DNA from: an uncultured bacterium
GTDB taxonomy: Bacteria; Omnitrophota; Omnitrophia; Omnitrophales; JACQLI01
NCBI GenBank assembly: GCA_964372875.1
Contig: CAYJTB010000001.1
Location: 27,860-91,859 of the forward strand
Direction of reading: 5' to 3'
Length of the DNA stretch: 64,000 nucleotides
Shown here: positions 1 to 64,000 of the stretch, piece after piece
How positions within the stretch are numbered: the first letter of the stretch is position 1
Layout: the number at the start of each line of letters is the position of its first letter
Notes under the pieces: generated by a model
What the model was told of the DNA's origin: nothing
The model's database searches: none
The model's input: only the letters and a program-made list of their open reading frames with translations
Translations under genes and position numbers: made by a program

Positions 1-1
1 T

Positions 2-268
2 TACCGAAGGATTCCCAAACGCGGGTTCAATCAATTTCCCAGAAAAGAATTTGCGGTGATCAATCTTGATCTTCTCGCAACGCTTGGCGAGAGCGAAATT
101 ACGCCCGAAAAATTGGTCGAACGAGGCATTATCAAAAATTTGAAAAAAGATGTGAAGATTCTTGGCAACGGGGATTTAAAAAAGGCCCTTCACGTAAAGG
201 CGCAGCGTTTTTCCGTCCAAGCCAAACAAAAAATTGAAGCGGCCGGCGGCCAGGCGGTGGTGATTTAA
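2..268 (+). CDS. rplO: 50S ribosomal protein L15, C-terminal part (5-prime end outside window)
   Basis: Frame open from window edge; translation YRRIPKRGF...NLDLL...GGQAVVI matches L15 C-terminus; directly followed by secY as in the spc operon. Confidence 0.85.
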
Positions 269-1623
269 TGTTACGAGCCTACGCGAATATTTTTAAAGTC
301 CCTGAGCTTACCCGCAAAGTCCTTTTTACCCTAGCGATCATCGTTGTCTACCGTATCGGGACTTATGTCCCCACCCCGGGAATTGACGGCCATGCCCTTA
401 CCCGGTTTTTTCAGTCGGTCTCCCAAACGCCCGGAGGAACGCTCTTTGGCATTATGGGAATGTTTTCTGGCGGCGCACTTCAAAAAGCCACGATCTTCGC
501 GTTGGGTATTATGCCCTATGTCTCCGCTTCTATTATTCTTCAACTCTTGACCGTCGTTTTTCCTTATTTAGAAAAATTGGCCAAGGAAGGCGAAGAAGGC
601 AGAAAAAAAATCATTCAATACACCCGTTATGGAACGGTGCTGCTTGCGATCATCCAAACTTATTTTATTTCTTTGTGGCTGGAAAATCCTAATGCCTTTC
701 AGGGAACCGTGATTGTACCCAATCCAGGCTGGGGATTCCGGCTGATGACCGTACTTACCTTGACCACCGGCACCGCTTTCATCATGTGGTTAGGCGAGCA
801 GGTGGATCAATATGGAATCGGCAATGGTATGTCCATCATCATCACGGCCGGTATTATTGAATCCATTCCCACCGCGCTTTGGCAGACCTGGGTATTAGTA
901 TCGCCTTTTGACCTTGCCCGGCAGCAGCTGAGTTATTGGAAGCTGGGGCTTTTGATCGGACTTTTTATTTTTACCGTGGTGAGCGTGATTCTTATTATCC
1001 AAGGCGAGAGAAAAATTCCTGTGCAATATGCGAAACAAATTCGGGGAAACCGGGTTTACGGCGGACAATCCACTTATCTTCCTTTGAAAGTGAACCAGGC
1101 CGGAGTGATTCCGATTATCTTTGCCCAGTCCGTGGTGCTTTTTCCGGCCACGATCGCAGGCTTTTTCCCGCACTCCGGAATTTTAAAATCAGCGGCCGGT
1201 CTCCTTGATCCAGGATCCTGGGTTTATACGACAATTTATGCCCTTTTGATTATATTTTTCACGTTCTTTTATACCGCCATTACGTTTAATCCGATTGAAG
1301 TTGCCGATAATCTTCAAAAATTCGGGGGATTCATTCCAGGAATCAGGCCCGGAAAAAATACAGCGGAGTATTTGGATTATGTCATGACCCGGATTGCGGC
1401 AAGCGGTGCGATTTTTCTAGCAGTCATTGCGCTCTTTCCTGAGCTGATTTCGTCGCCCCGGGTTTTGAATGTACCTTTTTTAGTGGCAAGCTTTTTCGGC
1501 GGTACCGGAATGCTTATCATTGTAGGTGTCGTTTTAGACACCATGAAGACGATTGAATCTCAGCTCTTAATGCGTCACTATGAAGGCTTTATTCGAAAAG
1601 GTCGTCTCCGTTCGCGGAGATAA
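268..1623 (+). CDS. secY: preprotein translocase subunit SecY
   Basis: 451 aa, ten-TM pattern, conserved SecY blocks (GIMPY, GTAFIMWLGE, plug region); spc-operon position. Confidence 0.95.
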   Translation: MLRAYANIFKVPELTRKVLFTLAIIVVYRIGTYVPTPGIDGHALTRFFQSVSQTPGGTLFGIMGMFSGGALQKATIFALGIMPYVSASIILQLLTVVFPYLEKLAKEGEEGRKKIIQYTRYGTVLLAIIQTYFISLWLENPNAFQGTVIVPNPGWGFRLMTVLTLTTGTAFIMWLGEQVDQYGIGNGMSIIITAGIIESIPTALWQTWVLVSPFDLARQQLSYWKLGLLIGLFIFTVVSVILIIQGERKIPVQYAKQIRGNRVYGGQSTYLPLKVNQAGVIPIIFAQSVVLFPATIAGFFPHSGILKSAAGLLDPGSWVYTTIYALLIIFFTFFYTAITFNPIEVADNLQKFGGFIPGIRPGKNTAEYLDYVMTRIAASGAIFLAVIALFPELISSPRVLNVPFLVASFFGGTGMLIIVGVVLDTMKTIESQLLMRHYEGFIRKGRLRSRR

Positions 1624-1636
1624 TTAGAACCGGCTG

Positions 1637-2293
1637 ATGCGCTTCGTTCTGTTCGGCCCGCCCGGCGCGGGTAAAGGGACGCACGCTCGAATCATGAGTG
1701 AAAAATGGAAGATCCCTCAGCTCGCAACCGGAGATATTTTGCGCCGGCACATCCGTGAGCAAACGGATTTAGGAAAAAAGGCGAAGGCCATTTTGGACCG
1801 GGGGGAACTGGCCCCAGACACGCTGGTCAATGAATTGATGAAAGACCAGCTGGCAAAACCAGAAGCCGGACACGGATTTATTTTAGATGGCTATCCAAGA
1901 ACGCTCGGCCAAGCGGAAACCTTGGATGATATTTTGAAAAGCCGGAATGAGAAGTTGGACGTTGCGCTTTACTTCAAGACCTCTCCGGAAGTGATCGTGG
2001 ATAGGTTAGCAGGCAGAAGGTCCTGCCCGAAGTGCGGTGCGAATTATCACATTCGCAATATTCGTCCCAAGGTGGAAGGCAAATGCGATGTTTGCGGAGC
2101 GGGTCTCATCCAGCGTTCGGATGACCGTCCTGAAACAGTGCAGCACCGGCTCGAAGTTTATGAAAAAGATACGGCGCCGCTTCTTAATTATTACAGGAAA
2201 AGCGGGCTCTTAAAAGAGATCTCGGGAGATCTGGGTGTCTCCCAGCTGCAAGAGGAACTTTCGAAAGTCCTGGCTAAAAAAGATCGCGGTTGA
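1637..2293 (+). CDS. adk: adenylate kinase (long-lid form with Cys4 zinc site)
   Basis: P-loop GPPGAGKGT, LID segment with CPKCG...CDVCG; follows secY. Confidence 0.95.
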   Translation: MRFVLFGPPGAGKGTHARIMSEKWKIPQLATGDILRRHIREQTDLGKKAKAILDRGELAPDTLVNELMKDQLAKPEAGHGFILDGYPRTLGQAETLDDILKSRNEKLDVALYFKTSPEVIVDRLAGRRSCPKCGANYHIRNIRPKVEGKCDVCGAGLIQRSDDRPETVQHRLEVYEKDTAPLLNYYRKSGLLKEISGDLGVSQLQEELSKVLAKKDRG

Positions 2294-3060
2294 TGATTCG
2301 TCTGAAATCGAAACGAGAAATTGAAATCATGGAAAAGGCGGCAATGATCTTGAGAAAAGTGTTTGAAAAATTGCATCCCGAAGTTCACCCCGGCATGAGT
2401 ACGCTGGAACTGGATGAAATTGCGGAGAAGGCTATTCAAGAGGCGGGCGGTAAATCGGCCTTTAAAGGTTACCGCGGGTTTCCTCGCACCCTTTGCGTTT
2501 CTATTAATGAAGAAGTGGTGCACGGCATCCCGTCAAAAAGCCGGTTGCTCAGAGAGGGCGATTTGGTCAGTTTAGATTTAGGCGTTTTTTATCAAGGTTA
2601 TTATGCTGATGCAGCCCGCAGTCTGGTTCTTGGAAAAGGAACGAGCGAGGCGAACCGGCTTGTACAAGTTGCCCGTGAAGCCTTTCTAGCAGGTTTTGAT
2701 GCGGTACAAGCCCCCGGCAAACGCATGGGCGATCTTTCACAGGCCGTCCAAGCGGTCGTTGAAAAAAATGGCTTCGGCGTCGTCCGCGATTATGTGGGGC
2801 ACGGCATTGGTCAAGCGATTCACGAAGAGCCGTCGGTGCCCAATTATGGAAAAGCCGGTCACGGAATTAAAATTGAGACAGGGCTTGTGATTGCGATCGA
2901 ACCGATGGTGACCGCCGGTCATCATGCGGTGGAAACGCTCCAAGACGGCTGGACGGTCGTGACCAAAGACGGCAAATGGGCAAGTCATTATGAAGATACC
3001 GTAGCTTTCACTGAAAAAGGTTTGGTCAACCTGACAGGCCCGGATGAGAGCTGGAATTAA
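2290..3060 (+). CDS. map: type I methionine aminopeptidase
   Basis: 256 aa, conserved metal ligands (DLG..D, HGIG, EPM); 4-nt overlap with adk. Confidence 0.93.
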   Translation: MMIRLKSKREIEIMEKAAMILRKVFEKLHPEVHPGMSTLELDEIAEKAIQEAGGKSAFKGYRGFPRTLCVSINEEVVHGIPSKSRLLREGDLVSLDLGVFYQGYYADAARSLVLGKGTSEANRLVQVAREAFLAGFDAVQAPGKRMGDLSQAVQAVVEKNGFGVVRDYVGHGIGQAIHEEPSVPNYGKAGHGIKIETGLVIAIEPMVTAGHHAVETLQDGWTVVTKDGKWASHYEDTVAFTEKGLVNLTGPDESWN

Positions 3061-3279
3061 ATGCCCAAAGAAGAAGCTATTGAAGTTGAAGGAACAGTCC
3101 TTGAGCCGCTGCCCAATGCTATGTTTCGTGTGAAGCTCGACAACGGGCATCTGGTTTTAGCGCATATCTCGGGCAAGATGCGCATGCATTACATTCGAAT
3201 ACTTCAAGGCGATAGGGTGAAGATAGAACTTTCTCCTTACGACTTAACACGAGGCCGGATTACCTTTAGGGTGAAATGA
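3061..3279 (+). CDS. infA: translation initiation factor IF-1
   Basis: 72 aa, S1-like OB fold sequence ([20 protein letters not shown]...RITFR). Confidence 0.95.
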
Positions 3280-3280
3280 A

Positions 3281-3394
3281 ATGAAAGTTAGAAGCTCAGT
3301 CAAAAAAATATGTGAGAAGTGCAGGGTCGTACGCCGCCGGGGGACCGTTTATATTATTTGCGAAAACCCCAAACACAAACAGCGGCAAGGATAA
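3281..3394 (+). CDS. rpmJ: 50S ribosomal protein L36
   Basis: 37-aa ORF not in the ORF track ([37 protein letters not shown]) with the C-x2-C-x12-C-x4-H zinc ribbon; canonical position between infA and rpsM. Confidence 0.9.
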
Positions 3395-3413
3395 GGAAGG
3401 ATAAAGAAAAACT

Positions 3414-3803
3414 ATGCCACGTATTCTTGGAGTTGACGTTCCAGCGGAAAAGCGGACCGAAATTGCTTTAACTTATGTTTATGGCATCGGCAATTCACTT
3501 GCGAAGAAAGTACTCGCCTTGGCCAAGATCAATCCCAATAAGCGTGCGAAAGAACTGACGGAAAAAGAAATTTATGAAATCACCAATGTGATCCAGCGCG
3601 CGGGGATTAAGGTCGAAGGCGATGTGCGCCGGGAGACCCAGCAAAACATCCGACGGTTGATTGATATTCGCTCTTACCGGGGCCAGCGCCACATCCGGGG
3701 TTTACCCGCTCGCGGGCAAAGGACTCATACCAATGCGCGGACCCGAAAAGGTCCAAGAAAGACAGTGGGCGGACTGCTTAAAAAGCCACCCGCACCTAAA
3801 TAA
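3414..3803 (+). CDS. rpsM: 30S ribosomal protein S13
   Basis: 129 aa, [10 protein letters not shown]...basic C-terminus; alpha-operon order. Confidence 0.95.
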
Positions 3804-3841
3804 GGTTTCGTTAACGAAAAGGAGAATCATTTTAGAAAGTT

Positions 3842-4216
3842 ATGGCGACCAAGAAAAAGAAAGTTAGAAATATAACCAAAGGCGTGGTTCACATCACAGC
3901 CAGTTTTAACAACACCGTGATTACAGTGACGGATCCCCAAGGCAATGCCATTTGCTGGTCAAGCGCCGGTGCCGCGGGTTTTAAAGGATCTAAAAAGTCG
4001 ACGCCTTTTGCAGCCCAACGGGCTTCTGAGATGGCCGCCAAAAAAGCGATGGAAAACGGTCTAAAGGAAGTTGAAGTTTTTGTGAACGGTCCGGGTTCGG
4101 GACGCGAATCTGCGATCCGGGCTCTGCAAGCCGCGGGGCTCCGGGTAACGGCCATCAAAGATGTGACACCTTTGCCTCACAATGGCTGCCGTCCTCCAAA
4201 GCGGAGGAGAGTCTAA
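3842..4216 (+). CDS. rpsK: 30S ribosomal protein S11
   Basis: 124 aa, [18 protein letters not shown]...[16 protein letters not shown]. Confidence 0.95.
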
Positions 4217-4842
4217 TGGCTAGGATCGTTCAAACCGTTTGCCGTCTCTGCCGCCGCGAAGGGATGAAATTATTCCTTAAAGGCATTCGCTGCACCGGAG
4301 ACAAATGCGCGATTGAAAGAAGAAACCAGCCTCCCGGACAACACGGCAGGCGCCGTCCCAAACTCTCGGATTACGGTCTGCAGCTTCGTGAAAAACAAAA
4401 GACCAAACGTATTTATGGAATGCTCGAAAAACAATTCCGCGTTTTCTTCGCCAGGGCCACGCGCGCGCCGGGCGCCACGGGCGAGAAGCTGATCGAGCTT
4501 CTGGAAAGAAGGCTGGATAATGTAGTCTACAGGCTTCATTGGGCAAGTTCGCGCCGCGAGGCCCGTCAAACGGTGAATCATAATAATATTTTTGTAAACG
4601 GCCGGGCCGTCAACATCGCATCCTTCATCGTCCGTGCCGGAGATAAGATCCAGGTTCGCAGTACAGAAAAAATGAATAAGCGAATCCGGGGGATTCTCGG
4701 GATGCTTCAAGATCGTCCTAGGGTCGAATGGCTGAAACCGGATGCTCAAGATTTGACGGCTGAAGTCTTAAGGCTCCCAACCAAGGCGGACGCAGCACTG
4801 CCGGTTGAAGAGTCGCTTATTGTGGAATTGTATTCAAAGTAA
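4216..4842 (+). CDS. rpsD: 30S ribosomal protein S4
   Basis: 208 aa, N-terminal Cys cluster, S4 domain; overlaps rpsK stop by 1 nt. Confidence 0.95.
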   Translation: MARIVQTVCRLCRREGMKLFLKGIRCTGDKCAIERRNQPPGQHGRRRPKLSDYGLQLREKQKTKRIYGMLEKQFRVFFARATRAPGATGEKLIELLERRLDNVVYRLHWASSRREARQTVNHNNIFVNGRAVNIASFIVRAGDKIQVRSTEKMNKRIRGILGMLQDRPRVEWLKPDAQDLTAEVLRLPTKADAALPVEESLIVELYSK

Positions 4843-4886
4843 AGATAAAGCACCTAACATTGTTAGGATTCTAAGGAGGAAATTCA

Positions 4887-5879
4887 ATGGGGATTCGTTG
4901 GAAAACATTTGAAATGCCGAAGCGGCTTGAGACAGAGAAATCGAGTCTCACGCCCACTTACGGAAAATTTATTGCAGAACCTTTTGAACGGGGTTATGGA
5001 ACAACACTGGGAAACGCCTTGAGGCGGATTTTAATTTCTTCCATTGAAGGGGCCGCGGTTACCTCCATCAAGATTGAAGGAATGCTTCACGAATTTTCCA
5101 GCATGGAAGGCGTGTTGGAAGACGGCGCCCAGCTTGTTCTGAATGTAAAGAAATTGATCCTTCGTTATTACGGGAAGGAACCCAAGAAGATTACAATCGA
5201 TGTGAAAAAGACGGGGGAAATCACCGCACGCGATATCGTGGCGGATGAGACCATCGAGATCATCAACCCCGGCCTTCACATTGCGACCCTTACCAAAGAA
5301 GTCCGTTTCTACATGGAAATGGATGTCGAGCGGGGCCGGGGATATGTCCTTGCCGACCGGAATAAAAAAGAGGGCTCTCCTATCGGTGCGATCCCCGTGG
5401 ATTCTGCTTTTTCACCGGTTTTGAAAGTCAATTTTTCAGTAGAAGAAACCCGCGTCGGACAGATCACGGACTACGACCGGTTGATTCTGGAAATCTGGAC
5501 GAACCTGGCGGTTAGTCCTGAAGAAGCGCTTCTCTATGCCTCCAATATCATGCAGCGGCACCTTGACATTTTTGTCAATTACGGCAACCTGCCGCACGAA
5601 GAGGAGGAAGAGGAGGAAGAGGACAAGGAATTTCTGGATATGATCCGCAAGCCCATCAGCGAGCTTGAGTTGTCTGTGCGCAGTGCCAATTGTCTTGAGG
5701 CCGCAAACATTAAGACGATCGGGGATCTTATTCAAAAGGCTGAACCTCAAATGCTCAAGTATAAAAATTTCGGGAAAAAATCTTTAGCGGAAATTACCGC
5801 CATTCTCACGACGATGAATCTTTCGCTCGGAATGAGTATCGAAGAACGGAAGAAAAAGAAAAAAGCCGTAACAGCCTAG
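4887..5879 (+). CDS. rpoA: DNA-directed RNA polymerase subunit alpha (NTD-CTD linker is a poly-Glu tract EEEEEEEEDKE)
   Basis: 330 aa; alpha-NTD dimerisation motifs and alpha-CTD (SVRSANCL...IGDL); RBS AAGGAGG upstream. Confidence 0.95.
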   Translation: MGIRWKTFEMPKRLETEKSSLTPTYGKFIAEPFERGYGTTLGNALRRILISSIEGAAVTSIKIEGMLHEFSSMEGVLEDGAQLVLNVKKLILRYYGKEPKKITIDVKKTGEITARDIVADETIEIINPGLHIATLTKEVRFYMEMDVERGRGYVLADRNKKEGSPIGAIPVDSAFSPVLKVNFSVEETRVGQITDYDRLILEIWTNLAVSPEEALLYASNIMQRHLDIFVNYGNLPHEEEEEEEEDKEFLDMIRKPISELELSVRSANCLEAANIKTIGDLIQKAEPQMLKYKNFGKKSLAEITAILTTMNLSLGMSIEERKKKKKAVTA

Positions 5880-5888
5880 GAAAATTTC

Positions 5889-6485
5889 ATGTGGCATCAA
5901 AAAAGACGTAGACGATTAGGAGTCACCACTCCTCACCGCAAGGCAATGTTAAGAAATTTGGTCAGGGGTCTGGCCATGTACCGCCGGATCGAAACCACTT
6001 TGTCCCGCGCCAAGGAGACGTCGCGTTTAGCTGATAAGATGGTCACGATTGCCAAAGAAAACACGTTATCGGCCCGAAGACTCTTGATCCGCAAACTCGG
6101 ATCTCCCGTCGTCGCCAAGATTTTTATCGATGAAATCGCCCCGCGTCTTCAAGGGCGAAACGGCGGTTACACGCGCGTTTTAAAATTGGGTCTTCGCCGG
6201 GGTGACGGCGGCCAGACCGCTTTGGTGGAGTTTTCTGTTCCCATCGAGATCGCCACCAAAGAAGGAAAGCCCAAGAAAGAGAAAAAGTCAAAGCCCGGCA
6301 AAGAAATTGTCGAGAAAGAACAGGCTAAGCCGCGTCCTGAAAAAACGAAAGAAAAAGAAGAAATCAAGGAAGCGAAAAAGCCTGAGAAAAAAGAGACGAA
6401 GCCTGTTGACAAGGAAGAAACACAAAAAAGGGGAGGCTTTCTCTCCAAACTCCGGAAATTTCTGACCGGAGACGAACCTAAATAA
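5889..6485 (+). CDS. rplQ: 50S ribosomal protein L17 with ~75-aa Lys/Glu-rich C-terminal extension
   Basis: N-terminal ~120 aa typical L17 (HRKAMLRNL...TRVLKLG.RRGDG); tail KPKKEKKSKPGKE...KKETKPVDKEE is a low-complexity basic/acidic extension. Confidence 0.9.
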   Translation: MWHQKRRRRLGVTTPHRKAMLRNLVRGLAMYRRIETTLSRAKETSRLADKMVTIAKENTLSARRLLIRKLGSPVVAKIFIDEIAPRLQGRNGGYTRVLKLGLRRGDGGQTALVEFSVPIEIATKEGKPKKEKKSKPGKEIVEKEQAKPRPEKTKEKEEIKEAKKPEKKETKPVDKEETQKRGGFLSKLRKFLTGDEPK

Positions 6486-6521
6486 CCGAGGGCCTTGTTG
6501 ATCCCTCTTCTCGCAGAACCC

Positions 6522-7688
6522 ATGCTGTCCAAACGAATTAGCAAGGTCACGCCGTCTCTTACCCTTTCCATCACGGCTAAAGCCAAGGCCCTCAAGGCGC
6601 AAGGCATCAATGTCATCTCTTTAAGTGCCGGTGAACCTGATTTTGATACCCCTGAATTTATTAAAGAGGCCGCGATTGAAGCACTCAAAAAAGGCGTCAC
6701 AAAATATACGCCTGTGGAAGGCACGCTTGAACTTCGAAAAGCCATTGCCTCCAAACTGAAACGCGATCAGGGTCTTACGTACGGTCCGGACCAAATCGTG
6801 GTCTCAACCGGGGCTAAACACTCCATTTATAATCTCTTCCAAGTCCTCGTCGGTGAGGGTGACGAAGTTCTCATCCCATCGCCTTATTGGCTTAGTTACC
6901 CAGAGATGGTGACTTTGGCGGGCGGGCGCAGCGTTTTTATTGAGGCGGATGAAAAAAACGACTTCAAAATCACCGCCCAGCAGCTGGAAAAGGCCATCAC
7001 TCCTAAGACAAAAATCTTAGTCCTTAATTCACCGTCGAACCCCACGGGCGCGGTTTACCGGAAAAATGAATTGGAAGCCCTGATCCTCGTCCTTTTGAAA
7101 CATCCCCAGGTTTGGATTTTAAGCGACGAGATTTATGAAAAATTAATTTTTAATAACGAGGCCCATGTTTCCATTGCCTCGCTTCATCCCGAGATGGCGA
7201 AGCGGACATTGCTTGTGAATGGTCACAGCAAGGCCTATGCAATGACCGGGTGGAGAATGGGGTATGCCGCCTGCGCTAAAGAAGTTGCCGAGGCTGCGGG
7301 AACACTTCAAAGTCACTCCACTTCCAATGCTACTTCTTTCGCCCAGTCAGGGGCGGTCGTCGCTTTAGACAAAGGGGATGCAGAGGCAAAAAAAATGTGT
7401 CAGGTTTTTGAAAAAAGGCGGGACCTTTTTGTTTCGGAATTAAAAAAGATTCCCAAGCTCAAACCCTTTTCTCCACAAGGCGCTTTTTATCTTTTCGTAA
7501 ATATCGAAGCCACGGGCATGGATTCCATGGTTTTTTCGGAACGCCTTTTAGAAGAGGAGCGGGTGGCTGTCGTTCCCGGAAAAGTTTTCGGCAGTGACCG
7601 CCACATCCGTTTATCTTTTGCCTGCTCCGAAAAGGATATCTTGGAAGCGTCTTCCCGAATCCGTCAATGGCTTGAAAAAAAGGGCTGA
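6522..7688 (+). CDS. aspartate/aromatic aminotransferase (class I PLP aminotransferase)
   Basis: MLSKRISKVTPS...GEPDFDTP, NSPSNPTG, PLP lysine context SKAYAMTGWRMGY; ORF track starts at 6495 (alternative upstream Met), 6522 fits the family N-terminus better. Confidence 0.85.
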   Translation: MLSKRISKVTPSLTLSITAKAKALKAQGINVISLSAGEPDFDTPEFIKEAAIEALKKGVTKYTPVEGTLELRKAIASKLKRDQGLTYGPDQIVVSTGAKHSIYNLFQVLVGEGDEVLIPSPYWLSYPEMVTLAGGRSVFIEADEKNDFKITAQQLEKAITPKTKILVLNSPSNPTGAVYRKNELEALILVLLKHPQVWILSDEIYEKLIFNNEAHVSIASLHPEMAKRTLLVNGHSKAYAMTGWRMGYAACAKEVAEAAGTLQSHSTSNATSFAQSGAVVALDKGDAEAKKMCQVFEKRRDLFVSELKKIPKLKPFSPQGAFYLFVNIEATGMDSMVFSERLLEEERVAVVPGKVFGSDRHIRLSFACSEKDILEASSRIRQWLEKKG

Positions 7689-7721
7689 ATAGCCCCTTTC
7701 CCCGGTCCCTCATCCTTCACC

Positions 7722-7727
7722 TGTTAT
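7722..7727 (+). promoter_or_regulatory. TATAAT -10-like hexamer upstream of mfd-like gene
   Basis: ttcacctgTTATAATct 20 nt before the GTG start; no good -35. Confidence 0.25.
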
Positions 7728-7746
7728 AATCTTCTAGAGATTTACC

Positions 7747-9654
7747 GTGGGCGGGCTTGAAAGGCTTCATGTTGGCCAGACTGTTGAACGAAGCCATTTG
7801 GAGACCCTCCTCCAGAAACTTCGTTACAAGAGGAGAGATTTTGTGTCCGGACCCGGTGAATATGCCGACCGCGGCGCCACTCTCGATATCTATCCTGTAA
7901 GTTACCGCGCTCCCATTCGTCTTAATTTCGATCTCGATACCATCGTTTCGATCCACGATTTTTCTCCCGCCGAAGGCAAGAGCCTCACCCGCTTTGACGA
8001 GGTCCTTCTCGTCCCGCTCTCGGAGCCTTTTGAATCTTCAGCCACCCGGATGCGGCAGCGTTTTCAGGCCTTCGAAGCCCTTACGGAGACGGCCGATCTC
8101 GAGCCGGGCGATTATGTGGTCCATCTCCAGTACGGCATCGCGCGCTACCTCGGAACGAAGAAGATGACGCTGAAGAAAAAGGCGGTCCGCTGCGTTGCCT
8201 TGGAGTTTGCAGATCGTGAAATCCTTTATTTGGATTCCAAAGAACCCTTGGAGCGCTACATCGGGGTTGAAGGAAAAAAACCCCGGCTTACCCGGCTTCA
8301 CTCGAAAGAATGGGAAAAAGCCAAGGCCAAGACACGGCTTGCCGTAGAAAGCGTTGCGCGAGACCTCCTTTCTCTTCAAGCGAAGCGCGAACTCTCCCAC
8401 GGCCAAACCTTTCCTAAAGACAGTGAATGGCAGAGTAAATTCGAAGAAGAGTTTCCTTTTGAAGAAACGGAAGATCAAATCAAGGCCACGGAAGACATCA
8501 AAAAAGATATGGAAGGTGCCAAGCCGATGGATCGTCTTCTTTGCGGCGATGTGGGCTTCGGAAAAACAGAAGTTGCCATGCGCGCCGCCTTCAAGGCCGT
8601 GATGGCCGGAAAACAAGTGGCCTTTTTAGTCCCCACCACGGTGCTTGCCGAGCAGCACGCCCTTGTTTTTAAAGAACGCACCCGGACTTTTCCCATCAAA
8701 ATCGAAGTCCTCTCCCGTTTTCGTTCCCGAAAAAACCAAACCGAGATATTAAAGCAACTCTGGGAAGGAAAAGTGGACGTGATCATCGGCACGCACCGGC
8801 TTTTTTCCTCCGATGTCCAGTTTAAGGACCTAGGTCTTGTCATCATTGATGAAGAACAGCGTTTCGGCGTGGCCCACAAGGAAAAATTAAAAAAGTTAAG
8901 AGAATTGGTGGATGTGCTGACCTTAACGGCAACGCCCATTCCACGCACGCTTTATCTTTCGCTGATGGGGGCGAGGGACATGTCGGTCATTAATACCCCG
9001 CCTCGCACACGACTTCCCATTGAAACTTATGTGATGGAATATGATGATCACAAAATTGCAGAGGCCATCCGCCGGGAGCTGGCGCGGGGCGGCCAAGTGT
9101 ATTTTGTCCACAACCGCGTGGCTTCTCTCCCCAGAGTTTGCGAGCATTTAAAAACCATTCTGCCGAGTGTGCGGTTTGCCGGCGCGCACGGCCAGATGTT
9201 TGCCCACGAACTGGAAAAGGTCATGAAAAATTTTCTCGAGAAAAAAATTGATTGTCTCGTCACCACCAACATTATTGAATCAGGTCTTGATATCCCTAAT
9301 GCCAATACGATCATTGTGAACCGCGCTGACCGGTTTGGTCTTGCGGATCTTTATCAGCTGCGCGGACGGGTAGGGCGGTTTGTGGGTAAGCGGCAGGCTT
9401 ACGCGTATTTTATTATTCCTCGCCATTGGGTCATGACCTTGGATGCCCAAAAAAGATTAGAGGCAATTGAGCGGTTCACGGAACTTGGAGCAGGATTCAA
9501 AATCGCCATGAAAGACCTCGAAATTCGCGGGGCAGGTAATGTTCTGGGCCATGAACAAAGCGGATTTATCTATGCGGTGGGTTTTGACCTGTATTGCCGC
9601 ATGCTCCGCAAGGCCGTGGATGAACTCAAGAACTCTCCCAAAAAGAAGCCGTGA
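7747..9654 (+). CDS. mfd: Mfd-like transcription-repair coupling factor core (lacks N-terminal UvrA-interaction domains and C-terminal D7)
   Basis: [14 protein letters not shown] (D1b-like), RNAP-interaction motif [18 protein letters not shown]2 helicase motifs [42 protein letters not shown]-like hairpin; GTG start, in-frame TAG 12 nt upstream so no longer N-terminus possible; ends 10 aa after the last helicase block. Confidence 0.8.
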
Positions 9655-9657
9655 ACA

Positions 9658-10662
9658 TTGAAATCACAAGCATCTACTGGTTATAATGCTCCCATGTTGC
9701 GTCGTCTTGTCCTTACCCTAGGTTTTCTTATTTTAGGCACCCTTCCTGCCTGGGCCCAGAAGCAGCTTGTCGATCGGGTGGCCGCTGTTATCAACGACGA
9801 AGCCATTACCCAAAGCGAGCTAGAGATGTATCTGCGTCCCATTTATGAAGGCCTGAAACAGCAATTTGAAGGCGAAGAATTAATGAACCGCTTGAATGAG
9901 ACCCGGCTTAAACTTCTAAATCAAATGATCGAAGACCGTCTTGTTTTTCAAAAAGCCAAGGCCATGGAACTCAAAGCGGAGGACAGTGAGATTGAAGAAG
10001 AAGTGGATAGGCTCAAAAAGCGCTACCCTTCTGAGGAGGCCTTGGAAAAAGAAATGACGAGTCAGGGTTACAGCATGTCAGGGCTTCGGGAAAATATACG
10101 CCGGCAAATCCTCATTCGTAAACTTCAAGACATCGAAGTAAAGTCCCGCGTTATCGTCTCACCCCGCGAGATTGAAGAATATTACAAGTCGCATATCGGT
10201 GAATTCGAACAAGAATTAAGAATGAAGCTGCTTTCCATCACCATTCGTAAAAGTAAAGAGGCCGAGGAAAAAGGACTTGTGGATGAAGCGGCGAAGAAAA
10301 AAATCGAATCCGTTGAATTCCGGATCCGGAGTGGCGAAGACTTTGAGGATTTGGCCCGTCAATTCTCTGAAGATGCCCATGCAGCCGAGGGCGGCCAAGT
10401 CGGCTGGGTCCGTAAAGGCGAATTTCTTCCCTCCATCGAAAAAGCCCTTCACGAATTAAACCAAGGAGCGATTTCCCCAGTGCTGGAAACCGCGGCGGGT
10501 TACCATCTTTTTAGGGTGGAGGAAAAAGATCCCGGGAAGGTGAGTTCGTTGGAGGAAGTACGGGAGAAAATTCGTTCGGTCCTATTCCGCGAAAAGGCTG
10601 AAAAGCGTTTCAAGGAGTGGATGGAAGAATTAAAGACCCAAGCCTACATCTCGGTCCGGTGA
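9658..10662 (+). CDS. SurA-like periplasmic chaperone / parvulin-type peptidyl-prolyl isomerase
   Basis: Signal peptide (MLRRLVLTLGFLILGTLPAWAQ, probable start at 9694), SurA N-domain-like helical region, PpiC domain GGQVGWVRKGEF...GYHLFRVEEK; upstream of pdxA as in the surA-pdxA-rsmA cluster. Confidence 0.8.
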   Translation: MKSQASTGYNAPMLRRLVLTLGFLILGTLPAWAQKQLVDRVAAVINDEAITQSELEMYLRPIYEGLKQQFEGEELMNRLNETRLKLLNQMIEDRLVFQKAKAMELKAEDSEIEEEVDRLKKRYPSEEALEKEMTSQGYSMSGLRENIRRQILIRKLQDIEVKSRVIVSPREIEEYYKSHIGEFEQELRMKLLSITIRKSKEAEEKGLVDEAAKKKIESVEFRIRSGEDFEDLARQFSEDAHAAEGGQVGWVRKGEFLPSIEKALHELNQGAISPVLETAAGYHLFRVEEKDPGKVSSLEEVREKIRSVLFREKAEKRFKEWMEELKTQAYISVR

Positions 10663-10671
10663 CGCCTGGCC

Positions 10672-11721
10672 GTGTTGCAAAAACCCATCATTGCGATCAC
10701 ACAGGGCGATCCCGGCGGGGTCGGTCCCGAAATCATCGCAAAGTCCCTCCAGCATCCTGAAAATTTTTCCGGCGTTTTTCTTCTTCTGATCGGCACCGCC
10801 GTGGTTTTTGAATTTGTCCAAGAAGAATTTGGCATCAAACTCCCTTTAAATCCCATCCCGACCTTGGATCCCCAATTTTTAAGAGACGATTCGCTTAATT
10901 TTTTGGATGTGACGGAAGAAGCGGGATGGCTTTTAAAAAAACACTCCCTGCCCCAGCCCGATGAAAATAATCTTTTTGATATCGGCAAAGTGTCTGCGAC
11001 TAACGCAGCCATGGCCTTGGCGGCCTTGAAGGCCGGGGCGTACCAGGCAGCCACGGGTCTTGTCAATGGACTTGTCACAGCACCTGTGAATAAAGAAGCC
11101 ATTCGACTTCTCGAGCCCAAATTTGTGGGGCATACGGAATATCTGGCCAGAATCGCCCGCACCAAAGAATTCGCCATGATGTTTCTCAAAGCTAAGGACG
11201 AGAGTTCGGGACCTTTGCGGGTGACACTCGTGACCATTCATGTCCCTTTAAAAAAAGTTTCCCGGCTCGTCACTGAAGATGCCATTTTAGAAAAAATCCG
11301 TCTCACACATCAGTTCTTAAAAACCCGCCTTAAAATCGCCAAGCCCCGAATCGGTGTTTCGGCTTTAAATCCGCACGGTCATGAGACGGGGGACGAAGAG
11401 GAAAGAGTGATTTTTCCGGCCATCAAAAAGGCCCAAGAGGAAAATATCTTGGCAAAGGGTCCGGTTTCAGGCGACCGGATTTTTTACGATGCCTCCAAGG
11501 GAATTTATGATGCGGTTATCTCGATGTATCACGACCAGGCGCTGGCGCCCTTTAAATTGGCGGCCTTTGAAACAGGTGTGAATTTAACGCTGGGGCTTCC
11601 CTATGTGCGCACATCGCCTGACCACGGAACCGCCTTTGATATTGCCTACCAGGGAAATGCCAATCCCAAATCCATACAAGCGGCTCTCGCGTTGGCAATT
11701 CAGCTTGTGAAGGTTCGCTGA
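10672..11721 (+). CDS. pdxA: 4-hydroxythreonine-4-phosphate dehydrogenase PdxA
   Basis: ITQGDPGGVGPEI, HGHETGDEE, metal-binding His residues, SPDHGTAFDIA. Confidence 0.9.
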   Translation: MLQKPIIAITQGDPGGVGPEIIAKSLQHPENFSGVFLLLIGTAVVFEFVQEEFGIKLPLNPIPTLDPQFLRDDSLNFLDVTEEAGWLLKKHSLPQPDENNLFDIGKVSATNAAMALAALKAGAYQAATGLVNGLVTAPVNKEAIRLLEPKFVGHTEYLARIARTKEFAMMFLKAKDESSGPLRVTLVTIHVPLKKVSRLVTEDAILEKIRLTHQFLKTRLKIAKPRIGVSALNPHGHETGDEEERVIFPAIKKAQEENILAKGPVSGDRIFYDASKGIYDAVISMYHDQALAPFKLAAFETGVNLTLGLPYVRTSPDHGTAFDIAYQGNANPKSIQAALALAIQLVKVR

Positions 11722-11744
11722 TTTATTTAAATTAAAAGAACTCC

Positions 11745-11877
11745 GTCATCCTGAATGAAGCGACACGTCTTCGAGTGCGGCAAAGCCGCGAAGCCGTGAG
11801 GATCTGCCTTGAGATTCTTTCCGCCAAAGGCGGGCCCGCCTCTGGCGGGCGGCCATAGCCCTCGGCCTCAGAATGAC
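11745..11877. repeat. palindromic MITE-like element with imperfect terminal inverted repeats (GTCATCCTGA ... TCAGAATGAC), GC-rich internal hairpins
   Basis: Convergent intergenic region between pdxA(+) and GT2(-); TIRs related to the GTCATTGCGAGG family found in-frame in tsaD/larB/rsmA. Confidence 0.55.
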
Positions 11878-11884
11878 AGTTTGG

Positions 11885-13594
11885 TTAGTAAACCCGGGCG
11901 GCCCTTCTCTTTTTATTCTTTCCGCCTTTAGGCGCGACAAAAAATTCCATGTATTGGCCGAGGGCCAGGCGTGTCTGTGCATCGAGCGCAGGGACAGCAC
12001 CGAAGATGGTGGCAATGGCCGGGACAAGAAGCCATTGAAGAGCCAAGAAAATCTTTTCATAGAAGGGGACTTTCTTGGGGCGTTTGGGCAGGAGATAAAA
12101 ACTCAGGATAATCGAAATCACAAGGCTTGCGATAGCCATGTTGCAGATGACACCTGCCACCCGAGGCGCATTAAAGTGGGCGACGGTCAAATTGAATTCG
12201 TAATTGGGAACAAGGGCAGGCGCCCAGCTTAAGATCATCATGATGGGGGTCCAGGTGGCCCACGAGACATTCATCTCAAGAAGACGCAGCGCTCGTTTAA
12301 ATTTAAGCCAAAACGGGATCTCCTGATGCTTCAGCATGCCCCTCACGAGAATAGGAAAATTTTCGACCCCCCATGCCCAGCGTCTTTTTTGCCGGTAAAT
12401 GGATTGGCAGGTTTTCCACAAGTTCTCACCGATTGCCACATCCATCGACAACGTAACATAAAGAGGCTCCACCCGGTAATCGCCGTTAAAAATAAGAAAG
12501 GCCTTCCAGAAAATGGCAGAATCATCGGAAACCAGATCCACCGGCCAGTAACCTACTTCGACAAGCGCCTGAAAGCTCATGCTATGGCTTGAAAAGGTAA
12601 CCAAGTGGTCCGGGTCAGTGACTTCGATCAGCTGAAAATAAGAAGACCCTGTTTCTAACACTTGGGCAAAAGAGGGGGCCTCCCAGAGATTGTTATGATA
12701 AACGGGGATGGGCTGAAAACTGGTCCGGGTCCGTTTGGGATGAATCAAATAATTATAGGTGAGGCAAGAAAAATATTCGGTACTTACGACCGTATCCGAG
12801 TCAAAACAGGAAACCACAATGTGATCGAGCGGAGTCCCGCGCGCCTCGAAAAATTTCTTGGCCCAACGCGCGGCATACGTGGCGTTGGCGCCTTTGACCG
12901 CCGCCTCTCCTGGGAGCCCATCGGGATGAATACAGTTTTCAAAGTGGAGGAAATCTTTCGCGTATTCTTCTTTTAAGACCTCCGCAATACGGACCGCCTC
13001 TTTTCCTCCGCGTTCCTCAATCGCAAGGACCACCACGATGTGGTTTTTGGGATAATTCGTTTGTCTTAAAGCCTCAAGCGTGGGTTCTAAGACACTCAGA
13101 CCTTCCCAGAGATAGGGAATAATCACGAGATGATAGATATCTTTTGGATTGGGAAAATGGATTTTATCATGTTGGAGGCGTTTCAAAGTTGCGAGATGCC
13201 TTTTTTCTGAAAAATGAATTTTCCAACCAAGCTTGGGATCGCGAATCCTTTTTTGTGTCCTCGTTATGGCGCTCTCTAAATGGAGAAAATCTTGCAGCCG
13301 GTCAAACCATTGAGCGGTTCGTTCAATTTCAAGAAGCACATAAGAGAGCACCAAAAAAATGGTGAAATAAACCAGCCGGAAAAGCCAGTAGAGATCGAAA
13401 AGAATAACCGTCACAACCCCGGCGACCGGGGCCAAGATACATACGAGTGTAAAGGAAATAAGAAGACTCCAGCTAAGCACGGCGGGGAGGATTTCCAGGC
13501 CACGCTCCAACCGCCCTTCGTTTTTACCCAGATTGTGGCGGGAATATTCAAATTTCATGGAGAATCCTTGGAGGCCGCGGAGGCGGAAACCCAA
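11885..13594 (-). CDS. membrane-bound processive family-2 glycosyltransferase (cellulose/glucan synthase-like)
   Basis: N-terminal TM helices, D...DxD (CFDSDT)...SDD and Q(R/Q)xRW motif (YRQKRRWAWG), C-terminal TM bundle. Confidence 0.8.
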   Translation of the reverse strand: MGFRLRGLQGFSMKFEYSRHNLGKNEGRLERGLEILPAVLSWSLLISFTLVCILAPVAGVVTVILFDLYWLFRLVYFTIFLVLSYVLLEIERTAQWFDRLQDFLHLESAITRTQKRIRDPKLGWKIHFSEKRHLATLKRLQHDKIHFPNPKDIYHLVIIPYLWEGLSVLEPTLEALRQTNYPKNHIVVVLAIEERGGKEAVRIAEVLKEEYAKDFLHFENCIHPDGLPGEAAVKGANATYAARWAKKFFEARGTPLDHIVVSCFDSDTVVSTEYFSCLTYNYLIHPKRTRTSFQPIPVYHNNLWEAPSFAQVLETGSSYFQLIEVTDPDHLVTFSSHSMSFQALVEVGYWPVDLVSDDSAIFWKAFLIFNGDYRVEPLYVTLSMDVAIGENLWKTCQSIYRQKRRWAWGVENFPILVRGMLKHQEIPFWLKFKRALRLLEMNVSWATWTPIMMILSWAPALVPNYEFNLTVAHFNAPRVAGVICNMAIASLVISIILSFYLLPKRPKKVPFYEKIFLALQWLLVPAIATIFGAVPALDAQTRLALGQYMEFFVAPKGGKNKKRRAARVY

Positions 13595-15036
13595 TCATCT
13601 ACCAACCGGGGAAGAATATTTGCCGGCTCGAAAAGCTGGATCCGTGACAATCGGCGGGTAAGGGGATCCGCAAAATAAACAAACCCCCGTCTTTCATCCA
13701 AAGCAATTTGAGGGACTCTTTTTGAAATTTGGAAGAGAGGAACCGCTTGGCCATTGCCTTCAAAATCCAACACCTTTACCCAGCCGCCTTCTACAAATAA
13801 AAGATAATTGTCATTGTAAAACCAAGTGAGATTAGAAATTTTTTGCTCTCCCTGATAAATTTTTCGGGGGGAAACGCCGGTTTGGAAAAATTCTTTTTCC
13901 GGTTCACGCTCAAAATCGACCAGCCAAAGTTCAGAATCTTTCCGGTAGACAGCCCGCCTGTTGAAAACGGCCGTGACCACTTCCTCCACTCTCTTGTCCA
14001 GGTAATAGGGAAGCCGGTTGGAAAAAAGCTTGCCTTGATCCGACAAGAAAAGAGCAAACGCCTCATGAAGCGGAGTGAAGATAAAAGGCCGGGAGAGAAA
14101 ATAGAAGGAATAGCGTTCCCCCTCGTCAGGACCGAAAATAAGGTGCGCCTTGGCGGCCGTGCCCAATAACGTTTTCCGGATTTCCCCTTTTTCAGTTAAT
14201 TCGAATAAACGTCTTCGGGCATCCATCACAAAAAGTTTGCGTCTGTCCGTGGTATAGCCCCGAATCCCGCCCTGCACATCAAAGAGAGGAAACCGTTCTT
14301 CAAAATCCATTTTTTTGAGGGTATCGCCTTGAAGATAAAAGAGTGCATTTTTTTGAGAGGGGCCCCAACGAAACTTATCGAAGGGTTCCTGGAGACTTCC
14401 AGCAAGCGGAGTCAGTTCCATGGGACTCAGGAATTTCACAAGAAAAGGACGAATGCCTTCTTTTTGTTTCATGAAGGCCACGGCCTTTTCGCCTAAGGGA
14501 TGCATCAGGACTTCTCCCACTGGGAAATCATATTCGCCTGAAAAATTGGGGAAAATAGGCTCGAGTTGATTTCGCTCAGGTTCAAAAAGATAGAGCCCGG
14601 AGACGTGATCGCCTTGAAGGACTACAAGTTTTCTTGTCTGTGCAGCGTGCCAGATTTTTGTGATGGGAAAATCCGTGAGCTTCTCCGAATCAAACTGAGT
14701 GGGGAAGAGCAAAATATTTTCAAAAGAAAGGACCTTATCGGCTTTGACCTCCACTTGTTTTTGCCAAGGATGCATTCCCGGCAGGCTCAAGTGAAGGTTA
14801 TAAAAACCGGATTTAAGATTACGAATGACGACAGGGGTGGTGTCTTTCAAGACCCGGTGATTGAGCTCAACCTGGGCTTGGGAGGGGTGTGAATTAAGGC
14901 TGATCAGGCCGGTGAGGAGAAGCTTGGAATGGCTGGGGCTGAAAATATAGCCCAAGGCATAGAGCACGGTCAAAGGTGCTATCACAAGGTAGGCTACGGT
15001 AAAAACCAAGAAGATTGCTTTACGTAAAATTCCCAT
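13555..15036 (-). CDS. hypothetical N-terminally membrane-anchored protein, upstream partner of the GT2 synthase (40-nt overlap)
   Basis: 493 aa; single N-terminal TM (FLVFTVAYLVIAPLTVLYALGYIF) then large extracytoplasmic domain; operon with GT2; no recognisable family by eye. Confidence 0.5.
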   Translation of the reverse strand: MGILRKAIFLVFTVAYLVIAPLTVLYALGYIFSPSHSKLLLTGLISLNSHPSQAQVELNHRVLKDTTPVVIRNLKSGFYNLHLSLPGMHPWQKQVEVKADKVLSFENILLFPTQFDSEKLTDFPITKIWHAAQTRKLVVLQGDHVSGLYLFEPERNQLEPIFPNFSGEYDFPVGEVLMHPLGEKAVAFMKQKEGIRPFLVKFLSPMELTPLAGSLQEPFDKFRWGPSQKNALFYLQGDTLKKMDFEERFPLFDVQGGIRGYTTDRRKLFVMDARRRLFELTEKGEIRKTLLGTAAKAHLIFGPDEGERYSFYFLSRPFIFTPLHEAFALFLSDQGKLFSNRLPYYLDKRVEEVVTAVFNRRAVYRKDSELWLVDFEREPEKEFFQTGVSPRKIYQGEQKISNLTWFYNDNYLLFVEGGWVKVLDFEGNGQAVPLFQISKRVPQIALDERRGFVYFADPLTRRLSRIQLFEPANILPRLVDDWVSASAASKDSP

Positions 15037-15087
15037 GTTGTTCTAACTCCCTATTGGGCCTCATTTTATGCTACTTGGGGGTCATTT

Positions 15088-15116
15088 GACAAGTTACGTT
15101 CCAGAGGGTATCTTTT
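15088..15116 (+). promoter_or_regulatory. sigma70-like promoter (TTGACA-17-TATCTT) in divergent region upstream of giant gene
   Basis: ttgacaagttacgttccagagggtatctt. Confidence 0.4.
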
Positions 15117-15211
15117 GTTACAGTGAAAGAAACTCTTAAGTGAATGTTCCTAAGGGGTTAGCACCTCGACTCTATTGATTTTTTTGGGGTATGCTCGGTG
15201 CTATGGTGAGC

Positions 15212-15240
15212 GAGATTGAAATTGGCGGTGCCAATTTCAA
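15212..15240. promoter_or_regulatory. perfect 12-bp-stem palindrome (gattgaaattgg cggtg ccaatttcaatc) in the leader of the giant gene
   Basis: Seen directly; 76 nt upstream of the ATG at 15316; possible operator or RNA hairpin. Confidence 0.5.
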
Positions 15241-15315
15241 TCGTGTCGAACCATTAGCAACAACTCCAGGGAATTTTTTTACTCTGTAATTCAGACCTTT
15301 AGGAAAGATTAAACT

Positions 15316-18300
15316 ATGACCCTACGCGCGAAAAATTTTTATCTACGCACTGTCGCAGCTTTCACCGCAATCATTTTTTGCTGGAATAGCCTTGCTTGGC
15401 CGCTTCCCGAGGTTGCGGTTCCCCAGGCCGGCAAAACTTTCGATCTCATTCCAAAAGAACTCGGAACCGTCGATGAATACGAACTGCCGGACGCTTCACA
15501 TTCCGCACCCTTTGTCATACATATTCAAGATCTCCACGCAGCACCCGAAGCTCAAGAAAAAATCCTGGACATTCTTAAATTTTTACATTCAAAAAAGAAA
15601 CTTCTCGTAGCGGTCGAAGGAGCCGCCGGAACGCTTCATCCTGAGTATTTAGATTTCTTTCCGCAATACCCGCGTGTCACAAACGCACTCGTTCAAGATT
15701 TGGTAAGTGAGAGCATGCTTACAGGGCCGGCGTTATTCGCATGGGAGAGGTATGAGAGTAAGCCGTCATTGCACCCGTCATTGCGAGGACGTAAGTCCGA
15801 AGCAATCTCAAATCCTAGATTGCTTCGTCGGGCCTTTGGCCCTCCTCACAATGACAATAGCGTCCAATTCATAGGCGTCGAGACGCCGCGTCTTTATCGC
15901 GAAAACCTTAAAGCCTATCGCGATTTTTTCCAGGATGAAGAAAAAAATCAGCAGGATTTGAAATCTTTCCAAACCTCATTGGAATCGGCCCAAACGAAGA
16001 TTTTCAATCCTGATTTGAGGAAATTTGTCCAAGAAGTCCAGAGACGTAAAGATGGAAAGTTTCAATCGGGAAAGGCCTCGCCCGATCTTGCGGCTTACAT
16101 TCGCTTTCTCGCGGATTCAAGCCGAGATCATTTGGGAGTTGATCTAAGAGATAAATTCGAACAGATCCGTTTTCCCAATCTAACCCGCATTCTTTTCTTG
16201 ATGGAATTCGAATCAAAAATCACTGCTCACCAGCGCCGGGTTCTGCATTCTGAAATTGAATCCAAAAAACTTTTTGATGAAATCACACTTCTCGAAACAA
16301 GACTGCGGCAAATACTGGTTAAAAAGCCGGAAGAAACAAAACTTCTTGAGATCCTTGATGATTTCAAGTTGCTTGAGAAGTTATTCCATTTGGAACTGAC
16401 TCGCGAGGAATATTACCAAGTCGTCAACAGGGTTTTGGAAATCAATCCGTCGAATTTACATCAGCGTTTGGCAACCATTGCTGAGATTGCTTCGACCTCG
16501 TCTGAAATGTTGTCTCGCAATGACGCCGATTACGAAACTGCTCTGCGTTTTTACCGCTTAGCCATTCGCAGAGACAAAGCCCTTCTTGAAAATGCCTTGC
16601 GAGAGGCAGCTAAAACGGAGAACTCGTCTCAAGAAAAACCACTCATCGTTCTTGTTACCGGCGGTTTTCACACTTCAGGGGTGAGCGAGCTTCTCAAAGA
16701 AAAGAAAATTCCTTACGCCGTCGTCACGCCTGCCTTAGCAAAAACCAAAGCCAATCAAGACCAATATCACAAACTGATGTCCGGCAAAATGTTCGCCAAA
16801 GAAGCCTCAAGCGCTTCGCCCAAGAATAACAATCTGGTGTGGGCGCAGATTCTTACAGCAAGAGATCGGTACCCGAGCCTCAATTCCGACGAGGATCAGC
16901 AAAAAATATTTTCCCACGCGACTGAAAAGTCCGGCGAGTATTTTCGAAAATTCTATCCCCAAATCTCCGAACCCAAACTGCAAGAACTTTTATCTCGCCC
17001 CGCCGGATTCTTTTCGCAAATCTCCCGTTCCGAATTGCAAAGTAGGAGCCAGATTACGAATTCGGCCATCGATGGCCGAATTGGCGGGAAAAGGGTACTG
17101 CCTTCACGTTTTCCGCGCTCGGAAGTGCGGGCGGTAGAACAGCGATTAGAAGTCAGTGGTCAGAAGACAGAAGGCTGGAGTTCAAAGATAGGAAAAATTA
17201 TCAGGAATGGCAGCGATTTTGGACTATCGAGGGTTTTCCAGCGTAGTCAGGCGAAGAATTATCGAATTCCAAGCCGCTTAGAAAAATCTCGAGGTGAAAG
17301 AATAGAAATCTCTTTAAAGGTTTTCATCGATAGCAGATCGTGGTCTCCTGTGACAATGATCGTTGCTTTAGCTGAAAGAGCGCATTCCAGCACGGCATCA
17401 TCGTCCGGGTCACGGCAGGCCTTTACCTTTGTTTTAGGTTTGACTATCAAAGCTTTCATATGGATCAATGAAATCATTTCTTCAAGCATTTCAGGCGTGA
17501 TCCATTTCTTGAGTTTAGGTTTTTCCAGTGAGCGAAGAAAGTCTTCCAGTAAGGCCGGAGATAAAGCCGCAATGAACTTGTCTTCTTCCAGGGATTCCAG
17601 AATCGAACGGCAAACGCCCGGAAAGGCGAGTCCGCTCACCAGCACATTCACATCAAGAACGACCCGACGCATACCGTTCCTGCCGGGCTTGCTTGACCAG
17701 ATTCAGAAGCTCTTTTCGGCTGAGAGGGTGTTTCTTTCGGCTTTTATCAACTTTGCGGGTCAGAGAACGGAAGCGTTCTCCCCAGGTCTTATGTTCAAGA
17801 CGACGGATCAGGGTAATGCGGTCACGGGATTTCAATTGATTGATCATGCGCTCAATTTGTTGAATGTCTACTTCCACGGCAATCTTAGGCATAGGATTTT
17901 ATCCTCCTCTTCGAATCAGTATAATTTATCGGCCTTGGCGGATCAAAATCAAAACATTTCTTCCGTTAAGCCTTCTAAGCAAAGTTCGACAGAACCGAGC
18001 CGAAGGGCCGCTTCCGGCCCCGAGAGCCGTCAGTCTCCGATCCTAAGCGTCGATAGACCCGGAGGGGCCCGTGGGGAGGTGCGGGCAAAAGAACAGAGGT
18101 CAGAAGTCAGAGAGCAGAGGATAGAGGTCATAAGTCAGAGATCAGAAGGAAAAATTACTTCGAGTGGCGGCGATTTTGGTAGCGTTCGATCAGGTACATC
18201 ACGCCCCAGGCAAGAAATATCAAAACCAAAACAAGAGACACGGTTATCACGTTTTATTTACCCCTTTTCCGAATCTCTTGGGCAAGCCATCCAAGAAATA

Positions 18301-27300: not shown

Positions 27301-28719
27301 ATAAAAAATCATTTTCTGACCGCGCTTCATCATTTCATTTGGGAACACAGCGACTTTGAAGATGCGAAGAATTTAGCCAGAGAACTCGGTAACTTGAGCC
27401 TAATCAGTTCTTTGTTGGGTGAGCCCCTCAGTAAAAGACAGGCCGCTTTTTATAAGCGCGCACTTTTGAGCTCTGACCGCACGCAGCAGAAGATCGCGCT
27501 TGGCTTCTTCGAGACTTTCCCTGATCTTGAAAAAATGGACTGGAAAGAGGAAGTCGTTGGTAAACTTAAAGAAATCGTAATGGATGAATCCGAAGATTCT
27601 GAATTTAGAAAATATGCCTTTGAAGCGTTGACAAACAATATTCTTCTTATAGAGCCAGCCTTTTTGGCGCCTTATTTTAAAGAGCCGCGCAGCCAACGGT
27701 TTCGAATCATTTCTTCGGATAAAAAAGGCGCTCGGATTTTATTTTCGGTTCTTCAGAAGAAATTTGGGTCGCCTTTAAAGGACCCGCCCCTTTTTAAAAA
27801 AAGTTCCGAGTCCATCATTTTATCAGGAGAATTTACGACAGGTCTGAGAAATGCTGCCATGTTGATCCGATTTGTAAGGCAGGCCTACGGCCGGGAGATA
27901 TCCTTTGATGAGTCCCGCGGCTTGCTTAAAGAGATGAAAAAGAAACAAGACAGATCCCGGCGTTCCGAAATACGGAGTGAAAGCTTGGATTCGACGTGGG
28001 AGTTGAGGGAGGATGCGAACAAAGGAAAGCTTGCGGAACTTGGAAAACAATTTGCGCCGATGATTGAGAGTCTTTGGAAACGCTCCGAGGTCAGGCACAG
28101 GCTTGCGACGGACGGATTTTTGAATCTTTCAAAGCTGATTGAAATTCCCAAAGCCGAAGCGGCTGAACCTGCGATTGTAGCTGCGCTTTTGATCCGTGCA
28201 GAACAATCCCAAACCGGAACGCCGGCTTTGGACAAACATTTGCAAGTGTGGCAGTCGCGCATGGGAATCAGTTCGGTTGCTAAAGAAAATGAAGTCGTAA
28301 TCCTCTTAGAAGGTGCGGCGTTTAAACTCGGACTCTTGGCTGCGATCGACGGAATTAGCCCGGCAGCTCCGAAGATCGGCGTTGTGGCGCCCAAGGCTTA
28401 CCATTCTTTAGTGGAAGAAGTCAGAAGCGGTCTTAGAACCGGGCAAGAACTGATCGAAGGGGAGAAGCTTCCCGAAATTTTAAATCAAATTGCTCAGATG
28501 AAACAGAAGCCAAGCCGCTTAACGATTTGGGCTTCGAAGGAAGACTCGTTCTTAACAGCAGCGTTCATCAAACGTTTTCTTAAAGATCCAAACCTGAATG
28601 TAGAAGTAAAGACCGTGACGCAGCGCGATCTTGACCGCGCCAACGCGTCTCACCCCGGCTTTGCGGAACGTATCAAGAACTTCCTCGCCGCCGTCAAATC
28701 CCTCAGCATTTCCGCTTAA
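15316..28719 (+). CDS. giant secreted multi-domain protein (4467 aa): signal peptide, helical N-region, 7-blade WD40-like beta-propeller, three ~70-aa WN..HP repeats, Pol-beta-like nucleotidyltransferase-like motif, HEAT/ARM-like helical C-terminus; contains recurrent RSEVR motifs and in-frame GC-rich hairpin repeats
   Basis: Single uninterrupted 13.4-kb ORF; N-terminus MTLRAKNFYLRTVAAFTAIIFCWNSLAWP; WD40-like blades ~18.55-19.5 kb; GSLGVLGSAVRDKSDLNLMVV at ~25.49 kb; RBS aggaaag upstream. Confidence 0.8.
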   Translation: MTLRAKNFYLRTVAAFTAIIFCWNSLAWPLPEVAVPQAGKTFDLIPKELGTVDEYELPDASHSAPFVIHIQDLHAAPEAQEKILDILKFLHSKKKLLVAVEGAAGTLHPEYLDFFPQYPRVTNALVQDLVSESMLTGPALFAWERYESKPSLHPSLRGRKSEAISNPRLLRRAFGPPHNDNSVQFIGVETPRLYRENLKAYRDFFQDEEKNQQDLKSFQTSLESAQTKIFNPDLRKFVQEVQRRKDGKFQSGKASPDLAAYIRFLADSSRDHLGVDLRDKFEQIRFPNLTRILFLMEFESKITAHQRRVLHSEIESKKLFDEITLLETRLRQILVKKPEETKLLEILDDFKLLEKLFHLELTREEYYQVVNRVLEINPSNLHQRLATIAEIASTSSEMLSRNDADYETALRFYRLAIRRDKALLENALREAAKTENSSQEKPLIVLVTGGFHTSGVSELLKEKKIPYAVVTPALAKTKANQDQYHKLMSGKMFAKEASSASPKNNNLVWAQILTARDRYPSLNSDEDQQKIFSHATEKSGEYFRKFYPQISEPKLQELLSRPAGFFSQISRSELQSRSQITNSAIDGRIGGKRVLPSRFPRSEVRAVEQRLEVSGQKTEGWSSKIGKIIRNGSDFGLSRVFQRSQAKNYRIPSRLEKSRGERIEISLKVFIDSRSWSPVTMIVALAERAHSSTASSSGSRQAFTFVLGLTIKAFIWINEIISSSISGVIHFLSLGFSSERRKSSSKAGDKAAMNLSSSRDSRIERQTPGKASPLTSTFTSRTTRRIPFLPGLLDQIQKLFSAERVFLSAFINFAGQRTEAFSPGLMFKTTDQGNAVTGFQLIDHALNLLNVYFHGNLRHRILSSSSNQYNLSALADQNQNISSVKPSKQSSTEPSRRAASGPESRQSPILSVDRPGGARGEVRAKEQRSEVREQRIEVISQRSEGKITSSGGDFGSVRSGTSRPRQEISKPKQETRLSRFIYPFSESLGQAIQEIRIMMATIIERTALAFNEVFQMFSLTTRAANTRLTALMIPSANKFRLLDGKRVFISMLQAPQPNTGLILSQILFLEYEISRRSEVREYISDWTVSTLETKQPVLAAAFSTDGKILAAGARNNVHLTNGDLRKWSVEFRAHRNEIAKLISFQRGNRNFFATASRIGSISLWNSNGGLIRRLEQLNPEDFQPVLGLSVSKNGDWLAATDMDVMKIYDLTGMSSPKTIPITDQSRNHFVQFSPDGTSIASTYYGEIRIEDIKTGKLRANLHHEASLKKSMDTSALAFSKGDDVAAASTDGKIRIWRWKGERQPQVLDFLSPAREASHLIFSPNGKRLAASTADQIEIWKLNGKVWRHEETIYPHLDAVTEILFSPDAKRFMAAGIWHGSGRVRIWSKETPARAEVRTDGIPTTWFRIFNRLDNLNREVWKQKDLDIIDLTNQLEKKLISLFGSQLLYGIWTWNTSVREVRFGLRSGPLSFELTANPHQEIPEREIKRGYTVTMNAMLTSAAESQHAKKWGDSEPEERGETLLEIPIAEIDRSQPVIYFGSFYFDTDKEKKETIIKQEILFLPGEERNYQIYIWHNNALEKTTLEKEGGRTYAVWRTPEAEPSLSFQYVALHDAQGKDLGEISRLILKAGNSETYRNNLQFLYGPIWRDETSSFSHGSRTSVKPSVFEDLISAAPGKRIAALLGLAIEYQYVPEGQVFSRMLLTELEKLEGLPYGRIAALREIAEMSPEEAHERFKDPYDQPSAIPAVMTLVASLAPRLLERMKNWDQEFYEELKGVLQKPDLKTLFEEGEVKFYEADHLWAASDNRSFFPGVVAFSRSKDRQIIVPIYFGNEPKDEDGKVWFKILDATSLGIENSNAATYQVYDHMLGEFYKTLHSGEKLYREGWSIGIPVVPGKLDRAGFIQKGRHVQFLEMRRTQSLTTATRIGLPENLVKTQGILTDLLREMSKLEIYFFISKTGATDRRMVPVDNVYEFFSSYAGKKGEHWNEIVSEPLQLTVSSPGFKRQTLRHALRMMQEALQLTYSFPGTLKGNDPHLSFYHDKLIEETQLLKTSDQTGKWAHVEFEIASSHFEMPDHWDQPAENSLRQRIQALREALEIPFVLMLKAPSGAKDPYHIEPVGNLHQRLPYFVLKDDFLKNPHDPRFPYFSKGAQLSFGLEAPMDSARLEQVRNILVASLEGRMSAATLKRAIEVTMHQWQREDSFFSESRSEARRVPRTLAVHPVRLAPGTPLYPDRSGPGVAVQSHWNSARSEVRTEKSERLTRSNAGELLKPRRYLKNKIYGIGRITAVEGKFGGKDPQGSVEVAFLNKHGFEETKEFSTWSLFQLPEQNPEEAFFSVTRQEIEDFKNQKRQGQAAYKEEIDKKRIAQREGRQWMEAQSPTFSLYDSPFSARAGRPLAADYRKLMQGIQDRAQGEYHLGSASIVERKILFEMLGTRLIPKTNQSETTLRINLGRRKKEFAEKLKTILDETGGLSARAVSEAEEKIMSPKDKSRALSSEWLKFRDPVTGKFATEKDIKRWIQNAIPIVERILEYEVKLLKLEKQIQIHPRPLARSEVRAAESSPTKKVAFFNLRTADDSSIVLPQRMSYLPVEQRLPDYSAWRIRVGRESGNLHAFLRDVLGPRWHWNVKGETKAYFLYKSLPKKFKQFIGKRKPPTGFDMEALGLLVVNRSDIFYIPMEETVNESVVTVLDKNDRDAINEFISHHAMIQTVPQNIRIFPPVRYESVKFGLGEDPVSSPKPGSIEVVYHPRLMVNDLGKADKEIIFETSFDLTQLRPRKKITAELEGRFYQELKSRLRNTWQIRIGNRTVEMPRAKDLPAKVQDVEEILLPGNNRKTASLHFNDAVSFYLDGILMRSNVPVPKDIHAWIFWKTRIRFNDQEISVETTEGNNVLTYRTDETGEHLRVNGEPTDNSVLQNMIRQMGSAFSILAFQMARDPEQTDYLRESGKETIDDEFDQWLGRSEVREEGQPAQNGNGHAIQKKQRGRGFRTKEEALQALAERQAKGLSSDPKSLQRHLAEGGNPTLLTFIYRWNQKHPEEPIEMKLLPTRTHKYESKGEIIEALEKRRLEKGESANYRMQLRLHIEEGGDRTLYQAVLRWNHDHPEDLINLPLDPHVAHGQLGKYQTKQDGLNTLSERKKQGLGNSTSDLRQTKSDGGDWPLLVFIRHWNKKHPKDRIALENADQNFNRLSPVAVWHSQTQDFKTTDQKRTEWWRALQEEADHEAGKRLVESFIPSVNEIAQRLSGGRDSHYEADLIQNGNMIVLETIYPERKEDQWNPSRGVSMTEFVETRLKKEMRHRTLQEIRSSGRFSIDEPYRFSKGREKEWQVPSYDAQPQEVRINNLADERDKQSGLPVILFEEKHQIAREIGKWLIKKGFLKQVKQEGIQNLAVSMIGSLGVLGSAVRDKSDLNLMVVTDANESQAEALAEKLAQWIGGRYHEPQDSEPIRISVGKEGDYEQAIADGNGFISLLQKHKVGTDPIKGIASVEVIGIPDEDNSFSEDSLTRQKTRAAFHLAFQDPRLAEQAINGILVLENAKGAAERLAQKLPSDQENLFGYYEKFLAKQAANLRKLQESSIDSKARAEVHPNPTDSGTPQSSPDQARAEVRSSLPEQRAEKKLETRKLEIGAGISGLSGRVETSNGRVFSGSDRLPIKSTRSPQKSEWQGQPSFSLPPLRSLPQKSSPNKSISRVLLERQAAISGRVLGKALLPELLLIGPKSHAETTLPASPSGPLSGIYFSQNKIYSNINSELSDFSRSDGSTSSPSVLSKAEGRVERAEVHPNPTDSGTPPHSRPTGVSTEVSLAAPPGAPPSSPERARAEVRASVEEIIRKQMLSGDLKAFEKNFESYDREKAFELLNSISKIAKEISERIRKGEEELMVAANNGQKMQEIIDAAKILENFPNDKQIHGVHLSAIINLQEIFNLTPKALPRYRNLLEAIVKHASKKEQPHQAAAEIIESFEGEQHADSQQDQFQRNEALEFLTLDLDEKVFKETVIKNHFLTALHHFIWEHSDFEDAKNLARELGNLSLISSLLGEPLSKRQAAFYKRALLSSDRTQQKIALGFFETFPDLEKMDWKEEVVGKLKEIVMDESEDSEFRKYAFEALTNNILLIEPAFLAPYFKEPRSQRFRIISSDKKGARILFSVLQKKFGSPLKDPPLFKKSSESIILSGEFTTGLRNAAMLIRFVRQAYGREISFDESRGLLKEMKKKQDRSRRSEIRSESLDSTWELREDANKGKLAELGKQFAPMIESLWKRSEVRHRLATDGFLNLSKLIEIPKAEAAEPAIVAALLIRAEQSQTGTPALDKHLQVWQSRMGISSVAKENEVVILLEGAAFKLGLLAAIDGISPAAPKIGVVAPKAYHSLVEEVRSGLRTGQELIEGEKLPEILNQIAQMKQKPSRLTIWASKEDSFLTAAFIKRFLKDPNLNVEVKTVTQRDLDRANASHPGFAERIKNFLAAVKSLSISA
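17259..17672 (-). CDS. PIN-domain toxin (TIGR00305-like), encoded antisense inside the giant ORF
   Basis: MRRVVLDVNVLVSGL...CRDPDDDAVLECALSAKATIIVTGDHDLL: conserved acidic residues of the PIN fold. Confidence 0.75.
   Translation of the reverse strand: MRRVVLDVNVLVSGLAFPGVCRSILESLEEDKFIAALSPALLEDFLRSLEKPKLKKWITPEMLEEMISLIHMKALIVKPKTKVKACRDPDDDAVLECALSAKATIIVTGDHDLLSMKTFKEISILSPRDFSKRLGIR
17653..17892 (-). CDS. putative antitoxin partner of the nested PIN toxin
   Basis: 79-aa basic/helical protein overlapping the PIN start by 20 nt (classic TA arrangement); no recognisable fold by eye. Confidence 0.5.
   Translation of the reverse strand: MPKIAVEVDIQQIERMINQLKSRDRITLIRRLEHKTWGERFRSLTRKVDKSRKKHPLSRKELLNLVKQARQERYASGRS
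18258..18461 (-). CDS. small (67 aa) 2-TM membrane protein, antisense inside giant ORF; paralog of 26324..26533
   Basis: MKTLFPSKRRNLF...VSLVLAALVV...SLKAKAVLSIIVAIMILISW; AT-rich promoter-like region immediately upstream on the minus strand (TTGACT at 18505-18510). Confidence 0.5.
   Translation of the reverse strand: MKTLFPSKRRNLFADGIMRAVSLVLAALVVSENIWKTSLKAKAVLSIIVAIMILISWMACPRDSEKG
21972..22113 (+). repeat. in-frame GC-rich hairpin cluster inside giant ORF (paralogous to 26062-26130 and 26630-26790)
   Basis: gtgcacccg-loop-cgggtactcc flanks shared with the 26-kb copies; stems cccggtgc/gcaccggg, acccggacc/ggtccgggt, cattggaac...gttccaatg; ends in RSEVR codons. Confidence 0.5.
26062..26130 (+). 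repeat. in-frame structured repeat unit (40-nt perfect repeat + second hairpin) inside giant ORF
   Basis: gccgaggtgcacccgaatccgaccgattcgggtactcctc identical at 26062-26101 and 26644-26683; hairpin cccgaatc/gattcggg; second hairpin cctcgcc-cgatca-ggcgagg. Confidence 0.6.
26324..26533 (-). CDS. small (69 aa) 2-TM membrane protein, antisense inside giant ORF; paralog of 18258..18461
   Basis: GTG start; MKSIFLTTARRDWL...VILVLLAGVLGG...SLKWRLVVLGGLVICFYLGLIF; shares MK(S/T)(I/L)F, K.SLK...VL...V.I pattern with the other copy; AT-rich region with TTGATA upstream on minus strand. Confidence 0.5.
   Translation of the reverse strand: MKSIFLTTARRDWLAKLFQHVILVLLAGVLGGELFLKLSLKWRLVVLGGLVICFYLGLIFAASSSKEED
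26630..26790 (+). repeat. in-frame structured repeat unit, second copy, with four hairpins
   Basis: Same 40-nt repeat; additional stems actcacgcc/ggcgtgagt, cctggcggc/gccgccagg, cctcgcc-tgaacg-ggcgagg (loop differs from copy 1 while stem is kept). Confidence 0.6.
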
Positions 28720-28737
28720 TCTTGTTTCAAACCACGT

Positions 28738-28766
28738 TTGACAAACATGCCAAATTGTATTACACT
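28738..28766 (+). promoter_or_regulatory. sigma70-like promoter TTGACA-17-TACACT upstream of vapBC
   Basis: ttgacaaacatgccaaattgtattacact, followed by RBS GGAGG before ATG 28808. Confidence 0.45.
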
Positions 28767-28807
28767 TTACCGATCGATAAGTTAATCGTATGACAACGGA
28801 GGCTTGA

Positions 28808-29017
28808 ATGACACGAGTGACAGTTTCCCCAAAATATCAAATCGTGATCCCTAAAGAAATTAGGGAAAAGTTGGATATTCGGTGCGGACAGAAGATGGCC
28901 GTCGTAACAAGAGGGGAATGGATTATGCTGGTTCCCGATCTGCCTTTGAAACATTATCGGGGGTTTTTGAAAGGTGTGAGTTCAGAGGGGGTTCGTGACC
29001 GAAGGGACCGGTTTTGA
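28808..29017 (+). CDS. vapB: AbrB/MazE-fold antitoxin (VapB-like)
   Basis: 69 aa, MTRVTVSPKYQIVIPKEIREKLDIRCGQKMAVV swapped-hairpin motif; 4-nt overlap with downstream PIN gene. Confidence 0.75.
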   Translation: MTRVTVSPKYQIVIPKEIREKLDIRCGQKMAVVTRGEWIMLVPDLPLKHYRGFLKGVSSEGVRDRRDRF

Positions 29018-29391
29018 CGGTCATCGATTCAAGCGGTTGGATTGAGTTTTTTAGCGAAGGTCCACTTGCCTCCCATTATGAAAAGCATTTGGGGTCTTTG
29101 TCTGAGATTGTCGTTCCTACCATTGTGCTTTATGAAGTCTACAAGAAATATAAGAGAGAAAGCGGAGAGCAAGGCGCTTTGACCGCGGTGTTTCATATGC
29201 AAAAGTGCCGGATCGTACCTTTAACAGAAGAATTGAGTTTGGAGGCGGCGGATTTAAGCCTTCAATACGGACTTGCCATGGCCGATGCGATTGTTTATGC
29301 GTCGGCACTTCAGGAAAAAGCAAAGTTAATCACCAGCGATAAAGCCTTAAAAAATCTGCCTCAAGTGGTTTACTACAGTAAATCGTCCTAA
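29014..29391 (+). CDS. vapC: PIN-domain ribonuclease toxin VapC
   Basis: 125 aa, VIDSSGWIEFF...conserved Asp/Glu, ADAIVYASA, LITSD. Confidence 0.75.
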   Translation: MTVIDSSGWIEFFSEGPLASHYEKHLGSLSEIVVPTIVLYEVYKKYKRESGEQGALTAVFHMQKCRIVPLTEELSLEAADLSLQYGLAMADAIVYASALQEKAKLITSDKALKNLPQVVYYSKSS

Positions 29392-29397
29392 GATTCC

Positions 29398-30312
29398 TTG
29401 AGTTCCACGCAAATCGCCCTTCTTAAAAAATACGGTCTTGAAGTCCGTGGATTTCGCGGCCAGCATCTTTTGGTCGATCCCAACATTCAACGAAAGATCG
29501 TGGAGTTAGTCGCTCCCAAACCAGGTGAGTGGATCGTTGAGATCGGGCCGGGCCTGGGTGCGCTCACGACTGAGATTTTGGCGGACGGCGCGTCGGTCCT
29601 TGCGATTGAAAAAGACAAACGCTTCTGCGAGATCCTGGAAGGGGAGTTCGGCATCGATTACAAAGGAAAACTCCTGATCGAAAATGCGGATGTTCTCAAG
29701 ACGGATTTAAAAAAATTACTCAAATCGTCGTTACGAGCCCCAAAGAGGCGAAGCAACCTAAGCACGAAGACTGCTTCGGCGCCGCCTCGCAATGACCGGA
29801 TCAAAGTCATCTCGAACCTTCCTTACTATATAACTTCACCTGTGCTTTTCTGGCTGATCTCCAATCGTGCATCTGTGGAAAAAGCGGTTTTGATGATGCA
29901 GGCTGAAGTCGCGGACCGTTTGCTCGCCCAGCCGGGAGATAAAGATTATAGCCGGCTTACCTTGGGAGTCCGGTATTACGCCGAAGTCCACCGTGCTTTT
30001 GAAGTTTCCCGCAATTGTTTTACTCCGAGGCCCGATGTCGATTCAACGGTCGTGACGATCGATTTTCACCCGCCGTCCGCATTCCCAAAAGGAATCGACG
30101 AGGCATTTCTTTTCCATCTCATTCAAGTAGCCTTCGGTGCCCGGCGAAAAACCCTACTCAATCGTCTTACGCAAGATTCAAAAGTAGGTCGCCCTCGTTC
30201 CCAGCTCTTAGAAATTTTTCACAAGCTCGGCATCCCCGAAATGGCCCGCGCTGAAGAGCTCCTCCTCAAAGACTTCATCTCATTGACCGAATTTCTTCAA
30301 CCTAAACATTAA
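29398..30312 (+). CDS. rsmA: 16S rRNA (adenine1518/1519-N6)-dimethyltransferase RsmA/KsgA, carrying an in-frame palindromic-element insertion
   Basis: TTG start; GQHLLVDPNI, VVEIGPGLGALT, NLPY motif; ~23-aa extra loop (...RRSNLSTKTASAPPRND) coincides with element 29727-29796. Confidence 0.88.
   Translation: MSSTQIALLKKYGLEVRGFRGQHLLVDPNIQRKIVELVAPKPGEWIVEIGPGLGALTTEILADGASVLAIEKDKRFCEILEGEFGIDYKGKLLIENADVLKTDLKKLLKSSLRAPKRRSNLSTKTASAPPRNDRIKVISNLPYYITSPVLFWLISNRASVEKAVLMMQAEVADRLLAQPGDKDYSRLTLGVRYYAEVHRAFEVSRNCFTPRPDVDSTVVTIDFHPPSAFPKGIDEAFLFHLIQVAFGARRKTLLNRLTQDSKVGRPRSQLLEIFHKLGIPEMARAEELLLKDFISLTEFLQPKH
29727..29796. repeat. palindromic element (degenerate 5-prime TIR gtcgttacgag ... cctcgcaatgac) inside rsmA
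   Basis: 3-prime end identical to the tsaD and larB copies (CCTCGCAATGAC); internal gaagcaa motif shared. Confidence 0.55.
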
Positions 30313-30331
30313 AATTCATTATCCGGAAGGA

Positions 30332-30420
30332 CACGAGTCTCGTCGTCACTCGTAACGCCCCTGCGAGACAGTCCCCTTCTATATTGTTTCTTTTCAAGGA
30401 TCGGGGCAAGTCCCCGTGGG
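30332..30420 (+). repeat. intergenic repeat B1 (~90 nt), inverted copy at 32753-32845
   Basis: cacgagtctcgtcgtcactcgtaacgcccctgcgagacagtccccttctatattgtttcttttcaaggatcggggcaagtccccgtggg; ~90% identical to the reverse complement of 32753-32845. Confidence 0.7.
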
Positions 30421-30547
30421 ACGTCCTCGTTCGTGCGTCCGGCCTCGTTCTCCGCCAAAACGCGTGGCGGATCCCTGCCCACTCGGCCTTCCGAACGCGC
30501 CTCGACTGGTCCTTCCGCTGATCGTAACCTAGCAGAATCCCCAAGCC

Positions 30548-30609
30548 TGAGACGGTCCCCTTCATTAATTTTTATTTTCAAGGATCGGGACAGCCCCCTT
30601 GTGGGGCGG
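30548..30609 (+). repeat. intergenic repeat B2 (shorter copy of the B family)
   Basis: gagacggtccccttcattaatttttattttcaaggatcgggacagcccccttgtggggcgg. Confidence 0.65.
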
Positions 30610-30630
30610 CGTAGCGGCCGTTACGGAAAA

Positions 30631-30657
30631 ATCCGGAAAAGATTTTTCCGTAGGCCC
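30631..30657. repeat. conserved hairpin CGGAAAAATC-loop-GATTTTTCCG (second copy at 32712-32738)
   Basis: 10-bp perfect stem in both copies with different loops. Confidence 0.6.
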
Positions 30658-30772
30658 ACGAGTGAGGGCGACTCCTTGTCCGTTTCTATCTTGTCGCCTG
30701 AACGTTCGGCGAAGGCTGTGGGGATTCTCCCTGCGTTGACAATAAGAATTGCGGCATGCTACGATCCTTGGC

Positions 30773-31057
30773 ATGTCGTTTGAAATCGAGCAAATTGCGG
30801 AACTTGCAAGACTCAGTCTGAAGCCTGAAGAAAAGGCCAAGTTAAAGAAGGATCTGGAATCGATCCTCGCCTATATGGCGCAGTTGAAAGCCGTTCCGAC
30901 GGACGATGTAGAGCCCACAAGTCACGTCCTTAATCTGGAAAATGTCTTCCGGGAAGATGAAATTAAGCCTTCCGATATCCGCGAAGATGTCCTCAAGTAT
31001 GCCCCTCACCGAGAAGGAAGTTTCTTCAAGGTCCCCAAGGTCATTGATCAGGAATAA
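30773..31057 (+). CDS. gatC: aspartyl/glutamyl-tRNA amidotransferase subunit C
   Basis: MSFEIEQIAELARLSLKPEEKAKL...; ORF track starts at 30749 but GatC family begins at this Met. Confidence 0.88.
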   Translation: MSFEIEQIAELARLSLKPEEKAKLKKDLESILAYMAQLKAVPTDDVEPTSHVLNLENVFREDEIKPSDIREDVLKYAPHREGSFFKVPKVIDQE

Positions 31058-32475
31058 TGTCTGATTTCAGACTCACTTTAAAAGAAGCGATCGGTTTCTC
31101 TCAAAAAAACGGGGCGGAGCCGCTTATCCAAGGTCTTTCTAAGCGGGTCCAAGACGTAGATGGAAAAATAAATGCCTATATCCGTTTTGACCCGTCAAAA
31201 ATCGAGCGGGCCAAAAATCAGGGGCTGCTCCACGGCGTTCCTATTTCTATCAAAGACAATATTTGTACGCGTGGGTGGGAGACAACATGCGCGTCAAAAA
31301 TTTTGTACGGATATACCCCTCCTTATGACGCGGCGGTGATCGAAAAATTGCGGGCTGCGGGCGCCACAATTTTTGGTAAATGCAACATGGATGAATTTGC
31401 TTTTGGCTCCTCCAATGAAACCTCGACTTTCGGTCCCGTCCACAATCCTTGGGATTTGGAAAGGGTGCCGGGCGGTTCAAGCGGCGGATCGGCGGCAAGC
31501 GTTGCGGCGGATGAGGCCTTTGCAGCGCTTGGATCTGACACCGGCGGATCGATCAGGCTTCCTGCCGCATTCTGCGGAGTTGTAGGATTCAAACCCACGT
31601 ATGGAAGAGTCTCGCGTTACGGCCTCGTCGCCTTTGGTTCAAGCTTTGACCAGATCGGTCCCATTACAAAAACCGTTGAAGACTCGGCTATCTTAATGAA
31701 TATTTTGGCGGGTTACGATGAACGCGATTCAACCTCTGCAAATATTCCGGTTCCTGATTACATCCAAGCATTAAAGCGGGGAGTTAAAGACCTAAAGATC
31801 GGAATGCCTAAAGAATTTTTTGTCAAAGGTATGGACCCGGAGATTGAAAAGGCAGTGCGCAAAGCGGGGAAAGTTTATGAAAAGATGGGTGCAACGATCA
31901 AAGAAGTAAGTCTGCCGCACACGGAGCATTCGGTCGCTGCCTATTACATTGTAGCCGTAGCTGAGGCAAGTTCCAATCTCGGCCGTTATGACGGCGTCGA
32001 ATATGGACTCCGGGCAAGTGAGAATAATTTGCGTGATATGTATTTTGAGACGCGCGATCAAGGGTTTGGCCAGGAATCGAAGCGGCGAATTCTTTTGGGC
32101 ACGTTTGTACTCTCAGCCGGTTATTACGATGCATATTATAGGAAAGGCCAAAAGGTAAGGACTTTGATCCGGCAAGATTATGAGAAGGCGTTTAAAGAAA
32201 TCGACGTTCTCTTGACTCCTGTTTCGCCGTCGCCTCCTTTTAAACTAGGCGAAAAATTAACCGATCCGCTTACGATGTATCTTTCAGATATTTTTACGAT
32301 CTCTGTGAATCTGGCAGGAGTCCCGGCCATCGTCCTTCCGTGCGGTTTCACAAAATCCAATCTTCCGATTGGAATGCAGCTTATCGCGCCGGCTTTTGCC
32401 GAAGAGACTCTCTTTCAAGCTGCATCTGGCTACGAACAGGAAACCCAATGGTTCAAACGCAAACCGAAAATTTAA
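31057..32475 (+). CDS. gatA: aspartyl/glutamyl-tRNA amidotransferase subunit A (amidase signature)
   Basis: 472 aa; amidase signature GGSSGGSAASVAA, catalytic Ser-cisSer-Lys context. Confidence 0.93.
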   Translation: MSDFRLTLKEAIGFSQKNGAEPLIQGLSKRVQDVDGKINAYIRFDPSKIERAKNQGLLHGVPISIKDNICTRGWETTCASKILYGYTPPYDAAVIEKLRAAGATIFGKCNMDEFAFGSSNETSTFGPVHNPWDLERVPGGSSGGSAASVAADEAFAALGSDTGGSIRLPAAFCGVVGFKPTYGRVSRYGLVAFGSSFDQIGPITKTVEDSAILMNILAGYDERDSTSANIPVPDYIQALKRGVKDLKIGMPKEFFVKGMDPEIEKAVRKAGKVYEKMGATIKEVSLPHTEHSVAAYYIVAVAEASSNLGRYDGVEYGLRASENNLRDMYFETRDQGFGQESKRRILLGTFVLSAGYYDAYYRKGQKVRTLIRQDYEKAFKEIDVLLTPVSPSPPFKLGEKLTDPLTMYLSDIFTISVNLAGVPAIVLPCGFTKSNLPIGMQLIAPAFAEETLFQAASGYEQETQWFKRKPKI

Positions 32476-32494
32476 TGCCAAAGAGCAGAATCTC

Positions 32495-32550
32495 CGCCCC
32501 ACAAGGGGGCTGTCCCGATCCTTCAAAAGAAACATTAATGAAGGGGACCG
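32495..32550 (-). repeat. intergenic repeat B3 (reverse orientation)
   Basis: ccgccccacaagggggctgtcccgatccttcaaaagaaacattaatgaaggggaccg = reverse complement of B2-type unit. Confidence 0.65.
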
Positions 32551-32711
32551 CCTGCGTCGGACGTTCGGCCGGCGCATGAACGGGTGAGGAAATCAAAAGG
32601 TGATCATTCCAAATGAACGTGAACAGATAAGGAAACAGTAATAATCTGGGAAGATGCACACAGGTATGAAGATCGAAACGGACAAGGTGCCGGCCTCACT
32701 CGACGGGCCTT

Positions 32712-32738
32712 CGGAAAAATCTATTCCGGATTTTTCCG
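32712..32738. repeat. second copy of CGGAAAAATC/GATTTTTCCG hairpin
   Basis: cggaaaaatctattccggatttttccg. Confidence 0.6.
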
Positions 32739-32752
32739 AGACGGCCCAACGC

Positions 32753-32845
32753 CGCCCCACAAGGGGGCTGTCCCGATCCTTGAAAAGAAACAATATAGAA
32801 GGGGACTGTCTCGCAGGGACGTTGCGAGTGGCGACGAGACTTGTG
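32753..32845 (-). repeat. intergenic repeat B4, inverted copy of B1; B1 and B4 bracket gatC-gatA
   Basis: ccgccccacaagggggctgtcccgatccttgaaaagaaacaatatagaaggggactgtctcgcagggacgttgcgagtggcgacgagacttgtg. Confidence 0.7.
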
Positions 32846-32865
32846 CCTGCAGCGGATGGAAATTA

Positions 32866-34287
32866 ATGGAAACAGTCATTGGATTAGAAGTTCACGTTCA
32901 GCTGAAAACGAAATCGAAATTATTCTGCGGATGCCCCAACGCATTTGGCGCGGAGCCCAACCGCAATACATGTCCTGTCTGTATGGGTCTGCCGGGCTCG
33001 CTGCCGGTACTGAATCGGGAAGCCTTGCGCTTTGCGGTTAAGATCGGTCTGGCGCTTAATTGCCAAGTGGCGGACCGCCTCAAATTCGACCGGAAAAATT
33101 ATTTTTACCCTGACCTACCCAAGGCTTATCAAATTTCTCAATTCGATATGCCGGTCAATTCCACGGGCTTTCTTATGGTGGAAACTTCCAAAGATCTTAA
33201 GAAAATAGAAATCACACGCGCGCATTTGGAAGAAGATGCCGGAAAACTTTTGCACGAAGGAATCAAAGACGGAAGCCTTGTTGATTACAACCGCGCCGGT
33301 GTTCCCTTGCTCGAGATTGTTTCTGAGCCCGACCTTCGTTCGCCCGAAGATGCTTATGATTACCTCGCCACTCTCAAAGCTATCCTCCAATATCTGGAAG
33401 TAAGTGATTGCGATATGGAAAAGGGGAGTCTACGCTGCGACGCCAATATTTCCGTAAGAAAAGAAGGCGACCCGAAGCTTGGAACGAAAGTTGAAATTAA
33501 AAATATGAATTCCTTCCGCGCGGTTCAAAAAGCCGCTGAATATGAAATCAGCCGCCAAATCAAAGTGTTGGAAGAGGGCGGAAAGCTCGTGCAGGAGACG
33601 CGGCTTTGGAATGAGGCCAAAGGCCAAACCTTTTCCATGCGTTCCAAGGAATTTGCTCACGATTATCGATATTTTCCTGAGCCCGATCTTGTGCCCTTCA
33701 CGATTTCCCGCAGCGAAGTTGAAGAGGCACAAAAAACCATGCCCGAACTGCCGGTCGACCGGGCAAAACGGCTCATGCAGGAATATCAGCTCACAGAAAA
33801 AGATGCATTGAGGCTCGTGCAAGATAAAAAATTGGTGGAATATTATGAGACTTGTCTTAAAACAAAGGCCAATCCCAAACTTGTGAGTAACTGGATTTTA
33901 AGTGAACTCCTGGGTCACCTAAATCAAAAAGCTCTGGGGATTGAGGCTTCTCCAGTTTCACCCGCAGCCCTCGCCGGACTTGTGCAACTCATTGAGAACA
34001 ACACCATCAGCGGTAAGATTGCCAAAGATGTGCTTCCTGAAATGATTGAAACAGGGAAATCCGCAGAAGTGATCGTCAAAGAAAAAGGTCTCGTGCAAGT
34101 GACCGATGTGAAATTTTTGGAAGAAGCAGTCCAGCGTATTATCCAAGCCAATCCCAAATCTGTGGAGGATTACCGGTCCGGAAAAAAACAAGCCTTGGGT
34201 TTTTTGGTGGGCCAGATTATGAAAGAGACTCAAGGCAAGGCCAATCCTAAGATGGTCAATGAAATCCTGGAAAGGAAACTGTCGTGA
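32866..34287 (+). CDS. gatB: aspartyl/glutamyl-tRNA amidotransferase subunit B
   Basis: 473 aa; METVIGLEVHVQL..., C-x-C...C-x-C N-terminal motif, conserved GatB/YqeY tail. Confidence 0.93.
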   Translation: METVIGLEVHVQLKTKSKLFCGCPNAFGAEPNRNTCPVCMGLPGSLPVLNREALRFAVKIGLALNCQVADRLKFDRKNYFYPDLPKAYQISQFDMPVNSTGFLMVETSKDLKKIEITRAHLEEDAGKLLHEGIKDGSLVDYNRAGVPLLEIVSEPDLRSPEDAYDYLATLKAILQYLEVSDCDMEKGSLRCDANISVRKEGDPKLGTKVEIKNMNSFRAVQKAAEYEISRQIKVLEEGGKLVQETRLWNEAKGQTFSMRSKEFAHDYRYFPEPDLVPFTISRSEVEEAQKTMPELPVDRAKRLMQEYQLTEKDALRLVQDKKLVEYYETCLKTKANPKLVSNWILSELLGHLNQKALGIEASPVSPAALAGLVQLIENNTISGKIAKDVLPEMIETGKSAEVIVKEKGLVQVTDVKFLEEAVQRIIQANPKSVEDYRSGKKQALGFLVGQIMKETQGKANPKMVNEILERKLS

Positions 34288-34297
34288 CGGGATCATT

Positions 34298-35362
34298 ATG
34301 TTAACCCTCGGCATCGAGACCTCCTGCGATGAAACCTCCTGCGCGGTTTTAAAAAATGGCGATGAGATTCTTTCCAATATTGTTTCCTCGAGCCTTGCCC
34401 AACACACACCCTTTGGGGGAGTCGTTCCCGAGATTGCGTCGCGTCACTGTCTGGAACAAATTGATTTAGTTTTTGAAACCGCGCTCGAAAAGGCCGGCGT
34501 TTCAAAAAAAGATTTGGATTTAGTCGCGGTAACCCAAGGCCCCGGGCTGGTGGGTTCGCTTCTGGTCGGACTTTCTTTTGCCAAGGCGTTGGCCTATCAG
34601 CTTAAAATCCCTTTGATTGGGGTCAATCATTTAGAAGGACATCTTGCAGCGAATTTTATTGGAAAGCCGCTTCCGAAATCTTTCATTGGTTTGATTGTCT
34701 CGGGCGGCCACACAGAACTTACTTATCACCGGAACGGCGCCATAAAAATTCTTGGATCTACGGTGGACGACGCTGTGGGTGAGGCGTATGACAAGTCAGC
34801 GAAACTTCTCGGCCTGGGTTATCCCGGCGGTCCGGTCATGGATAAGTTGGCGCAAAAGGGAAATCCCAAGGCCTTCCGGTTCACGCGGCCCAAGCAAAAA
34901 GGACGATTTGATTTTAGTTTCAGCGGAATTAAAACAGCGGTATCTGTCATTGTGAGGGCGCAAAGCGCCCGAAGCAATCTGACGCCAGTGGCGTCAGGGC
35001 TTCGTCCCGCCCCCGTTGGGGGCAGTCCTCGCAATGACCATCAGTTTGTCAACGATCTCTGCGCCAGTTTTCAGGAGACGGTAGTGCGCTGGCTTGTGGA
35101 AAAAACCATCGCCGCCTGCAGGAATAAAAAAGTAAGCGATGTGGTTGTGGGCGGGGGAGTAAGCGCCAATACAAGACTCCGTGAACTTCTTCCCCAAGAA
35201 GCCAAGCTTTATCATATCAATGTTTGGTTTCCTCCGTTTTCGCTGACCATTGATAATGCGGCAATGATCGCAAGGCGAGGCTTTGAACTTTACCAGAAAG
35301 GAAAACGAACGGATTTCAAAATTTCAGCCCGTCCCAGTTTTCCCATAGGAGAGGCAAAATGA
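34298..35362 (+). CDS. tsaD: tRNA N6-adenosine threonylcarbamoyltransferase TsaD (Kae1/Gcp), with in-frame 31-codon palindromic-element insertion
   Basis: MLTLGIETSCDETS, HxxGH metal site (NHLEGHL), GVSAN...; ORF track start 34259 is an upstream in-frame Met; element 34946-35038 adds VIVRAQSARSNLTPVASGLRPAPVGGSPRND. Confidence 0.88.
   Translation: MLTLGIETSCDETSCAVLKNGDEILSNIVSSSLAQHTPFGGVVPEIASRHCLEQIDLVFETALEKAGVSKKDLDLVAVTQGPGLVGSLLVGLSFAKALAYQLKIPLIGVNHLEGHLAANFIGKPLPKSFIGLIVSGGHTELTYHRNGAIKILGSTVDDAVGEAYDKSAKLLGLGYPGGPVMDKLAQKGNPKAFRFTRPKQKGRFDFSFSGIKTAVSVIVRAQSARSNLTPVASGLRPAPVGGSPRNDHQFVNDLCASFQETVVRWLVEKTIAACRNKKVSDVVVGGGVSANTRLRELLPQEAKLYHINVWFPPFSLTIDNAAMIARRGFELYQKGKRTDFKISARPSFPIGEAK
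34946..35038. repeat. palindromic element, 93 nt (multiple of 3), TIR GTCATTGTGAGG / CCTCGCAATGAC, inside tsaD
   Basis: Terminal 12-nt inverted repeats; nested internal stems cgaagc/gcttcg and ctgacgcc/ggcgtcag. Confidence 0.7.
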
Positions 35363-35808
35363 ATTGGTTCAGTTCCCAAGACACCCTTATGATCACAAGA
35401 CTTTTTCTTGCGACATTTCTTGCGAGCTTTATTGGGATCGAGCGGGAAATCCACGGTAAAGTAGCCGGATTTAGAACACATGCCCTAGTATCGCTGGGCT
35501 CCGCCCTCATCATGCTTGTTTCCATTGATCTTTCGGAGGCGTATCGTGGAGTGGTGGATGTGGACCCTTCAAGGATTGCGGCACAAGTCGTAAGTGGTAT
35601 CGGATTTTTGGGAGCAGGCGCTATTATCCGGTTTCGAACGGGGATCACCGGGCTCACGACAGCGGCCAGTCTGTGGGTCGCGGCCGGGGTGGGTCTTGCC
35701 TGCGGCGCCGGATTTTTCAAACCGGCTTTCGTTGCCACACTCTTCGCCCTTTTGGTTTTAGCCCTTTTTGGGACCTTAGGCAGGTGGCTTGGTTGGAAAG
35801 ACGTATGA
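35359..35808 (+). CDS. MgtC/SapB family membrane protein
   Basis: 149 aa; RLFLATFLASFIGIEREIHGK...GIGFLGAGAI...LWVAAGVGLACG typical MgtC N-domain. Confidence 0.8.
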   Translation: MNWFSSQDTLMITRLFLATFLASFIGIEREIHGKVAGFRTHALVSLGSALIMLVSIDLSEAYRGVVDVDPSRIAAQVVSGIGFLGAGAIIRFRTGITGLTTAASLWVAAGVGLACGAGFFKPAFVATLFALLVLALFGTLGRWLGWKDV

Positions 35809-36692
35809 CACTCACACAAGAAACTATCGGAAAAATTTTAAAAGAGGTCGAATCGCGCAAAATTTCCAGCCAGAAGGCGTTTGGGAAATTACAAAATCTC
35901 GCTTACGAAACTTTTTCATTCGCCAGGATGGATCATCACCGTACTCTGCGCAAAGGTTTTCCGGAGGCGATCTACACACCCGGTAAAACGATTCCTCAAC
36001 TGGAAAAAATTTTCCGTTCGATCCAAAAATCAGGACAAAAGCTGATCGCGACGCGCTTGGAGGAGAGTGTTTATAAAACACTCAGGAAAAAATTCCCCGG
36101 TCTTCGCTATTCAAAGGAAGCAAGGATTGGGTATTTCTCATCCGTCATTGCGAGAAGCACCAACGGTGCGACGAAGCAATCCCGACCAGAGATTGCTTCG
36201 TCCCTTCCTACGGAAGGGACGGTTAAAGGAATCCTCTTTAGCCCTGACGCCAGTGGCAACAGGACTTCGGCTTTGTCTGGAACGCCGCCTCGCAATGACA
36301 GAGAGAAATCCATTGCGATTCTCACCGCTGGCACGAGCGATCTTCCGGTTGCGGAAGAGGCGGCCATTACGCTTGAATTAATAGGAAAGAAAGTTGTCCG
36401 GATTTATGACTGCGGTGTCGCGGGCCTGCACCGGCTTTTGGATCAAGTCTCAACATTACAAGAAGTCAAAGCCGTGATCTGCGTTGCGGGAATGGAAGGC
36501 GCACTTCCGAGTGTGGTCGCTGGCTTGATCAGTAAACCTATCATTGCAGTTCCGACCAGTGTGGGTTACGGCGCAAGCTTCAAAGGTCTTGCGGCGCTTC
36601 TTACCATGCTCAATTCCTGCGCTCAAGGTGTAGCCTGCGTCAATATTGATAACGGATTCGGCGCCGCCTGCTTTGCCGCGTCTATTGCCTAA
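35805..36692 (+). CDS. larB: LarB (PurE-like nickel-pincer nucleotide biosynthesis carboxylase/hydrolase), with in-frame 52-codon palindromic-element insertion
   Basis: ATGA overlap with mgtC-like stop; C-terminal PurE-like domain ILTAGTSDLPVAEE...VICVAGMEGALPSVVAG...AVPTSVGYG; element 36144-36299 inserted in N-domain. Confidence 0.75.
   Translation: MTLTQETIGKILKEVESRKISSQKAFGKLQNLAYETFSFARMDHHRTLRKGFPEAIYTPGKTIPQLEKIFRSIQKSGQKLIATRLEESVYKTLRKKFPGLRYSKEARIGYFSSVIARSTNGATKQSRPEIASSLPTEGTVKGILFSPDASGNRTSALSGTPPRNDREKSIAILTAGTSDLPVAEEAAITLELIGKKVVRIYDCGVAGLHRLLDQVSTLQEVKAVICVAGMEGALPSVVAGLISKPIIAVPTSVGYGASFKGLAALLTMLNSCAQGVACVNIDNGFGAACFAASIA
36144..36299. repeat. palindromic element, 156 nt (multiple of 3), TIR GTCATTGCGAG / CTCGCAATGAC, inside larB
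   Basis: Perfect 11-12-nt terminal inverted repeats; internal 12-bp stem gacgaagcaatc/gattgcttcgtc; shares gacgccagtggc block with the tsaD copy. Confidence 0.7.
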
Positions 36693-36698
36693 TTCCAC

Positions 36699-37649
36699 TT
36701 GATGAGAATCGCAGTTTTTCACTGTCCAGCCGGCGCGACAGGCGAAGGAATCCTCCAGGCTTTTTTCGATGCAAGTCTTCCTGTCTCCTTCCTCAAAAAA
36801 GAACTCAAAAAAAATAAAATCGACAAAAAAATCCAGGCCCTTGTCCGCCAGGTTTCGCGCCAATTAGGGGAAGCGGGAATCGGGGGTAAACAGGCTTTGG
36901 GTTCTCTGATTTCAATAGCTGCCGTCGCAAACGCCCTTCGTTATTTCAAAATTGAGAAGTGTTTTCTAAGAAACCTCGCAATTGGAAAGAAAGGAAATCC
37001 CAACACACTCAAACTCCTTCGGGGTTTTCTTACCCACCGCCTAAACATAAATAAAGAATTGGTGACACCCTCAGGTGCCTCGGTCCTTGCAGCCTTCTGT
37101 GAAAAAGAAGATGCAATTCCCTCAATGAGGCTGGAGGCTTTAGGTGAAGGCCCGGACGGACTACGAATCAGTATGGGAGAGACGGTCAAGCCGTACCGGC
37201 GGGAACGGATTTTACTTGTTGAGACTAATATTGATGATATGAATCCGCAAGGCTTCGAACTTCTTTACGCCCGGCTTTTCGAAGCGGGTGCTTTAGACGT
37301 TTGGGTCCAGACGATTTTAATGAAGAAGATGCGGCCCGCCTTCAAACTCTCGGTTCTTTGTGAGCATACAAAACAGGGGGAAATTGCCGAAGTTATCTTT
37401 AAAGAAACCACCTCACTGGGCGTGCGATTTCTTGAACTGGACCGCTTCAGCCTGGAGCGTAAGATCGTCCCGGTCAAAACGAAATGGGGAAAGGTGCGAG
37501 TTAAAATTGCAGAACTGGAAGGCCGAAAGATGATGAGTCCTGAATATGATGATTTGAAACGGATTTCTCAAAAGACAAAACTTCCTTTTCGTGAAGTCTA
37601 TGCTAAGGTAAAAAACCAGATATGCTCGTCACCTTTATCCAAAATTTAA
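36699..37649 (+). CDS. larC: LarC-like (DUF111) nickel insertion protein, short form
   Basis: N-terminal AVFHCPAGATGEG..L.A..D pattern resembling LarC N-terminus, ETNIDDMNPQ and C-terminal LarC-like domain; 316 aa is shorter than typical LarC. Confidence 0.6.
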   Translation: MMRIAVFHCPAGATGEGILQAFFDASLPVSFLKKELKKNKIDKKIQALVRQVSRQLGEAGIGGKQALGSLISIAAVANALRYFKIEKCFLRNLAIGKKGNPNTLKLLRGFLTHRLNINKELVTPSGASVLAAFCEKEDAIPSMRLEALGEGPDGLRISMGETVKPYRRERILLVETNIDDMNPQGFELLYARLFEAGALDVWVQTILMKKMRPAFKLSVLCEHTKQGEIAEVIFKETTSLGVRFLELDRFSLERKIVPVKTKWGKVRVKIAELEGRKMMSPEYDDLKRISQKTKLPFREVYAKVKNQICSSPLSKI

Positions 37650-38368
37650 TCGCGCTTTTAAGCGCAGGGCTTGGCGCACTGCTCGCCATTAGCTTTGGCG
37701 TGTCCCACCGGAATTTGTGTGCCCTTATCAGTTTCGCAGCCGGAACCCTTTTTGCTACGACTCTTTTTCATATTATTCCCGAGGCTGCTTCATCTCTTCC
37801 GATGCTTGCCATCCTTATTGCATTAGGATCGGGGTATGGGTTTTTTTATTTTTTGAGCCGCTTTGTCTTTCACGTGTGCCCCGCCTGCGCGGCGTCACAT
37901 TTTGATGAACAGACAGCCACTAAATTTCGCAGCATTGCACTTCTTTTGGCAACTGCATTGGGGATTCATTGTGTCTTCGATGGGGTAGCCATTGCGTTGG
38001 GAGAGGAGTTAGCGAACAAGGCTAATTGGTCTATCTTTCTTACGATCACCATCCATAAATTTCCGGAGGGCCTTGCCCTCACAGCCCTTTTAATGAAGTC
38101 GGGATTTAACCGCGCAAGGTCGCTTTTTGTTACCTTTGTCCTTGAAACTTTGACCTTGCTGGGGTGGGTTTTAGGCACGTTTTTAATGCAAGATCTATCC
38201 TTAGGAAGCTGGTTTTACTTGATCCTTTTGCACATCGGAGGGGGATTTATCTACCTGGCCCTTCACGCCCTCATTAATGAAAGCAAAGAGCATTCGCCTA
38301 GCTACATCCTCTTCTTTTTCCTGCTTGGGGTTGGCCTTATCGGCCTGACCAATTTCATACCCTCCTAA
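37622..38368 (+). CDS. ZIP-family divalent metal transporter (ZupT-like)
   Basis: 248 aa, 8 TM, HxxPE (HKFPEGLALTALL) and HIGGGFIYLALHAL motifs; overlaps larC end, plausible Ni/Zn supply for Lar pathway. Confidence 0.75.
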   Translation: MLVTFIQNLIALLSAGLGALLAISFGVSHRNLCALISFAAGTLFATTLFHIIPEAASSLPMLAILIALGSGYGFFYFLSRFVFHVCPACAASHFDEQTATKFRSIALLLATALGIHCVFDGVAIALGEELANKANWSIFLTITIHKFPEGLALTALLMKSGFNRARSLFVTFVLETLTLLGWVLGTFLMQDLSLGSWFYLILLHIGGGFIYLALHALINESKEHSPSYILFFFLLGVGLIGLTNFIPS

Positions 38369-38478
38369 ACCGCCCAAAAGTAAGCTCAAAAAAACCTTTC
38401 GTTTTAGACTCTTTTTAAAGCTGCTATCTAATGCTAAGGATCGTTCAGTCCTGGCATAATAGGCTAGCCAACATTCCT

Positions 38479-38507
38479 TTGTATTCCGTAATTACTAAAT
38501 GTATAGT
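38479..38507 (+). promoter_or_regulatory. sigma70-like promoter TTGTAT-17-TATAGT upstream of acidic secreted protein gene
   Basis: ttgtattccgtaattactaaatgtatagt in AT-rich intergenic region. Confidence 0.4.
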
Positions 38508-38555
38508 TAAAGTGATTATTAAGAATTTAATTAGTTAAATGAAAACGAGGAAGAC

Positions 38556-40496
38556 ATGAAGATAAAAATCGAAGGTTCAACTAATAAGCTTGTAAAGGTG
38601 ATCAGCATTTTCCTGTCTTTATCTTTGATTTTCTGGGTTTCGGTCCCGGTTTCTTTTGCTGGTTCACCGTTTGAGGCTCCTGAGACTGACCCAAATTCCA
38701 CCACTCCTACGATTGACATTGAAAATCCTGAAAATCCTCCCGCGGAAGAAGAATTTCCCGACCCGGCAGCTTTGGGATCCGACCAAGAGACCACCGAAGA
38801 ATTTGTAGCGACAGAGGAAGGAACCCCTTTGTCTGACCCCATTTTTCTTGATGATCCTCAGGACCAAGCCCTTCTCGATGCATTGATTGACGCCGGTGCA
38901 GACCAAGCGACGATCGACGCTTTTCTGACAAGCGTTGAAGTAGAAAACACAGTAGCGCTGCCGGATGAAGAAACGAATCCCAATGAGGACCCTTTTTTGA
39001 TGGGTCAAACGGAGGAATCCATAGAGGGTACAGCGTTTGAAGATCCTGCCCTTACCGGTCCGAGTAATGAAGCGGCAGAAAATGTAGATCTTGAAGCGGA
39101 AACAAGTGACCCAGAAATGATTGAGATGGCGACCTTGGAGGGAGAAGAGGAAGTTCTCCAGAATATGTCGGAAGAAAATTCAACGGAGGAAACCGTCATC
39201 CCGGAAGAAACTACAGACCCGGAGGCTGAAGTCATAGAAGACCCCACGAATACTGAAGAGGCGTTGGATCTTGAGGCGCTCCAGTTGGAACTTGAACAGC
39301 AATTGCAGATAGAAAACCCTGATTGGACTCCGGAGCAGATTACACAACAGGCCGAAGAAATCATTAGTTCAATCTTTGGTGAAGAAACGGTGAGTGAAGA
39401 AGCCCAAGCGGTGGAAGAAGACTTCGATATGGCGGCATTTGAAGAACAGCTTCATGATCCAAATTTTGATTTAACCTCTGAGGAAATTGACGGAATCCTC
39501 ACTTACTTTAATAGCAATGGAGAAGAGGGGGAGCTTTCAGAAAAACAATGGCTTGTTTTAGAGGAAATTTTTAGTGGCAAGACCAAAAGTACTGAAACGG
39601 AAACTACAGAAACTACCGAAGAAGACCCTCTACCGAAAGTTATGGAGACACCCACCGAAACCATTGAAGAAGATTCCATGAAAACGGTGGAGACAACCAC
39701 CGAAACCACGAGTGAAGAAACCACAAATAATGAAGACGCATCTTTAAATGACTTTCTTGAGCAACTCAATAGCCGGTCAAATAACTCGGATTTCACTTCT
39801 GACCAAGCAGCGGCAAATGCCGCAGCGGCCAACGCAGGTGGTGGCGGAAGCACCGGCGGAGGATCCAGTTCAGACAGTTCTTCTTATGGCGGAGGCGCGC
39901 GTCTCTCAAGCATGGGAACCATGCCCAATGTTTCCCAATGGGGCTCTGCCGTCATCCCCGTTTCACTTGTGAACAGAATTTCAGGGCTTAGAGAAATGCT
40001 CAGTCGCATTAAATCCGGCCAGATGGATTTGCTCAGCCAATTTAATAGAGAAATCTACGCCTTGGTCTCACTTTTCAAAAGCCAAGGCCTGATGGTTCCC
40101 GAAGAAATTCTGAACCTTATCAGAGAAGCTCAAAGCGTTCAGGTAAGTGAAGGCATTCGAGTCGAAAATAAAAGTAAAAATGTTGAATTCAAAAGGACTT
40201 CCATCGTTGTTGATCAAGTCGAACAATCTGAAATTTCAGAACAAGCACCAACCGAGCGAACAATGGTCCAGGCCGAGCAGCAACAAGTCTCAAATGAGAC
40301 TGGGACGGAAGATGATTTTGAAGTGAGCGATCAAGTGAGCGATCGTATTCAAGAAGCTGAACATATTCAAGTCGCGGTAAACCTGGCTGAAAAAAATAAT
40401 ATGATCATTTCCCGTGTCGCAAACACTCACTTGGTGGTTACTCCTGTGGTCACACCGGTTTTCTCCCAGCAGCCACCGGCAGGGCAGACGAACTAA
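38556..40496 (+). CDS. secreted highly acidic low-complexity protein (E/D/T-rich, Gly/Ser segment, conserved ~150-aa C-terminal domain)
   Basis: Signal peptide MKIKIEGSTNKLVKVISIFLSLSLIFWVSVPVSFA; >25% D+E; GGGGSTGGGSSSDSSSYGGG linker. Confidence 0.6.
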   Translation: MKIKIEGSTNKLVKVISIFLSLSLIFWVSVPVSFAGSPFEAPETDPNSTTPTIDIENPENPPAEEEFPDPAALGSDQETTEEFVATEEGTPLSDPIFLDDPQDQALLDALIDAGADQATIDAFLTSVEVENTVALPDEETNPNEDPFLMGQTEESIEGTAFEDPALTGPSNEAAENVDLEAETSDPEMIEMATLEGEEEVLQNMSEENSTEETVIPEETTDPEAEVIEDPTNTEEALDLEALQLELEQQLQIENPDWTPEQITQQAEEIISSIFGEETVSEEAQAVEEDFDMAAFEEQLHDPNFDLTSEEIDGILTYFNSNGEEGELSEKQWLVLEEIFSGKTKSTETETTETTEEDPLPKVMETPTETIEEDSMKTVETTTETTSEETTNNEDASLNDFLEQLNSRSNNSDFTSDQAAANAAAANAGGGGSTGGGSSSDSSSYGGGARLSSMGTMPNVSQWGSAVIPVSLVNRISGLREMLSRIKSGQMDLLSQFNREIYALVSLFKSQGLMVPEEILNLIREAQSVQVSEGIRVENKSKNVEFKRTSIVVDQVEQSEISEQAPTERTMVQAEQQQVSNETGTEDDFEVSDQVSDRIQEAEHIQVAVNLAEKNNMIISRVANTHLVVTPVVTPVFSQQPPAGQTN

Positions 40497-40537
40497 GTCT
40501 TTGACACCTTTTAGGGCAGTCGTTACAATCCTGCCCT

Positions 40538-41413
40538 ATGCCCCATAAACTCAAACTTGCACTCCCTAAAGGAAGCCTCGAAGAAGCCACTTATGTTTTG
40601 ATGCGTAAGGCGGGCTTTAATACCAGCGTTTCAAGCCGTTCTTATTTTCCTACGATTGATGATCCGGAACTCGAGGTGGTTTTGTACCGGCCGCAGGAAA
40701 TGCCCCGTTATGTAGAAGATGGGGTGGTGGATGCCGGTCTCACAGGCCACGATTGGGTCGTTGAAAATAATTCCAAAGTCCTCGAACTGTGCGAACTCAC
40801 TTATTCCAAAAGAACCAAAAACCCCGTGCGCTGGGTTTTGGCTGTACACGAGGATTCTCCTTATAAAAATGTCAAAGACCTTCAAGGTAAAAAAATTGCC
40901 ACCGAGCTCGTCAAGGTCACCGAGAGTTATCTCAAAAAACACAAAGTAAAAGCCGAGGTGGAATTCTCCTGGGGTGCCACCGAAGTGAAGCCCCCGAAAC
41001 TGGCCGATGCCATTGTGGAAGCCACGGAAACCGGTTCGAGTCTGCGGGCCAATCACTTAAAAATTATCGATACGGTTCTTGTCTCCACCACGCAATTTAT
41101 TGCGAACAAAAAAAGTTATGCCGATCCCTTCAAGCGCAGAAAGATGGATAATATTATCCTTCTCTTAAAAGGCGCCATCCTTGCGCAGGACAAAGTCGGG
41201 CTCAAAATGAACGTGTCGAAAAAAGATTTGCAGAAAATCCTGAAGATTCTACCCGCAATGAAAAAGCCAACGATTTCCAATCTTTCGGACGATAATTGGT
41301 ATGATGTGGAAACAATTACCGATGAGTCTGTGGTGCGCGAGCTGATTCCGGAACTTAAGAAAGCGGGCGCCACCGGGATTATTGAATATCCGCTGAATAA
41401 AGTTATTCCGTAA
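40538..41413 (+). CDS. hisG: ATP phosphoribosyltransferase, long form
   Basis: [23 protein letters not shown]..., [14 protein letters not shown]-terminal regulatory domain. Confidence 0.9.
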
Positions 41414-41429
41414 CTATGAATTGTCATTG

Positions 41430-41460
41430 CTTCGCCCGCTTAAACGCGGGCTCGTCATGA
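41430..41460. repeat. short palindromic element gtcattgcttcgcccgc-ttaaa-gcgggctcgtcatgac (same GTCAT...ATGAC terminus family)
   Basis: Immediately after hisG stop; could double as terminator hairpin (no T-run). Confidence 0.5.
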
Positions 41461-41481
41461 CGATACAGATAGAGGAGGCCC

Positions 41482-41580
41482 AATGCCCTGGCCGAAAAAA
41501 CAACGTAAGCGAAAGATGAATAAACATAAGCGGAAAAAGAAACTCCGCAGGCACCGGCATAAGAAAAAGTCCTGGTCGTA
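41482..41580 (+). CDS. bS22-like small basic ribosomal-type protein (32 aa)
   Basis: MPWPKKQRKRKMNKHKRKKKLRRHRHKKKSWS; perfect RBS GAGGAGG 4 nt upstream; not in ORF track (<60 aa); resembles actinobacterial bS22 KRRKRM.KKKHRKLL pattern. Confidence 0.5.
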
Positions 41581-41587
41581 AATAGTT

Positions 41588-42457
41588 TTGACGCTTGATT
41601 CACCTGCTAAGCTGAATCTGTTTTTGCGTGTCTTAGGAAAGCGAAAAGACGGTTACCACGAGCTGGTAACCGTCTTTCATCGCATCTCCTTAAGGGATAC
41701 GCTCACCCTCAAAAGAAGATCCCAAGAAGGAATCCGGATTCTTTGTTCTGCCCCGCGGGTCCCCCTCCAAGATAATTTGATTGCACGCGCCTTCCATCTG
41801 CTTAAGAAAAAATATCCTTTTCCGGGCGGAGTGAATGTCCGCCTCGTAAAACGAATCCCCATGGGCGGAGGCCTTGGCGGAGGGTCCAGCAACGCGGCAA
41901 CTTTTCTCTTAGGTATGAACCGACTTTCTCGCCTCAGGCTTACTCAAAAACAACTTATGCAGTTGGGCGGCGAACTGGGTTCCGACGTCCCTTTTTTTGT
42001 CAGCGGCATGCGGCATGCGCTGGGGTTAGGACGGGGAGAGAAAATCCGTCTTCTTCCTTATAAGGAGAAGTTCTGGTTTCTTCTCTTCCCAAGCGCCCAA
42101 GGTCTTTCTACCGCTAAAGTTTACGCACAACTACGCTTACAGCGTCCCGCACCTTCCTTGACACATGCAATACGTGATGCTAAACTCACTCCCACTTTTT
42201 CGGAAAATGGGAATTTGGTTCGGCCCGAAAAATGGTTAGCCAACGACTTAACGGAGAGCGCAGATCGAATCAAACCTTCCCTAGGGAAGACGCGAGAAAG
42301 ATTAAGTGGCTTACACCTTGGAGTTTGTCAAATGTCCGGAAGCGGCCCCACTTTATTTATGATGTTCCGTTCTAGAGCGAAAGCTCGACAAGCCCGCCTT
42401 TCGATTCGAAAACGTCTTAAAAAAGTCCAAGGCATTTTTCTCTGTCATTCTTTTTAA
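41588..42457 (+). CDS. ispE: 4-diphosphocytidyl-2-C-methyl-D-erythritol kinase
   Basis: TTG start; KLNLFLRVLGKRKDGYHEL, GHMP kinase motif PMGGGLGGGSSNAA. Confidence 0.88.
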   Translation: MTLDSPAKLNLFLRVLGKRKDGYHELVTVFHRISLRDTLTLKRRSQEGIRILCSAPRVPLQDNLIARAFHLLKKKYPFPGGVNVRLVKRIPMGGGLGGGSSNAATFLLGMNRLSRLRLTQKQLMQLGGELGSDVPFFVSGMRHALGLGRGEKIRLLPYKEKFWFLLFPSAQGLSTAKVYAQLRLQRPAPSLTHAIRDAKLTPTFSENGNLVRPEKWLANDLTESADRIKPSLGKTRERLSGLHLGVCQMSGSGPTLFMMFRSRAKARQARLSIRKRLKKVQGIFLCHSF

Positions 42458-42460
42458 GCT

Positions 42461-42874
42461 ATGAAAATCACCGAAGTCCGAATATTTCCTAAAGAGGGTC
42501 CGGATAAAAAATTGCGGGCCTTTGCCACAATTACCTTTGAAGATTGCTTTGTCGTCCGGGACATCAAAATCATCGAAGGGAATAAGGGTTATTTTGTGGC
42601 CATGCCTTCCCGCCGGGTGAAAGAACCTTGCTCCAAATGCGGGCACCGGAATGTGATCCGCTCGTTTTATTGCAATCAGTGCGGGGCAAAGCTTGTGGTC
42701 CCGCCTGTCCGCAATATGGATGCCGAGGCCCTTCAGGCGGAGCATAAAGATGTGGCCCATCCGATTACAGTGGAATGCCGCGAATATATCCAGCAAGCCG
42801 TTCTTGAGGCTTATCAAAAAGAAAAGGATAAGCTCTACACATCCTCGTCTCCGGGGCAGCAGCCTCATCCCTAA
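42461..42874 (+). CDS. spoVG: SpoVG family protein with C-terminal Cys4 zinc-ribbon extension
   Basis: MKITEVRIFPKEG.DKKLRAFATITFEDCFVVRDIKIIEG.KG.FVAMPSRR typical SpoVG; extra ~45 aa with CSKCGH...CNQCG. Confidence 0.8.
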   Translation: MKITEVRIFPKEGPDKKLRAFATITFEDCFVVRDIKIIEGNKGYFVAMPSRRVKEPCSKCGHRNVIRSFYCNQCGAKLVVPPVRNMDAEALQAEHKDVAHPITVECREYIQQAVLEAYQKEKDKLYTSSSPGQQPHP

Positions 42875-42908
42875 TTTTGGTTTGTCATTTCAAACCCGAA
42901 TCAAAATT

Positions 42909-42979
42909 TTGCCCGATGGTGAAATGGTATCACACCGCCCTTTGGAGGCGAGGTTCCTGGTTCGAGTCCAGGTCGGGCA
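42909..42979 (+). tRNA. tRNA-Gln (anticodon TTG)
   Basis: Hand-folded cloverleaf: 7-bp acceptor tgcccga/tcgggca, D-stem gtga/tcac, anticodon loop cTTTGga, T-arm cctgg-TTCGAGT-ccagg, discriminator G; CCA not encoded. Confidence 0.7.
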
Positions 42980-43027
42980 GAACTTCGACTCGCTTCGCTC
43001 GCTCAGTCCAAGGAAGATAGAAAATAA

Positions 43028-44140
43028 ATGATAATCCCCCTCGTTGATCTTAAAGCGCAATACGATTCCATCAAAAATGAAATCCAAGAAGCCATTTCCC
43101 GGGTTTTGGAAACAAGCCAATTTATTCTTGGAACCGAGGTGGAAAAATTTGAAGAAGAGTTTGCTTGCTACCTGGGTGTGCGCTATGCCATCGGAATCAA
43201 TTCAGGCACTAACGCAATTTATCTCGCACTTCTTGCTTTGGGGATCAAGCCGGGCGATGAAGTCATCACGGTTTCCCAGACTTTTATTGCAACCGTCGAC
43301 GCCATTTATTGGACCGGTGCCCGCCCGGTATTGGTGGATATTGATGAAGCAACCTTTACCATGGATCCCAAAAAATTTGAGGCGGCGATCACCCAAAAAA
43401 CCAAGGCGGTGATTCCTGTTCACCTCTACGGCCATCCGGCGGATATGGACCAGGTCCTAGCCGTCGCTAAGAAGCACAACCTTTGGGTCATTGAAGATGC
43501 CTGCCAGGCCCACGGAGCTCTCTATAAAGGAAAACGCGTCGGCGGTTTGGGGCACGCCGCTTGTTTTAGTTTTTATCCGGGAAAAAATTTGGGGGCCTAC
43601 GGCGAAGGCGGTGCCGTTACTACCAACGATGAAAAACTCGCAATCCTTATTAAGAAACTAAGAAATCACGGAGGCCTTAAGAAGTATTCACATGAAATCC
43701 CGGGTTTTAATGCGCGCCTGGAAGGAATCCAAGGGGCGATCCTCCGGGTCAAGCTTCCTTATTTGGACCGGTGGAATGACCTGAGACGACAACATGCAAG
43801 CGAATACGAAAAAAGTCTTCAGGGGTTGGGAATTAAATTTCCCTCCGAGGCTTCTTATGCGCGAAGTATTTTTCATGTGTATGTGATCCGCGCACCGCAA
43901 CGAGATTCTTTAAATGATCATCTGAATGAACAGGGAATCGGTTGTGCGATTCATTACCCCATCCCCAATCACTTGCTTCCCTGTTTTCAATCGTTAGGTT
44001 ACCGTCTAGGGGATTTGCCGGTGACGGAAAAAATTTCCAAAGAAGTTCTGTCACTTCCTTTGTTCCCGGAATTAAAAAAAGAACAAATTGAGGAAGTAGC
44101 CGGCCAGGTCCGTAACTTTCTTTCCACCCCCGTTTGTTAG
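43028..44140 (+). CDS. DegT/DnrJ/EryC1/StrS family PLP-dependent sugar aminotransferase
   Basis: 370 aa; [11 protein letters not shown], ...[19 protein letters not shown] (PLP Lys context). Confidence 0.85.
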
Positions 44141-45144
44141 AACCTCTTTCAATTCTTGGAATAGGCAGCGTTCCTTTTTCTCAAAATAAAAATTCCTGCA
44201 AAGAAATCTTTGAGAACTGGGACATTCCCTTCTGGCCTCAGTATCCCCGGCGAACCCTTCGGGAAAACCTTGTCTTTCAGTTCCTCAGTTCTTTTCCCGG
44301 CCTCGCCGTTTCAGATAAAAGCGCAACTTTTAATAAAGAAGAATTTTTGGCGGGGGAGGTAACCTACCGCAAGGCGCTGGAGCAGGCATTGACCCAAAAG
44401 GATCCCCTATCTTTTGAGCCGCCTTCTGATTGGGCGCTCGGATACGCCCAAATGAAAGAGCTTTTAGCCCAAAGCCTTTCTTCTCAACCTATCGTTAAGC
44501 TTCAAATCACAAGCCCGGCCACCGTTTGGTGCGCCTTTTTTAAAACCCGAGTTAACGATTTTGCCTCTAGGGTGTGGAAGATCCTGAACCTAACATTAAT
44601 AGCCTCAGGTCTTAGCCAAATCCGCCGGGTTTTGTCTTTGGATAAAACACCCCTTATTTTCATCGATGAACCTCTTCGTCAAAACGAAACCGGCTATTTG
44701 CAAGAAATGGTTCAGACTTTTAAAAACGAAAAGGCGTTGGTGGGACTTCATCTTTGTTCGAATCAGGATTGGAGCGGGTATGAAAAGTTAGAGTTTGACG
44801 TATTTCACTTTGACCTCACGATCTATAAGGAGCTTTCTTTAAAGCTAAAGGATTTCCTTCGCCAATTGCTCCACCGAAAAGGGTGGCTTGCCTGGGGGAT
44901 TATGCCCGCTACAGCTATTGAGGCTTCTTCAGTCACGAGCTCCACCCAAAATCTATTAATGTGGGCCAAGAAGATCGCGGCACCCGATTTAAGCGTTGAA
45001 CAAATCCTTGACCAATCACTTTTGGCTCCCTCCTGCGGCCTGGGAACGCTGACTTTTGAGCAAGAAGAATCAATCTTCCGTCAACTCCGAGCGCTTTCAC
45101 GGGAGTTAAAGCATTTAAGAAGTCACCTTACAGAAGAAAATTAG
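44134..45144 (+). CDS. hypothetical protein (TIM-barrel methyltransferase/URO-D-like?), translationally coupled to the aminotransferase
   Basis: TTG start overlapping upstream stop; no confident family assignment by eye. Confidence 0.4.
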
Positions 45145-45291
45145 AAATCAGCCTTGACACTACAAAACCTGCTTGTATACTTTCAATAGTTATTGCGACG
45201 AGTGGAGTTAGCACTTCTTCAGATCTCATTAAAGTTAAAAGCACAAGAGCCGAAAATTAAAAAACAAGTTGCATACCATAAGGAGGAAGGA

Positions 45292-45726
45292 ATGAGAAGG
45301 CATATCCTGTCGTTGGGCGTTTTGTTTTTCGTGATTGTTGGATTTTCCGTAACTGCAGCACCGACGACGTCGCTTGCACAATCTGGAGCACCTACCGAAG
45401 AATGGAGCCAAGGCCAATTTGCCCTTTGGGTGGTTAAGGCTGCCGGTGCGATCAGCAAGCTTCCTCCTGCCGCAACCGGATCAGACGCTATCGTCTTTCT
45501 GACCAAGCTGGGAGTTATTCCTGAAGATGGCTGGAAGAAAGACGGAAAAATAACCAAAGAGTTTCTATTAAGCTTACTAGGGGATGACTCGGAAGGTGCC
45601 GAAGGTCTCAGCTTCGATGACTTGATTCAAAGACTCCAAGATCAGGTTAATACGCTTGTTACTCAATGGAACGAAGGATATTTTAGCGGGTCAACAGATA
45701 CAGCGGCTTCTTCGATTACTCCCTAA
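45292..45726 (+). CDS. small secreted hypothetical protein
   Basis: RBS AAGGAGGAAGG then MRRHILSLGVLFFVIVGFSVTAAPTTSLA signal peptide; ORF track start 45193 is an upstream in-frame extension. Confidence 0.5.
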   Translation: MRRHILSLGVLFFVIVGFSVTAAPTTSLAQSGAPTEEWSQGQFALWVVKAAGAISKLPPAATGSDAIVFLTKLGVIPEDGWKKDGKITKEFLLSLLGDDSEGAEGLSFDDLIQRLQDQVNTLVTQWNEGYFSGSTDTAASSITP

Positions 45727-45795
45727 TACCATTGACGCTATCTTACTCTTAATATTCAATAAATTTGAGACTAACGCTTAACCTTAAAGAGGTGA

Positions 45796-47214
45796 ATGAT
45801 GAAAAAGCATGAGCTAAAAGCGAATTGGGCGGTGGGGAGTTTAATAGTCTTTTTTGCATTCTTATTGTCACTGACACCCCTTTCCTCCGCAGATGAGGGA
45901 GCAGCGACAGAAGCTAGCTCTGGGAATATGTGGTCAAGGATGAAAAATAGTTTGTCTAATCTCGGCTCCGGACTGCCGAACATATTTTCAGAGCTTTCCC
46001 CTGCAGATGTGGGAGTGAAGCCGAGAATCAAACCTCATTTCAGTTTTACCCAAGGTTTTAATTCCAATGCAAACTTAGGCCAAAAGCAAGCAGACGCTGC
46101 ATGGAAGGCCCGCATGGCTCCAGGGATTACTATTTCCATCCCATCCGGGAAGCTTTACACGGAAATGGATTACACGTACGGTCTTTCTACCACACAGGGA
46201 AGACGTACTTCTGATACGGTCAATACGCATAATTTGAATGCCTTAGCCCGGTATGACCTGAGTGAAGAGACGATTGTGGGATTAGGAAATAACCTGCAAA
46301 TCAGTGAATTGCCCGGTCAGGCTGGAAAAACCTTTTGGCTAGACACGGCCACGGGCCAGATCTCCCATCGACTTTCACCTAAATTGTTAGGGACGTTAAC
46401 CGATACGTTCCAGTGGTACAAAGATTCCATCAAGACTACGCCTTTCCGTGTAGGTGGAGGTGACGCTTTCAGAAACAAAGAGTTCAGAAATACCTATTAC
46501 GACAATGGCGTCGGTGCAGACCTCGCTTATGATGCTCTAGAAGACCTCACTGTAGGCCCTGCTTTTAGATGGAATATTCGTGAATATGTGGATTCGGAGG
46601 GAAAAAGTTACTGGCAAATCCTGCCTGCCACAACCGCCAATTATAAGCTTGGGCCCAAAACAACGGTAAACGGTAATGTGGGATGGGCTTATAGAAGATT
46701 TAACGATAAAACGAGTACCACTGTCGGATCTTCCACGTCTGAAATTGTTTACGGAGCCGGTGTTAGCCATCTTTTGGGTACGAAGTTTATTTGGTCGGTT
46801 GGTTATGCGAAGACCCTTCAAGATACCTTTGACACTAATTTCATCTTTCGCGACCGGCCGGGCTCAAGCGCAACAGAAATGGATGATTTGGACCGTCAGT
46901 TCCGAGCGCTTATATCTCATCGTCTTAACACGAATGCCATTTATCGCTTTACAGAACGGCATAGTGTCGATGCGTTTGCAGATGCATCTTTTGTGCACGG
47001 CCATGAAGATGACAACGTGATCCAACGTCAAAAGAGTCATGAAAAAACAATGCAAGTCGGAGCGGGGTATAGCTACCGGGTAAACCGCTATATTACCCTC
47101 GATATCCATTACGCTTTTGGGAGGCGTTTTACAGCGGACAATAACGAAGCTGTTGGGGCACGTAACGAATACACCTTCCATAAGGTAACAGGCGGCGTAA
47201 ACCTAACAGTCTAG
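45796..47214 (+). CDS. outer-membrane beta-barrel protein (EPS-locus associated)
   Basis: Signal peptide, alternating amphipathic beta-strand pattern, aromatic-rich, 472 aa; upstream of wza-like gene. Confidence 0.55.
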   Translation: MMKKHELKANWAVGSLIVFFAFLLSLTPLSSADEGAATEASSGNMWSRMKNSLSNLGSGLPNIFSELSPADVGVKPRIKPHFSFTQGFNSNANLGQKQADAAWKARMAPGITISIPSGKLYTEMDYTYGLSTTQGRRTSDTVNTHNLNALARYDLSEETIVGLGNNLQISELPGQAGKTFWLDTATGQISHRLSPKLLGTLTDTFQWYKDSIKTTPFRVGGGDAFRNKEFRNTYYDNGVGADLAYDALEDLTVGPAFRWNIREYVDSEGKSYWQILPATTANYKLGPKTTVNGNVGWAYRRFNDKTSTTVGSSTSEIVYGAGVSHLLGTKFIWSVGYAKTLQDTFDTNFIFRDRPGSSATEMDDLDRQFRALISHRLNTNAIYRFTERHSVDAFADASFVHGHEDDNVIQRQKSHEKTMQVGAGYSYRVNRYITLDIHYAFGRRFTADNNEAVGARNEYTFHKVTGGVNLTV

Positions 47215-47282
47215 TCGTTCACCACGCTTCTCAATCCTCAAGAGGAGTTGATGAAGCAGGCATTACCATCCTCTCTTTTGAA

Positions 47283-48173
47283 GTGAGCGGGTTTAAGATT
47301 AAATTTCTCCTCAGTGTAATCTCGTTACTGGTGATTGTCCCCAGTGTCGTTATATCTGCGCCCAAGCAAGATAATTACATTATCGGCCGGGACGACGTTT
47401 TAGATATTACGGTCTGGCAATCCCCCGACCTGACCAAATCCGTTACGGTCCTTTCAGACGGCACCATTGAATATCCTATTCTTGGCGTTCTACCTGCCGA
47501 AGGAACCACTCCCGCAGCTCTCGCAAAAGCAATCAGTGATAAACTTGCGCAAGGATACGTTAAAGAACCCAGGGTAAACGTTGCGGTTAAAGAATATAAC
47601 AGCAAAAAGATCCTGGTCTTTGGCGAAGTTGCGAAACCGGGTCTTTATAAACTTAAGGGTGAAGTGCCGGTTCTCGAATTACTTTTTATGGTGGGAGGTG
47701 CTAACATGACTGCCAAGCGGATGACCATCATTCGTCCTCCGGCCGGTAATAGTGAAAAATCGGCAACGCCCGTTGCTTTTGGAGGTGAAGAAGCCAATGT
47801 AAATACGACTTCCATTGAAATTGATTTAATCTCCCTGTTATCCAAGGGAAATCTTTCTCAGAATGTATTCATTAGGCCGGGGGATACCGTTTACGTTTCG
47901 TCAGGGACAGGGCAACGTTTTTATGTCCTGGGTCAAGTGATGAATCCAGGCCCCTACGAGTGGAGTCAGGATATTACCGTTTTGGAAGCCATTAAAGCGG
48001 CGGGTGGGGTGAAGGAAAAAGGCGCACCTAACCGGATTAAAGTCAGAAAAACTTTCAATGGACAGAAAGAGGATATCAAAGTGAATGTTTTAGAGATTAT
48101 GAAGGGGAAGAAAAAAGATGATGTCGTGATTAAGCCCGGTGACACAATCATTGTCCCCGAAAGCTGGGTATGA
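47283..48173 (+). CDS. polysaccharide export protein (Wza/KpsD family: Poly_export + SLBB domains)
   Basis: GTG start; DDVLDITVWQSPDLT...GDTVYV, C-terminal SLBB (GDTIIVPES). Confidence 0.8.
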   Translation: MSGFKIKFLLSVISLLVIVPSVVISAPKQDNYIIGRDDVLDITVWQSPDLTKSVTVLSDGTIEYPILGVLPAEGTTPAALAKAISDKLAQGYVKEPRVNVAVKEYNSKKILVFGEVAKPGLYKLKGEVPVLELLFMVGGANMTAKRMTIIRPPAGNSEKSATPVAFGGEEANVNTTSIEIDLISLLSKGNLSQNVFIRPGDTVYVSSGTGQRFYVLGQVMNPGPYEWSQDITVLEAIKAAGGVKEKGAPNRIKVRKTFNGQKEDIKVNVLEIMKGKKKDDVVIKPGDTIIVPESWV

Positions 48174-50368
48174 CGGAAAGTAAACGTCCGCCCTACGCGG
48201 TCAACCGGCATCAAGATCTGCCCGTTGAATCCCTGAATCTCGAGGCCGGAATCCAGCCTTATCTCCACATTCTCAGAAATAGAAAAGGCGTCATCGCGGC
48301 ATGCGTTTTTACTACGCTTCTTATCGCCTTTGTCGCTAATATAACGCAGCGGCCTGTTTATCAGGCGGCGACAGAACTTCTTTTAGAGCCTAAAGAATCC
48401 AAAGACGCCCTCACGAGCGATTCCAATAAATCGACCCTTATGCAAGACCCTACGCTCATGATGACGCAATTTAGACTGATACGAAGCCGTCCTCTGGCGG
48501 AGCGAGTATTGGAGAAGGTGCAAAAACCAGAAAATCGGGAATCTTTGTTGTCTTCTTTTGGCGTTAAAGCCGGAGGAAAACGTCAAGACGGCGGCATTTT
48601 TTCAGAAAAGGAAAAGCAAAATTTAATCGGACGCATCCAGACATCATTGGCGGGAGCCCAACCAGACCGGAATGTGCGTCTCATTAAAATCTTATCGACA
48701 GGCTATCAGCCGCAAGTCGTTGCCTTGGTCTCCCATGCTGCGAGCGAGGCCTACATCGAACTCAATCATAAATCCAACATGGAATCGTTCCGGCAAAGTT
48801 TTATGATGATTTCACAGAATCTCGCGGAGGTGCGCGAAAAGATAAAAACGGGGGAGCTCGCCTTTCAAAAAATTGATTCTGAAGTAAAACTTTTGGAAGC
48901 ATTGAAAATTTACGGCGAAAGACACCCGCTCGTCATTCAATTACAGAACGATATTCCCCAACTGGCCCGAAGACTTAAAAGGGAAATTCAGAGTCTAGAA
49001 TCCATTCAAGTAGGACAAAGAAAAGACTTAACGACGCTTTTAACGGTTCCCAACACCAAATTAGAAGATCTCCAAAAAATCGAAACGGATCTTTATAACC
49101 TTAAACCCATCTTGGAGCAAGAAGTGACAAGTCAGAAAGAGATGTATAACTCCATCTTTCGAAAACTTCAAGAAGTGGGTGTTTCGGGCGGAGGAAGTGT
49201 TTGGGTAGATGCCGAGATTGTGGAACCGGCTTCCGCACCATCAAGCCCGATTCGCCCCAATAAAAAATTAAACTTGATTCTTGGTTTCTTCACCGGTATT
49301 GCCTTGGGAATTGGGTTGGCCTTCTTCCAAGAATACTTAGACAGCAGCGTGCGAAGCTTAGAAGACGTTCGCGGTTACCTTAAACTCTTTCCTCTGGGCA
49401 TGGTTCCTTTTGTACAGTTTAACGTTGTCCAAAAAAACGGGGGAGCAAAAACCGAGGATGAAATTGCCATGAATAGAATGAGATCTCCCCGGACTTTTTG
49501 GCTTGCGAACGATTCCGATATTCCCTTATATGTAGCTGAGGCCTACCGGATTATTCGGGCAAATTTGGCATTCGGTTCAATTGACTCTACCTTAAAAATT
49601 TTGCAAGTTACGAGCGCTGTCAAAGGTGAGGGTAAAACCACCACCACCGCAAATCTTGCCGTCAGTTTAGCACTCGCTGGGGAAAAAATTTTAATTGTTG
49701 ACGCGGATATGAGGCGTCCTGCGCTTCACAGGATTTTGGATTTGGAGGGGGTCGAGGAAGGCTTAAGCGATGCGTTGACTCATGAAAAATCCTGGGAATC
49801 GTTCGTGATGCCGACCGCCACACCCAATCTTTTCTTCTTGAGTGCAGGCTCCATCCCGCCCAATCCAGCCGAACTTCTTTCGTCGCGCAGAATGAAAGCG
49901 TTTATGGAAGAACTGACCCAGCATTTTGATCGTGTGATTATTGATTCGCCGCCTGTAATTTCAGTGGCCGATGCCGCCGTGATTGCTTCACAAGTGGACG
50001 GCACCATTCTTGTGTCACGTGCCGGATTTGTCCCTCGCCATTTGTGCCTGCAGGCGAAATCAGCGATCGAATCAGTCAACGGCAGGATTGTGGGATGCGT
50101 CCTCAATAGTGTTCACTCCGCTCACCTGCCTTACTATTATCACCAGTACTATCATGAGTATGGGCGTTATGATGAGGATAAAACCAACGCTTCCAAAAAC
50201 GACACTGACGAAGAGCCGGTGCTCAAAGAACCTTCAACCACACTGGATAAATTGAAAGTCCTCAAAGAGCCTTTGCTTATTTTGCTTTCCTCCGGCTGGG
50301 CCCGGCTAGGCGAGCAATTCAAAAAGGGTCAGCCGAAGAAGGAGTCAAAATCATCTGTTGGCGCTTAG
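48170..50368 (+). CDS. polysaccharide co-polymerase / BY-kinase (Wzc-like tyrosine autokinase)
   Basis: N-terminal Wzz domain with 2 TM, Walker A GEGKTTTTANLA, Walker A-prime/B (IVDADMRRP, DSPP), C-terminal Tyr cluster YYYHQYYHEYGRY. Confidence 0.85.
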   Translation: MTESKRPPYAVNRHQDLPVESLNLEAGIQPYLHILRNRKGVIAACVFTTLLIAFVANITQRPVYQAATELLLEPKESKDALTSDSNKSTLMQDPTLMMTQFRLIRSRPLAERVLEKVQKPENRESLLSSFGVKAGGKRQDGGIFSEKEKQNLIGRIQTSLAGAQPDRNVRLIKILSTGYQPQVVALVSHAASEAYIELNHKSNMESFRQSFMMISQNLAEVREKIKTGELAFQKIDSEVKLLEALKIYGERHPLVIQLQNDIPQLARRLKREIQSLESIQVGQRKDLTTLLTVPNTKLEDLQKIETDLYNLKPILEQEVTSQKEMYNSIFRKLQEVGVSGGGSVWVDAEIVEPASAPSSPIRPNKKLNLILGFFTGIALGIGLAFFQEYLDSSVRSLEDVRGYLKLFPLGMVPFVQFNVVQKNGGAKTEDEIAMNRMRSPRTFWLANDSDIPLYVAEAYRIIRANLAFGSIDSTLKILQVTSAVKGEGKTTTTANLAVSLALAGEKILIVDADMRRPALHRILDLEGVEEGLSDALTHEKSWESFVMPTATPNLFFLSAGSIPPNPAELLSSRRMKAFMEELTQHFDRVIIDSPPVISVADAAVIASQVDGTILVSRAGFVPRHLCLQAKSAIESVNGRIVGCVLNSVHSAHLPYYYHQYYHEYGRYDEDKTNASKNDTDEEPVLKEPSTTLDKLKVLKEPLLILLSSGWARLGEQFKKGQPKKESKSSVGA

Positions 50369-52595
50369 CGAAGTTGAAGTTAAAGAAAAGTCTTCTTTCC
50401 GTTCCTTCCTGAATTTTTTTCTCCCGGGCGCTGCCTCCCTTTTTTTAATTTTTTCTCCCTGGCTTTACGGCCTGCGTCACTTGCCGGATAAGCTCTTTGC
50501 CCAAACCCTCATTTTTGCATTATCTTCAGCCACTTTTCCGTTTCTAAAATGGAAAAATGTCCTCAACCGGGGCAGCCGTAAACTTGATCGTTGGGTTTTT
50601 GCCTCGCTAGCCCTTGGATTTTGCTACATCCTTATTTCTGTGATTCCTTCTTTGAGTTTTCTGGCCTTTCTACAGTTGGCAGGGTGCGTTTCTCTTTACG
50701 TATTGATTCGCTCGGCCTCTACTCAAGAAAAAGAGTTTCTTTTTTTTCTAAGTTCAATCGTATTTTGCGGGGTCTTTTATGCGGCCTATGGGCTTTTTCA
50801 ATATTACGGATTTTTACCCCACCCTTATTGGTTCGAAGGGTGGTTTTTGGCGTCTCGCTTTATTAACGGCGGACATTTCGGGGTCTTCCTCCTTACCCCT
50901 TTTTTTATGGCAGGTTCTTTAATGCTTTCCACCCGAAAACTATTCCTACGCGGCGTGCTTGCGCTGTCGCTCCTCGTGATGGGCTGGGCCTTTTTGCTTA
51001 CGCATTCCAGGGCCCCGTGGCTCGTTCTGGCCTTCGGAAGCTGTTTTTTTCTTTGGGTTCTAAAACGAAACCATCTTTTATCTCGAAAAGAAATCCTTGG
51101 GGTTTCTTTTTTCCTGGGAACCTCCTTGGGACTCATGGTTCTTTCCGGAGGAATGAAGGAAATTGTTTCCCGCTTTGGACAGATGTGGGGCAAGACTTCC
51201 GTGATCTTTGATCCTCATGCCTCGGGCCAATTCTATACGGTATTTTACCGTTTGAGACTTTGGCAGGAATCTTTGGCAGCCATTCTTGCAAGACCTTGGG
51301 GTTGGGGCCTTGGAACTTTTGAAAATATCTTTCCCCAATTTCGTACGCACTCTGACCGTTTCCGTATCGATTACGCGCATAACGAAATACTTCAGATCGG
51401 AGTCGACCTGGGAATCATCGGCCTTCTTTTTTTAGCAGGTTTTCTTATTTATTATTTCAAGAGGATGGGAAATTTTTTGAGAAGTCCCGTTCCTTCACGT
51501 TCCTATAAAATTTATGCCGCAGGACTCATGACAGCAGTGGCAAGTCTTTTTCTCGTGAGCCAAGTGGATTTTCCGCTGCGAGTTTATGCCAATAGCTTCT
51601 TTTTCGCAGCCGTTTTGGCTTTGTCTTCTTCGCTCTTTGGTCTTTTGCCTCCCCATTCAAAATCCGAACGTGAGATGCCCGTTTTTTTTCAACCCCTTTT
51701 GCGCATCGGACTTCCGGCCCTCTTGGCAGTGTTGACATTTTTTTCGGCAAGGGAATATCTGGCTCAGACCTATTATTCTAAGGCAATCGAGTTAGACAAA
51801 AATTTTGAATGGTCCAAGGCCTTAACGGAATATGAGCGCGCCGTAGGGCTCTCACCACTCCGCTCAGAATATTACGAAGGCTTAGGCGGTCTTCTTCAAA
51901 AAAAAGAAACACTTTCATTTAACCGTAAGGAAAAAAAGAGGTGGGGAGAGCGTGCGCTTTGGGCATACGAAGAAGCGGTCAAAAGAAATCCTTATCAAGC
52001 GTTTAGCCACTACAGGCTTGCATTGATTTATCAAAACAAAGGTAATCCCGAAGAAGCCAAAAAGCAGTTTAAGAAAGCCATTTCCTTAGAGCCTCTTAAC
52101 GCGGCTTACGTCTCTGAATATGGCCTCTTTGCCCTTAAAAATAAATGGAAACAACAAGGTCTTTGGGCGTTCGAAAAATACACGCAAATTCCCTTCAAAG
52201 AAAATGCCCGGTTTACCACAATTCCGGAACTCTTGGAAGCCGTCTATCCCTACACGACCGAATATCTGGATTTAACAAGGATGATTCCGAACACGGCCGA
52301 CGGCCACTATCAATTAGGGACCTTTTTAGGAACCAAAGGGCGCTGGGAGTCTGCGGATCAAGAATTGGAAAAGGCCATCAAAGCGGCGAAGAGACAGGGC
52401 GGCCCATTTTCTGAATATTGGACCGGAACGGCAAAACCCGTTGCTAATTTTTACTTCTCCCAAAATCGTTTAGACCAAGCACAAAAGCTGTATCAAGAAG
52501 CCGTGAAAAAAAATCCGCACGACACGGAATCTATAAACCAACTGCAGCAAATTGAACAGATGAAAAAACCCTCTGTCCCGCAGGTTACCTTATGA
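50358..52595 (+). CDS. O-antigen ligase/polymerase-like membrane protein (Wzy_C) fused to C-terminal TPR repeats
   Basis: ~12 TM N-half with Wzy_C-like loop (HAHNEILQIGVDLGIIG), C-terminal ~270 aa TPR-like (AYYSKAIELD..., ALIYQNKGNPEEAKKQFKKAISLEP). Confidence 0.7.
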   Translation: MALSEVEVKEKSSFRSFLNFFLPGAASLFLIFSPWLYGLRHLPDKLFAQTLIFALSSATFPFLKWKNVLNRGSRKLDRWVFASLALGFCYILISVIPSLSFLAFLQLAGCVSLYVLIRSASTQEKEFLFFLSSIVFCGVFYAAYGLFQYYGFLPHPYWFEGWFLASRFINGGHFGVFLLTPFFMAGSLMLSTRKLFLRGVLALSLLVMGWAFLLTHSRAPWLVLAFGSCFFLWVLKRNHLLSRKEILGVSFFLGTSLGLMVLSGGMKEIVSRFGQMWGKTSVIFDPHASGQFYTVFYRLRLWQESLAAILARPWGWGLGTFENIFPQFRTHSDRFRIDYAHNEILQIGVDLGIIGLLFLAGFLIYYFKRMGNFLRSPVPSRSYKIYAAGLMTAVASLFLVSQVDFPLRVYANSFFFAAVLALSSSLFGLLPPHSKSEREMPVFFQPLLRIGLPALLAVLTFFSAREYLAQTYYSKAIELDKNFEWSKALTEYERAVGLSPLRSEYYEGLGGLLQKKETLSFNRKEKKRWGERALWAYEEAVKRNPYQAFSHYRLALIYQNKGNPEEAKKQFKKAISLEPLNAAYVSEYGLFALKNKWKQQGLWAFEKYTQIPFKENARFTTIPELLEAVYPYTTEYLDLTRMIPNTADGHYQLGTFLGTKGRWESADQELEKAIKAAKRQGGPFSEYWTGTAKPVANFYFSQNRLDQAQKLYQEAVKKNPHDTESINQLQQIEQMKKPSVPQVTL

Positions 52596-53926
52596 CCCTG
52601 TTAGGACCCGAAATCAAAATTTTTCTTATCCTTTTAGGAGCGGTTTATTTTTCCATCTGTTTTCTAAACGTGAGTCTGGGTTTGGCTTTTCTGTCTCTTG
52701 CCATGATTTTTTCTCCCGAGCTGCCGATTGCGAGTGTAGGTCTGCGGACTTTGACGATCCGGATCGAAGATATTTTAATTCCTATTTTACTTTTGGCATG
52801 GCTTGCCCGCCGGGCCGTTAAAAGAGACCGAGAACTTTTGACACCGACCCCCATCAATAAGCTCATTTTTTTTATTTTATCCATGAACGTTATCTCCACG
52901 ATTTGGGGGATTATCCACGGTGGCTACATCTTCCAATTGTCTTCTCTTTTTTATTTTCTTAAGACCGTCGAGTTTTTTGTTATTTTCTTTTTGGTAGTCA
53001 ATTATGTAAGAACCCCCCGCCAAATCAAATTTTTTCTCTTCTTTGCCCTGCTTACGGTTACCATGTTGAGTATTTATGCTCTGACCACCGTCCCTAACAA
53101 CGAAATCTTTTCTGATCACCGTGTGACCGCGCCCTTTGAGGGAACCCCTGAGCCTGCTTCCATCGGCGGCTACATGGCGTTCCTTCTTTTGATCATTGTT
53201 TGCTTGTTTTTATATGAATCGAGACCTCCGATGAAATGGTTGTACGGCACTCTCGGTGTAGTTACCTTTGTTCCTTTTCTCTTTACGCTGAACCGGACCT
53301 CTTATATTGCTTTCGCAATCGGCCTCATTTATGTCGCCGTGACCGCAAGAAAGAAATGGTTTTCTATTTTTCTGGCCCTATTTTTGCTGACGTCTCCTTT
53401 GTGGGTCCCGGACTCCATTAAACAAAGAATTGCCTATACCTGGGAAGATGCGGTGAATCCTGGCAGGGAATGGGGCGTGGACCAATCGACCCAGGAGAGA
53501 ATCACTACTTACAAAAAAATGTGGCACACTTTGAAGTACAGTCCTATTATTGGATGCGGCCTCGGTTCTTACGATTTTCTCGACAGCCAATATGCCCGCA
53601 CGCTCCACGAAATCGGACTGGTCGGACTTGGGCTGTGGCTGTGGCTTTTTCTGAGACTTTTTCGAATCGGCCGCTGGCTTTTCAAAAATCTTCCGGACGG
53701 TATAATGAAAGGAATAGCCCTGGGATACAGCGCCGGCGTGATCGGAATCCTAATGCATGGTTTTGGCGCGATCACTTTTTATATTGTGAGAATCATGGAA
53801 CCATTCTGGTTTGTGAGCGGATTGATCCTGTCTCTTTATATGATTACGGCTTCCCAGATGAACGAGCAAGCAGAGGAGACAGAGGCTGAAGAAAAACCCG
53901 AACTTCCTCAGTCGGTGTCGGTATGA
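52592..53926 (+). CDS. second O-antigen polymerase/ligase-like polytopic membrane protein
   Basis: 444 aa, >10 TM, Wzy-like loop (TLHEIGLVGLGLWLWLF); ATGA-type overlap upstream. Confidence 0.6.
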   Translation: MTLLGPEIKIFLILLGAVYFSICFLNVSLGLAFLSLAMIFSPELPIASVGLRTLTIRIEDILIPILLLAWLARRAVKRDRELLTPTPINKLIFFILSMNVISTIWGIIHGGYIFQLSSLFYFLKTVEFFVIFFLVVNYVRTPRQIKFFLFFALLTVTMLSIYALTTVPNNEIFSDHRVTAPFEGTPEPASIGGYMAFLLLIIVCLFLYESRPPMKWLYGTLGVVTFVPFLFTLNRTSYIAFAIGLIYVAVTARKKWFSIFLALFLLTSPLWVPDSIKQRIAYTWEDAVNPGREWGVDQSTQERITTYKKMWHTLKYSPIIGCGLGSYDFLDSQYARTLHEIGLVGLGLWLWLFLRLFRIGRWLFKNLPDGIMKGIALGYSAGVIGILMHGFGAITFYIVRIMEPFWFVSGLILSLYMITASQMNEQAEETEAEEKPELPQSVSV

Positions 53927-55140
53927 AGCTTGGAAAATGGCAAGCCGCACTTTTTATTTTTGCCGCGGCTCTTTTAGTTCGTTTGGCCATGATCGGCGTT
54001 TGGTATCACACCGGCCAGGATCAGCGGATGATTGCCTCGGACGGCTTTGGTTATTATGAAATCGCGCAAAATTTAGCCGAAGGGCAAGGGTTTAAACTCG
54101 AAGGAAAACCCACCCTCCGGCGGGTTCCTCTTTATCCTCTTTTCATTGCCTTAACAGATAAAGGACTTTCTTTTCCCAAGGGGGTTCAAGCGGCTCAAGC
54201 CTTTTTGGGGGCGATGAGCTGCGTCGTGATTTTCTTCCTGGGCCGTGAACTCTGGAATGAGAAAGTGGGTTGGATCGCCTCGCTCCTTTACGCCCTCGAT
54301 TATTTGGCCATCAGACAGGTTGCTTCCGTGATGCCGGAGATTCTTTTTGTTTTTCTGCTTCTCGGAAGCGTGTGGCTTATGGTTCGATCTCAAAACCGGT
54401 GCCGTATTTTTCCCGATATGGTCGTTTCGGGCATCCTGGCCGGTTTGGCGGTGCTCACGAAAGAAGTGATGGTTTTCTATTTTATTCTTTTGGGAGCTTG
54501 GTTTTTTTGGGGTTTCAAAAAGCAGGCGGCCGGCGTTTTTCTTCTGGGCTTTTTTCTTGCAATCACGCCTTGGGTGGTTCGGAATCGTGTCGTTTTTGGC
54601 CAATGGGGGTTGGTGATGGCTAACGCCGGCCACATGCTCTATTTGGGCAATAACCCGCTTATTTCAAGCCGGTTCGTAGGGGAAGAGTGGGATTACAACG
54701 GTGACAGCGGATTCCCTCAAAACGACCCCTCCATGCCGCGTTTGTTTACTCCGGAGGCGGACCATTATCTTTCGAAAAAAAGTTTGGTATTTATCCGGAA
54801 TCACCCGAAGCGGTTTTTCCAGCTTACTAAAGACAAAATCATCCGGTTCTGGTTTCCTTTTTACCTCGGTTCCCCGCCCCTGGGAAAAGTTCTTACCCTT
54901 TTAACTTATCTCTCTGTTTTCATCTTGGGTTGGATGGGTATCTTTAAGTCCGTCCCGCGGTGGAAAGAGATGGTCCCCATGGTGGGACCTATTATTTATT
55001 TAGCATCGGTTTATGCAGTCACCATCTCCGGCATCCGTTATCGCTACCCGGCCATGCCGTTTTTAACCCTGTTTGCGGCTTACATGCTCCGCCGGCTCTG
55101 GGAAAGCCGGGTGAAAAAAGTTTCTCTCGTGAGCGTATGA
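53923..55140 (+). CDS. GT39/GT83-type (ArnT/PMT-like) membrane glycosyltransferase
   Basis: N-terminal LLVRLAMIGVWYHTGQDQRMIASDGFGYYEIAQNL (DE/DG motif region), polytopic. Confidence 0.65.
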   Translation: MKLGKWQAALFIFAAALLVRLAMIGVWYHTGQDQRMIASDGFGYYEIAQNLAEGQGFKLEGKPTLRRVPLYPLFIALTDKGLSFPKGVQAAQAFLGAMSCVVIFFLGRELWNEKVGWIASLLYALDYLAIRQVASVMPEILFVFLLLGSVWLMVRSQNRCRIFPDMVVSGILAGLAVLTKEVMVFYFILLGAWFFWGFKKQAAGVFLLGFFLAITPWVVRNRVVFGQWGLVMANAGHMLYLGNNPLISSRFVGEEWDYNGDSGFPQNDPSMPRLFTPEADHYLSKKSLVFIRNHPKRFFQLTKDKIIRFWFPFYLGSPPLGKVLTLLTYLSVFILGWMGIFKSVPRWKEMVPMVGPIIYLASVYAVTISGIRYRYPAMPFLTLFAAYMLRRLWESRVKKVSLVSV

Positions 55141-56180
55141 TTCGAATTGCCTTAGTAGGTTATGGTCACTGGGGGCCCAATTATCTGCGTAATCTCCAAT
55201 TTTTGGAAGGAGTCGAAGTGACAGTCGTTTGTGATAAAGATCCCTCCGCACTTCAAAGATCGAACAAAGGTTTCCCTCATGTAAAGACCTTAAGTGATTT
55301 CAATCTCATTTTGCGCGATCCTAAGATTGATGCAGTGATCATTACCACGCCGGCAAATACTCATTACGAACTGACAAAAAAGTCCCTCCAGGCGGGTAAG
55401 CACACGCTTGTGGAGAAACCACTTTCCCTGAATGTCGAAGAAGGTAAAGAACTTGTTGCGCTTTCTGAAGAAATTAAAAAAATCCTGATGGTGGGGCACA
55501 CCTTTCTCTACAACCCGGCAGTTCGAAAAATGAAGGAATATTTGGATAAGGGAATCCTCGGAAAAATATATTACCTCCAAGCCGCTCGCACGCATTTGGG
55601 ACTCATCCGCAGCGACGTAAGCGCTGTCTGGGATTTGGCGCCTCATGACATTTCTATCTTTTCTTATCTTCTGGACAAGTGGCCCACAAGGGTTTCAGCG
55701 ATCGGCACGTGTCACTTGAATCCTCAATTGGAAGACGTCGCCTTCCTTAATTACTTTTATGACAATAACATCTTAGGCAATATCCATATCAGCTGGGTGG
55801 ACTCCAACAAATCAAGGCAGGTGGCGGTGATCGGGAGCAAGGCGAGGATTGTTTTTGATGACCTCAACTCGCTGGAACGGCTGCGGATTTTTGAAAAGGG
55901 GGTCAGTATCGACAAGCCTTACGCCAATTTTGGCGAGTTCCAGCTGCTTCTGCGTGACGGTGATATCATCAGTCCCAAGGTAGATGCGGAAGAACCGCTC
56001 AAAAGTGTTTGCCTCGAATTTATCGATTGCATTCAAACGGGCCGGAAACCTTTGACTGATGGTGCCAACGGCCTTGGTGTGGTGCGTGCGATGTGCGCAG
56101 CGCAGGATTCCATCAAGCGGGGCGGGGAGCCGGTAGAAATTCTTTATGACGATGTTATTCTTGCGGGAAAAAGATCCTAA
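55137..56180 (+). CDS. Gfo/Idh/MocA family NAD(P)-dependent oxidoreductase (sugar dehydrogenase)
   Basis: MIRIALVGYGHWGPNYLRNL Rossmann start, EKPL motif; ORF track start 54960 is an in-frame upstream extension overlapping previous gene. Confidence 0.8.
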   Translation: MIRIALVGYGHWGPNYLRNLQFLEGVEVTVVCDKDPSALQRSNKGFPHVKTLSDFNLILRDPKIDAVIITTPANTHYELTKKSLQAGKHTLVEKPLSLNVEEGKELVALSEEIKKILMVGHTFLYNPAVRKMKEYLDKGILGKIYYLQAARTHLGLIRSDVSAVWDLAPHDISIFSYLLDKWPTRVSAIGTCHLNPQLEDVAFLNYFYDNNILGNIHISWVDSNKSRQVAVIGSKARIVFDDLNSLERLRIFEKGVSIDKPYANFGEFQLLLRDGDIISPKVDAEEPLKSVCLEFIDCIQTGRKPLTDGANGLGVVRAMCAAQDSIKRGGEPVEILYDDVILAGKRS

Positions 56181-56186
56181 TTTTTC

Positions 56187-57293
56187 ATGAAAGCTCTTGT
56201 AACAGGCGGGGCAGGGTTGATCGGTTCGCACCTTGTCGATCTGGCGATTGAAAAAGGGTACGAAGTCCATATTCTTGATAACGTAGAATCTCAAACTCAC
56301 CCCCACGGCAAACCGGCCTGGATTCATCCTGGCGCCCGTTATATTGAAGGAGACATCCGGAACGACTCCGATTTAAAACAGGCGCTCCAAGGCGTGGAAT
56401 ATGTTTTTCATCAATGCGCCTTCGGAGGTTTCACGGAAGAAACTTCAAAGTATTTCGACGTCAACGTCTTGGGAACCTCGCGGCTTTTTGAATGCATCGC
56501 GGCCAACCGATCCCCAGTTAAAAAAATTGTGGTGGCTTCAAGTCAGGCAGTTTACGGAGAAGGCGCTTATTCCTGCGAAAAACACGGACTCCAGTTTCCC
56601 GCGCAGAGGACGACAGAAAATTTGCAGAATAAAAACTGGGAACTCTGCTGTGCCGATTGCAACGGTCTCCTTCGTTCCGCTTTGACTTCGGAAGAAAAGG
56701 TTTGTGCCGGCCAAACTCCTTATGCGCTCTCCAAAGAATTTGAGGAAAGGCTCGCGCTCTCTTACGGCAGAAGGCTGGGGATTCCCGTGGTGGCGTTGCG
56801 CTACGGCGTAACTTACGGTCCGCGGCAGTCGGTTTTCAATCCCTACACCGGCGTCGTTTCTATTTTCTCGACGCAGCTTCTCAATAACCTCTCCCCCCTC
56901 ATTTACGAAGACGGCCGGCAGACCCGCGATTTTATTTTTGTGGGAGACGTGGCCCGCGCCAACCTTTTTGTGATGGAAAACACATCCGCCGATGGCCAAG
57001 TGTTTAACGTGGGAACAGGAAAGCCAACGGGGATCGCGAGTCTTGCGCGCATGCTGGCTGAGATCTACAAAAAATCGATGGAGCCCGAGATCTGTGGAAA
57101 ATTCCGCCAAGGAGACGTCCGTCATTTAGTCCTTGATCCCTCCAAATTAAGAAAACTTGGCTTTTTCGCACAAACGTCTTTGTCTGAGGGCTTATCCCAT
57201 TTTGCCCAGTGGATCGGGTCCCAAGGAAAGGTCGAAGAATATTTTTCCAAGGCCTACGAGCGCCTTAAAGAACATCGCATCGTATGCGATTAA
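56187..57293 (+). CDS. NAD-dependent epimerase/dehydratase (extended SDR) with inserted Cys4 segment
   Basis: MKALVTGGAGLIGSHLVD, YxxxK (YALSKEF); insertion CEKHGLQF...CCADCNG. Confidence 0.8.
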   Translation: MKALVTGGAGLIGSHLVDLAIEKGYEVHILDNVESQTHPHGKPAWIHPGARYIEGDIRNDSDLKQALQGVEYVFHQCAFGGFTEETSKYFDVNVLGTSRLFECIAANRSPVKKIVVASSQAVYGEGAYSCEKHGLQFPAQRTTENLQNKNWELCCADCNGLLRSALTSEEKVCAGQTPYALSKEFEERLALSYGRRLGIPVVALRYGVTYGPRQSVFNPYTGVVSIFSTQLLNNLSPLIYEDGRQTRDFIFVGDVARANLFVMENTSADGQVFNVGTGKPTGIASLARMLAEIYKKSMEPEICGKFRQGDVRHLVLDPSKLRKLGFFAQTSLSEGLSHFAQWIGSQGKVEEYFSKAYERLKEHRIVCD

Positions 57294-58876
57294 AAAAATT
57301 CGATCTTTTTTGGGTAGGATCCCTCTTTCTGATTTATTTTCTTTATTGGATTCCAATGATTCATTTCCAACCCTTCCTTTCGACAGGCGATATAGGAAGG
57401 GACCTTTATGCTTTTGAATCCGTTCTTCATGGACTCCGTCCTTGCCGCGATTATTGGTGGCAATACGGACCGCTCATGCTGCTTTACTACGCCTTTTGGT
57501 TTCTTGTAGGAGGGATCAATTTGCTGAGTGTGCGTATCGGGCTGGCTGGGATCTATCTTCTTTGCGGTCTTTTTAGTTATGCCTCGCTCCGGCTTTTTAC
57601 TTCTGCACCCACGGCCTGGCTTGCCTCTCTGGGTTTTTTAAATTTTTCTATGGGGTGGACTTTTAACCACATCGGAGCGGTACCTTTTTTATTGGCATCC
57701 GTTTTTTGTCTCTGGAAGTTTTTTCTCACGCAAAATCTCCGTTGGCCTTATCTAGGGGTCCTTAGTTTGGTGCTCACAGCACTCGTGAAGACCAGTATCG
57801 GCATACCTTGTTTTTTTGCTTTTTATCTTTCTCTTTTAATTTATAACGAATTTCTAGGGCCCAAGCTGAACGCCCGCCCTCCGCTTGCCCGGAAACACTT
57901 TATTCTTCTTCCACTTCTTTTCGCCGTGCCGGTGGCCGGAGTTTATATCTTCATGTATTGGGGACTCACTTCCCGCGAGTTACAGCAATGCCTTACGCTT
58001 GGTCCGCAATATCGACGAACATTGTCTACGCCTTGGATGAACGTTAAACATCTCATCCTTCGCTTTACGGTCTGGGAACGAATCCGTTTGTGGAGCCTAG
58101 GGGCGTTTACTCTTTTGTTAATCCTTGCCGGTCTGGGATTCAGAAAAAGAAAACTCGAGAGCCTCCAACAAGACGCTGCTCTTGCCGCAGGGATATCTCT
58201 TGTCTTCTATGCCCTGGCCAGTTCGGCCGAATATGTCATGATGGGAGAGGTGATTTACCGGTTTGATTTTTGGTTCTTTCCTGTATTGATCTTGGTCCTA
58301 GGATTTTTGGCGGAACGGGCCAGCAGTCTTTTCCCCCGGCCATGGAAAATTGCTTTTGGCGCTTTGATTTTTGTAGCCCTCGCAGGTCTTCCTTTTTGGA
58401 GGGTGAAAGAAGCTTTAGCAGAGAGAATCCCAGACCGTTATTTGGATTTGCCGAGGGGGAAGGTCTACGTTGGCGGTCCTCTCGTTTCTCTTCAAACGAT
58501 CAAAGAGGGTGCCCAGTTTCTGAGGGAGAATTCTAGGAAAGATCAAAGTTTTTTGGCGATTCCCTATGAGCCCCTTTATGGTTTTCTATCTGAGCGCCGG
58601 CACGCCCTCCCGGAAATGATTTTCATGGTTCATATGCAGATTCAGGAGGATGACGAGGAAAAATGGATCACCCAAATGGAGGCCAACGAAGTCCCTTGGG
58701 TCCTCATCTCCAACCGATATCGATCTGAAGAAGCGGGGATCGGTGAGTTTGGAAAGACCCATTGCCGGAAACTGGCGGCTTATATTTTTGACCATTACCG
58801 AGAGGTCAAAACCCTCGGTCCGTGGGGGTCTGACCCTGACAAAACCCACGCGATTAAGCTTTTGAAGAGAGCCTAA
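57284..58876 (+). CDS. polytopic membrane protein, hypothetical (glycosyltransferase-like / DUF2029-like)
   Basis: 530 aa, ~12 TM, conserved-looking loop FQPFLSTGDIGRDLY. Confidence 0.45.
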   Translation: MRLKKFDLFWVGSLFLIYFLYWIPMIHFQPFLSTGDIGRDLYAFESVLHGLRPCRDYWWQYGPLMLLYYAFWFLVGGINLLSVRIGLAGIYLLCGLFSYASLRLFTSAPTAWLASLGFLNFSMGWTFNHIGAVPFLLASVFCLWKFFLTQNLRWPYLGVLSLVLTALVKTSIGIPCFFAFYLSLLIYNEFLGPKLNARPPLARKHFILLPLLFAVPVAGVYIFMYWGLTSRELQQCLTLGPQYRRTLSTPWMNVKHLILRFTVWERIRLWSLGAFTLLLILAGLGFRKRKLESLQQDAALAAGISLVFYALASSAEYVMMGEVIYRFDFWFFPVLILVLGFLAERASSLFPRPWKIAFGALIFVALAGLPFWRVKEALAERIPDRYLDLPRGKVYVGGPLVSLQTIKEGAQFLRENSRKDQSFLAIPYEPLYGFLSERRHALPEMIFMVHMQIQEDDEEKWITQMEANEVPWVLISNRYRSEEAGIGEFGKTHCRKLAAYIFDHYREVKTLGPWGSDPDKTHAIKLLKRA

Positions 58877-58903
58877 AAGGTGTGCTAAGATACCCCGATT
58901 TCA

Positions 58904-59608
58904 ATGAAGGTAACCCTCTTAATCCCCATTATTAACGAGCTTCAGGGCATGAAGGAAATCCTGCCCCGTATCCAAAAAGACTGGGTGGATGAGATCATCG
59001 TTGTGGATGGCGGTTCCACCGACGGAGGTTATGAATATGCGAAAGAGCACAGCCATATCATCACCCTCAAACAAAAATCCAGAGGCCTTTTTAACTCTTA
59101 TGTGGAAGGTGCGGGAATCGCCCTAGGAGATGTCATCATTACGTTTAGTCCCGATGGCAATTCGGTACCTGAGCGAATTCCGGACTTAGTTCGCAAGATC
59201 GAAGAAGGTTACGACATGGTCATCGTTTCCCGCTATTACCAAGGGGCTAAAAGCGAAGACGACAATTTTATCACCGCTTTCGGAAATTGGTTTTTTACCC
59301 AAACGATCAATCTTCTTTTTCGCGGCCGCTATACTGATTCTCTCGTTATTTTTCGCGCTTGGCGTAAAGACTTGCTCGAAAAGTTGAATATCAACGGGAT
59401 CCCGCAAACTGGTTTTGAACCTACGATGAGTATTCGTTGTGCAAAAAACCATTTAAAGGTTGCAGAAATCCCAGGCGATGAGCCCGACCGGATTGATGGG
59501 CTGGGGAAGGTCAATCATTTTTACGCCGGTTTATCCATTCTTTCCTGCATCACCAAAGAGTTTTTTTCAAACCAGTATCAGAATCATTATGAATATGTTC
59601 AAAAATAA
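58904..59608 (+). CDS. family-2 glycosyltransferase (dolichyl/polyprenyl-phosphate sugar synthase-like)
   Basis: LIPIINE...VDGGSTDG, DGNS, short 234-aa GT2. Confidence 0.8.
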   Translation: MKVTLLIPIINELQGMKEILPRIQKDWVDEIIVVDGGSTDGGYEYAKEHSHIITLKQKSRGLFNSYVEGAGIALGDVIITFSPDGNSVPERIPDLVRKIEEGYDMVIVSRYYQGAKSEDDNFITAFGNWFFTQTINLLFRGRYTDSLVIFRAWRKDLLEKLNINGIPQTGFEPTMSIRCAKNHLKVAEIPGDEPDRIDGLGKVNHFYAGLSILSCITKEFFSNQYQNHYEYVQK

Positions 59609-60569
59609 AAAGGTTCTTGTGGCGGGTGGGACCGGGCTGATGGGAGTTCCCCTCGTTGAACTCTTAGTCGAGCAAGGAGCCAAGGTTAGAATCGCTTCTT
59701 TGGACGATGTCTCACGCGCCCATCCCGAAGCAGAATTTATTCATATCGATCTGAAAAACATAGAAAATTGTCTTAAGGTTTGCGACGGGATGGATTTTGT
59801 TTTTAATCTCCTAGGGGTGAAGGGTTCCCCTGCCGCCACGGCCTCTAAACCCGCCAGTTTTTTTGTCCCAACCATTTTGATGGCGACCAATTTGATGGAA
59901 GCGGCAAGAGTCAAGGAGGTAGACGGCTTTCTGGGGTGCAGTTCGATCTGTGTTTATGCGCCGGACGAAGTTCTCTATGAAGATAACGCCTGGAAAGGAT
60001 TTCCTTCCGAAAAAGATAAGTTTGCAGGCTGGGCCAAACGGATGGGGGAACTCCAAGCCGAGGCCTTCAAGATCCAATACGGATGGGACCGGATCGCCAT
60101 CGTGCGTCCTGCGAACACCTACGGTCCTTACGATAGTTTCGCCAAAGAAAGTGCTATGGTCGTTCCCTCTCTCATCCGGCGTGCAGTCGATGGAGAAAAT
60201 CCTTTGCGGATTTGGGGAGACGGTTCGGCCGTTAGAGATTTTATCCACGCAAAAGATGTTGCTCGCGGAATGATTTTCGCGGCGGAAAAAATGATCGGTA
60301 AGCCCATCAACTTAGGCAGCGGGACCCGGGTTACGATTAAAGAGTTGGTCGATTTGATTGTGAGTAATCTCGATGTGAAACCTGAAATTATTTGGGACAC
60401 GGCCCAGCCCACGGGAGATCAATGCCGAGTGATGGATATTTCAAGGGCCCGATCGATCGGTTTTGAACCCCAGATATCGCTCAAAGAGGGGATTCGGGAA
60501 GTCATGGAGTGGTACAAAACAAACAAGACTCATGTGAACAATCGTTATGATGTCTTTGTCTCAAGATAG
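59589..60569 (+). CDS. NAD-dependent epimerase/dehydratase (GDP-sugar epimerase/reductase-like)
   Basis: KKVLVAGGTGLMGVPLVELL, YxxxK (FAGWAKR region); ORF track start 59460 is upstream extension. Confidence 0.75.
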   Translation: MNMFKNKKVLVAGGTGLMGVPLVELLVEQGAKVRIASLDDVSRAHPEAEFIHIDLKNIENCLKVCDGMDFVFNLLGVKGSPAATASKPASFFVPTILMATNLMEAARVKEVDGFLGCSSICVYAPDEVLYEDNAWKGFPSEKDKFAGWAKRMGELQAEAFKIQYGWDRIAIVRPANTYGPYDSFAKESAMVVPSLIRRAVDGENPLRIWGDGSAVRDFIHAKDVARGMIFAAEKMIGKPINLGSGTRVTIKELVDLIVSNLDVKPEIIWDTAQPTGDQCRVMDISRARSIGFEPQISLKEGIREVMEWYKTNKTHVNNRYDVFVSR

Positions 60570-60581
60570 AAAGGAATAAAA

Positions 60582-61115
60582 ATGAAAAAAGCTGTGATCA
60601 TCACAGGAAAACTTGTTCAGGACCACGAATTTATTTACCCGTACTACCGTTTACAAGAAGAGGGTTACGAGGTGGACGTTGCCATCCGTGGAAAAGAGAC
60701 GGTACAAGGCCAAATCGGCGTCCGCGTCGTTCCCACCAAGGATATTTCTGATTTAAGCGTGGAAGATTTTGATTTGCTGGTGATCCCCGGCGGCGCCAAG
60801 GCCTTGGAATATTTAAGGCAGGATCAGGAAATTCTCAAATTCATTGCGGACTTCTACCGCGCCGGCAAGGTGATCTCAAGCGTCTGTCACGGCGCCCAGC
60901 TTCTGATCTCCGCCAAGATTGTGAAAGGCAAAAAGATCTCCGGCTACTACAGCATTAAAGACGATATTGAGAACGCAGGTGCAACGTATGTGGACGCGCC
61001 GGTCGTGGTGGATGACCGGATCGTAACTTCCCCTCATTATAAATATCTGGGTCCTTGGATGAAGGAAACGATCGCACAAGTAGAACAAGCGAGTCTTGCC
61101 CGAGTCGGCCGTTAA
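60582..61115 (+). CDS. DJ-1/PfpI family protein (class I glutamine amidotransferase-like)
   Basis: DLLVIPGG, nucleophile elbow SVCHGAQLL. Confidence 0.8.
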   Translation: MKKAVIITGKLVQDHEFIYPYYRLQEEGYEVDVAIRGKETVQGQIGVRVVPTKDISDLSVEDFDLLVIPGGAKALEYLRQDQEILKFIADFYRAGKVISSVCHGAQLLISAKIVKGKKISGYYSIKDDIENAGATYVDAPVVVDDRIVTSPHYKYLGPWMKETIAQVEQASLARVGR

Positions 61116-61764
61116 AACGCGCAAAGCTGTCATTTTCGATTTTGACGGAACGCTGGCCATGACCATGGAAGATAATTTCAAGGCGTGGCAGTCCGCCATG
61201 TCGGAATATGGAATTAAGATCAAACCCGAAGATTATTATCCTCTCGAAGGCGCCAAGGTGAATGAAGTCGCGGGAAAAATTTTTGCTCAATACGGCATCC
61301 AAGGCGTGAAGGAAGAGGAAGTGGTGAAGAAAAAGGAAAAGCATTACCTTGAAAATTACCATTTCCAGTTTTATCCCGGCGTTGAGACCTTAATCGAAAG
61401 ACTCCGTTCGCGTCATGTTCCCCTGGCGCTTGTGACGGCAGGCCTCCGGAGCCGGCTCGACCACTCCGTTCCCAAAACTTTCCTCCAACAATTTGATGTG
61501 ATGATCACAGGAGACGAGACCAAGCAAGGCAAGCCTTCGCCCGAGCCTTACCGGAAGGCTATGGAAAAACTCCATTTAAAACCTGAGAATTGTGTCGTGG
61601 TGGAGAATGCGCCGCTCGGGATCCAATCGGCGAAAAGGGCGGGCGCTTACTGCATTGCGCTTTGCACCACTTTGAGTAACGGTTATTTAAATGAGGCGGA
61701 CGAGGTCTTAGATTCCTTCGAAGATCTTCAAAATTCAGACAACATCAAAAAGTTTCTCCAATAA
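61096..61764 (+). CDS. HAD-superfamily hydrolase (beta-phosphoglucomutase-like)
   Basis: TTG start; motif I AVIFDFDGTLA, motif II LVTAG, motif III/IV K...VVVENAPLGIQSAKRAG. Confidence 0.8.
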   Translation: MPESAVKTRKAVIFDFDGTLAMTMEDNFKAWQSAMSEYGIKIKPEDYYPLEGAKVNEVAGKIFAQYGIQGVKEEEVVKKKEKHYLENYHFQFYPGVETLIERLRSRHVPLALVTAGLRSRLDHSVPKTFLQQFDVMITGDETKQGKPSPEPYRKAMEKLHLKPENCVVVENAPLGIQSAKRAGAYCIALCTTLSNGYLNEADEVLDSFEDLQNSDNIKKFLQ

Positions 61765-62459
61765 TGGGTATCGACGCTAATTTACAAAATGTCGTGGTTC
61801 ATAAACCGTGGGGTTATGAATATTTGGTTTATCAAAACGACAAGGTCGCGATTTGGTATTTGAGAATTAATTCCGGGGAAGCCACGTCGCTTCATTGTCA
61901 CCCTAGAAAAAAAACAGGTCTTATCCTTCTCTCGGGCGAGGCCGTGGTGTCTTTTCTCAATGATTCCATGACGATGAAAGCCCCCTCCAAACTGATGCTC
62001 CGCCCCGGGCTTTTTCATTCTACCAAGGGAAATTGTCCGGAGGGGATTGGGATTTTAGAACTTGAATCACCTGTAGATAAAGAAGACCTGGTGAGATTTG
62101 AGGATGATTACGGGCGCGAAGGCAAGGCCTATGAAGGACCGGATAAAATGTCGCCTTTGCCGGATCACTTTATTCGTTTCCAAAATCCCGAAGACGGAAA
62201 GACCCGGGAATACCGTATGGATAACCAAGTGATTCGGGTTGAGAAGTTGACGAATCTTTCTCATCTTTCCCAAAAGCCGGCTGAGACAATTATCGCCGTT
62301 TTGGACGGCGGCTTGGTCAGTAAAACAGGCGAGCCGATCACTACACCCGGAGATGTAGGGACTTTTGCCAGTCTCATCCGTCTGTCGCAAGCCTTTGAAG
62401 CGCCGGAGGGGATTTTACTTTTGACGCTGGAAAATACAAAACCCGAAGATTTAAAATGA
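61764..62459 (+). CDS. cupin-domain protein (sugar isomerase/epimerase-like)
   Basis: HKPWGYEYLV...SLHCHPRKKTGLILLSGEA cupin motif 1/2. Confidence 0.6.
   Translation: MGIDANLQNVVVHKPWGYEYLVYQNDKVAIWYLRINSGEATSLHCHPRKKTGLILLSGEAVVSFLNDSMTMKAPSKLMLRPGLFHSTKGNCPEGIGILELESPVDKEDLVRFEDDYGREGKAYEGPDKMSPLPDHFIRFQNPEDGKTREYRMDNQVIRVEKLTNLSHLSQKPAETIIAVLDGGLVSKTGEPITTPGDVGTFASLIRLSQAFEAPEGILLLTLENTKPEDLK

Positions 62460-64000: not shown

Follow-up and report, generated by a model that had tools for sequence, protein, structure and literature searches.

Mfd is the bacterial protein that frees damaged DNA of stalled RNA polymerase. Work on it concerns both its role in coupling transcription to repair and its promise as an 'evolvability' drug target. 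Its regulation is usually ascribed to a clamp between domains D2 and D7. In the E. coli protein, D2 comprises residues 129-217. Derepressed derivatives of E. coli Mfd have been engineered, and work by Smith in 2007 is reportedly among the studies of them.

The triple mutant R165A/R181A/F185A of E. coli Mfd has lost UvrA binding (Manelyte et al., 2010; PMC3025350). Two of these residues, R165 and R181, lie within the D2:D7 interface, and deletion of either D7 or the UvrB-homology module (BHM; D1a/D2/D1b) derepresses the motor (PMC3025350). For repair coupling in vitro the BHM is required, whereas D7 is not (PMC3025350). A second study also found that loss of D7 derepresses Mfd (PMC3488230). Kang et al. 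(2021) and the 2026 follow-up treat the masking of D2 by D7 as protection against recruiting UvrA too early, and the repositioning of D1-D3 as part of loading; D3 itself is described there as non-conserved. In E. coli models, the productive placement of UvrA2B depends on the position of a rigid D1-D3 module (PMC13365950).

Several natural Mfds depart from this scheme. Those of Buchnera, Wigglesworthia and chloroplasts are without the BHM and without UvrABC, but they keep D7 and the hook-relay interface (Smith et al., 2012; PMC3488230). The same authors pointed out that even such atypical Mfds keep D7, and they judged a permanently activated Mfd to be unlikely in cells (PMC3488230). The Mfd of Thermus has all domains and is constitutively derepressed, with an open, dynamic clamp; Brugger et al. 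(2026; PMC13453472) argued from it that autoinhibition is not universal, and described D7 and the hook as more conserved than the N-terminus. The literature that we searched contained no account of a naturally short or D7-less Mfd, none of an Mfd in which D2 alone is kept, and nothing specific on Mfd or NER in Omnitrophota. The source data of Seymour et al. (2023; PMC10066038) list uvrA, uvrB and uvrC (K03701, K03702 and K03703) and mfd (K03723) once each for Omnitrophota genomes 58 and 231; these are two genomes other than the one studied here, and their mfd may be of the short or of the full-length form.

We analysed a stretch of 64,000 nucleotides from an uncultured Omnitrophota bacterium (the window). 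The open reading frame at 7747..9654 on the forward strand encodes an Mfd of half the usual size. It begins at a GTG, ends at a TGA (9652-9654) and encodes 635 aa. This protein scored 858.7 bits with the NCBIfam mfd equivalog model TIGR00580 (TIGR00580.2; cutoff 800), and a search against solved structures matched it to those of E. coli Mfd with E = 1e-168. With the full-length model PRK10689 it scored 630 bits, which is below the cutoff of 1329. RecG was also considered as an identity and was rejected: the best RecG model gave 412 bits, where its cutoff is 718, and its match was confined to the motor.

The boundaries of the gene are well defined. A TAG stop codon (7735..7737, forward strand) lies in frame 12 nt 5' of the start codon and closes the reading frame, and thus an N-terminal extension is impossible. 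The upstream gene, a class I/II aminotransferase, runs to 7688, and the SurA-like gene on the other side begins at 9658. With its neighbours so close, mfd could have no further domains hidden by a frameshift on either side. An earlier note on this DNA had described the same 635-aa frame, with its GTG start and upstream stop, and had raised the chance that a sequencing error masks an upstream extension; the frame is as it said, and the extension is absent.

That note had proposed alignment to E. coli Mfd as a check. In a structure search, the compact protein aligned in two stretches, corresponding to D2 and D4-D6: residues 9-101 to E. coli residues 132-225, and residues 112-629 to residues 471-988. 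BLASTP against the Mfd of MG1655 agreed with this structure-based map (35% identity for D2; 51% for D4-D6 over 513 residues). Pfam found UvrB_inter (aa 7-92), CarD_TRCF_RID (aa 118-162), DEAD (aa 242-401) and Helicase_C (aa 439-545). Additionally, we built domain profiles from 149 full-length Mfds; those for D2, D4, D5 and D6 matched the compact protein with E = 1e-20 to 1e-121. The order of parts in the compact Mfd is therefore D2, a linker, D4 (the RNA polymerase-interacting domain, RID) and the D5/D6 translocase, with the C-terminus at about E. coli residue 990.

D2, the UvrB-like UvrA-interaction domain, occupies aa 7-92 (7765..8022, forward strand, as are all parts of the gene). It matches PF17757 with E = 7.5e-18 and aligns to E. 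coli residues 133-226. The D2 profile matched with E = 1.6e-20 and covered positions 9-93 of 94. In the structure 4DFC, D2 by itself was co-crystallised with UvrA, and its isolated D2 chain (4dfc_A) aligns to residues 8-90 of the compact Mfd. The earlier note had read this N-terminus, including a 14-residue stretch that it quoted, as D1b/D3. That assignment was wrong, as the N-terminus is a complete D2 and the quoted stretch is its core.

A linker of ~20 aa (aa 93-115; 8023..8091) joins D2 to the RID, where a canonical Mfd has D1b, D3 and a D3-RID linker. It contains a predicted helix (aa 93-108) and a low-confidence stretch (aa 98-111). Outside the separate D2 match, full-length relatives align to the compact Mfd from residue about 93-117 onward. 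The RID follows at aa 116-188 (8092..8310), with a D4 profile match of E = 1.3e-20 and a PF02559 (CarD_TRCF_RID) score of 37.5 bits against a cutoff of 23. D5, or translocase domain 1 with the relay helix, spans aa 190-422 (8314..9012; D5 profile E = 2e-121; Pfam DEAD). W189, the equivalent of E. coli W550, lies at its edge, and within it are the Walker A motif GDVGFGKT (aa 267-274; nt 8545-8568) and the DEEQ motif (aa 368-371; nt 8848-8859). D6, or translocase domain 2, spans aa 424-632 (9016..9642; D6 profile E = 8.5e-102) and contains motif VI, the TRG motif and the hook helices, with the TRG region at about aa 570-606 (nt 9454-9564). The last three codons (aa 633-635) and the stop codon, at 9643..9654, mark the site where a canonical Mfd would continue into D7; a variable tail spans aa 626-635.

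The predicted structure is in keeping with this map. An AF2 model built from a mixed alignment of 70 sequences reached a pLDDT of 84.8 and a pTM of 0.70; it superseded an earlier run on 31 close homologues, with a pLDDT of 65.8. D2 was modelled at pLDDT 82-96 (block means, residues 1-70 and 81-90), and residues 98-111 were below 50. The closest PDB folds to the model were apo-Mfd structures, with a query-normalised TM of 0.73 to 6ac8. In the model, D2 looks like an independent domain that sits on a flexible tether beside the RID.

The residues on which the motor depends are conserved. The Walker A lysine (E. coli K634) corresponds to K273, D729/E730/E731 to D368/E369/E370, and R902/R905 of motif VI to R541/R544. 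The TRG residues R929, R953 and Q963 correspond to R570, R594 and Q604, and the hook-relay pair W550 and I970 corresponds to W189 and V611, with W189 invariant. The catalytic, TRG and hook-relay positions are all invariant or nearly so across the short family. In the RID, the position of E. coli L499 is M140 and is an isoleucine in most of the short family. The RNA polymerase-interacting region and the translocase motifs, both of which the earlier note had reported as retained, are indeed present, and every helicase and TRG residue that we checked is conserved.

The D2 surface displays a mixture of conservation and change. Two of the three tested UvrA-contact residues are kept: R42 (E. coli R165) and R58 (E. 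coli R181) are both invariant in the short family, as are G166, D170, P179, F184 and F195 (E. coli numbering). The third member of the contact triple, F185, is replaced by E/D in the subgroup to which the window protein belongs, and is still Phe in the divergent subgroup of the related locus L002. The position of Q200, 99% conserved in the 149 full-length Mfds, is Gly in 98% of short forms; that of G149 is R/H in short forms, unlike in the full-length set. The R193 position is Arg in about 73% of short forms and His in the window protein. Tyr53-Arg54 is newly invariant in the short-form D2. Lineage-specific changes of the D2 surface were seen at aa 53-54, 62 and 77. Such changes in D2 could be due to the loss of D7 contacts or to co-evolution with UvrA.

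D2 and the motor are under equal purifying selection. In a comparison with a relative of 92% amino-acid identity, the gene as a whole had a dN/dS of 0.044, and D2 had one of 0.051. Pairwise identity by region was 57% for D2, 67% for the RID, 75% for D5 and 74% for D6. The linker, at 46%, was the least conserved internal region, and the C-terminal tail (626-635) was at 26%.

Based on these data, we propose that the gene probably encodes a functional, clamp-less Omnitrophota Mfd coupling factor, of a compact form (D2, flexible linker, RID and D5/D6) that is shared across the lineage. To judge from the domain assignments, the three modules with assigned activities, for UvrA binding, RNA polymerase binding and DNA translocation, are retained, and the scaffold and regulatory modules have been dropped. 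In our model, the RID would dock onto stalled RNA polymerase at its beta-protrusion. The motor, which is RecG-like and carries a TRG motif, would then grip the upstream duplex DNA and translocate at the expense of ATP, so that the polymerase would be pushed forward and the transcription bubble would collapse. Without D7 there would be no D2:D7 clamp, and both the motor and the D2 surface would be unmasked; the protein would behave like Thermus Mfd, which is derepressed by nature, and like E. coli Mfd from which D7 has been deleted. Residual control may be exerted through the retained coupling of the RID, the relay helix and the hook helix (W189 and V611, the counterparts of W550 and I970). Finally, D2, tethered ~20 residues from the RID, would bring UvrA, in the form of UvrA2B, to the lesion once this has been cleared. 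A functional coupling factor without the clamp is the most economical explanation, in which D2 has been retained because UvrA has been retained. With D7 gone, UvrA is the only known partner left for the R165/R181 arginines.

The coupling step of this model may be questioned. The remodelled D2 surface might bind UvrA differently, or might bind another partner. By analogy with E. coli, a lone tethered D2 may not reproduce the geometry with which UvrA2B is placed. As the main rival reading, the protein could be a remover of RNA polymerase, which displaces or restarts the stalled enzyme and modulates transcription but takes no part in NER coupling, and which keeps D2 for folding, for DNA contact or for some other partner. 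The replacement of the F185 and Q200 equivalents and the new invariant residues in D2 would fit such a role, as would the absence of D1a/D1b, the domains to which D2 is rigidly joined in the E. coli protein; BHM-less Mfds that are unable to couple to UvrA do occur naturally (PMC3488230). However, in the known uncoupled cases D2 was lost together with uvrABC, and here it is kept. As D2 is retained, with a dN/dS of 0.05 (0.051 for the domain) and invariant R165 and R181, in a phylum that has been reported to carry uvrABC, we consider it unlikely that the compact Mfd acts in this way. The suggestion in the earlier note, that such a core could dislodge RNA polymerase without coupling to UvrA, is thus the less likely reading.

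D1a, D1b, D3 and D7 are absent from the compact mfd gene. The 635-aa protein had no match to PF03461 and none to the D7 profile. The statement that this Mfd lacks the autoinhibitory C-terminal domain was therefore correct; the alignment to the E. coli protein goes no further than residue 990. The companion statement, that it lacks the UvrA-recruiting N-terminus, was only partly so: D1a, D1b and D3 are missing, but D2, the domain that binds UvrA, is kept. It is conceivable that the missing domains are encoded by separate genes elsewhere and assemble with the compact protein in trans to restore the clamp. The genomic DNA that we searched comprises the 64 kb of the window and stretches of 8.4-22 kb from seven relatives, which leaves some room for such a split Mfd. 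In the six-frame translation of the window, the D1a, D1b, D3 and D7 profiles gave no match at E <= 10, and the same was true of the seven related loci.

We asked the same of a control set, the 80 Mfd loci listed in a scan of GTDB species representatives, which were mostly full-length Mfds of Bacillota, Spirochaetota and Chloroflexota. Among the loci listed, 78 belonged to other phyla, and the D7 profile matched every one of these 78. The D1a profile found all 74 of them that were not cut by a contig end; the D3 profile likewise found all uncut loci in that list. The D1b profile was less sensitive (44 of the 74 uncut loci among the matches listed). The order D2-D4-D5-D6 was displayed only by the Omnitrophota-type loci L002 and L003 among the 80 control loci listed. 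When D7 of the nearest full-length relative (from NPL-UPA2) was used as the query for stand-alone D7 proteins, a word-indexed search gave a single match, which speaks neither for nor against a split Mfd.

The neighbourhood of the gene also bears on a split. BLASTP and profile searches around mfd found no adjacent gene for an N-terminal domain, as the earlier note had stated. Downstream of mfd are genes for a SurA-like PPIase (9658-10662) and pdxA (10672-11721), both on the forward strand and both identified by Pfam; the order mfd, surA-like, pdxA is the same in the related loci L082-L086 and in L002. The upstream neighbour, in contrast to this, varies among relatives: it may be the aminotransferase gene, an AAA_14 gene on the opposite strand, or argS. 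This variability rules out a split-off N-terminal gene beside mfd. In addition, PF03461 was found in none of the 240 short clusters listed, the mfd KO was counted once in each of the two tabulated Omnitrophota genomes, and we found no precedent for a split Mfd in the literature searched. By comparison, in the control loci listed neither the D7 nor the D1a profile missed an uncut Mfd from another phylum. Nothing that we saw supports assembly in trans, and we regard it as very improbable.

The compact architecture is conserved. Two cluster searches, with the window protein and the L002 protein (52% identical) as queries and 120 matches listed for each, gave at least 240 protein clusters with the same four domains. 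Their lengths were 626-683 aa, apart from two that were slightly shorter (599-683 aa overall), and none of the 240 compact clusters listed had PF03461. The start and end positions are common to the homologues of 626-683 aa. The clusters come from NCBI, JGI, ENA and Logan assemblies, some of them on contigs of 0.3-1.6 Mb. Among the clusters listed, nearly all of those with names are from Candidatus Omnitrophica / Omnitrophota; one is from a Verrucomicrobiae bacterium and one from a 'bacterium'. In a library of 1.84 billion representatives (50% identity clusters), two of the best 150 matches were short, and those at ranks 3-150 were full-length proteins of 1024-1337 aa that align in two stretches. 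The closest full-length relative among these 150 is from candidate division NPL-UPA2.

The idea that the gene is degenerate, or that an assembly or sequencing artefact has cut a normal mfd, draws on its half-usual length and GTG start, but we dismiss it as having next to no chance of being right, because the same boundaries recur in 240 independent clusters from different assembly sources, the neighbours are tightly packed, dN/dS is 0.044 and the catalytic residues are intact. A pseudogene or frameshift was rejected on the open frame, the in-frame stop and dN/dS. The degenerate gene offered by the earlier note as its alternative is likewise excluded by the 240 clusters and by dN/dS.

One of the control loci deserves separate mention. 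The contig of L003 is titled 'uncultured Planctomycetia bacterium', yet it carries an Omnitrophota-type short mfd (5887-7791; 634 aa) that is 56% identical to that of L002, and its argS (4121-5803)-mfd order is as in the Omnitrophota contig L002. Either this is a mislabelled bin, or the short form reaches beyond Omnitrophota.

The wider surroundings of mfd in the window are also shared with relatives. Between pdxA and a giant ORF are two ORFs on the reverse strand, one with Glyco_trans_2_3 (11885-13594) and one with a PEGA domain (13555-15036). The giant ORF (15316-28719, forward strand) encodes 4467 aa, in which Pfam found nothing but a WD40 beta-propeller (about aa 1064-1376). In L082-L086, the whole block of mfd, surA-like, pdxA, Glyco_trans_2_3, PEGA and giant ORF is kept. 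Longer giant ORFs are found at the same syntenic position in relatives; for instance, that of L082 starts from 17318 and has a called product of 8492 aa. A PIN-domain ORF (29014-29391, forward strand) lies about 300 nt 3' of the giant ORF. On its other side, mfd lies just 3' of a ribosomal cluster on the forward strand (268-6485), with genes for ribosomal proteins and with secY, adk, map, rpsM, rpsK, rpsD, rpoA and rplQ. It may be co-transcribed with these highly expressed genes.

If the compact Mfd is a coupling factor, it is possible, and we suggest it tentatively, that in Omnitrophota transcription-coupled repair relies on a minimal factor, made up of D2, the RID and the motor, that is never clamped. 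In E. coli, the choreography of D1-D3 and D7 is thought to time loading, to hide the UvrA site and to wrap DNA. Were our suggestion true, this choreography would be dispensable across a whole phylum, and paused and stalled polymerases would have to be told apart in some other way, for example by the hook-relay switch or by occlusion of D2 by DNA or RNA polymerase. Low copy number and the remodelled D2 surface (G77, Y53-R54) are other candidate controls. A phylum-wide Mfd with D2 but without D7 would be a natural experiment on the need for autoinhibition and on the retention of D7. The compact Mfd may also define the minimal functional coupling factor; at 635 aa it would be easier to use in structural work and reconstitution, and it offers a prediction of how catalysis and regulation are divided among the modules. 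Annotation pipelines call these compact proteins ordinary Mfd, and therefore the loss of domains is invisible in databases.

How the compact Mfd stands in relation to known systems may be stated as follows. With RecG it shares a homologous SF2 motor with a TRG motif; it is without the RecG wedge domain, and RecG itself is without the RID and D2. Canonical E. coli Mfd (1148 aa; PDB 2EYQ and 6X26) has in common with it D2, the RID, motifs I-VI, TRG and the relay and hook residues. The compact form, however, is 635 aa compared with about 1024-1337 aa for full-length Mfds, and it lacks D1a, D1b, D3 and D7; hence it has no D2:D7 clamp and no rigid D1-D3 module.

The E. coli delta-D7 mutant is likewise without D7 and has an unmasked D2. 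Its ATPase and translocation are derepressed, it displaces RNA polymerase, it binds UvrA, and it supports repair coupling in vitro (PMC3025350; PMC3488230). Such engineered derivatives keep D1a, D1b and D3, whereas the Omnitrophota form is natural and evolutionarily stable and is also without those domains. The Mfd of Thermus thermophilus (978 aa; PDB 6M6A and 13JQ) aligns to residues 93-633 of the compact Mfd with E = 1.6e-151. It still encodes the BHM and D7, and its derepression is conformational and not due to domain loss.

Finally, the BHM-less Mfds of Buchnera, Wigglesworthia and Arabidopsis chloroplasts are, like the compact Mfd, natural proteins with a reduced N-terminus in which the RID, the motor and the hook-relay are kept (PMC3488230; PMC13453472). 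They have lost the whole BHM, D2 included, have kept D7 and have no UvrABC. The compact Mfd is the opposite case: D2 is kept and D7 is lost, in a phylum that is reported to have uvrABC.

Follow-up and report, generated by a model that had tools for sequence, protein, structure and literature searches.

A modular giant gene with a recurrent linker motif at a clade-conserved locus between pdxA and rsmA in Omnitrophota

What fills the ~17.7 kb that separate pdxA (ending at position 11721) from rsmA (starting at 29398) in this uncultured Omnitrophota bacterium, and how did this DNA come to reside there? In the 64,000-nucleotide stretch of DNA analyzed here, hereinafter the window, the gap contains a MITE, a minus-strand operon of GT2 and PEGA-domain genes, a 13.4-kb ORF and a vapBC pair, and these named genes fill the block fully. 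A sequence-only reading had described this content correctly, including the separate promoter of vapBC, and had further called the block accessory and taken its edges for mobile or accessory DNA. The features of the locus and its flanks are:

10672-11721, plus strand: pdxA, the left flank (Pfam PF04166, E 2e-88)
11745-11877: 133-nt MITE-like palindromic element, located where pdxA and GT2 converge, with GTCATCCTGA / TCAGAATGAC as its terminal inverted repeats
11885-13594, minus strand: GT2 (PF13632), predicted membrane-embedded processive family-2 glycosyltransferase (glycan synthase)
13555-15036, minus strand: PEGA-domain protein (PF08308), first gene of the GT2 operon
15037-15315: divergent promoter region between the PEGA gene and the giant gene
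15316-28719, plus strand: giant ORF, 4,467 codons without a stop
28738-29391, plus strand: toxin-antitoxin module of the vapBC type, window-specific and with a separate promoter
28738-28766: promoter-like site of vapBC, TTGACA-17-TACACT, read from the sequence
28808-29017, plus strand: MazE/AbrB-type antitoxin, overlapping the toxin by 4 nt
29014-29391, plus strand: PIN toxin of vapBC (Pfam, E 8e-21)
29398-30312, plus strand: rsmA (ksgA), the right flank (Pfam PF00398, E 4e-50)
29727-29796: in-frame MITE within rsmA, without counterpart in the L003 and L009 orthologues

The explanation that we favor, with a probability of about 0.62, is that the interval is a locus conserved within one clade of Omnitrophota, with a modular giant gene whose product may be polyprotein-like. 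The unusual feature of the region is the anatomy of this gene, which the sequence-only reading missed. The two minus-strand genes, which overlap by 40 nt, are predicted to form a glycan-synthase operon divergent from the giant gene: GT2 contains the DSD265, DD357 and QKRRW402 motifs and hydrophobic helices at the N- and C-ends and weakly matches PgaC/IcaA, and the PEGA-domain protein has an N-terminal hydrophobic anchor by hydropathy. A promoter scan identified TTGACA (15086), a 17-nt spacer and TATCTT upstream of the giant gene; five genomes largely share these -35 and -10 boxes, as well as the stretch just 5' of the annotated start codon. The promoter region also contains an ~85-nt insertion, with a perfect 13-bp palindrome at 15214-15242, that is specific to this window, the palindrome block being absent from four relatives (L016-L019).

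The giant gene belongs to an extremely extensive family of giant proteins built from modules. A profile search with its N-domain retrieved 9,291 representative proteins (clusters), 5,724 of these at E <= 1e-30; the domain is N-terminal in nearly all members, which span 1-7 kaa, and the two that are named in NCBI are both Candidatus Omnitrophota proteins. Common to the family are an ~500-aa N-terminal domain that follows a hydrophobic helix, a variable chain of unrelated modules and a C-terminus of the form -[AS]A; 91 long members end in AA, SA or QA. In the window, the giant gene comprises:

15316-16995, plus strand: N-terminal hydrophobic helix and N-domain (aa 1 to ~560)
15777-15855: palindromic MITE in frame within the N-domain; terminal repeats GTCATTGCGAGG / CCTCACAATGAC
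17116-17130, plus strand: first copy of the R-S-E-V-R motif, with other copies starting at 18070, 18097, 18541, 19492, 22063, 22972, 24196, 26122, 26767, 27961 and 28081, and RAEVH variants at 26059 and 26641
17121-18179: cassette 1, an intact antisense toxin-antitoxin operon with ~105-nt direct repeats at its edges
17259-17672, minus strand: PIN_3 toxin gene (PF13470, E 8e-18, above the curated cut-off)
17653-17892, minus strand: putative antitoxin of 79 aa with a GGAGGA ribosome-binding site, overlapping the toxin start by 20 nt
18148-18540: cassette 2, a conserved mini-cassette between two motif copies
18258-18461, minus strand: gene for a 67-aa small membrane protein, nested antisense
18574-19440, plus strand: WD40 beta-propeller module (aa 1087-1375; multiple WD40/beta-propeller Pfam matches)
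24214-26040, plus strand: DNA-binding/sigma-like module, with three Arm DNA-binding domain-like repeats and sigma-70 region 2-like and nucleotidyltransferase-like stretches
26044-26790: cassette 3, small hydrophobic peptides, with duplicated two-hairpin linkers at its edges
26324-26533 and 26237-26323, minus strand: small hydrophobic ORFs of cassette 3, the second with an upstream AAGGAGG ribosome-binding site
27964-28716, plus strand: conserved C-terminal module, ending in SISA, 33-41% identical in L016-L019

The N-domain yielded an AlphaFold2 model with pLDDT 78.6 and pTM 0.74, and contains invariant residues H74, E101, E189, R291, Y413 and R419 and a near-invariant GGFH452. It is possibly a hydrolase related to Tiki/ChaN and erythromycin esterases: PF04187 (ChaN/Tiki) matched two of 25 members at E 0.006, below significance, and the most probable Foldseek match was EreC (probability 0.25, E 0.2). 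The stretch encoded by the in-frame MITE (aa ~148-183) is missing from all homologues. Among the interior modules, the WD40 propeller lies between motifs at aa 1077 and 1394; the DNA-binding/sigma-like module matches PF14657 (E 3e-4) and, weakly, sigma-factor NCBIfam models (E ~1e-3), its nucleotidyltransferase-like stretch being read from sequence inspection only; many of the other modules have no assignment. For the last ~145 aa, a Rossmann-like alpha/beta fold is predicted (pLDDT 72-88), with no specific fold match to this C-terminal domain; conservation of the C-terminal module itself does not extend beyond the syntenic clade.

A short motif, R-[SA]-E-[VL]-R, separates the interior modules of the family giants. 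The giant ORF contains 12 in-frame copies of R-S-E-V-R, where 0.75 would be expected from all six frames of the window. In 151 family members the broader pattern occurs 795 times against 29.8 expected, with copies a median of 260 aa apart; roughly one in five long members has fewer than three matches to it. Apart from the WD40 repeat, all matches between giants fall within intermotif intervals, and several start or end at motifs. The region of the motif that precedes the C-terminal module is modeled with low confidence and is probably disordered.

Three antisense cassettes are located between motif copies, and the giant frame is open throughout all of them. Its codon score, positive over ~85% of the length and everywhere outside the cassettes, collapses at 17.1-18.4 kb and 26.1-26.6 kb. 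The direct repeats of cassette 1 (17121-17222 and 18075-18179) are 72.6% identical by self-BLAST and each encodes the motif; within this cassette the sense score is about 0 and an antisense frame scores higher. The 79-aa putative antitoxin matches no Pfam family. When codons are reshuffled synonymously, the giant frame remains open in 11% of trials for PIN_3 and 9% for the antitoxin (P ~ 0.114 x 0.092 for random synonymous codons with both antisense proteins fixed). Only this genome has the PIN_3 cassette, and the L015 and L016 giants yielded no antisense gene with comparable Pfam support. In its sense frame, cassette 2 shares 54% amino acid identity with aa 2427-2551 of P0018, an otherwise unrelated giant, and the DNA is 79% identical, including a 41-nt perfect match; no Rfam family was detected. 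Its 67-aa ORF has antisense counterparts in L015 (7540-7740; 67% identity) and in L011 (7831-8013; 35% identity), both within unrelated giant ORFs, and the identity to these counterparts is higher in the antisense than in the sense frame. The linkers of cassette 3 (26056-26135 and 26638-26780) contain exact 40-nt repeats, its interior has a negative sense score, and its antisense ORFs match no family. Thus, of the nested antisense genes proposed in the sequence-only reading, at least PIN_3 and the 67-aa ORF hold up, and the other antisense ORFs are unsupported.

We propose that the giant protein is polyprotein-like, with the motif-bearing disordered linkers serving as processing sites. The cleavage step is tentative, and we regard it as possible rather than probable; the hydrolase-like N-domain is possibly the enzyme that would cut the linkers. 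If this is true, nonsense peptides encoded by cassettes lying between two motifs would be released and then discarded. These linkers, which often consist of hairpin-forming DNA, could also provide in-frame sites for the insertion, duplication and exchange of modules and selfish cassettes; the codon bias, compensatory base pairs and duplications beside inserts described below count in favor of such a role. The hydrophobic helix that precedes the N-domain counts against cleavage by this domain: if the helix is a signal anchor, the N-domain may reside outside the cytoplasm, and many of the modules look cytoplasmic.

Counting further against a polyprotein, the nucleotide bias and hairpins of the linkers could mean that the motif arises chiefly as a side effect of a repeated DNA element. 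Under the corresponding alternative, which we consider unlikely, R-S-E-V-R has no protein function and is the in-frame footprint of a spreading hairpin-forming repeat (a MITE or REP-like linker, or a target-site duplication), and the giant is one multidomain protein that is not cleaved. The motif does show strong codon bias, the shared core CGC-NCC-GAG-GTG-CGG being more constrained than the amino acids require, and NCC encodes just the residues found at position 2 (S, A, P, T); the two-hairpin linkers show 9 compensatory base pairs among 7 copies; motif-coding sequence is duplicated at both sides of inserts, with AGGGCCGAGGTGC on either side of an ~50-nt insert; and in-frame MITEs are common in this genome. 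However, certain motif copies use wholly different codons, including AGY serine and AGR arginine (e.g., AGA AGT GAA TTG AGA), and the motif before the C-terminal module is invariant in five orthologues while its surroundings have diverged. Moreover, lineages have their own amino acid variants, consistent within a protein (RSELR in P0016, RAEVR in P0010, RPEVR in P0018, [KR]SE[ST]R in L011), and none of the other long ORFs of the window contains the motif.

The genomic context of the block across Omnitrophota bears on its origin. In L001, L003 and L009, pdxA is directly followed by rsmA (in L001, with 15 nt between them), in agreement with the sequence-only reading that a surA-pdxA-rsmA adjacency is interrupted here; the distance between the two genes in the window thus exceeds a chance arrangement. 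All four syntenic relatives (L016-L019), which are metagenomic assemblies, have at exactly the same site the order pdxA, GT2 (minus), PEGA (minus), giant (plus), rsmA-gatC-gatA. Flanking genes of the window are 65-82% identical to those of the four relatives (pdxA, 69-76% including L001, at 70%; surA lower, 52-56%), GT2 is 66-69% identical and the PEGA-domain protein, in the same position, 46-47%; of the giant, only the N-domain (39-49%) and the ~250 C-terminal residues match. The giant interior is almost wholly replaced among the five syntenic genomes, with lengths from 1,939 to 6,964 aa, a near-complete turnover even though housekeeping genes are 70-80% identical. These comparisons indicate that the interval is a clade-conserved locus lodged in an otherwise conserved junction. 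Since L001, the closest reference genome in the GTDB species-representative scan, is as close to the window as the block-carrying genomes are, the block could have been gained once or lost in L001.

It is accordingly very improbable that the block is a mobile or accessory island of recent acquisition, with the MITE and the vapBC addiction module as its boundaries. Toxin-antitoxin modules frequently move along with mobile DNA, the junction is empty in three genomes, and neither the MITE nor vapBC is present at this locus in L016-L019. Nevertheless, the core of the block is shared by a clade and so is not a freshly acquired island; it has diverged about as much as the flanks or more, and window-specific content is limited to the MITE, vapBC and the nested cassettes. 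There is no compositional break either (GC 47.3% in the block vs 48.1% in the flanks; tetranucleotide correlation to the flanks 0.924 for block windows vs 0.910 for flank windows). No integrase or transposase family was matched among the annotated ORFs and scanned modules of the block, a set that takes in part of its small ORFs, self-BLAST detected no flanking repeats, and the single tRNA gene of the window, at 42909, is not near the block.

That the giant is not one translated unit, being a decayed or fused gene string or a repeat misassembly open by accident, is hardly credible: two stretches do score as non-coding in the sense frame, assembly could have gone wrong at the exact 40-nt repeats (26062 and 26644) and the sequence is confirmed only by a 3.6-kb Logan contig that may come from the same sample, but the 4,467 stop-free codons, the mostly positive codon score, the identical N-to-C layout in thousands of homologues and the conserved promoter all argue against it, and an open 211-codon antisense stretch occurs in none of 25 ordinary genes of the window.

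The suggestion that the edges of the block are mobile or accessory fares better in part, because the left-edge MITE and the right-edge vapBC are, as the comparisons indicate, later, genome-specific additions. The MITE folds better than shuffled sequences (DNA fold z = -2.9), and four more related elements are found elsewhere in the window; at least three of the same type, at 29727, 34946 and 36144, are outside the block, and thus the MITE is no marker of an island boundary. In L016-L019, pdxA and GT2 abut or overlap, leaving no room for this element, and the distance from the giant stop codon to rsmA is 15-20 nt, except in L017, where it is 329 nt.

An ORF map combined with Pfam scans of the window bore out the layout drawn in the sequence-only reading for the interval between pdxA and rsmA: the block of about 17.7 kb is filled by a family 2 glycosyltransferase (GT2), a PEGA-domain protein, a giant ORF and a vapBC module, arranged as follows.

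Genes and elements of the pdxA-rsmA block and its flanks in the window
7747-9654, mfd, short
9658-10662, surA
10672-11721, pdxA
11745-11877, 133-nt element with terminal inverted repeats, in a non-coding gap
11885-13594, minus strand, family 2 glycosyltransferase (GT2)
13555-15036, minus strand, PEGA-domain protein, ahead of GT2 in the operon
Between the PEGA gene and the giant ORF, divergent promoter region of 279 nt
15316-28719, giant ORF, single, 4,467 codons
28808-29391, MazE/AbrB antitoxin and PIN toxin pair, with a TTGACA-17-TACACT site upstream at 28738
From 29398, rsmA, then gatC, gatA, gatB and tsaD

The GT2 protein (PF13632) shows the DSD265, DD357 and QKRRW402 signature of processive beta-glycan synthases and contains four hydrophobic segments, with hydrophobic helices at both ends; this combination of D, D, D, Q(R/Q)xRW motifs and transmembrane helices is that of a processive polysaccharide synthase, and there is a weak match to PgaC/IcaA. 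The PEGA protein has an N-terminal anchor. The two genes are paired with the giant gene in five genomes, which suggests a functional link between this operon and the giant protein. At the other edge, the antitoxin (PF04014, MazE/AbrB, E 3e-8) and toxin (PF01850, E 8e-21) genes at 28808-29391 overlap by 4 nt and form a type II toxin-antitoxin pair; the whole unit at 28738-29391 resembles VapBC modules in that a small antitoxin gene with its own promoter overlaps the downstream PIN toxin gene.

The giant protein belongs to a large family that is defined by a conserved N-terminal domain of about 500 residues (hereafter, the N-domain). An exhaustive search with a profile of the first 600 residues, built from the window protein and five homologues, matched 9,291 representative proteins, 5,724 of these at E <= 1e-30; a word-indexed search returned just 5 relatives, a large underestimate compared with the profile search. 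The N-domain thus unites upwards of 9,000 protein clusters in a single family, in which nearly all members, 1,000-7,200 aa long, carry it at the extreme N-terminus (almost all of the 150 matches listed have its start within residues 2-45); in the window protein, it is preceded by a predicted helix at residues 8-27. NCBI lists two of the cluster members, each named after a single domain, as proteins of Candidatus Omnitrophota, and NCBIfam gave no match for the N-domain, the C-terminal module and most of the other modules. AlphaFold2 models the N-domain with confidence (pLDDT 78.6, pTM 0.74); residues H74, E101, E189, R291, Y413 and R419 are invariant and GGFH452 nearly so. Two weak, independent signals provide a lead, not an assignment, to the Tiki/ChaN/TraB/erythromycin-esterase superfamily: PF04187 matched 2 of 25 members (E 0.006), and the fold match with the highest probability, albeit a weak one, was EreC. 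In a more distant organism (contig L012, 4673-15893), the N-domain is present as a stand-alone protein of 406 aa and again in a protein of 1,256 aa, which is followed by a 9,654-aa protein lacking the arginine-bounded motif described below. Contig L011 (1-13102) encodes two family members in tandem (4,552 and 1,033 aa), separated by a small gene pair, an unknown ORF and an HTH gene, that resembles a toxin-antitoxin module.

The giants of the five syntenic genomes consist of 1,939, 2,567, 3,033, 4,467 and 6,964 aa and share the N-domain, at 39-49% identity, and the C-terminal ~250 residues, at 33-41%, the interior being otherwise unrelated; a fixed locus with an almost wholly replaced interior amounts to a natural experiment on the rebuilding of modular genes. 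Only the WD40 repeats of the window giant were significant in Pfam, with weak Arm-like, sigma-like and nucleotidyltransferase-like signals, and most of its modules match no Pfam family; the giants of the relatives contain kinase, LOG (PF03641), PP2C, dehydrogenase, HEAT and transaldolase domains. The last ~145 residues in the syntenic clade are predicted to adopt a generic Rossmann-like alpha/beta fold. Beyond this clade, C-terminal similarity is limited to the tail: the last two residues are -AA, -SA or -QA in 91 long members, and the window giant, which ends in ...SISA (28705-28716), fits the family ending -[AS]A or -QA. In most of the long family members, an ending of the form -[ST]x[AS]A, -AA or -QA follows an amphipathic helix, recalling ssrA-type C-terminal degrons and tail-specific protease signals.

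The giants are punctuated by a short motif. R-[SAG]-E-[VI]-R occurs in frame 12 times in the window giant compared with 0.75 expected for the whole six-frame window, with no copy in any other long ORF of the window, and the pattern R-[SAP]-E-[VLAMI]-R matches 15 times compared with 0.4 in shuffled sequences. Across 151 family members, the latter pattern was found 795 times compared with 29.8 expected (27-fold enrichment), with a median spacing of 260 aa and flanks rich in Ser, Pro, Ala and Glu. The preferred form varies by lineage: RSELR in P0016, RAEVR in P0010, RPEVR in P0018 (all giants of this family) and [KR]SE[ST]R in the giant of L011. Several lines of evidence place the motif at module borders. 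All matches between giants other than the WD40 repeat lie within inter-motif intervals, and several begin or end at motifs; the WD40 propeller (aa 1087-1375) is located between motifs at aa 1077 and 1394; and the motif ahead of the C-terminal module is invariant in the five orthologues and falls in a low-confidence stretch of the structure model. The last motif of the window giant, KRSEVRH (28081-28095), aligns with non-motif sequence in the orthologues (KFPEVQR, KIPVIQR and NEPAIRN among the four relatives), indicating that this copy arose inside a conserved module in the window genome alone. Searches of the literature for the motif strings, or for polyproteins in Omnitrophota, yielded nothing relevant.

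The position of the motif between modules, in a low-confidence linker, lends indirect support to a possible role as a proteolytic site, and cleavage at the motif linkers is a tentative proposition that falls short of even odds. The main alternative, in which the protein is an uncleaved multidomain one and the motif mostly reflects a hairpin element repeated in its gene, is also possible, if somewhat unlikely. It accommodates the DNA of most motif copies, CGC-NCC-GAG-GTG-CGG, which goes well beyond background codon usage, as well as the many linkers that are 'double motifs' (RSEVH...GTP.SS...RAEVR) that form a pair of hairpins and show nine compensatory pairs across seven copies. Some copies, however, are written in wholly different codons, such as AGA AGT GAA TTG AGA, which speaks for selection acting also on the peptide. 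The GAGGTG core also resembles a Shine-Dalgarno sequence, which with a start codon could form an internal start, but there is no enrichment of Met, Val or Leu downstream, and the RSELR, RSEAR and RSETR variants, which lack this core, contradict such a role.

Three antisense inserts of small genes, each located between copies of the motif, interrupt the giant gene in the window while leaving its frame open. When codon usage was scored with 25 other genes of the window as the training set, the giant ORF gave positive values throughout, apart from two stretches (17.1-18.4 kb and 26.1-26.6 kb) in which antisense frames score higher. Cassette 1 is a complete minus-strand operon flanked by direct repeats of ~105 nt, each encoding the motif. 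It consists of a PIN_3 toxin gene (17259-17672, minus strand; PF13470, E 8e-18) and, upstream with a 20-nt overlap, an ORF of 79 aa with a GGAGGA ribosome-binding site (17653-17892, minus strand). The pair at 17259-17892 has the organization of a type II toxin-antitoxin module; the 79-aa partner matches no known family and is a putative antitoxin. Unlike VapBC modules, this pair is contained entirely within another gene and encoded on its opposite strand, without loss of the host reading frame; we know of no described toxin-antitoxin pair of this kind and found none. With the antisense proteins of cassette 1 held fixed and synonymous codons drawn at random, the giant frame stays open with a probability of 0.114 x 0.092, and none of the 25 ordinary genes of the window contains an open antisense stretch of 211 codons.

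Cassette 2 (18148-18540) encodes a membrane protein of 67 aa (18258-18461, minus strand) that is also found antisense within the giants of contigs L015 (67% identical) and L011 (35%), in all three giants between two motif copies. Between the window and L015, identity is 67% in the antisense frame compared with 54% in the sense frame, and a stretch of 41 nt located upstream of the ORF is identical, in giants whose N-domains are only about 26-33% identical. This conservation between otherwise distant giants points to a cassette that may move between giant genes. A word-indexed search with cassette 2 gave no match and missed even P0018, a giant that shares the cassette, and so is uninformative on its spread; the conserved 126-aa stretch corresponds to no known RNA, the Rfam scan of the whole window having yielded one tRNA. 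Cassette 3 (26044-26790) is bounded by duplicated hairpin linkers with exact 40-nt repeats and might encode small hydrophobic proteins in putative antisense ORFs behind an AAGGAGG site. Pfam had no match for ten long ORFs on the antisense strand of the L015 giant and of that of the syntenic relative L016, nor for the other antisense ORFs of the window; hence, long antisense ORFs are mostly noise, the PIN_3 gene being the exception rather than the rule. As far as we could find, intact antisense genes nested in a 13-kb ORF that stays open are undescribed in the literature, and they bear on the coexistence of selfish elements and overlapping genes.

The locus, then, is conserved and its giant gene modular, with a motif between modules, fast module replacement and frame-preserving insertions between motif copies. 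We propose that Omnitrophota encode cellular polyproteins in which the R-S-E-V-R motifs would be cleavage points and the linkers would double as landing pads for cassettes and sites of module swapping, a reading to which we assign a probability of roughly one in four. The motif-bearing linkers would be processed, possibly by the N-domain; the peptides translated from cassettes would then be cut out and disposed of; and the structured, repeated linker DNA would be the site of in-frame insertion or exchange of modules and cassettes. If so, thousands of giant ORFs that start with a Tiki-like hydrolase domain would release their modules as separate proteins, and, given that anything between two motif sites would be cut out, the linkers could have become landing pads for selfish, frame-preserving cassettes, namely, toxin-antitoxin pairs and small antisense membrane-protein genes that would move among the giants of distant genomes. 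The same linkers would permit in-frame swapping of whole modules. Cleavage at this enriched, lineage-variable marker of module borders can be tested by proteomics, and the motif offers a practical rule for cutting giants into units for structure prediction.

The proposed polyproteins can be compared with several known systems. Like picornavirus and flavivirus polyproteins, the giant is a single ORF of independently folding modules with a short motif at their borders, lineage-specific motif variants and a candidate hydrolase in the same protein. In contrast to the viral systems, it is cellular and chromosomal, its cleavage is hypothetical, the candidate protease is weakly assigned, and its modules are interchangeable, differing between close relatives. 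Integrons and other cassette arrays similarly combine variable cassettes, bounded by short hairpin repeats, with content that differs between close relatives, but here an integrase is lacking, translation runs through the cassettes in one unbroken frame, and the linker repeats lack the sequence pattern of attC recombination sites. The closest counterparts are the giant genes of Omnitrophota, which have been catalogued only recently (bioRxiv 10.64898/2026.06.07.730766; bioRxiv 10.1101/2023.11.21.568195) and for which post-translational cleavage has been a matter of speculation. Nielsen & Lui (2026; bioRxiv 10.64898/2026.06.07.730766) describe 'multi-enzyme metabolic cluster' giants (class 1) in this phylum; according to West-Roberts et al. 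(2023; bioRxiv 10.1101/2023.11.21.568195), the cleavage points are unknown, which blocks module-by-module analysis. The window giant shares with the catalogued ones the Omnitrophota origin, the very long ORF, the N-terminal hydrophobic segment and a largely genome-unique sequence, and may share the tiling of many unrelated enzyme and regulator domains. It differs in that the locus is flanked by the GT2/PEGA operon rather than by secretion or pilus genes, and in size: at 4,467 aa, with syntenic orthologues of 1,939-6,964 aa, it is below the length cut-offs of 10,000 aa (Nielsen & Lui, 10.64898/2026.06.07.730766) and 30,000 aa (West-Roberts et al., 10.1101/2023.11.21.568195). Neither preprint refers to a common N-domain, punctuation by a motif, possible sites of cleavage or genes nested in antisense. 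The additions to the known Omnitrophota giants are accordingly the family-wide N-domain, the punctuation motif, which provides testable candidates for the cleavage points still missing, and the intact antisense genes in an open ORF.

As to the origin of the locus, pdxA and rsmA had been taken to be normally adjacent, and the block between them to be an accessory insertion with edges resembling mobile or accessory DNA. A scan with one genome per species identified Omnitrophota as the closest relatives of the window pdxA, and the first of these expectations proved correct: in L001, the gene order is surA-pdxA-rsmA-gatA-gatB, with a pdxA-rsmA gap of 15 nt and a pdxA 70% identical to that of the window, and rsmA directly follows pdxA also in L003 and L009 (pdxA about 42% identical), so that the 17.7 kb interrupt an ancestral adjacency. 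Nevertheless, a recently acquired island is improbable. All four syntenic contigs that were found via relatives of the giant protein (L016, GCA_974446295.1, and L017-L019) carry the core of the block at the identical site, in the order pdxA, GT2 (minus), PEGA (minus), giant (plus), rsmA-gatC-gatA. Identity to the window is 65-82% for mfd, pdxA, rsmA, gatA and gatB, 52-56% for surA, 66-69% for GT2 and 46-47% for PEGA. There is no compositional break: GC content is 47.3% in the block versus 48.1% in the flanks, block windows correlate with the flanks in tetranucleotide usage at 0.924 (flank windows, 0.910), and the dinucleotide distance of the block is inside the range of the flanks. Pfam scans of GT2, PEGA, the giant ORF with its modules and the vapBC genes detected no recombinase, integrase or transposase; the sole tRNA of the window is at 42909, none being near the block; and no repeat common to 11.7 kb and 29.4 kb emerged from self-BLAST of the window. 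The block is present in L016-L019 and absent from L001, which is equally close to the window, a distribution compatible with a single gain following the divergence of L001 or with a single loss in that genome. The interval appears to be of long standing and vertically inherited within one clade, recent additions being confined to its edges; here, disrupted synteny together with a bordering MITE and toxin-antitoxin module was no sign of a recent mobile island. That the giant gene itself is an artefact is very improbable. Its -35 and -10 boxes, as well as the sequence immediately ahead of the annotated start codon, are largely conserved in the five genomes. An alternative genetic code was discarded as an explanation of the open frame, which is already open under table 11.

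The accessory character attributed to the edges held for the MITE and vapBC, which are specific to the window and recent, and failed for the whole block. The vapBC module is missing in all four relatives, the giant stop preceding rsmA by 15-20 nt in L016, L018 and L019 and by 329 nt in L017, and the MITE at 11745-11877 is missing in all four relatives, where pdxA and GT2 abut or overlap. The giant-gene leader contains a further insertion of ~85 nt (15165-15250), not found in the four syntenic relatives, with a perfect 13-bp inverted repeat and a 3-nt loop (15214-15242); this palindrome may serve as an operator or form a leader hairpin, or it may be one more small inserted element. BLAST within the window found no second copy of the MITE at 11745, whereas a search by terminal repeats identified five MITE-type palindromic elements scattered across the window, some of them outside the block, so that this element was rejected as an island boundary. 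Four of the elements, with termini GTCAT[TC]..GA / TC..[AG]ATGAC, are inserted in frame, at 29727-29796 (rsmA), 34946-35038 (tsaD, 31 extra codons), 36144-36299 (an AIRC-family gene, 52 extra codons) and 15777-15855 (the giant N-domain). The peptides they add, such as VIARS...PPRND, are missing from the orthologues. With terminal inverted repeats, multiple copies and the frame kept inside conserved genes, these in-frame palindromic repeats resemble those that Ogata et al. reportedly described in 2000 as Rickettsia palindromic elements (RPEs), located in frame within protein-coding genes. Like RPEs, they reside in coding genes, including housekeeping genes, without destroying the ORF; unlike RPEs, they come from another phylum, Omnitrophota, and belong to another sequence family. 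To our knowledge, RPEs have not been described to include larger cassettes with whole antisense genes, such as are tolerated in frame here.

Two minor observations concern the flanks. The mfd homologue (7747-9654) encodes 635 aa, about half the usual length, and the same length was found in L003, L009, L016, L018 and L019; the short form appears to be a trait common to these Omnitrophota genomes. Inverted copies of a ~90-145-nt repeat (87-93% identical), at 30332-30692 and 32494-32845, occupy the rsmA-gatC and gatA-gatB spacers and bracket gatC-gatA; the corresponding spacers of the relatives are far shorter, at about 15-330 nt.

Follow-up and report, generated by a model that had tools for sequence, protein, structure and literature searches.

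The window, the whole 64,000-nt stretch of DNA that was analysed, contains a giant ORF at 15316..28719 on the + strand, in which 4467 codons followed by a stop encode a 4467-aa protein. Positions below are those of the window, and features lie on the + strand unless placed on the − strand. The frame has no internal stop, as the initial annotation had stated for these 13.4 kb, and codon-usage scoring supports it throughout, three inserts excepted. Housekeeping genes surround the ORF, base composition is even across the region, and the source is a probable Omnitrophota chromosome. A consensus scan places a promoter-like site, TTGACA-17-TATCTT, at 15086..15114, about 200 nt upstream of the ORF; the number of such sites in the region is not above shuffled expectation, and the support for this one is positional only. 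An Rfam scan of 15–29 kb returned no known RNA family, no group I or group II intron parts and no ribozymes. The giant ORF is a single real, selected gene with a mosaic architecture.

The N terminus (15316..15399), read from the sequence as MTLRAKNFYLR followed by a hydrophobic stretch and ...NSLA/WP, looks like a signal peptide, in agreement with the export-type signal recorded initially; the same n-region/h-region/AxA-type pattern, positive charge and then hydrophobic residues, is also present in 15 relatives. An N-terminal cap domain at 15433..16815 (aa ~40–500) matches 24 family members with phmmer E values of 1e-11 to 1e-127 and displays the conserved strings [IV]HIQ[DE]AH ... EG ... GGFHT and the invariant residues H74, E101, R419, and H452. 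The cap may resemble in fold the Tiki/TraB/ChaN/erythromycin-esterase hydrolases. It passes no Pfam threshold, Foldseek, sequence-profile, and PDB profile searches with it were all empty, and only one cap-domain homolog matches PF04187 (E 0.0098), which Pfam describes as “Tiki superfamily”. Relative to the Tiki/TraB/PrgY/ChaN/erythromycin-esterase superfamily, the cap carries a helical insertion of ~250 aa, and we know of no member of that superfamily at the head of a giant modular protein. An in-frame, hairpin-forming mini-insertion (15777..15855; fold z = -4.2) adds a loop of ~36 aa to the cap that is missing from the homologs, where the alignment has a gap; residues 151–180 have pLDDT below 50.

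Beyond the cap, the protein is a series of modules. A WD40 β-propeller module at 18556..19491 (aa 1081–1392) is flanked exactly by two copies of the short motif described below. The initial assignment of a seven-bladed propeller holds: Pfam WD40 PF00400 scores 42.2 bits against a cutoff of 27 and PF12894 23.4 against 22.9, propeller models, several with E values of 1e-11 to 1e-24, cover aa 1087–1376 (nt ~18574–19443), and seven blades were counted by eye. The next module, S5, occupies 19507..21936 (aa 1398–2207) and includes a sub-domain (aa ~1683–1916; nt 20362–21063) that is common to ~30 other giant proteins. Elsewhere this sub-domain is the end of a ~1290-aa module with the NCBI name alpha-glucan-phosphorylase family; the copy in the window has no Pfam match. 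Module S6 at 22078..22971 (aa 2255–2552) is common to the relatives P0006, P0007, and P0008, and in all four proteins it ends in ...P-L-[AP]-R-S-E-[VA]-R. Module S7 at 22987..24195 (aa 2558–2960) is an orphan with no Pfam match and no counterpart among the collected relatives. Credible Pfam or NCBIfam matches are lacking for S5, S7, S8, S10, and the C-terminal segment.

The region that follows contains three repeats of ~68 aa (24259..24885), first described as ~70 aa long, with W-N-x-[KD]-H-P cores at aa 3032, 3099, and 3168 (nt 24409–24885); the first gives a near-threshold match to Arm-DNA-bind_4 (20.7 bits against a cutoff of 22.3). Residues 3199–3297 (24910..25206) have a similarity to sigma-70 region 2 that is not significant (NCBIfam E 0.003–0.01, far under the cutoffs; PDB sigma factor E 0.8). 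A nucleotidyltransferase (NTase)-like string, GS-x11-SDLNL, lies at 25498..25551 (aa 3395–3412), with GSLGVLGSAVRDKSDLNL at aa 3395. The string is as the initial annotation reported it, and searches of Pfam, NCBIfam, and PDB sequences yielded no nucleotidyltransferase; it departs from the Pol-beta signature hG[GS]-x9-13-Dh[DE]h in having Asn at the position of the second carboxylate, and there were no homologs for a profile. The orphan module S10 (26782..27960, aa 3823–4215) belongs to the part once labeled ARM/HEAT-like. This part (aa ~3814–4210) is indeed predicted to be all-helical in a low-confidence model, and no repeat family matched it in Pfam. Contrary to the original description, the helical part is not the end of the protein: an α/β segment of ~205 aa (28096..28716), also a low-confidence model, follows and terminates in ...SISA. 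A word-indexed search with aa 2966–3581 and 3823–4467 found no homologs, and the single-sequence AF2 model of aa 3330–4467 (pLDDT 38) was too poor for a fold search. Segment by segment, then, profiles support the propeller, and the NTase and ARM/HEAT labels are without profile or structural support.

The module boundaries are marked by a pentapeptide, R-[S/A]-E-x-R. In the form R[SA]EVR, it occurs 14 times in the giant ORF, against 0.056 copies expected from residue shuffling, and keeps to a single frame and orientation; apart from these, just one weak copy exists in the five alternative frames and the 50 kb of the window outside the ORF. An RSEVR at 17116..17130 (aa 601) ends the cap segment. 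It is followed by RGEVR at 18070..18084 (aa 919), RSEVR at 18097..18111 (aa 928) and 18541..18555 (aa 1076), RAEVR at 19492..19506 (aa 1393), the variant RSEAR at 21937..21951 (aa 2208), and RSEVR at 22063..22077 (aa 2250), 22972..22986 (aa 2553), and 24196..24210 (aa 2961). Farther downstream, RAEVH at aa 3582 pairs with RAEVR at aa 3603, 63 nt apart, and RAEVH at aa 3776 with RAEVR at aa 3818, 126 nt apart; the variant RSEIR at 27961..27975 (aa 4216) precedes the last RSEVR at 28081..28095 (aa 4256), 211 aa from the C terminus. The codons of the motif vary synonymously (CGC, CGT, CGA, and AGG for Arg; TCG, TCA, TCC, and TCT for Ser), and the peptide is therefore the conserved entity. In structure models, the motifs fall where confidence is low or structure is absent. 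Some motifs stand in tandem with tiny spacers, as RGEVRAKEQRSEVR in the window ORF, RAEVRRAEVR in P0006, and GARLAEDIAGARLA in L047, and these tandems have no obvious structural role. Literature searches turned up no published account of these motifs, nor relevant “polyprotein” work on these phyla.

An exhaustive search for relatives returned 33 matches, nearly all of them mosaic proteins of 1.3–6.3 kaa and many with the N-terminal domain. The related genome loci number 49, mostly from Omnitrophota, and in nearly all of them the cap domain heads the giant ORF. Relatives bear NCBI names from Candidatus Omnitrophota MAGs, which bears out the proposed link to the giant ORFs of that phylum; nothing points to CPR genomes, the other comparison proposed. 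Motif counts in related giants are 9–19, against 0.3–0.4 expected, and across the 11 loci of the motif clade the density is 1.8 per 1000 codons in giant frames and 0.13 elsewhere at those loci. The Pfam domains of the relatives all lie within inter-motif segments: SecA, 2-Hacid_dh, and NIF in P0008, UDPG dehydrogenase in P0018, DnaJ and HTH in the GARLA clade, and, between RSEMR and RSEVR in P0016, a complete NDK domain (aa 596–732).

The motif is uniform within proteins and variable between them. Pairs of sites from the same protein share position 4 with a probability of 0.50, compared with 0.22 when sites are shuffled among proteins; 0 of 5000 shuffles reached the observed 0.50. L001 has the form [KR][ST]E[SAT]R, and a sister clade of the same architecture has GAR[LM]A instead, in up to 13 copies per ORF. 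Such position-4 homogeneity and clade-specific motifs are expected of sites that co-evolve with a recogniser. In L027, L031, and L053, all with the shared N-terminal domain, no obvious motif is present, and the neighbourhoods of family members contain no conserved adjoining gene, such as one for a dedicated protease.

The C-terminal layout also recurs. In relatives, the last motif is 210–300 aa from the end and the C terminus reads x-[S/M/A]-A, to be compared with 211 aa and ...SISA in the window ORF. The C-terminal domains of the relatives fall into at least two sequence clusters; hmmsearch finds no match between them and the window segment, and hhalign gives an E value of 0.13 at a collinear position. 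The window ORF thus displays the signal-like start and cap, the motif enrichment, the common modules, and the C-terminal layout of the family. The earlier remark that none of the domains gives a function is in this respect incomplete, as it misses the motif, the hydrolase-like cap, the common modules, and the antisense-gene inserts.

These inserts, the exceptions to the codon-usage support, are three stretches bracketed by motifs. Insert 1 spans 17131..18069 (aa 606–918), insert 2 spans 18112..18540 (aa 933–1075), and the core of insert 3 spans 26137..26640 (aa 3608–3775). The three segments are junk-like in the giant frame, whose codon signature is poor at aa ~606–1075 and ~3608–3817, and the peptide of insert 3 is predicted to be unstructured; the insert-encoded share (aa 606–1075 and 3582–3822) is ~15% of the 4467-aa protein and is not coding-like in the giant frame. 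All 666 insert codons are nonetheless open in that frame. Insert 1 has 0 stops there and 13–21 in the other five frames, insert 2 has 0 and 4–13, and over all three inserts the comparison is 0 with 4–21, one antisense frame of insert 3 excepted. The chance of a stop-free giant frame in random sequence is 6e-8, 5e-4, and 1.5e-5 for the three inserts, respectively. On either side of insert 1 lies a copy of a 51-nt direct repeat (76% identity) containing the motif, and the first ~110 nt of insert 2 are homologous to the start of insert 1.

Opposite to the open frame, the inserts carry small genes. On the − strand of insert 1, a gene at 17259..17672 encodes a 137-aa PIN-domain toxin (Pfam PIN_3, E 8e-18, 65.8 bits against a cutoff of 27; TIGR00305, 84.9 bits against 29). 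An antitoxin-like partner gene encoding 79 aa (17653..17892, − strand) overlaps the toxin start by 20 nt, shows a weak similarity to VapB15 (28 bits, under the cutoff), and has GGAGGA 8 nt before its ATG and a promoter-like TTGATC-17-TATACT at 17946..17918. Both features of a type II, VapBC-type system are therefore present, namely a PIN toxin above threshold and an overlapping small upstream partner gene. No PIN gene was found antisense in the other giant ORFs scanned. The − strand of insert 2 encodes a 67-aa protein with two hydrophobic helices (18258..18461), a paralog (E 5e-4) of the 69-aa two-helix protein encoded on the − strand of insert 3 (26324..26533), before which lies a promoter-like TTAACT-17-TATATT (26569..26541). 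L001 and L018 have homologs of the 67-aa protein gene antisense in their giant ORFs, and L020 and L008 have weaker matches; L005 and L006 have no credible antisense genes. In total, five genomes supply seven antisense small-protein genes, every one of them inside a bracket of 148–166 codons with the lineage's own motif on its flanks, and their relative reading frame differs among the seven cases. As explanations of the inserts, integron attC sites, inteins, and translational bypassing were rejected, since their expected signatures are missing and none of them would need an open frame; a reading of GTGCG at the motif as an intron 5′ end was dropped when the Rfam scan revealed no intron parts.

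The same stretches could suggest an assembly chimera or a decaying pseudogene whose pieces are in frame by chance and of which the antisense genes alone are live. The poor giant-frame codon signature at aa ~601–1100 and 3601–3800, the genuine opposite-strand genes there, and the lack of any exact recorded copy of the giant protein or of the neighbouring protein GatB would fit this explanation. It is very improbable given 4467 stop-free codons, those of the inserts included, the recurrence of the bracket architecture in independent assemblies from other samples, the uniform base composition, and the N- and C-terminal layout, which fits the family.

Hairpin-forming elements are a second type of insertion at the motifs. 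Array a (21952..22062) comprises four consecutive hairpins between motif copies 126 nt apart (MFE -84 kcal/mol, z = -5.95). Array b (26059..26136) lies between RAEVH at aa 3582 and RAEVR at aa 3603, and array c (26641..26781), with four perfect hairpins (MFE -97 kcal/mol, z = -7.5), between RAEVH at aa 3776 and RAEVR at aa 3818. Between the core of array a and arrays b and c, which are homologous, three pair changes are compensatory, and GCCGAGGTGC is duplicated on both sides of the arrays of 63 or 126 nt. Within the 64-kb window, copies of the element occur only inside the giant gene, and six of the ten strongest local inverted repeats are at three motif sites. Family-wide, folding is more stable at motif sites than in the remaining windows of those ORFs (mean z = -1.09, n = 88, GC uncontrolled). 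The exact hairpin core was absent from the metagenome collection scanned.

These observations invite the explanation that the DNA of the motif is a recombination or insertion site, att-like or a repeat-element target, at which in-frame exchange of modules, cassettes, and hairpin elements takes place, with the peptide as a by-product. The 51-nt direct repeat around the toxin–antitoxin insert, the duplicated flanks and compensatory changes of the arrays, the clustering of inverted repeats, the stable folding of motif sites, and the shuffling of modules between proteins are all consistent with it. A DNA site is difficult to reconcile with codons that are highly degenerate within and between genes, with the invariable frame and orientation, with conservation of the peptide between proteins only 25–40% identical, and with the replacement of the motif by GARLA, unrelated DNA, in a sister clade of the same architecture. 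We regard this origin as quite improbable; a recombination role could coexist with a role of the protein motif.

The reading that we prefer, at about even chances, is that the giant protein is an exported polyprotein cut at the motifs, with the insert-encoded peptides removed by the same cuts. The gene would encode a secreted precursor composed of a signal-like start, a hydrolase-like cap, variable, independently folding modules, and a C-terminal segment ending in small residues. R-[S/A]-E-x-R would mark proteolytic processing sites at which the modules are released separately: a WD40 propeller and several orphan modules in the window ORF, and in relatives common enzymes, among them NDK, UDP-glucose dehydrogenase, and glucan enzymes. 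The cutter may be the N-terminal domain or another protease that co-evolves with the motif, and cutting would excise the meaningless insert-encoded peptides from the product. Several findings count against this proposal. The cytoplasmic-looking modules of relatives (NDK, DnaJ, HTH, sugar-nucleotide enzymes) fit a Sec signal poorly, and export of a 4.4-kaa chain is hard to reconcile with one. The motif sites also carry direct repeats and hairpin elements, which indicate that DNA-level processes are also acting, homology of the C-terminal segment to those of relatives is not demonstrable, some relatives with the cap (L027, L031, L053) are without an obvious motif, and the motif could be a simple hydrophilic linker.

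The last point leads to an uncleaved scaffold, a single working chain in which the motif is a conserved hydrophilic linker or a short docking site, perhaps for a secretion motor, a chaperone, or the propeller of the protein itself, and the insert-encoded stretches are tolerated disordered spacers. The position of the motifs in low-confidence or unstructured regions and the predicted disorder of the third insert agree with such a chain; SecA-like modules in some relatives make recognition by a motor in cis conceivable, and published work leaves the fate of Omnitrophota giant proteins open. A simple linker, however, needs no four fixed residues, it would not be homogenised within each protein yet differ between lineages, and it would not be swapped wholesale for an unrelated motif in the sister clade. 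Tandem motifs 4–9 residues apart would be useless as linkers, and oligomeric enzymes such as NDK and UDP-glucose dehydrogenase are hard to picture inside one chain. We consider a scaffold of this type rather unlikely.

The polyprotein proposal can be combined with the nested genes in a joint reading that is possible and decidedly tentative. Omnitrophota and related bacteria would make true polyproteins in which a Tiki-like protease at the head cuts lineage-specific pentapeptides (R[SA]ExR, [KR][ST]ExR, or GAR[LM]A) and frees dozens of enzymes or effectors. Dedicated cassettes, bracketed by motifs and stop-free in the host frame, would have genes for a toxin–antitoxin pair or for a small, toxin-like membrane protein on the strand opposite the host gene. 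Such cassettes would be silent at the protein level in an intron-like manner, with the flanking processing sites removing their peptide. They might act as addiction modules that stabilise a costly giant gene, because its mRNA is a perfect antisense to the mRNA of the small gene.

The window ORF is reminiscent of the giant genes of Omnitrophota (West-Roberts et al. 2023, 10.1101/2023.11.21.568195; Seymour et al. 2023, PMC10066038) and of the “multi-enzyme metabolic cluster” class (Nielsen & Lui 2026, 10.64898/2026.06.07.730766). Shared features are very long ORFs that tile unrelated domains, probably in the same phylum, sugar-metabolism enzymes and SecA-like domains, here in relatives of the window ORF, and an N-terminal signal peptide or transmembrane features. 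Those studies cover proteins of at least 10–30 kaa, whereas the window ORF, at 4.5 kaa, is without the dockerin, TSP3, C39, or S8 domains of the archaeovorin/dockerin-type giants in a Pfam scan. Post-translational cleavage has previously been suggested for Omnitrophota giants. Unknown cleavage points have been described as blocking both structural analysis and the question of processing (West-Roberts et al. 2023, 10.1101/2023.11.21.568195). The studies report no punctuation motif, shared N-terminal Tiki-like domain, or nested antisense genes, and a search of the text of Nielsen & Lui 2026 for “motif”, “linker”, “cleav”, and “antisense” found none of these terms. A lineage-specific boundary motif offers a testable answer on processing, as it predicts exact neo-termini for metaproteomics, and a principled way to split giant ORFs into units for structure prediction; together, motif and cap are a candidate protease–substrate pair.

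Comparable designs are found outside these phyla. The MARTX toxins of Vibrio are giant, exported proteins with conserved ends and central effector modules that are swapped by recombination and released by proteolysis at inter-module sites. The window ORF differs from them in having neither RTX or glycine-rich repeats nor a cysteine protease domain (Pfam and NCBIfam scans), in a Sec-signal-like N terminus rather than a C-terminal type I secretion signal, and in separators that are a fixed pentapeptide, here candidate cleavage sites. Viral polyproteins yield many mature products from one ORF by cleavage at short motifs, which change along with the protease from lineage to lineage. The window ORF, in contrast, is bacterial and chromosomal, no viral protease fold was found, and its processing is putative. 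Should the motif prove to be a cleavage site, cells would here make polyproteins on a scale for which viruses and MARTX toxins are the other examples.

The insertions have parallels of their own. Rickettsia palindromic elements are selfish palindromes that reside in frame within coding genes, and the hairpin mini-insertions of 63–126 nt likewise keep the frame and add surface or linker peptide (z from -4.2 to -7.5, strongly hairpin-forming); unlike those elements, three of the four here are exactly at punctuation motifs, between duplicated copies. Antisense genes that are conserved within a coding gene while the host frame stays open through them are rare in bacteria, and those described here bear on the persistence of overlapping genes and selfish cassettes. 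They are also a warning for annotation, in that some stretches of “giant proteins” may be something other than protein modules. Compared with known toxin–antitoxin modules, these antisense genes are nested in a coding gene with the host frame open. The two-helix, membrane-type proteins might conceivably be toxic, which is pure conjecture on our part. They are like type I toxins in size and hydrophobicity, and their mRNAs would fully complement the mRNA of the giant gene, although ~68 aa with two helices exceeds classical type I toxins.

The uninterrupted giant frame described in the initial annotation is confirmed, running on the forward strand from 15316 to 28719 (4467 codons, 0 stops) in a window of uniform base composition. 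Its setting is one of ordinary chromosomal genes, with Mfd, SurA, and PdxA encoded upstream and KsgA, GatA, GatB, and TsaD downstream, and with a PEGA-domain gene and a glycosyltransferase gene divergent from it. The frame contains 14 copies of the pentapeptide R-[S/A/G]-E-[V/I]-[R/H], as compared with 0.056 expected from residue shuffling (2000 shuffles, maximum 2 copies), and a fifteenth site reads RSEAR. A single weak copy of the motif was found outside the giant frame, in a search that covered the five alternative frames and the 50 kb of the window beyond the ORF.

These motifs divide the protein into segments, and two of them, at aa 1076 and 1393, bracket exactly a propeller whose earlier assignment as WD40 is borne out by Pfam (aa 1087–1376). 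The three repeats proposed for the protein are also real, each being about 68 aa in length with a W-N-x-[KD]-H-P core. Of the suggested nucleotidyltransferase-like segment, the sequence does contain the string GS-x11-SDLNL (aa 3395), and nothing further was recovered: Pfam, NCBIfam, and PDB-sequence searches returned no nucleotidyltransferase match in the giant ORF, a search for homologs on which a profile could be based found none, and a single-sequence AF2 model covering the segment and the tail was unusable (pLDDT 38). The tail, described as ARM/HEAT-like, is predicted to be helical over aa ~3814–4210, in this weak model only, and matches no repeat family. The protein does not end in this tail, which is followed by an alpha/beta segment of ~205 aa.

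Few relatives were found for the N-terminal 600 aa, which occur either as a stand-alone gene of ~400 aa adjoining giant genes or at the start of a longer protein. When aa 1393–2560 were searched exhaustively, 33 proteins were recovered, nearly all of them mosaics of 1.3–6.3 kaa, many of which share the same N-terminal domain (the cap domain, aa ~40–500 of the giant ORF) and a C-terminus of the form x-[S/M/A]-A. Many of these mosaics carry 9–19 copies of R[SA]ExR versus 0.3–0.4 expected, and those with names derive from Candidatus Omnitrophota MAGs. Species-representative genomes scanned for the cap domain gave 49 loci (best match 39% identical), most of them in Omnitrophota and the remainder partly labelled Elusimicrobia, Planctomycetia, Auribacterota, or Eisenbacteria; at nearly all 49, the cap domain heads an ORF that extends beyond the 10-kb flank. 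The organism of the window is probably itself a member of Omnitrophota. In one distant lineage (loci L002–L004; GCA_964593065.1 and JGI contigs), the cap domain is instead a stand-alone gene of 406 aa between a giant of 1537 aa and, on its other side, giants of 1256 and 9654+ aa, and no R[SA]ExR is found in frame in these giant genes. Module S6, a segment between motifs, was repeatedly matched by a highly repetitive 819-aa protein (P0031; tandem repeats of ~110 aa) with weak per-domain E-values; these matches are probably an artefact of composition or repeats and do not reflect homology.

The layout of the family is regular. The first motif of the relatives comes after the cap domain, at aa 520–680, and their last lies 210–300 aa before the end, a pattern that the window protein fits (aa 601 and 211 aa, respectively). 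All Pfam domains located in the relatives (SecA, 2-hydroxyacid dehydrogenase, NIF phosphatase, UDP-glucose dehydrogenase, DnaJ, and HTH) fall inside segments, and a complete NDK domain in one relative has a motif on either side. Over 11 loci of the motif clade, giant frames have 1.8 motifs per 1000 codons versus 0.13 elsewhere. Members often stand in tandem (L010, 3–3872; L018, 1–9387; L020, 2–3670), a motif-rich giant ORF ending in RSA or QSA lying ~100 nt before, or slightly overlapping, a second giant ORF that begins with a signal-like start and the cap domain. At another locus (L006, 1594–25000), called genes of 2801 and 4999 aa meet at 9999/10001 with SecA_DEAD matches on both across the junction, and the two probably represent a single ~7.8-kaa ORF broken by one stop or sequencing error.

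The motif differs from lineage to lineage. Position 4 has a preferred residue in each protein (RAEVR in P0006, RSEAR in P0008, RSESR in P0020, RSEMR in P0017, and RSEVR in P0028 and the window), and site pairs within a protein share this residue at a frequency of 0.50 versus 0.22 after sites are permuted between proteins (5000 shuffles, none reaching the observed value). Locus L001 uses [KR][ST]E[SAT]R, and a more distant clade lacks R[SA]ExR and has instead G-A-R-[L/M]-A, in up to 13 copies per ORF, with a signal-like start, cap domain, and segment sizes as in the motif clade. The giant ORFs of four further loci (L027, L031, L053, and L030) have no over-represented pentapeptide despite the same cap domain; their punctuation is either more degenerate or absent. 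A short motif that is uniform within a protein and swapped between lineages is as expected of sites co-evolving with a recogniser.

The best-supported reading, which we put at about an even chance, is that the giant ORF encodes an exported polyprotein: the chain would be exported and cut at the motifs, cutting would free the modules, and the peptides of the bracketed inserts would be thrown away. This reading explains the fixed motif at every boundary and its lineage-specific homogenisation, the tandem motifs with tiny spacers, the presence of normally oligomeric enzymes within the chain, and the fact that stop-free junk inserts are tolerated between motifs. Topology is a difficulty for it, as a Sec-type signal heads chains with cytoplasmic-type modules in relatives. 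The alternative of an uncleaved scaffold, in which the motif would serve as a linker or docking site, is in our estimation possible but rather unlikely. Giant ORFs of Omnitrophota, including "multi-enzyme" ones, have been described (10.1101/2023.11.21.568195; PMC10066038; 10.64898/2026.06.07.730766), and their cleavage has been proposed with no sites given (10.1101/2023.11.21.568195); our literature search found no mention of these motifs, a common cap domain, or nested antisense genes. The giant ORF is similar in logic to MARTX toxins and to viral polyproteins but does not have the defining features of either.

For the polyprotein reading, the cap domain is the sole universally linked protease candidate. 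The N-termini of all family members look like Sec signal peptides. Neither Foldseek nor two PDB profile searches gave a match to the cap domain, and its provisional assignment to the Tiki/TraB/ChaN/erythromycin-esterase superfamily is therefore at the level of fold only. This superfamily contains the Tiki metalloprotease, TraB/PrgY, esterases, and a haem-binding protein. As these functions are mixed, protease activity of the cap domain is possible and not implied. A 36-aa loop insertion in the domain is encoded by a hairpin distinct from those at the motif sites.

Near-perfect hairpins form three related arrays (a, 21952–22062; b, 26059–26136; c, 26641–26781), each placed precisely between two copies of a duplicated motif that are 63 or 126 nt apart. 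Of the ten strongest local inverted repeats in the window, six belong to these arrays, whose fold z-scores are −2.6 to −7.5 and whose shared core has three compensatory pair changes. Units of 63 nt comparable to those of the window are present in a relative's gene. In the P0035 gene (L056), the 21-aa unit RSETRRDA[MT]TERSSGTHPIE[AV]R[SA]EMR occurs between duplicated motifs at host aa 2055–2081, 2165–2191, and 1227–1253, its DNA being hairpin-forming and of the same 63-nt length as the unit of array b. Family-wide, motif sites are more stably folded than stretches taken elsewhere in their ORFs (mean z = −1.09, n = 88, with GC content uncontrolled). The hairpins and the stable folding indicate that DNA- or RNA-level processes act at these sites too. 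That the motif is mainly a DNA-level recombination or insertion site, an idea compatible with the polyprotein reading, is nonetheless improbable in our view; since the Arg and Ser codons at the motif sites vary freely (CGC/CGT/CGA/AGG and TCG/TCA/TCC/TCT), the conserved unit is the peptide and not a DNA word. Motif codons are likewise variable in one relative's gene.

Motif copies also bracket three inserts with minus-strand genes, the first two sharing a start of ~110 nt. Insert 1 (17131–18069) holds a PIN toxin gene (Pfam, 65.8 bits; TIGR00305, 84.9 bits) and an overlapping upstream partner that has GGAGGA as its ribosome-binding site and a suitably positioned promoter-like site. Inserts 2 (18112–18540) and 3 (26137–26640) each hold one gene for a 67–69-aa protein with two hydrophobic helices, and these two proteins are collinear paralogs (E 5e-4). 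The codon signature of the giant frame is weak at aa ~601–1100 and ~3601–3800. The giant frame is stop-free in all three inserts, with random-sequence probabilities of 6e-8, 5e-4, and 1.5e-5, respectively, whereas the other frames have 4–21 stops each, save one antisense frame of insert 3. Such odds argue that the frame is actively kept open, and we consider an artefact or pseudogene very improbable. Within insert 3, the giant frame and that antisense frame are stop-free together (26115–26766); the antisense frame (210 codons, 0 stops) holds a 168-aa TTG ORF (26115..26621) with no Pfam match, and the conserved small gene is read in a different frame again.

A profile of the small gene built from three copies was compared with six-frame fragments of all fetched loci and matched twice in L018 (E 1e-10 and 1.5e-8) and more weakly in L020 and L008. 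All seven copies, from five genomes and including the weak matches, are on the strand opposite a giant ORF, within a bracket of 148–166 host codons with the lineage's own motif at both ends, and start 54–67 codons past the upstream motif. Relative to the small gene, the host is read in different frames (0, 1, or 2), yet its frame is always open across these brackets, and the host peptide is always junk-like, which points to a type of cassette that recurs rather than to a single accident of inheritance. Judged by sequence, antisense small genes of this kind are a conserved trait of the giant genes. No antisense PIN gene besides that of the window was found in the fetched loci. As a speculation, the antisense genes could act as addiction modules, stabilising the giant gene or exploiting it, given the toxin-antitoxin pair and the small hydrophobic proteins whose mRNAs perfectly complement the giant transcript.

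Immediately 3′ of the giant ORF lies a plus-strand toxin-antitoxin pair of conventional type (28809–29391), comprising an AbrB/SpoVT-like small ORF (MTRVTVSPKYQIVIPKEIREKL...) followed by a PIN/VapC gene (29014..29391; Pfam PIN, E 8e-21), so that, with the antisense PIN gene, the region has two PIN modules. The sole tRNA gene of the window is tRNA-Gln(TTG) at 42909–42981.

Follow-up and report, generated by a model that had tools for sequence, protein, structure and literature searches.

A putative toxin-antitoxin operon nested antisense in a stop-free segment of a giant modular gene in Omnitrophota

The 64-kb window, meaning the whole stretch of DNA analysed here, contains only one giant ORF, whose features are collected in Table 1. 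An initial sequence-only reading had described this ORF as staying open straight through a pair of minus-strand genes resembling a PIN toxin and its antitoxin (TA), and the frame is indeed stop-free from 15316 to 28719. Codon-usage log-likelihood in the giant frame was positive everywhere but in two intervals, 17000-18540 and 26060-26770. Judged by this coding-type codon usage, the WD40 module and the conserved N-terminal domain, the giant ORF is a real gene. An alternative genetic code was rejected, since the ORF is open under the three standard stops and the neighbouring genes are all normal. Exact-match searches returned no record for either the PIN protein or the giant protein, and no Rfam families were found within 15-29 kb.

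Table 1. Features of the giant ORF and of the antisense cassettes within it
Feature	Position	Strand	Remarks
Giant modular ORF	15316..28719	+	4,467 aa; single stop-free frame
Module M1: N-terminal TM helix and EreA/ChaN/Tiki/TraB-like domain	15316..17115	+	
In-frame palindromic (MITE-like) insertion in M1	15777..15856	+	L008 has a gap of 30 aa at this place in the alignment
Cassette C1, with antisense TA operon	17116..18069		954 bp, 318 giant-frame codons; motifs at 17116, 18070
Junction motif RSEVR (CGCTCGGAAGTGCGG), left edge of C1	17116..17130	+	
~90-nt element common to C1 and C2	17136..17222		repeat families D1, D4, D9
PIN-domain toxin gene (putative), 137 aa	17259..17672	-	PF13470, TIGR00305; conserved acidic residues
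Antitoxin gene (putative), 79 aa	17653..17892	-	20-nt overlap with PIN; weak VapB15 match
TA Shine-Dalgarno GAGGAGG	17909-17903	-	
TA promoter-like site TTGATC-17-TATACT	17946-17918	-	
Tandem junction motifs RGEVR and RSEVR, C1/C2 boundary	18070..18111	+	
Cassette C2	18070..18540		471 bp; motif-bounded; plus frame not coding-like
C2 cargo: 67-aa ORF	18258..18461	-	two predicted TM helices
Module M2: WD40 beta-propeller	18541..19491	+	Pfam WD40-type matches aa 1087-1375
Forward modules M3-M6	19492..26058	+	motifs at 19492, 21937 (RSEAR variant), 22063, 22972, 24196
Cassette C3	26059..26781 (start approximate)		hairpin-array flanks are direct repeats; families D5, D7
C3 cargo: 69-aa ORF	26324..26533	-	two predicted TM helices; promoter-like site 26569-26541
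Forward modules M7-M9	26767..28716	+	motifs at 26767, 27961, 28081

The forward modules share one common frame throughout the giant ORF. M1 matches the EreA/ChaN/Tiki/TraB superfamily by fold, its residues H74 and E101 do not vary among 6 sequences, and a PF04187 match was obtained with one homologue, weakly (E=0.0098) and below cut-off. The palindromic insertion in M1 is present in one copy in the window and corresponds to a region (aa 151-180) of pLDDT <50. The edges of M2 fall exactly on RSEVR and RAEVR, and WD40 is the only Pfam domain in the giant ORF; PADLOC likewise gave no match other than this module. M3 (aa 1398-2206) had no homologue at E<=1e-5. Only M1 and the segment with the antisense TA pair are common to related loci.

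On the minus strand, the 137-aa PIN ORF and its 79-aa partner were confirmed at the positions and with the 20-nt overlap first reported. Its description as a bona fide PIN protein with conserved acidic residues also held, as both PF13470 (E=8e-18, 65.8 bits, curated cut-off 27) and TIGR00305 (E=4.7e-24, 84.9 bits, curated cut-off 29.15) matched above cut-off, and the five active-site residues D7, E43, D88, D91 and D110 were invariant in 19 sequences. There are 256 homologues of the toxin, including 18 close ones with 62-84% identity and lengths of 135-145 aa. The HMM search that had been suggested for both ORFs gave no match above cut-off for the antitoxin, whose similarity to the VapB15 family NF047401 (28.4 bits, cut-off 80) amounts to resemblance only, although a counterpart of 78-86 aa, overlapping PIN by 17-23 nt, was found in every related locus. 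Substitutions in the antitoxin were distributed as 209/119/398 over its own codon positions 1/2/3, indicating purifying selection on the antitoxin frame. The -10 region (GCCGATAAATTATACTGAT) and the Shine-Dalgarno sequence of the TA pair are conserved in five loci. These sequence features show that the putative toxin and antitoxin form an autonomous vapBC-type type II operon, which has a promoter-like site and a Shine-Dalgarno sequence of its own.

The TA feature is wider than the coordinates first given to it: the cassette spans 17116-18069 and is one of three antisense cassettes in the giant ORF. In C1, codon scoring favored the minus frames, and the giant-frame translation is Ser/Arg-rich, as expected of the read-through originally described (S 17%, R 9.1%, versus 7.3% and 7.1% elsewhere). 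The ~90-nt element that C1 shares with C2 lies 3' of the minus-strand genes, is C/T-rich on the minus strand, corresponds to degenerate motif repeats in the giant frame, and has no significant fold. The 67-aa ORF of C2 matched no Pfam family and is weakly similar to the ORF of C3 (E=5e-4) and to ORFs in the related loci L005 and L088. The flanks of C3, at 26062-26135 and 26644-26780, gave fold z-scores of -2.9 and -6.9.

The motif R[SA]EVR occurs 12 times in the giant frame and once in all other frames of the 64 kb, and it bounds each antisense cassette as well as separating forward modules. Its first two codons vary synonymously, and ~15 of 25 copies of the motif carry GTGCGG, where codon usage would predict ~7.5%. 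A GTTRRRY core is absent from the motif. Several other identities for the motif and the cassette ends were considered and rejected. Boundaries of group II introns were suggested by the GTGCG within the motif, but its codons are variable and the fit fails at the 3' ends; a restart at GGAGGTG, with an internal Shine-Dalgarno and a GTG start, is contradicted by the many copies with GAAGTN or with GTC, GTT or GTA, and no start codon follows; invertible segments would need inverted repeats, and the flanking motifs are direct ones. Folding of the attC type at the C1 and C2 ends was dismissed on fold z-scores of -0.8 to -1.9.

To express how readily the giant frame could be open by accident, we use the probability of a stop-free giant frame under synonymous resampling or shuffling. 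For the parts of C1 this was 0.11 (PIN), 0.10 (antitoxin), and 0.047 and 0.075 (flanks), giving ~4e-5 for the whole cassette as the product of the four; C2 gave ~1e-3 and C3 ~4e-6, with a joint value of ~2e-13 for the three cassettes. The eight nested PIN genes all have 0 stops in the relevant frame (8/8). The corresponding antisense frame of 47 distant PIN genes with similar GC content averages 3.1 stops and is stop-free in 4%. In the antitoxin genes of eight loci, codons able to make stops on the other strand were used at 0 of 90 opportunities; the PIN genes next to them used such codons at 48 of 187 (Fisher p=9e-10). The PIN family is poor in Tyr, His and Gln (Y+H+Q 1.6% versus 4.7%, p=4e-9). 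Host-frame stops are selected against, in the antitoxin by the choice of codons and in PIN by the make-up of the protein. Position 3 of the antitoxin codons, where most of its substitutions lie, is position 1 of the giant frame, and protein-level purifying selection on both frames, by which dual coding is recognized, was not found at the TA cassette. These data show protein-level constraint across the cassette on the TA frame only, with the giant frame constrained solely against stops. The suggestion in the sequence-only reading of an insertion tolerated by a disordered linker was right as to an unconstrained spacer, but does not account for selection against stops, and the supposed linker is a junction defined by R[SA]EVR.

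Nesting of two genes antisense within a third was also correctly identified, but it is no one-off: besides the three cassettes here, at least 8 other distinct long ORFs have this TA family nested in them, in MAGs labelled Omnitrophota or Elusimicrobiota, and its orientation is antisense in 9 of 9 loci examined. The nested TA is flanked by RxEVR in L005, L008 and L087/L088. The host ORFs of L170, L171 and L172 are open for 1,489-4,053 codons; among these, only in L171 does ASSP[AV] flank the TA cassette, L170 having an SSP motif at the antitoxin side and an S-rich stretch at the other, and the L172 ORF containing neither junction motif. Serine in the ASSP[AV]/SSP[IV] junctions of other lineages is encoded by both TCN and AGY codons, which argues for a motif at the peptide level. 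In L001, L002 and L091 the same TA pair lies outside any giant ORF, its antisense frame still open, and is flanked by 16-nt exact direct repeats of motif DNA (CCGCATCTCGGAGCGG), so that the motif also behaves as a cassette end at the DNA level; in L001, two RSEMR repeats are 772 nt apart and out of phase. The neighbours of the TA family are non-homologous modules in different genomes, and the junction motif is absent from the giant-gene loci L167 and L168/L169. Homology searches with the modules found no orthologue that reaches across the junction and none with an empty site, so the cassette may be either an insertion or an ancient resident. The literature searched contains no description of a TA pair nested antisense in a giant gene and recurring in relatives.

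The best explanation, to which we assign a probability of about 0.6, is that the TA operon is an autonomous addiction module adapted to read-through, and that its site corresponds to a spacer in a giant protein that is modular and may be processed. Ribosomes on the giant mRNA would cross the cassette, making a Ser/Arg-rich spacer of ~318 aa, and with this read-through the downstream modules would still be made; we infer translation through the cassette from one observation, that there are no stops in it. The TA family would be adapted to this passage, the antitoxin avoiding TTA, CTA and TCA codons and PIN being poor in Tyr, His and Gln, residues whose codons can give antisense stops. More speculatively, the junction motifs might be processing or linker sites, with the spacer removed or ignored, and the Tiki/TraB-like module M1 might be a candidate protease. 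The TA operon might likewise persist as an addiction module and shield the repeat-rich giant gene from deletion. We count against this explanation the cost of >700 spacer residues, as well as the GTGCGG excess in motif copies and the TA pairs with motif repeats outside giant ORFs.

A different account of the same junctions is that the giant ORF is an in-frame cassette array, in which the motif is mainly a DNA recombination or insertion site like attC/attI, R[SA]EVR is merely its translation, and shuffling at this site rearranges both the forward modules and the antisense cassettes. The exact direct repeats around the TA pair where no giant ORF surrounds it, the presence of GARGTGCGG beyond what codon usage predicts, the ~75-nt direct repeats with hairpins around C3, the placing of one TA family between non-homologous modules in different genomes, and a cargo that, like that of chromosomal integrons, consists of TA systems and small membrane proteins, are all consistent with this. 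However, synonymous sites of the first two motif codons vary freely, junctions in other lineages use both kinds of serine codon, the ends of C1 and C2 have no significant fold, and a scan of the ORFs at 268-15036 and 29398-32475 found no recombinase. Recombination alone also leaves the stop-free frame unexplained, and we consider this account unlikely.

Less probable still is a regulatory role for the antisense arrangement, in which the giant gene and the TA operon, being transcribed convergently, would have one or the other tuned, for example by activation of the toxin when giant-gene transcription is high or by attenuation of the downstream modules. The conserved TA promoter does face giant-gene transcription, and the orientation is uniform over the nine loci, but antisense may be the sole orientation that lets a complete gene pair be stop-free in the host frame, and regulation does not need that frame to be open. 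We regard it as very improbable that artefact or chance is responsible, whether the giant ORF is taken as a shadow cast by the minus-strand genes or the giant gene as the source of spurious TA ORFs. Although the wobble-aligned antisense frame is the least prone to stops, and some antisense frame is open across PIN alone in 14 of 78 distant PIN loci, such an origin is at odds with the joint chance for three cassettes, the codon-choice contrast, the WD40 module and M1 homology in the plus frame, the PIN HMM E-value (5e-24), the purifying selection on the antitoxin frame, and the recurrence of the arrangement in independent assemblies.

The operon resembles chromosomal type II VapBC operons (PIN_3/TIGR00305) in its PIN acidic residues, its small upstream antitoxin gene, whose frame overlaps that of PIN in the manner of translational coupling, and its promoter and Shine-Dalgarno signals. 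It differs from them in lying whole and antisense inside another ORF, one that is probably translated, in codon and amino-acid usage that appears shaped to keep the host ORF open, and in an antitoxin below the cut-off of every curated family. In sedentary chromosomal integrons, such as the Vibrio superintegrons, TA modules with promoters of their own are scattered between small cassettes that have a repeated site at their boundaries, and are proposed to stabilise the array against deletion. The cassettes of the giant ORF are similar in their cargo of TA and small proteins, but they are bounded by direct, in-frame motifs of 15 nt, and a single ORF takes in the whole array. There are no attC-type imperfect palindromes at the ends of C1 and C2, hairpin-rich flanks being seen at C3 only, and intI was not found among the scanned ORFs. 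Rickettsia palindromic elements and similar repeats within protein genes are foreign DNA tolerated in-frame, adding residues without a stop. The palindromic insertion in M1 and the hairpin arrays of C3 preserve the frame in the same way, and the likeness holds there only; C1 carries a whole operon of two genes, whose expression signals lie on the opposite strand. In the antisense nested genes reported from enterobacteria, conservation is on the side of the long 'mother' gene, with a young orphan nested in it; a complete gene lies antisense within a longer ORF here too, but conservation is on the side of the nested genes, and the host frame is a spacer that is unconstrained apart from being kept stop-free.

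Omnitrophota giant genes have been described as very long, membrane-anchored, multi-module ORFs, with post-translational cleavage proposed for their proteins (10.1101/2023.11.21.568195; 10.64898/2026.06.07.730766). The present ORF, from the same candidate phylum, is likewise multi-module and membrane-anchored, but it is 4,467 aa long with WD40 as its only Pfam domain, compared with tens of thousands of residues and the domain sets reported for those proteins (10.1101/2023.11.21.568195). Junction motifs, antisense genes and TA cargo inside ORFs are unmentioned in these two papers, and for the giant genes of Omnitrophota the literature searched mentions neither RSEVR nor any nesting of genes.

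If the preferred reading of an operon adapted to read-through is true, complete, functional operons can stay inside translated bacterial genes over long evolutionary periods and can alter their own codon and amino-acid usage so as to be invisible to the host frame. The contrast in codon choice (0/90 versus 48/187) would then provide a simple, portable test for translated overlap, usable genome-wide. Annotations of giant genes in Omnitrophota and related phyla may conceal nested genes and spacer segments, with effects on the analysis of domains, on predicted structures and on the size records of 'largest proteins'. The junction motifs would be candidate cleavage points for any processing of giant bacterial proteins into smaller products.

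A further possibility, which we put forward tentatively, is that these loci are 'gene trains', in which independently folding proteins and stop-free antisense cassettes are joined in one frame, with the junction peptides as processing sites in the manner of a viral-style polyprotein. The forward proteins would be unrelated to one another (WD40, receiver domain, MatE, Tiki-like hydrolase), and the cassettes would carry TA systems and small membrane proteins. Junctions would be specific to lineages, R[SA]EVR in some and ASSP[AV] in others, and the nested TA family might have co-evolved to be transparent to host ribosomes. In one MAG, that of L170, the train apparently closes on itself as a 12.1-kb unit, either a circular element or a collapsed tandem repeat, without any stop codon.

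The giant plus-strand ORF is a genuine modular gene. As the sequence-only reading had claimed, it stays open across the toxin-antitoxin (TA) pair, with a single frame spanning both minus-strand genes, and it is the sole ORF of such size in the 64-kb window, where the other genes are of ordinary length. Its neighborhood is core chromosome, with secY-adk-map, rpsD-rpoA-rplQ, mfd, surA, and pdxA upstream, and ksgA and gatA downstream. Codon-usage log-likelihood favored the giant frame over nearly its entire length, its score falling only at ~17000–18540 and 26060–26770, where minus frames scored best. Among the forward modules (M1–M9), M1, the N-terminal 600 aa, has homologs, some of them stand-alone genes adjoining other giant genes, and shares 24–25% identity with the N-terminal part of a long L008 ORF, from an Omnitrophica MAG. 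A WD40 propeller occupies residues 1087–1375, and no homologs of the remaining forward modules were detected by homology search; for M3, an 809-aa stretch with good coding statistics (19507–21933), none was found among 5.8 billion proteins at E ≤ 1e-5. M6 (24196–26058) contains a ~70-aa unit (…GGNPTLLTFIYRWNQKHPEEPI…) in three copies, its single annotation being one weak Arm-DNA-bind_4 match. In another assembly (GCA_964593065.1; L168/L169), a 9,654-aa gene is immediately preceded by two successive M1-type domains, one forming a 406-aa gene and the other beginning a 1,256-aa gene, so M1 seems generally associated with giant-gene clusters.

The giant frame contains 12 copies of the peptide motif R[SAG]E[VI]R, and the window's other frames together contain one, with ~0.05 copies expected from composition by an arithmetic estimate. 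The first motif codon varies synonymously (CGC/CGT/CGA/AGG), the second also varies (TCG/TCA/TCC/TCT/GCC), and GARGTGCGG is commoner in motif copies than codon usage predicts, which argues that the motif is constrained as a peptide and that DNA is also common to the copies. The limits of the WD40 module coincide exactly with motif copies, and the motif also bounds three cassettes (C1, C2, and C3) in which the minus strand is the coding strand. An element of ~90 nt is common to C1 and C2, lying downstream of the minus-strand genes in each, and C3 is flanked by ~75-nt direct repeats built of in-frame hairpins (fold z down to -6.9). These segments differ from integron cassettes, being without attC, and intI was not found among ORFs scanned at 268–15036 and 29398–32475. 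Likeness to in-frame palindromic insertions is limited to short hairpin elements. One of these, inside M1, is missing from the L008 homolog and falls within aa 151–180, where pLDDT is <50 in an AF2 model of moderate quality. The region 21937–22077, between RSEAR and RSEVR, is short, has a non-coding look, holds a GAGGCACGCCGTGTGCCTC hairpin, and may be another small in-frame insertion. Two-helix hydrophobic ORFs of 67–73 aa are recurrent antisense cargo, found in C2, in C3, and in the related loci L005 (1005–1220) and L088 (8–229); their mutual identity is 16–31%, and no Pfam family was matched.

Features of the giant ORF and its antisense cassettes (window positions)
Feature	Position	Strand	Description
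Giant ORF	15316..28719	plus	4,467 aa, one frame through both TA genes
C1	17116–18069	cargo minus	TA operon
C2	18070–18540	cargo minus	67-aa two-TM ORF at 18258–18461
C3	~26059–26781	cargo minus	69-aa two-TM ORF at 26324–26533
PIN toxin gene	17259..17672	minus	137 aa; PIN_3 and TIGR00305 matches
Antitoxin gene	17653..17892	minus	79 aa; 20-nt overlap with PIN gene
Promoter-like site TTGATC-17-TATACT	upstream of antitoxin gene	minus	−10 region conserved in five loci
Shine-Dalgarno GAGGAGG	upstream of antitoxin gene	minus	conserved in five loci
Palindromic element (GTCATTGCGAGG...CGAAGCAATCT...AGATTGCTTCG...CACAATGAC)	15777–15856		in frame inside M1; ~30 residues added

The TA operon within C1 is likewise real, and its two ORFs lie exactly where the earlier reading had placed them. 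When both were submitted to HMM search, the toxin proved to be the bona fide PIN protein that had been claimed, matching PIN_3 (E = 8e-18) and TIGR00305, "putative TA toxin, PIN family" (E = 4.7e-24), far over the curated cut-offs, while its partner showed a weak resemblance to VapB15 that did not reach the cut-off (28 vs 80 bits). Among 256 homologs of the PIN protein, 18 are close (62–84% identity, 135–145 aa), and the acidic residues D7, E43, D88, D91, and D110 are invariant in these. An antitoxin gene with the same overlap was found in every related locus, and the −10 region and Shine-Dalgarno sequence are conserved in five loci. Antitoxin substitutions between loci fall 209/119/398 at its own codon positions 1/2/3, with synonymous sites close to saturation, a pattern that indicates purifying selection on the minus frame; counted in the giant frame, the same changes are mostly at position 1, so that the giant frame encodes no constrained protein there. 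Of the two strands, then, only the TA strand shows protein constraint, which differs from dual-coding overlapping genes.

Nevertheless, the host frame is kept free of stops across the cassettes by selection. By synonymous resampling and shuffling, the probability of chance openness was ~4e-5 for C1, 1e-3 for C2, and 4e-6 for C3. The differing frame geometry over the two TA genes serves as a built-in control. Giant-frame codons align exactly, in antisense, with those of the antitoxin, and stops can arise there from TTA, CTA, and TCA only; in PIN, the two frames have their third codon positions in common, so these codons are harmless and danger comes only from Tyr, His, or Gln codons in certain contexts. 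Across eight loci, stop-making Leu/Ser codons made up 0/90 in antitoxin genes vs 48/187 in the adjacent PIN genes (Fisher p = 9e-10, which overstates independence since the loci are related). None of the eight PIN genes (GC 33%–54%) had a stop in the relevant antisense frame, whereas distant PIN genes with comparable GC (n = 47) averaged 3.1, with 4% lacking any. Tyr, His, and Gln together account for 1.6% of the nested PIN family vs 4.7% of 101 distant PIN_3 proteins (p = 4e-9, uncorrected for relatedness). The proposal that a linker tolerates the insertion thus holds insofar as no constrained giant-frame protein is present, but the frame is held open by selection rather than passively.

TA nesting recurs. 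The same TA family lies antisense within an open frame, flanked by R[SA]E[VI]R, throughout L005/L007 of an Omnitrophota MAG (1,141 codons), in the L008 ORF, which begins with the M1 homolog and is open for >1,627 codons, and over the whole of L087/L088. Further antisense cargo in L087/L088 comprises a 73-aa two-TM ORF and a second TA in the same open frame beside the PIN cassette (L088 876–1450), with an AF2212-like antitoxin (E = 3e-5) and a PemK/MazF toxin (E = 4e-9). When the giant-frame ("junk") translation of C1 was searched against 1.84 billion representative proteins, it was contained in nine predicted proteins, including ones of 4,053, 1,543, and 1,482 aa, from MAGs labeled Omnitrophota and Elusimicrobiota. 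Their contigs carry an intact PIN gene on the opposite strand with an antitoxin ORF upstream, that of L172 not detectably resembling the antitoxin of the window. A motif search found R[SA]EVR absent from the ORFs of these further lineages; in the Omnitrophota-type ORFs (A)ASSP[AVIL] is enriched 10- to 18-fold, using all six Ser codons, and one protein (P0127) has a complete receiver domain (aa 3841–3921) between two SSP motifs. Two proteins from an Elusimicrobiota-labeled MAG (P0130 and P0134) have neither motif type. The junction motif therefore differs by lineage and belongs to the modular organization of the host ORF, the nested TA being the constant element.

We infer from these sequence patterns that ribosomes on the giant frame would read through the cassette as spacer, allowing downstream modules to be made. 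More speculatively, the junction motifs might be processing sites, M1 a candidate protease acting at them, and the TA a stabilizer of a repeat-rich giant gene against deletion. An in-frame recombination array is unlikely, and is kept alive by three loci (L001/L002/L091; PIN ~70% identical) where the TA lies outside any long ORF, with an exact repeat, CCGCATCTCGGAGCGG, the complement of RSEMR-encoding sequence, on both sides and the antisense frame open for precisely the length of the cassette. Such loci either have decayed from a nested state or show that the motif DNA doubles as a cassette end or a target for insertion. A mainly regulatory role for the antisense arrangement is more doubtful still, and artefact or chance is very improbable. 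No empty-site ortholog, a giant gene lacking the cassette, was found. Two papers on Omnitrophota giant genes (10.1101/2023.11.21.568195; 10.64898/2026.06.07.730766) mention neither antisense genes, TA cargo, nor junction motifs, and RSEVR as a junction motif is absent from the literature searched.

Two of the related contigs have unusual frames. L170 (GCA_043815445.1, JBDRIY010000110.1, 1–12160; 12,160 nt, 36% GC) has one frame stop-free throughout (4,053 codons), with 128–410 stops in the remaining frames; its terminal direct repeat is 58 nt, and its 12,102-nt unit is exactly 3 × 4,034. Either the element is circular and its ORF endless, or a tandem repeat belonging to a larger giant gene has been collapsed in this contig. 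In L171 (1–14467), three same-frame open stretches (2–8788, 8792–9997, and 10001–14467) are separated by single stop codons, and the third starts with a MatE transporter followed by ASSP[AV]-bounded segments, including the antisense TA between AASSPV and AASSPA.
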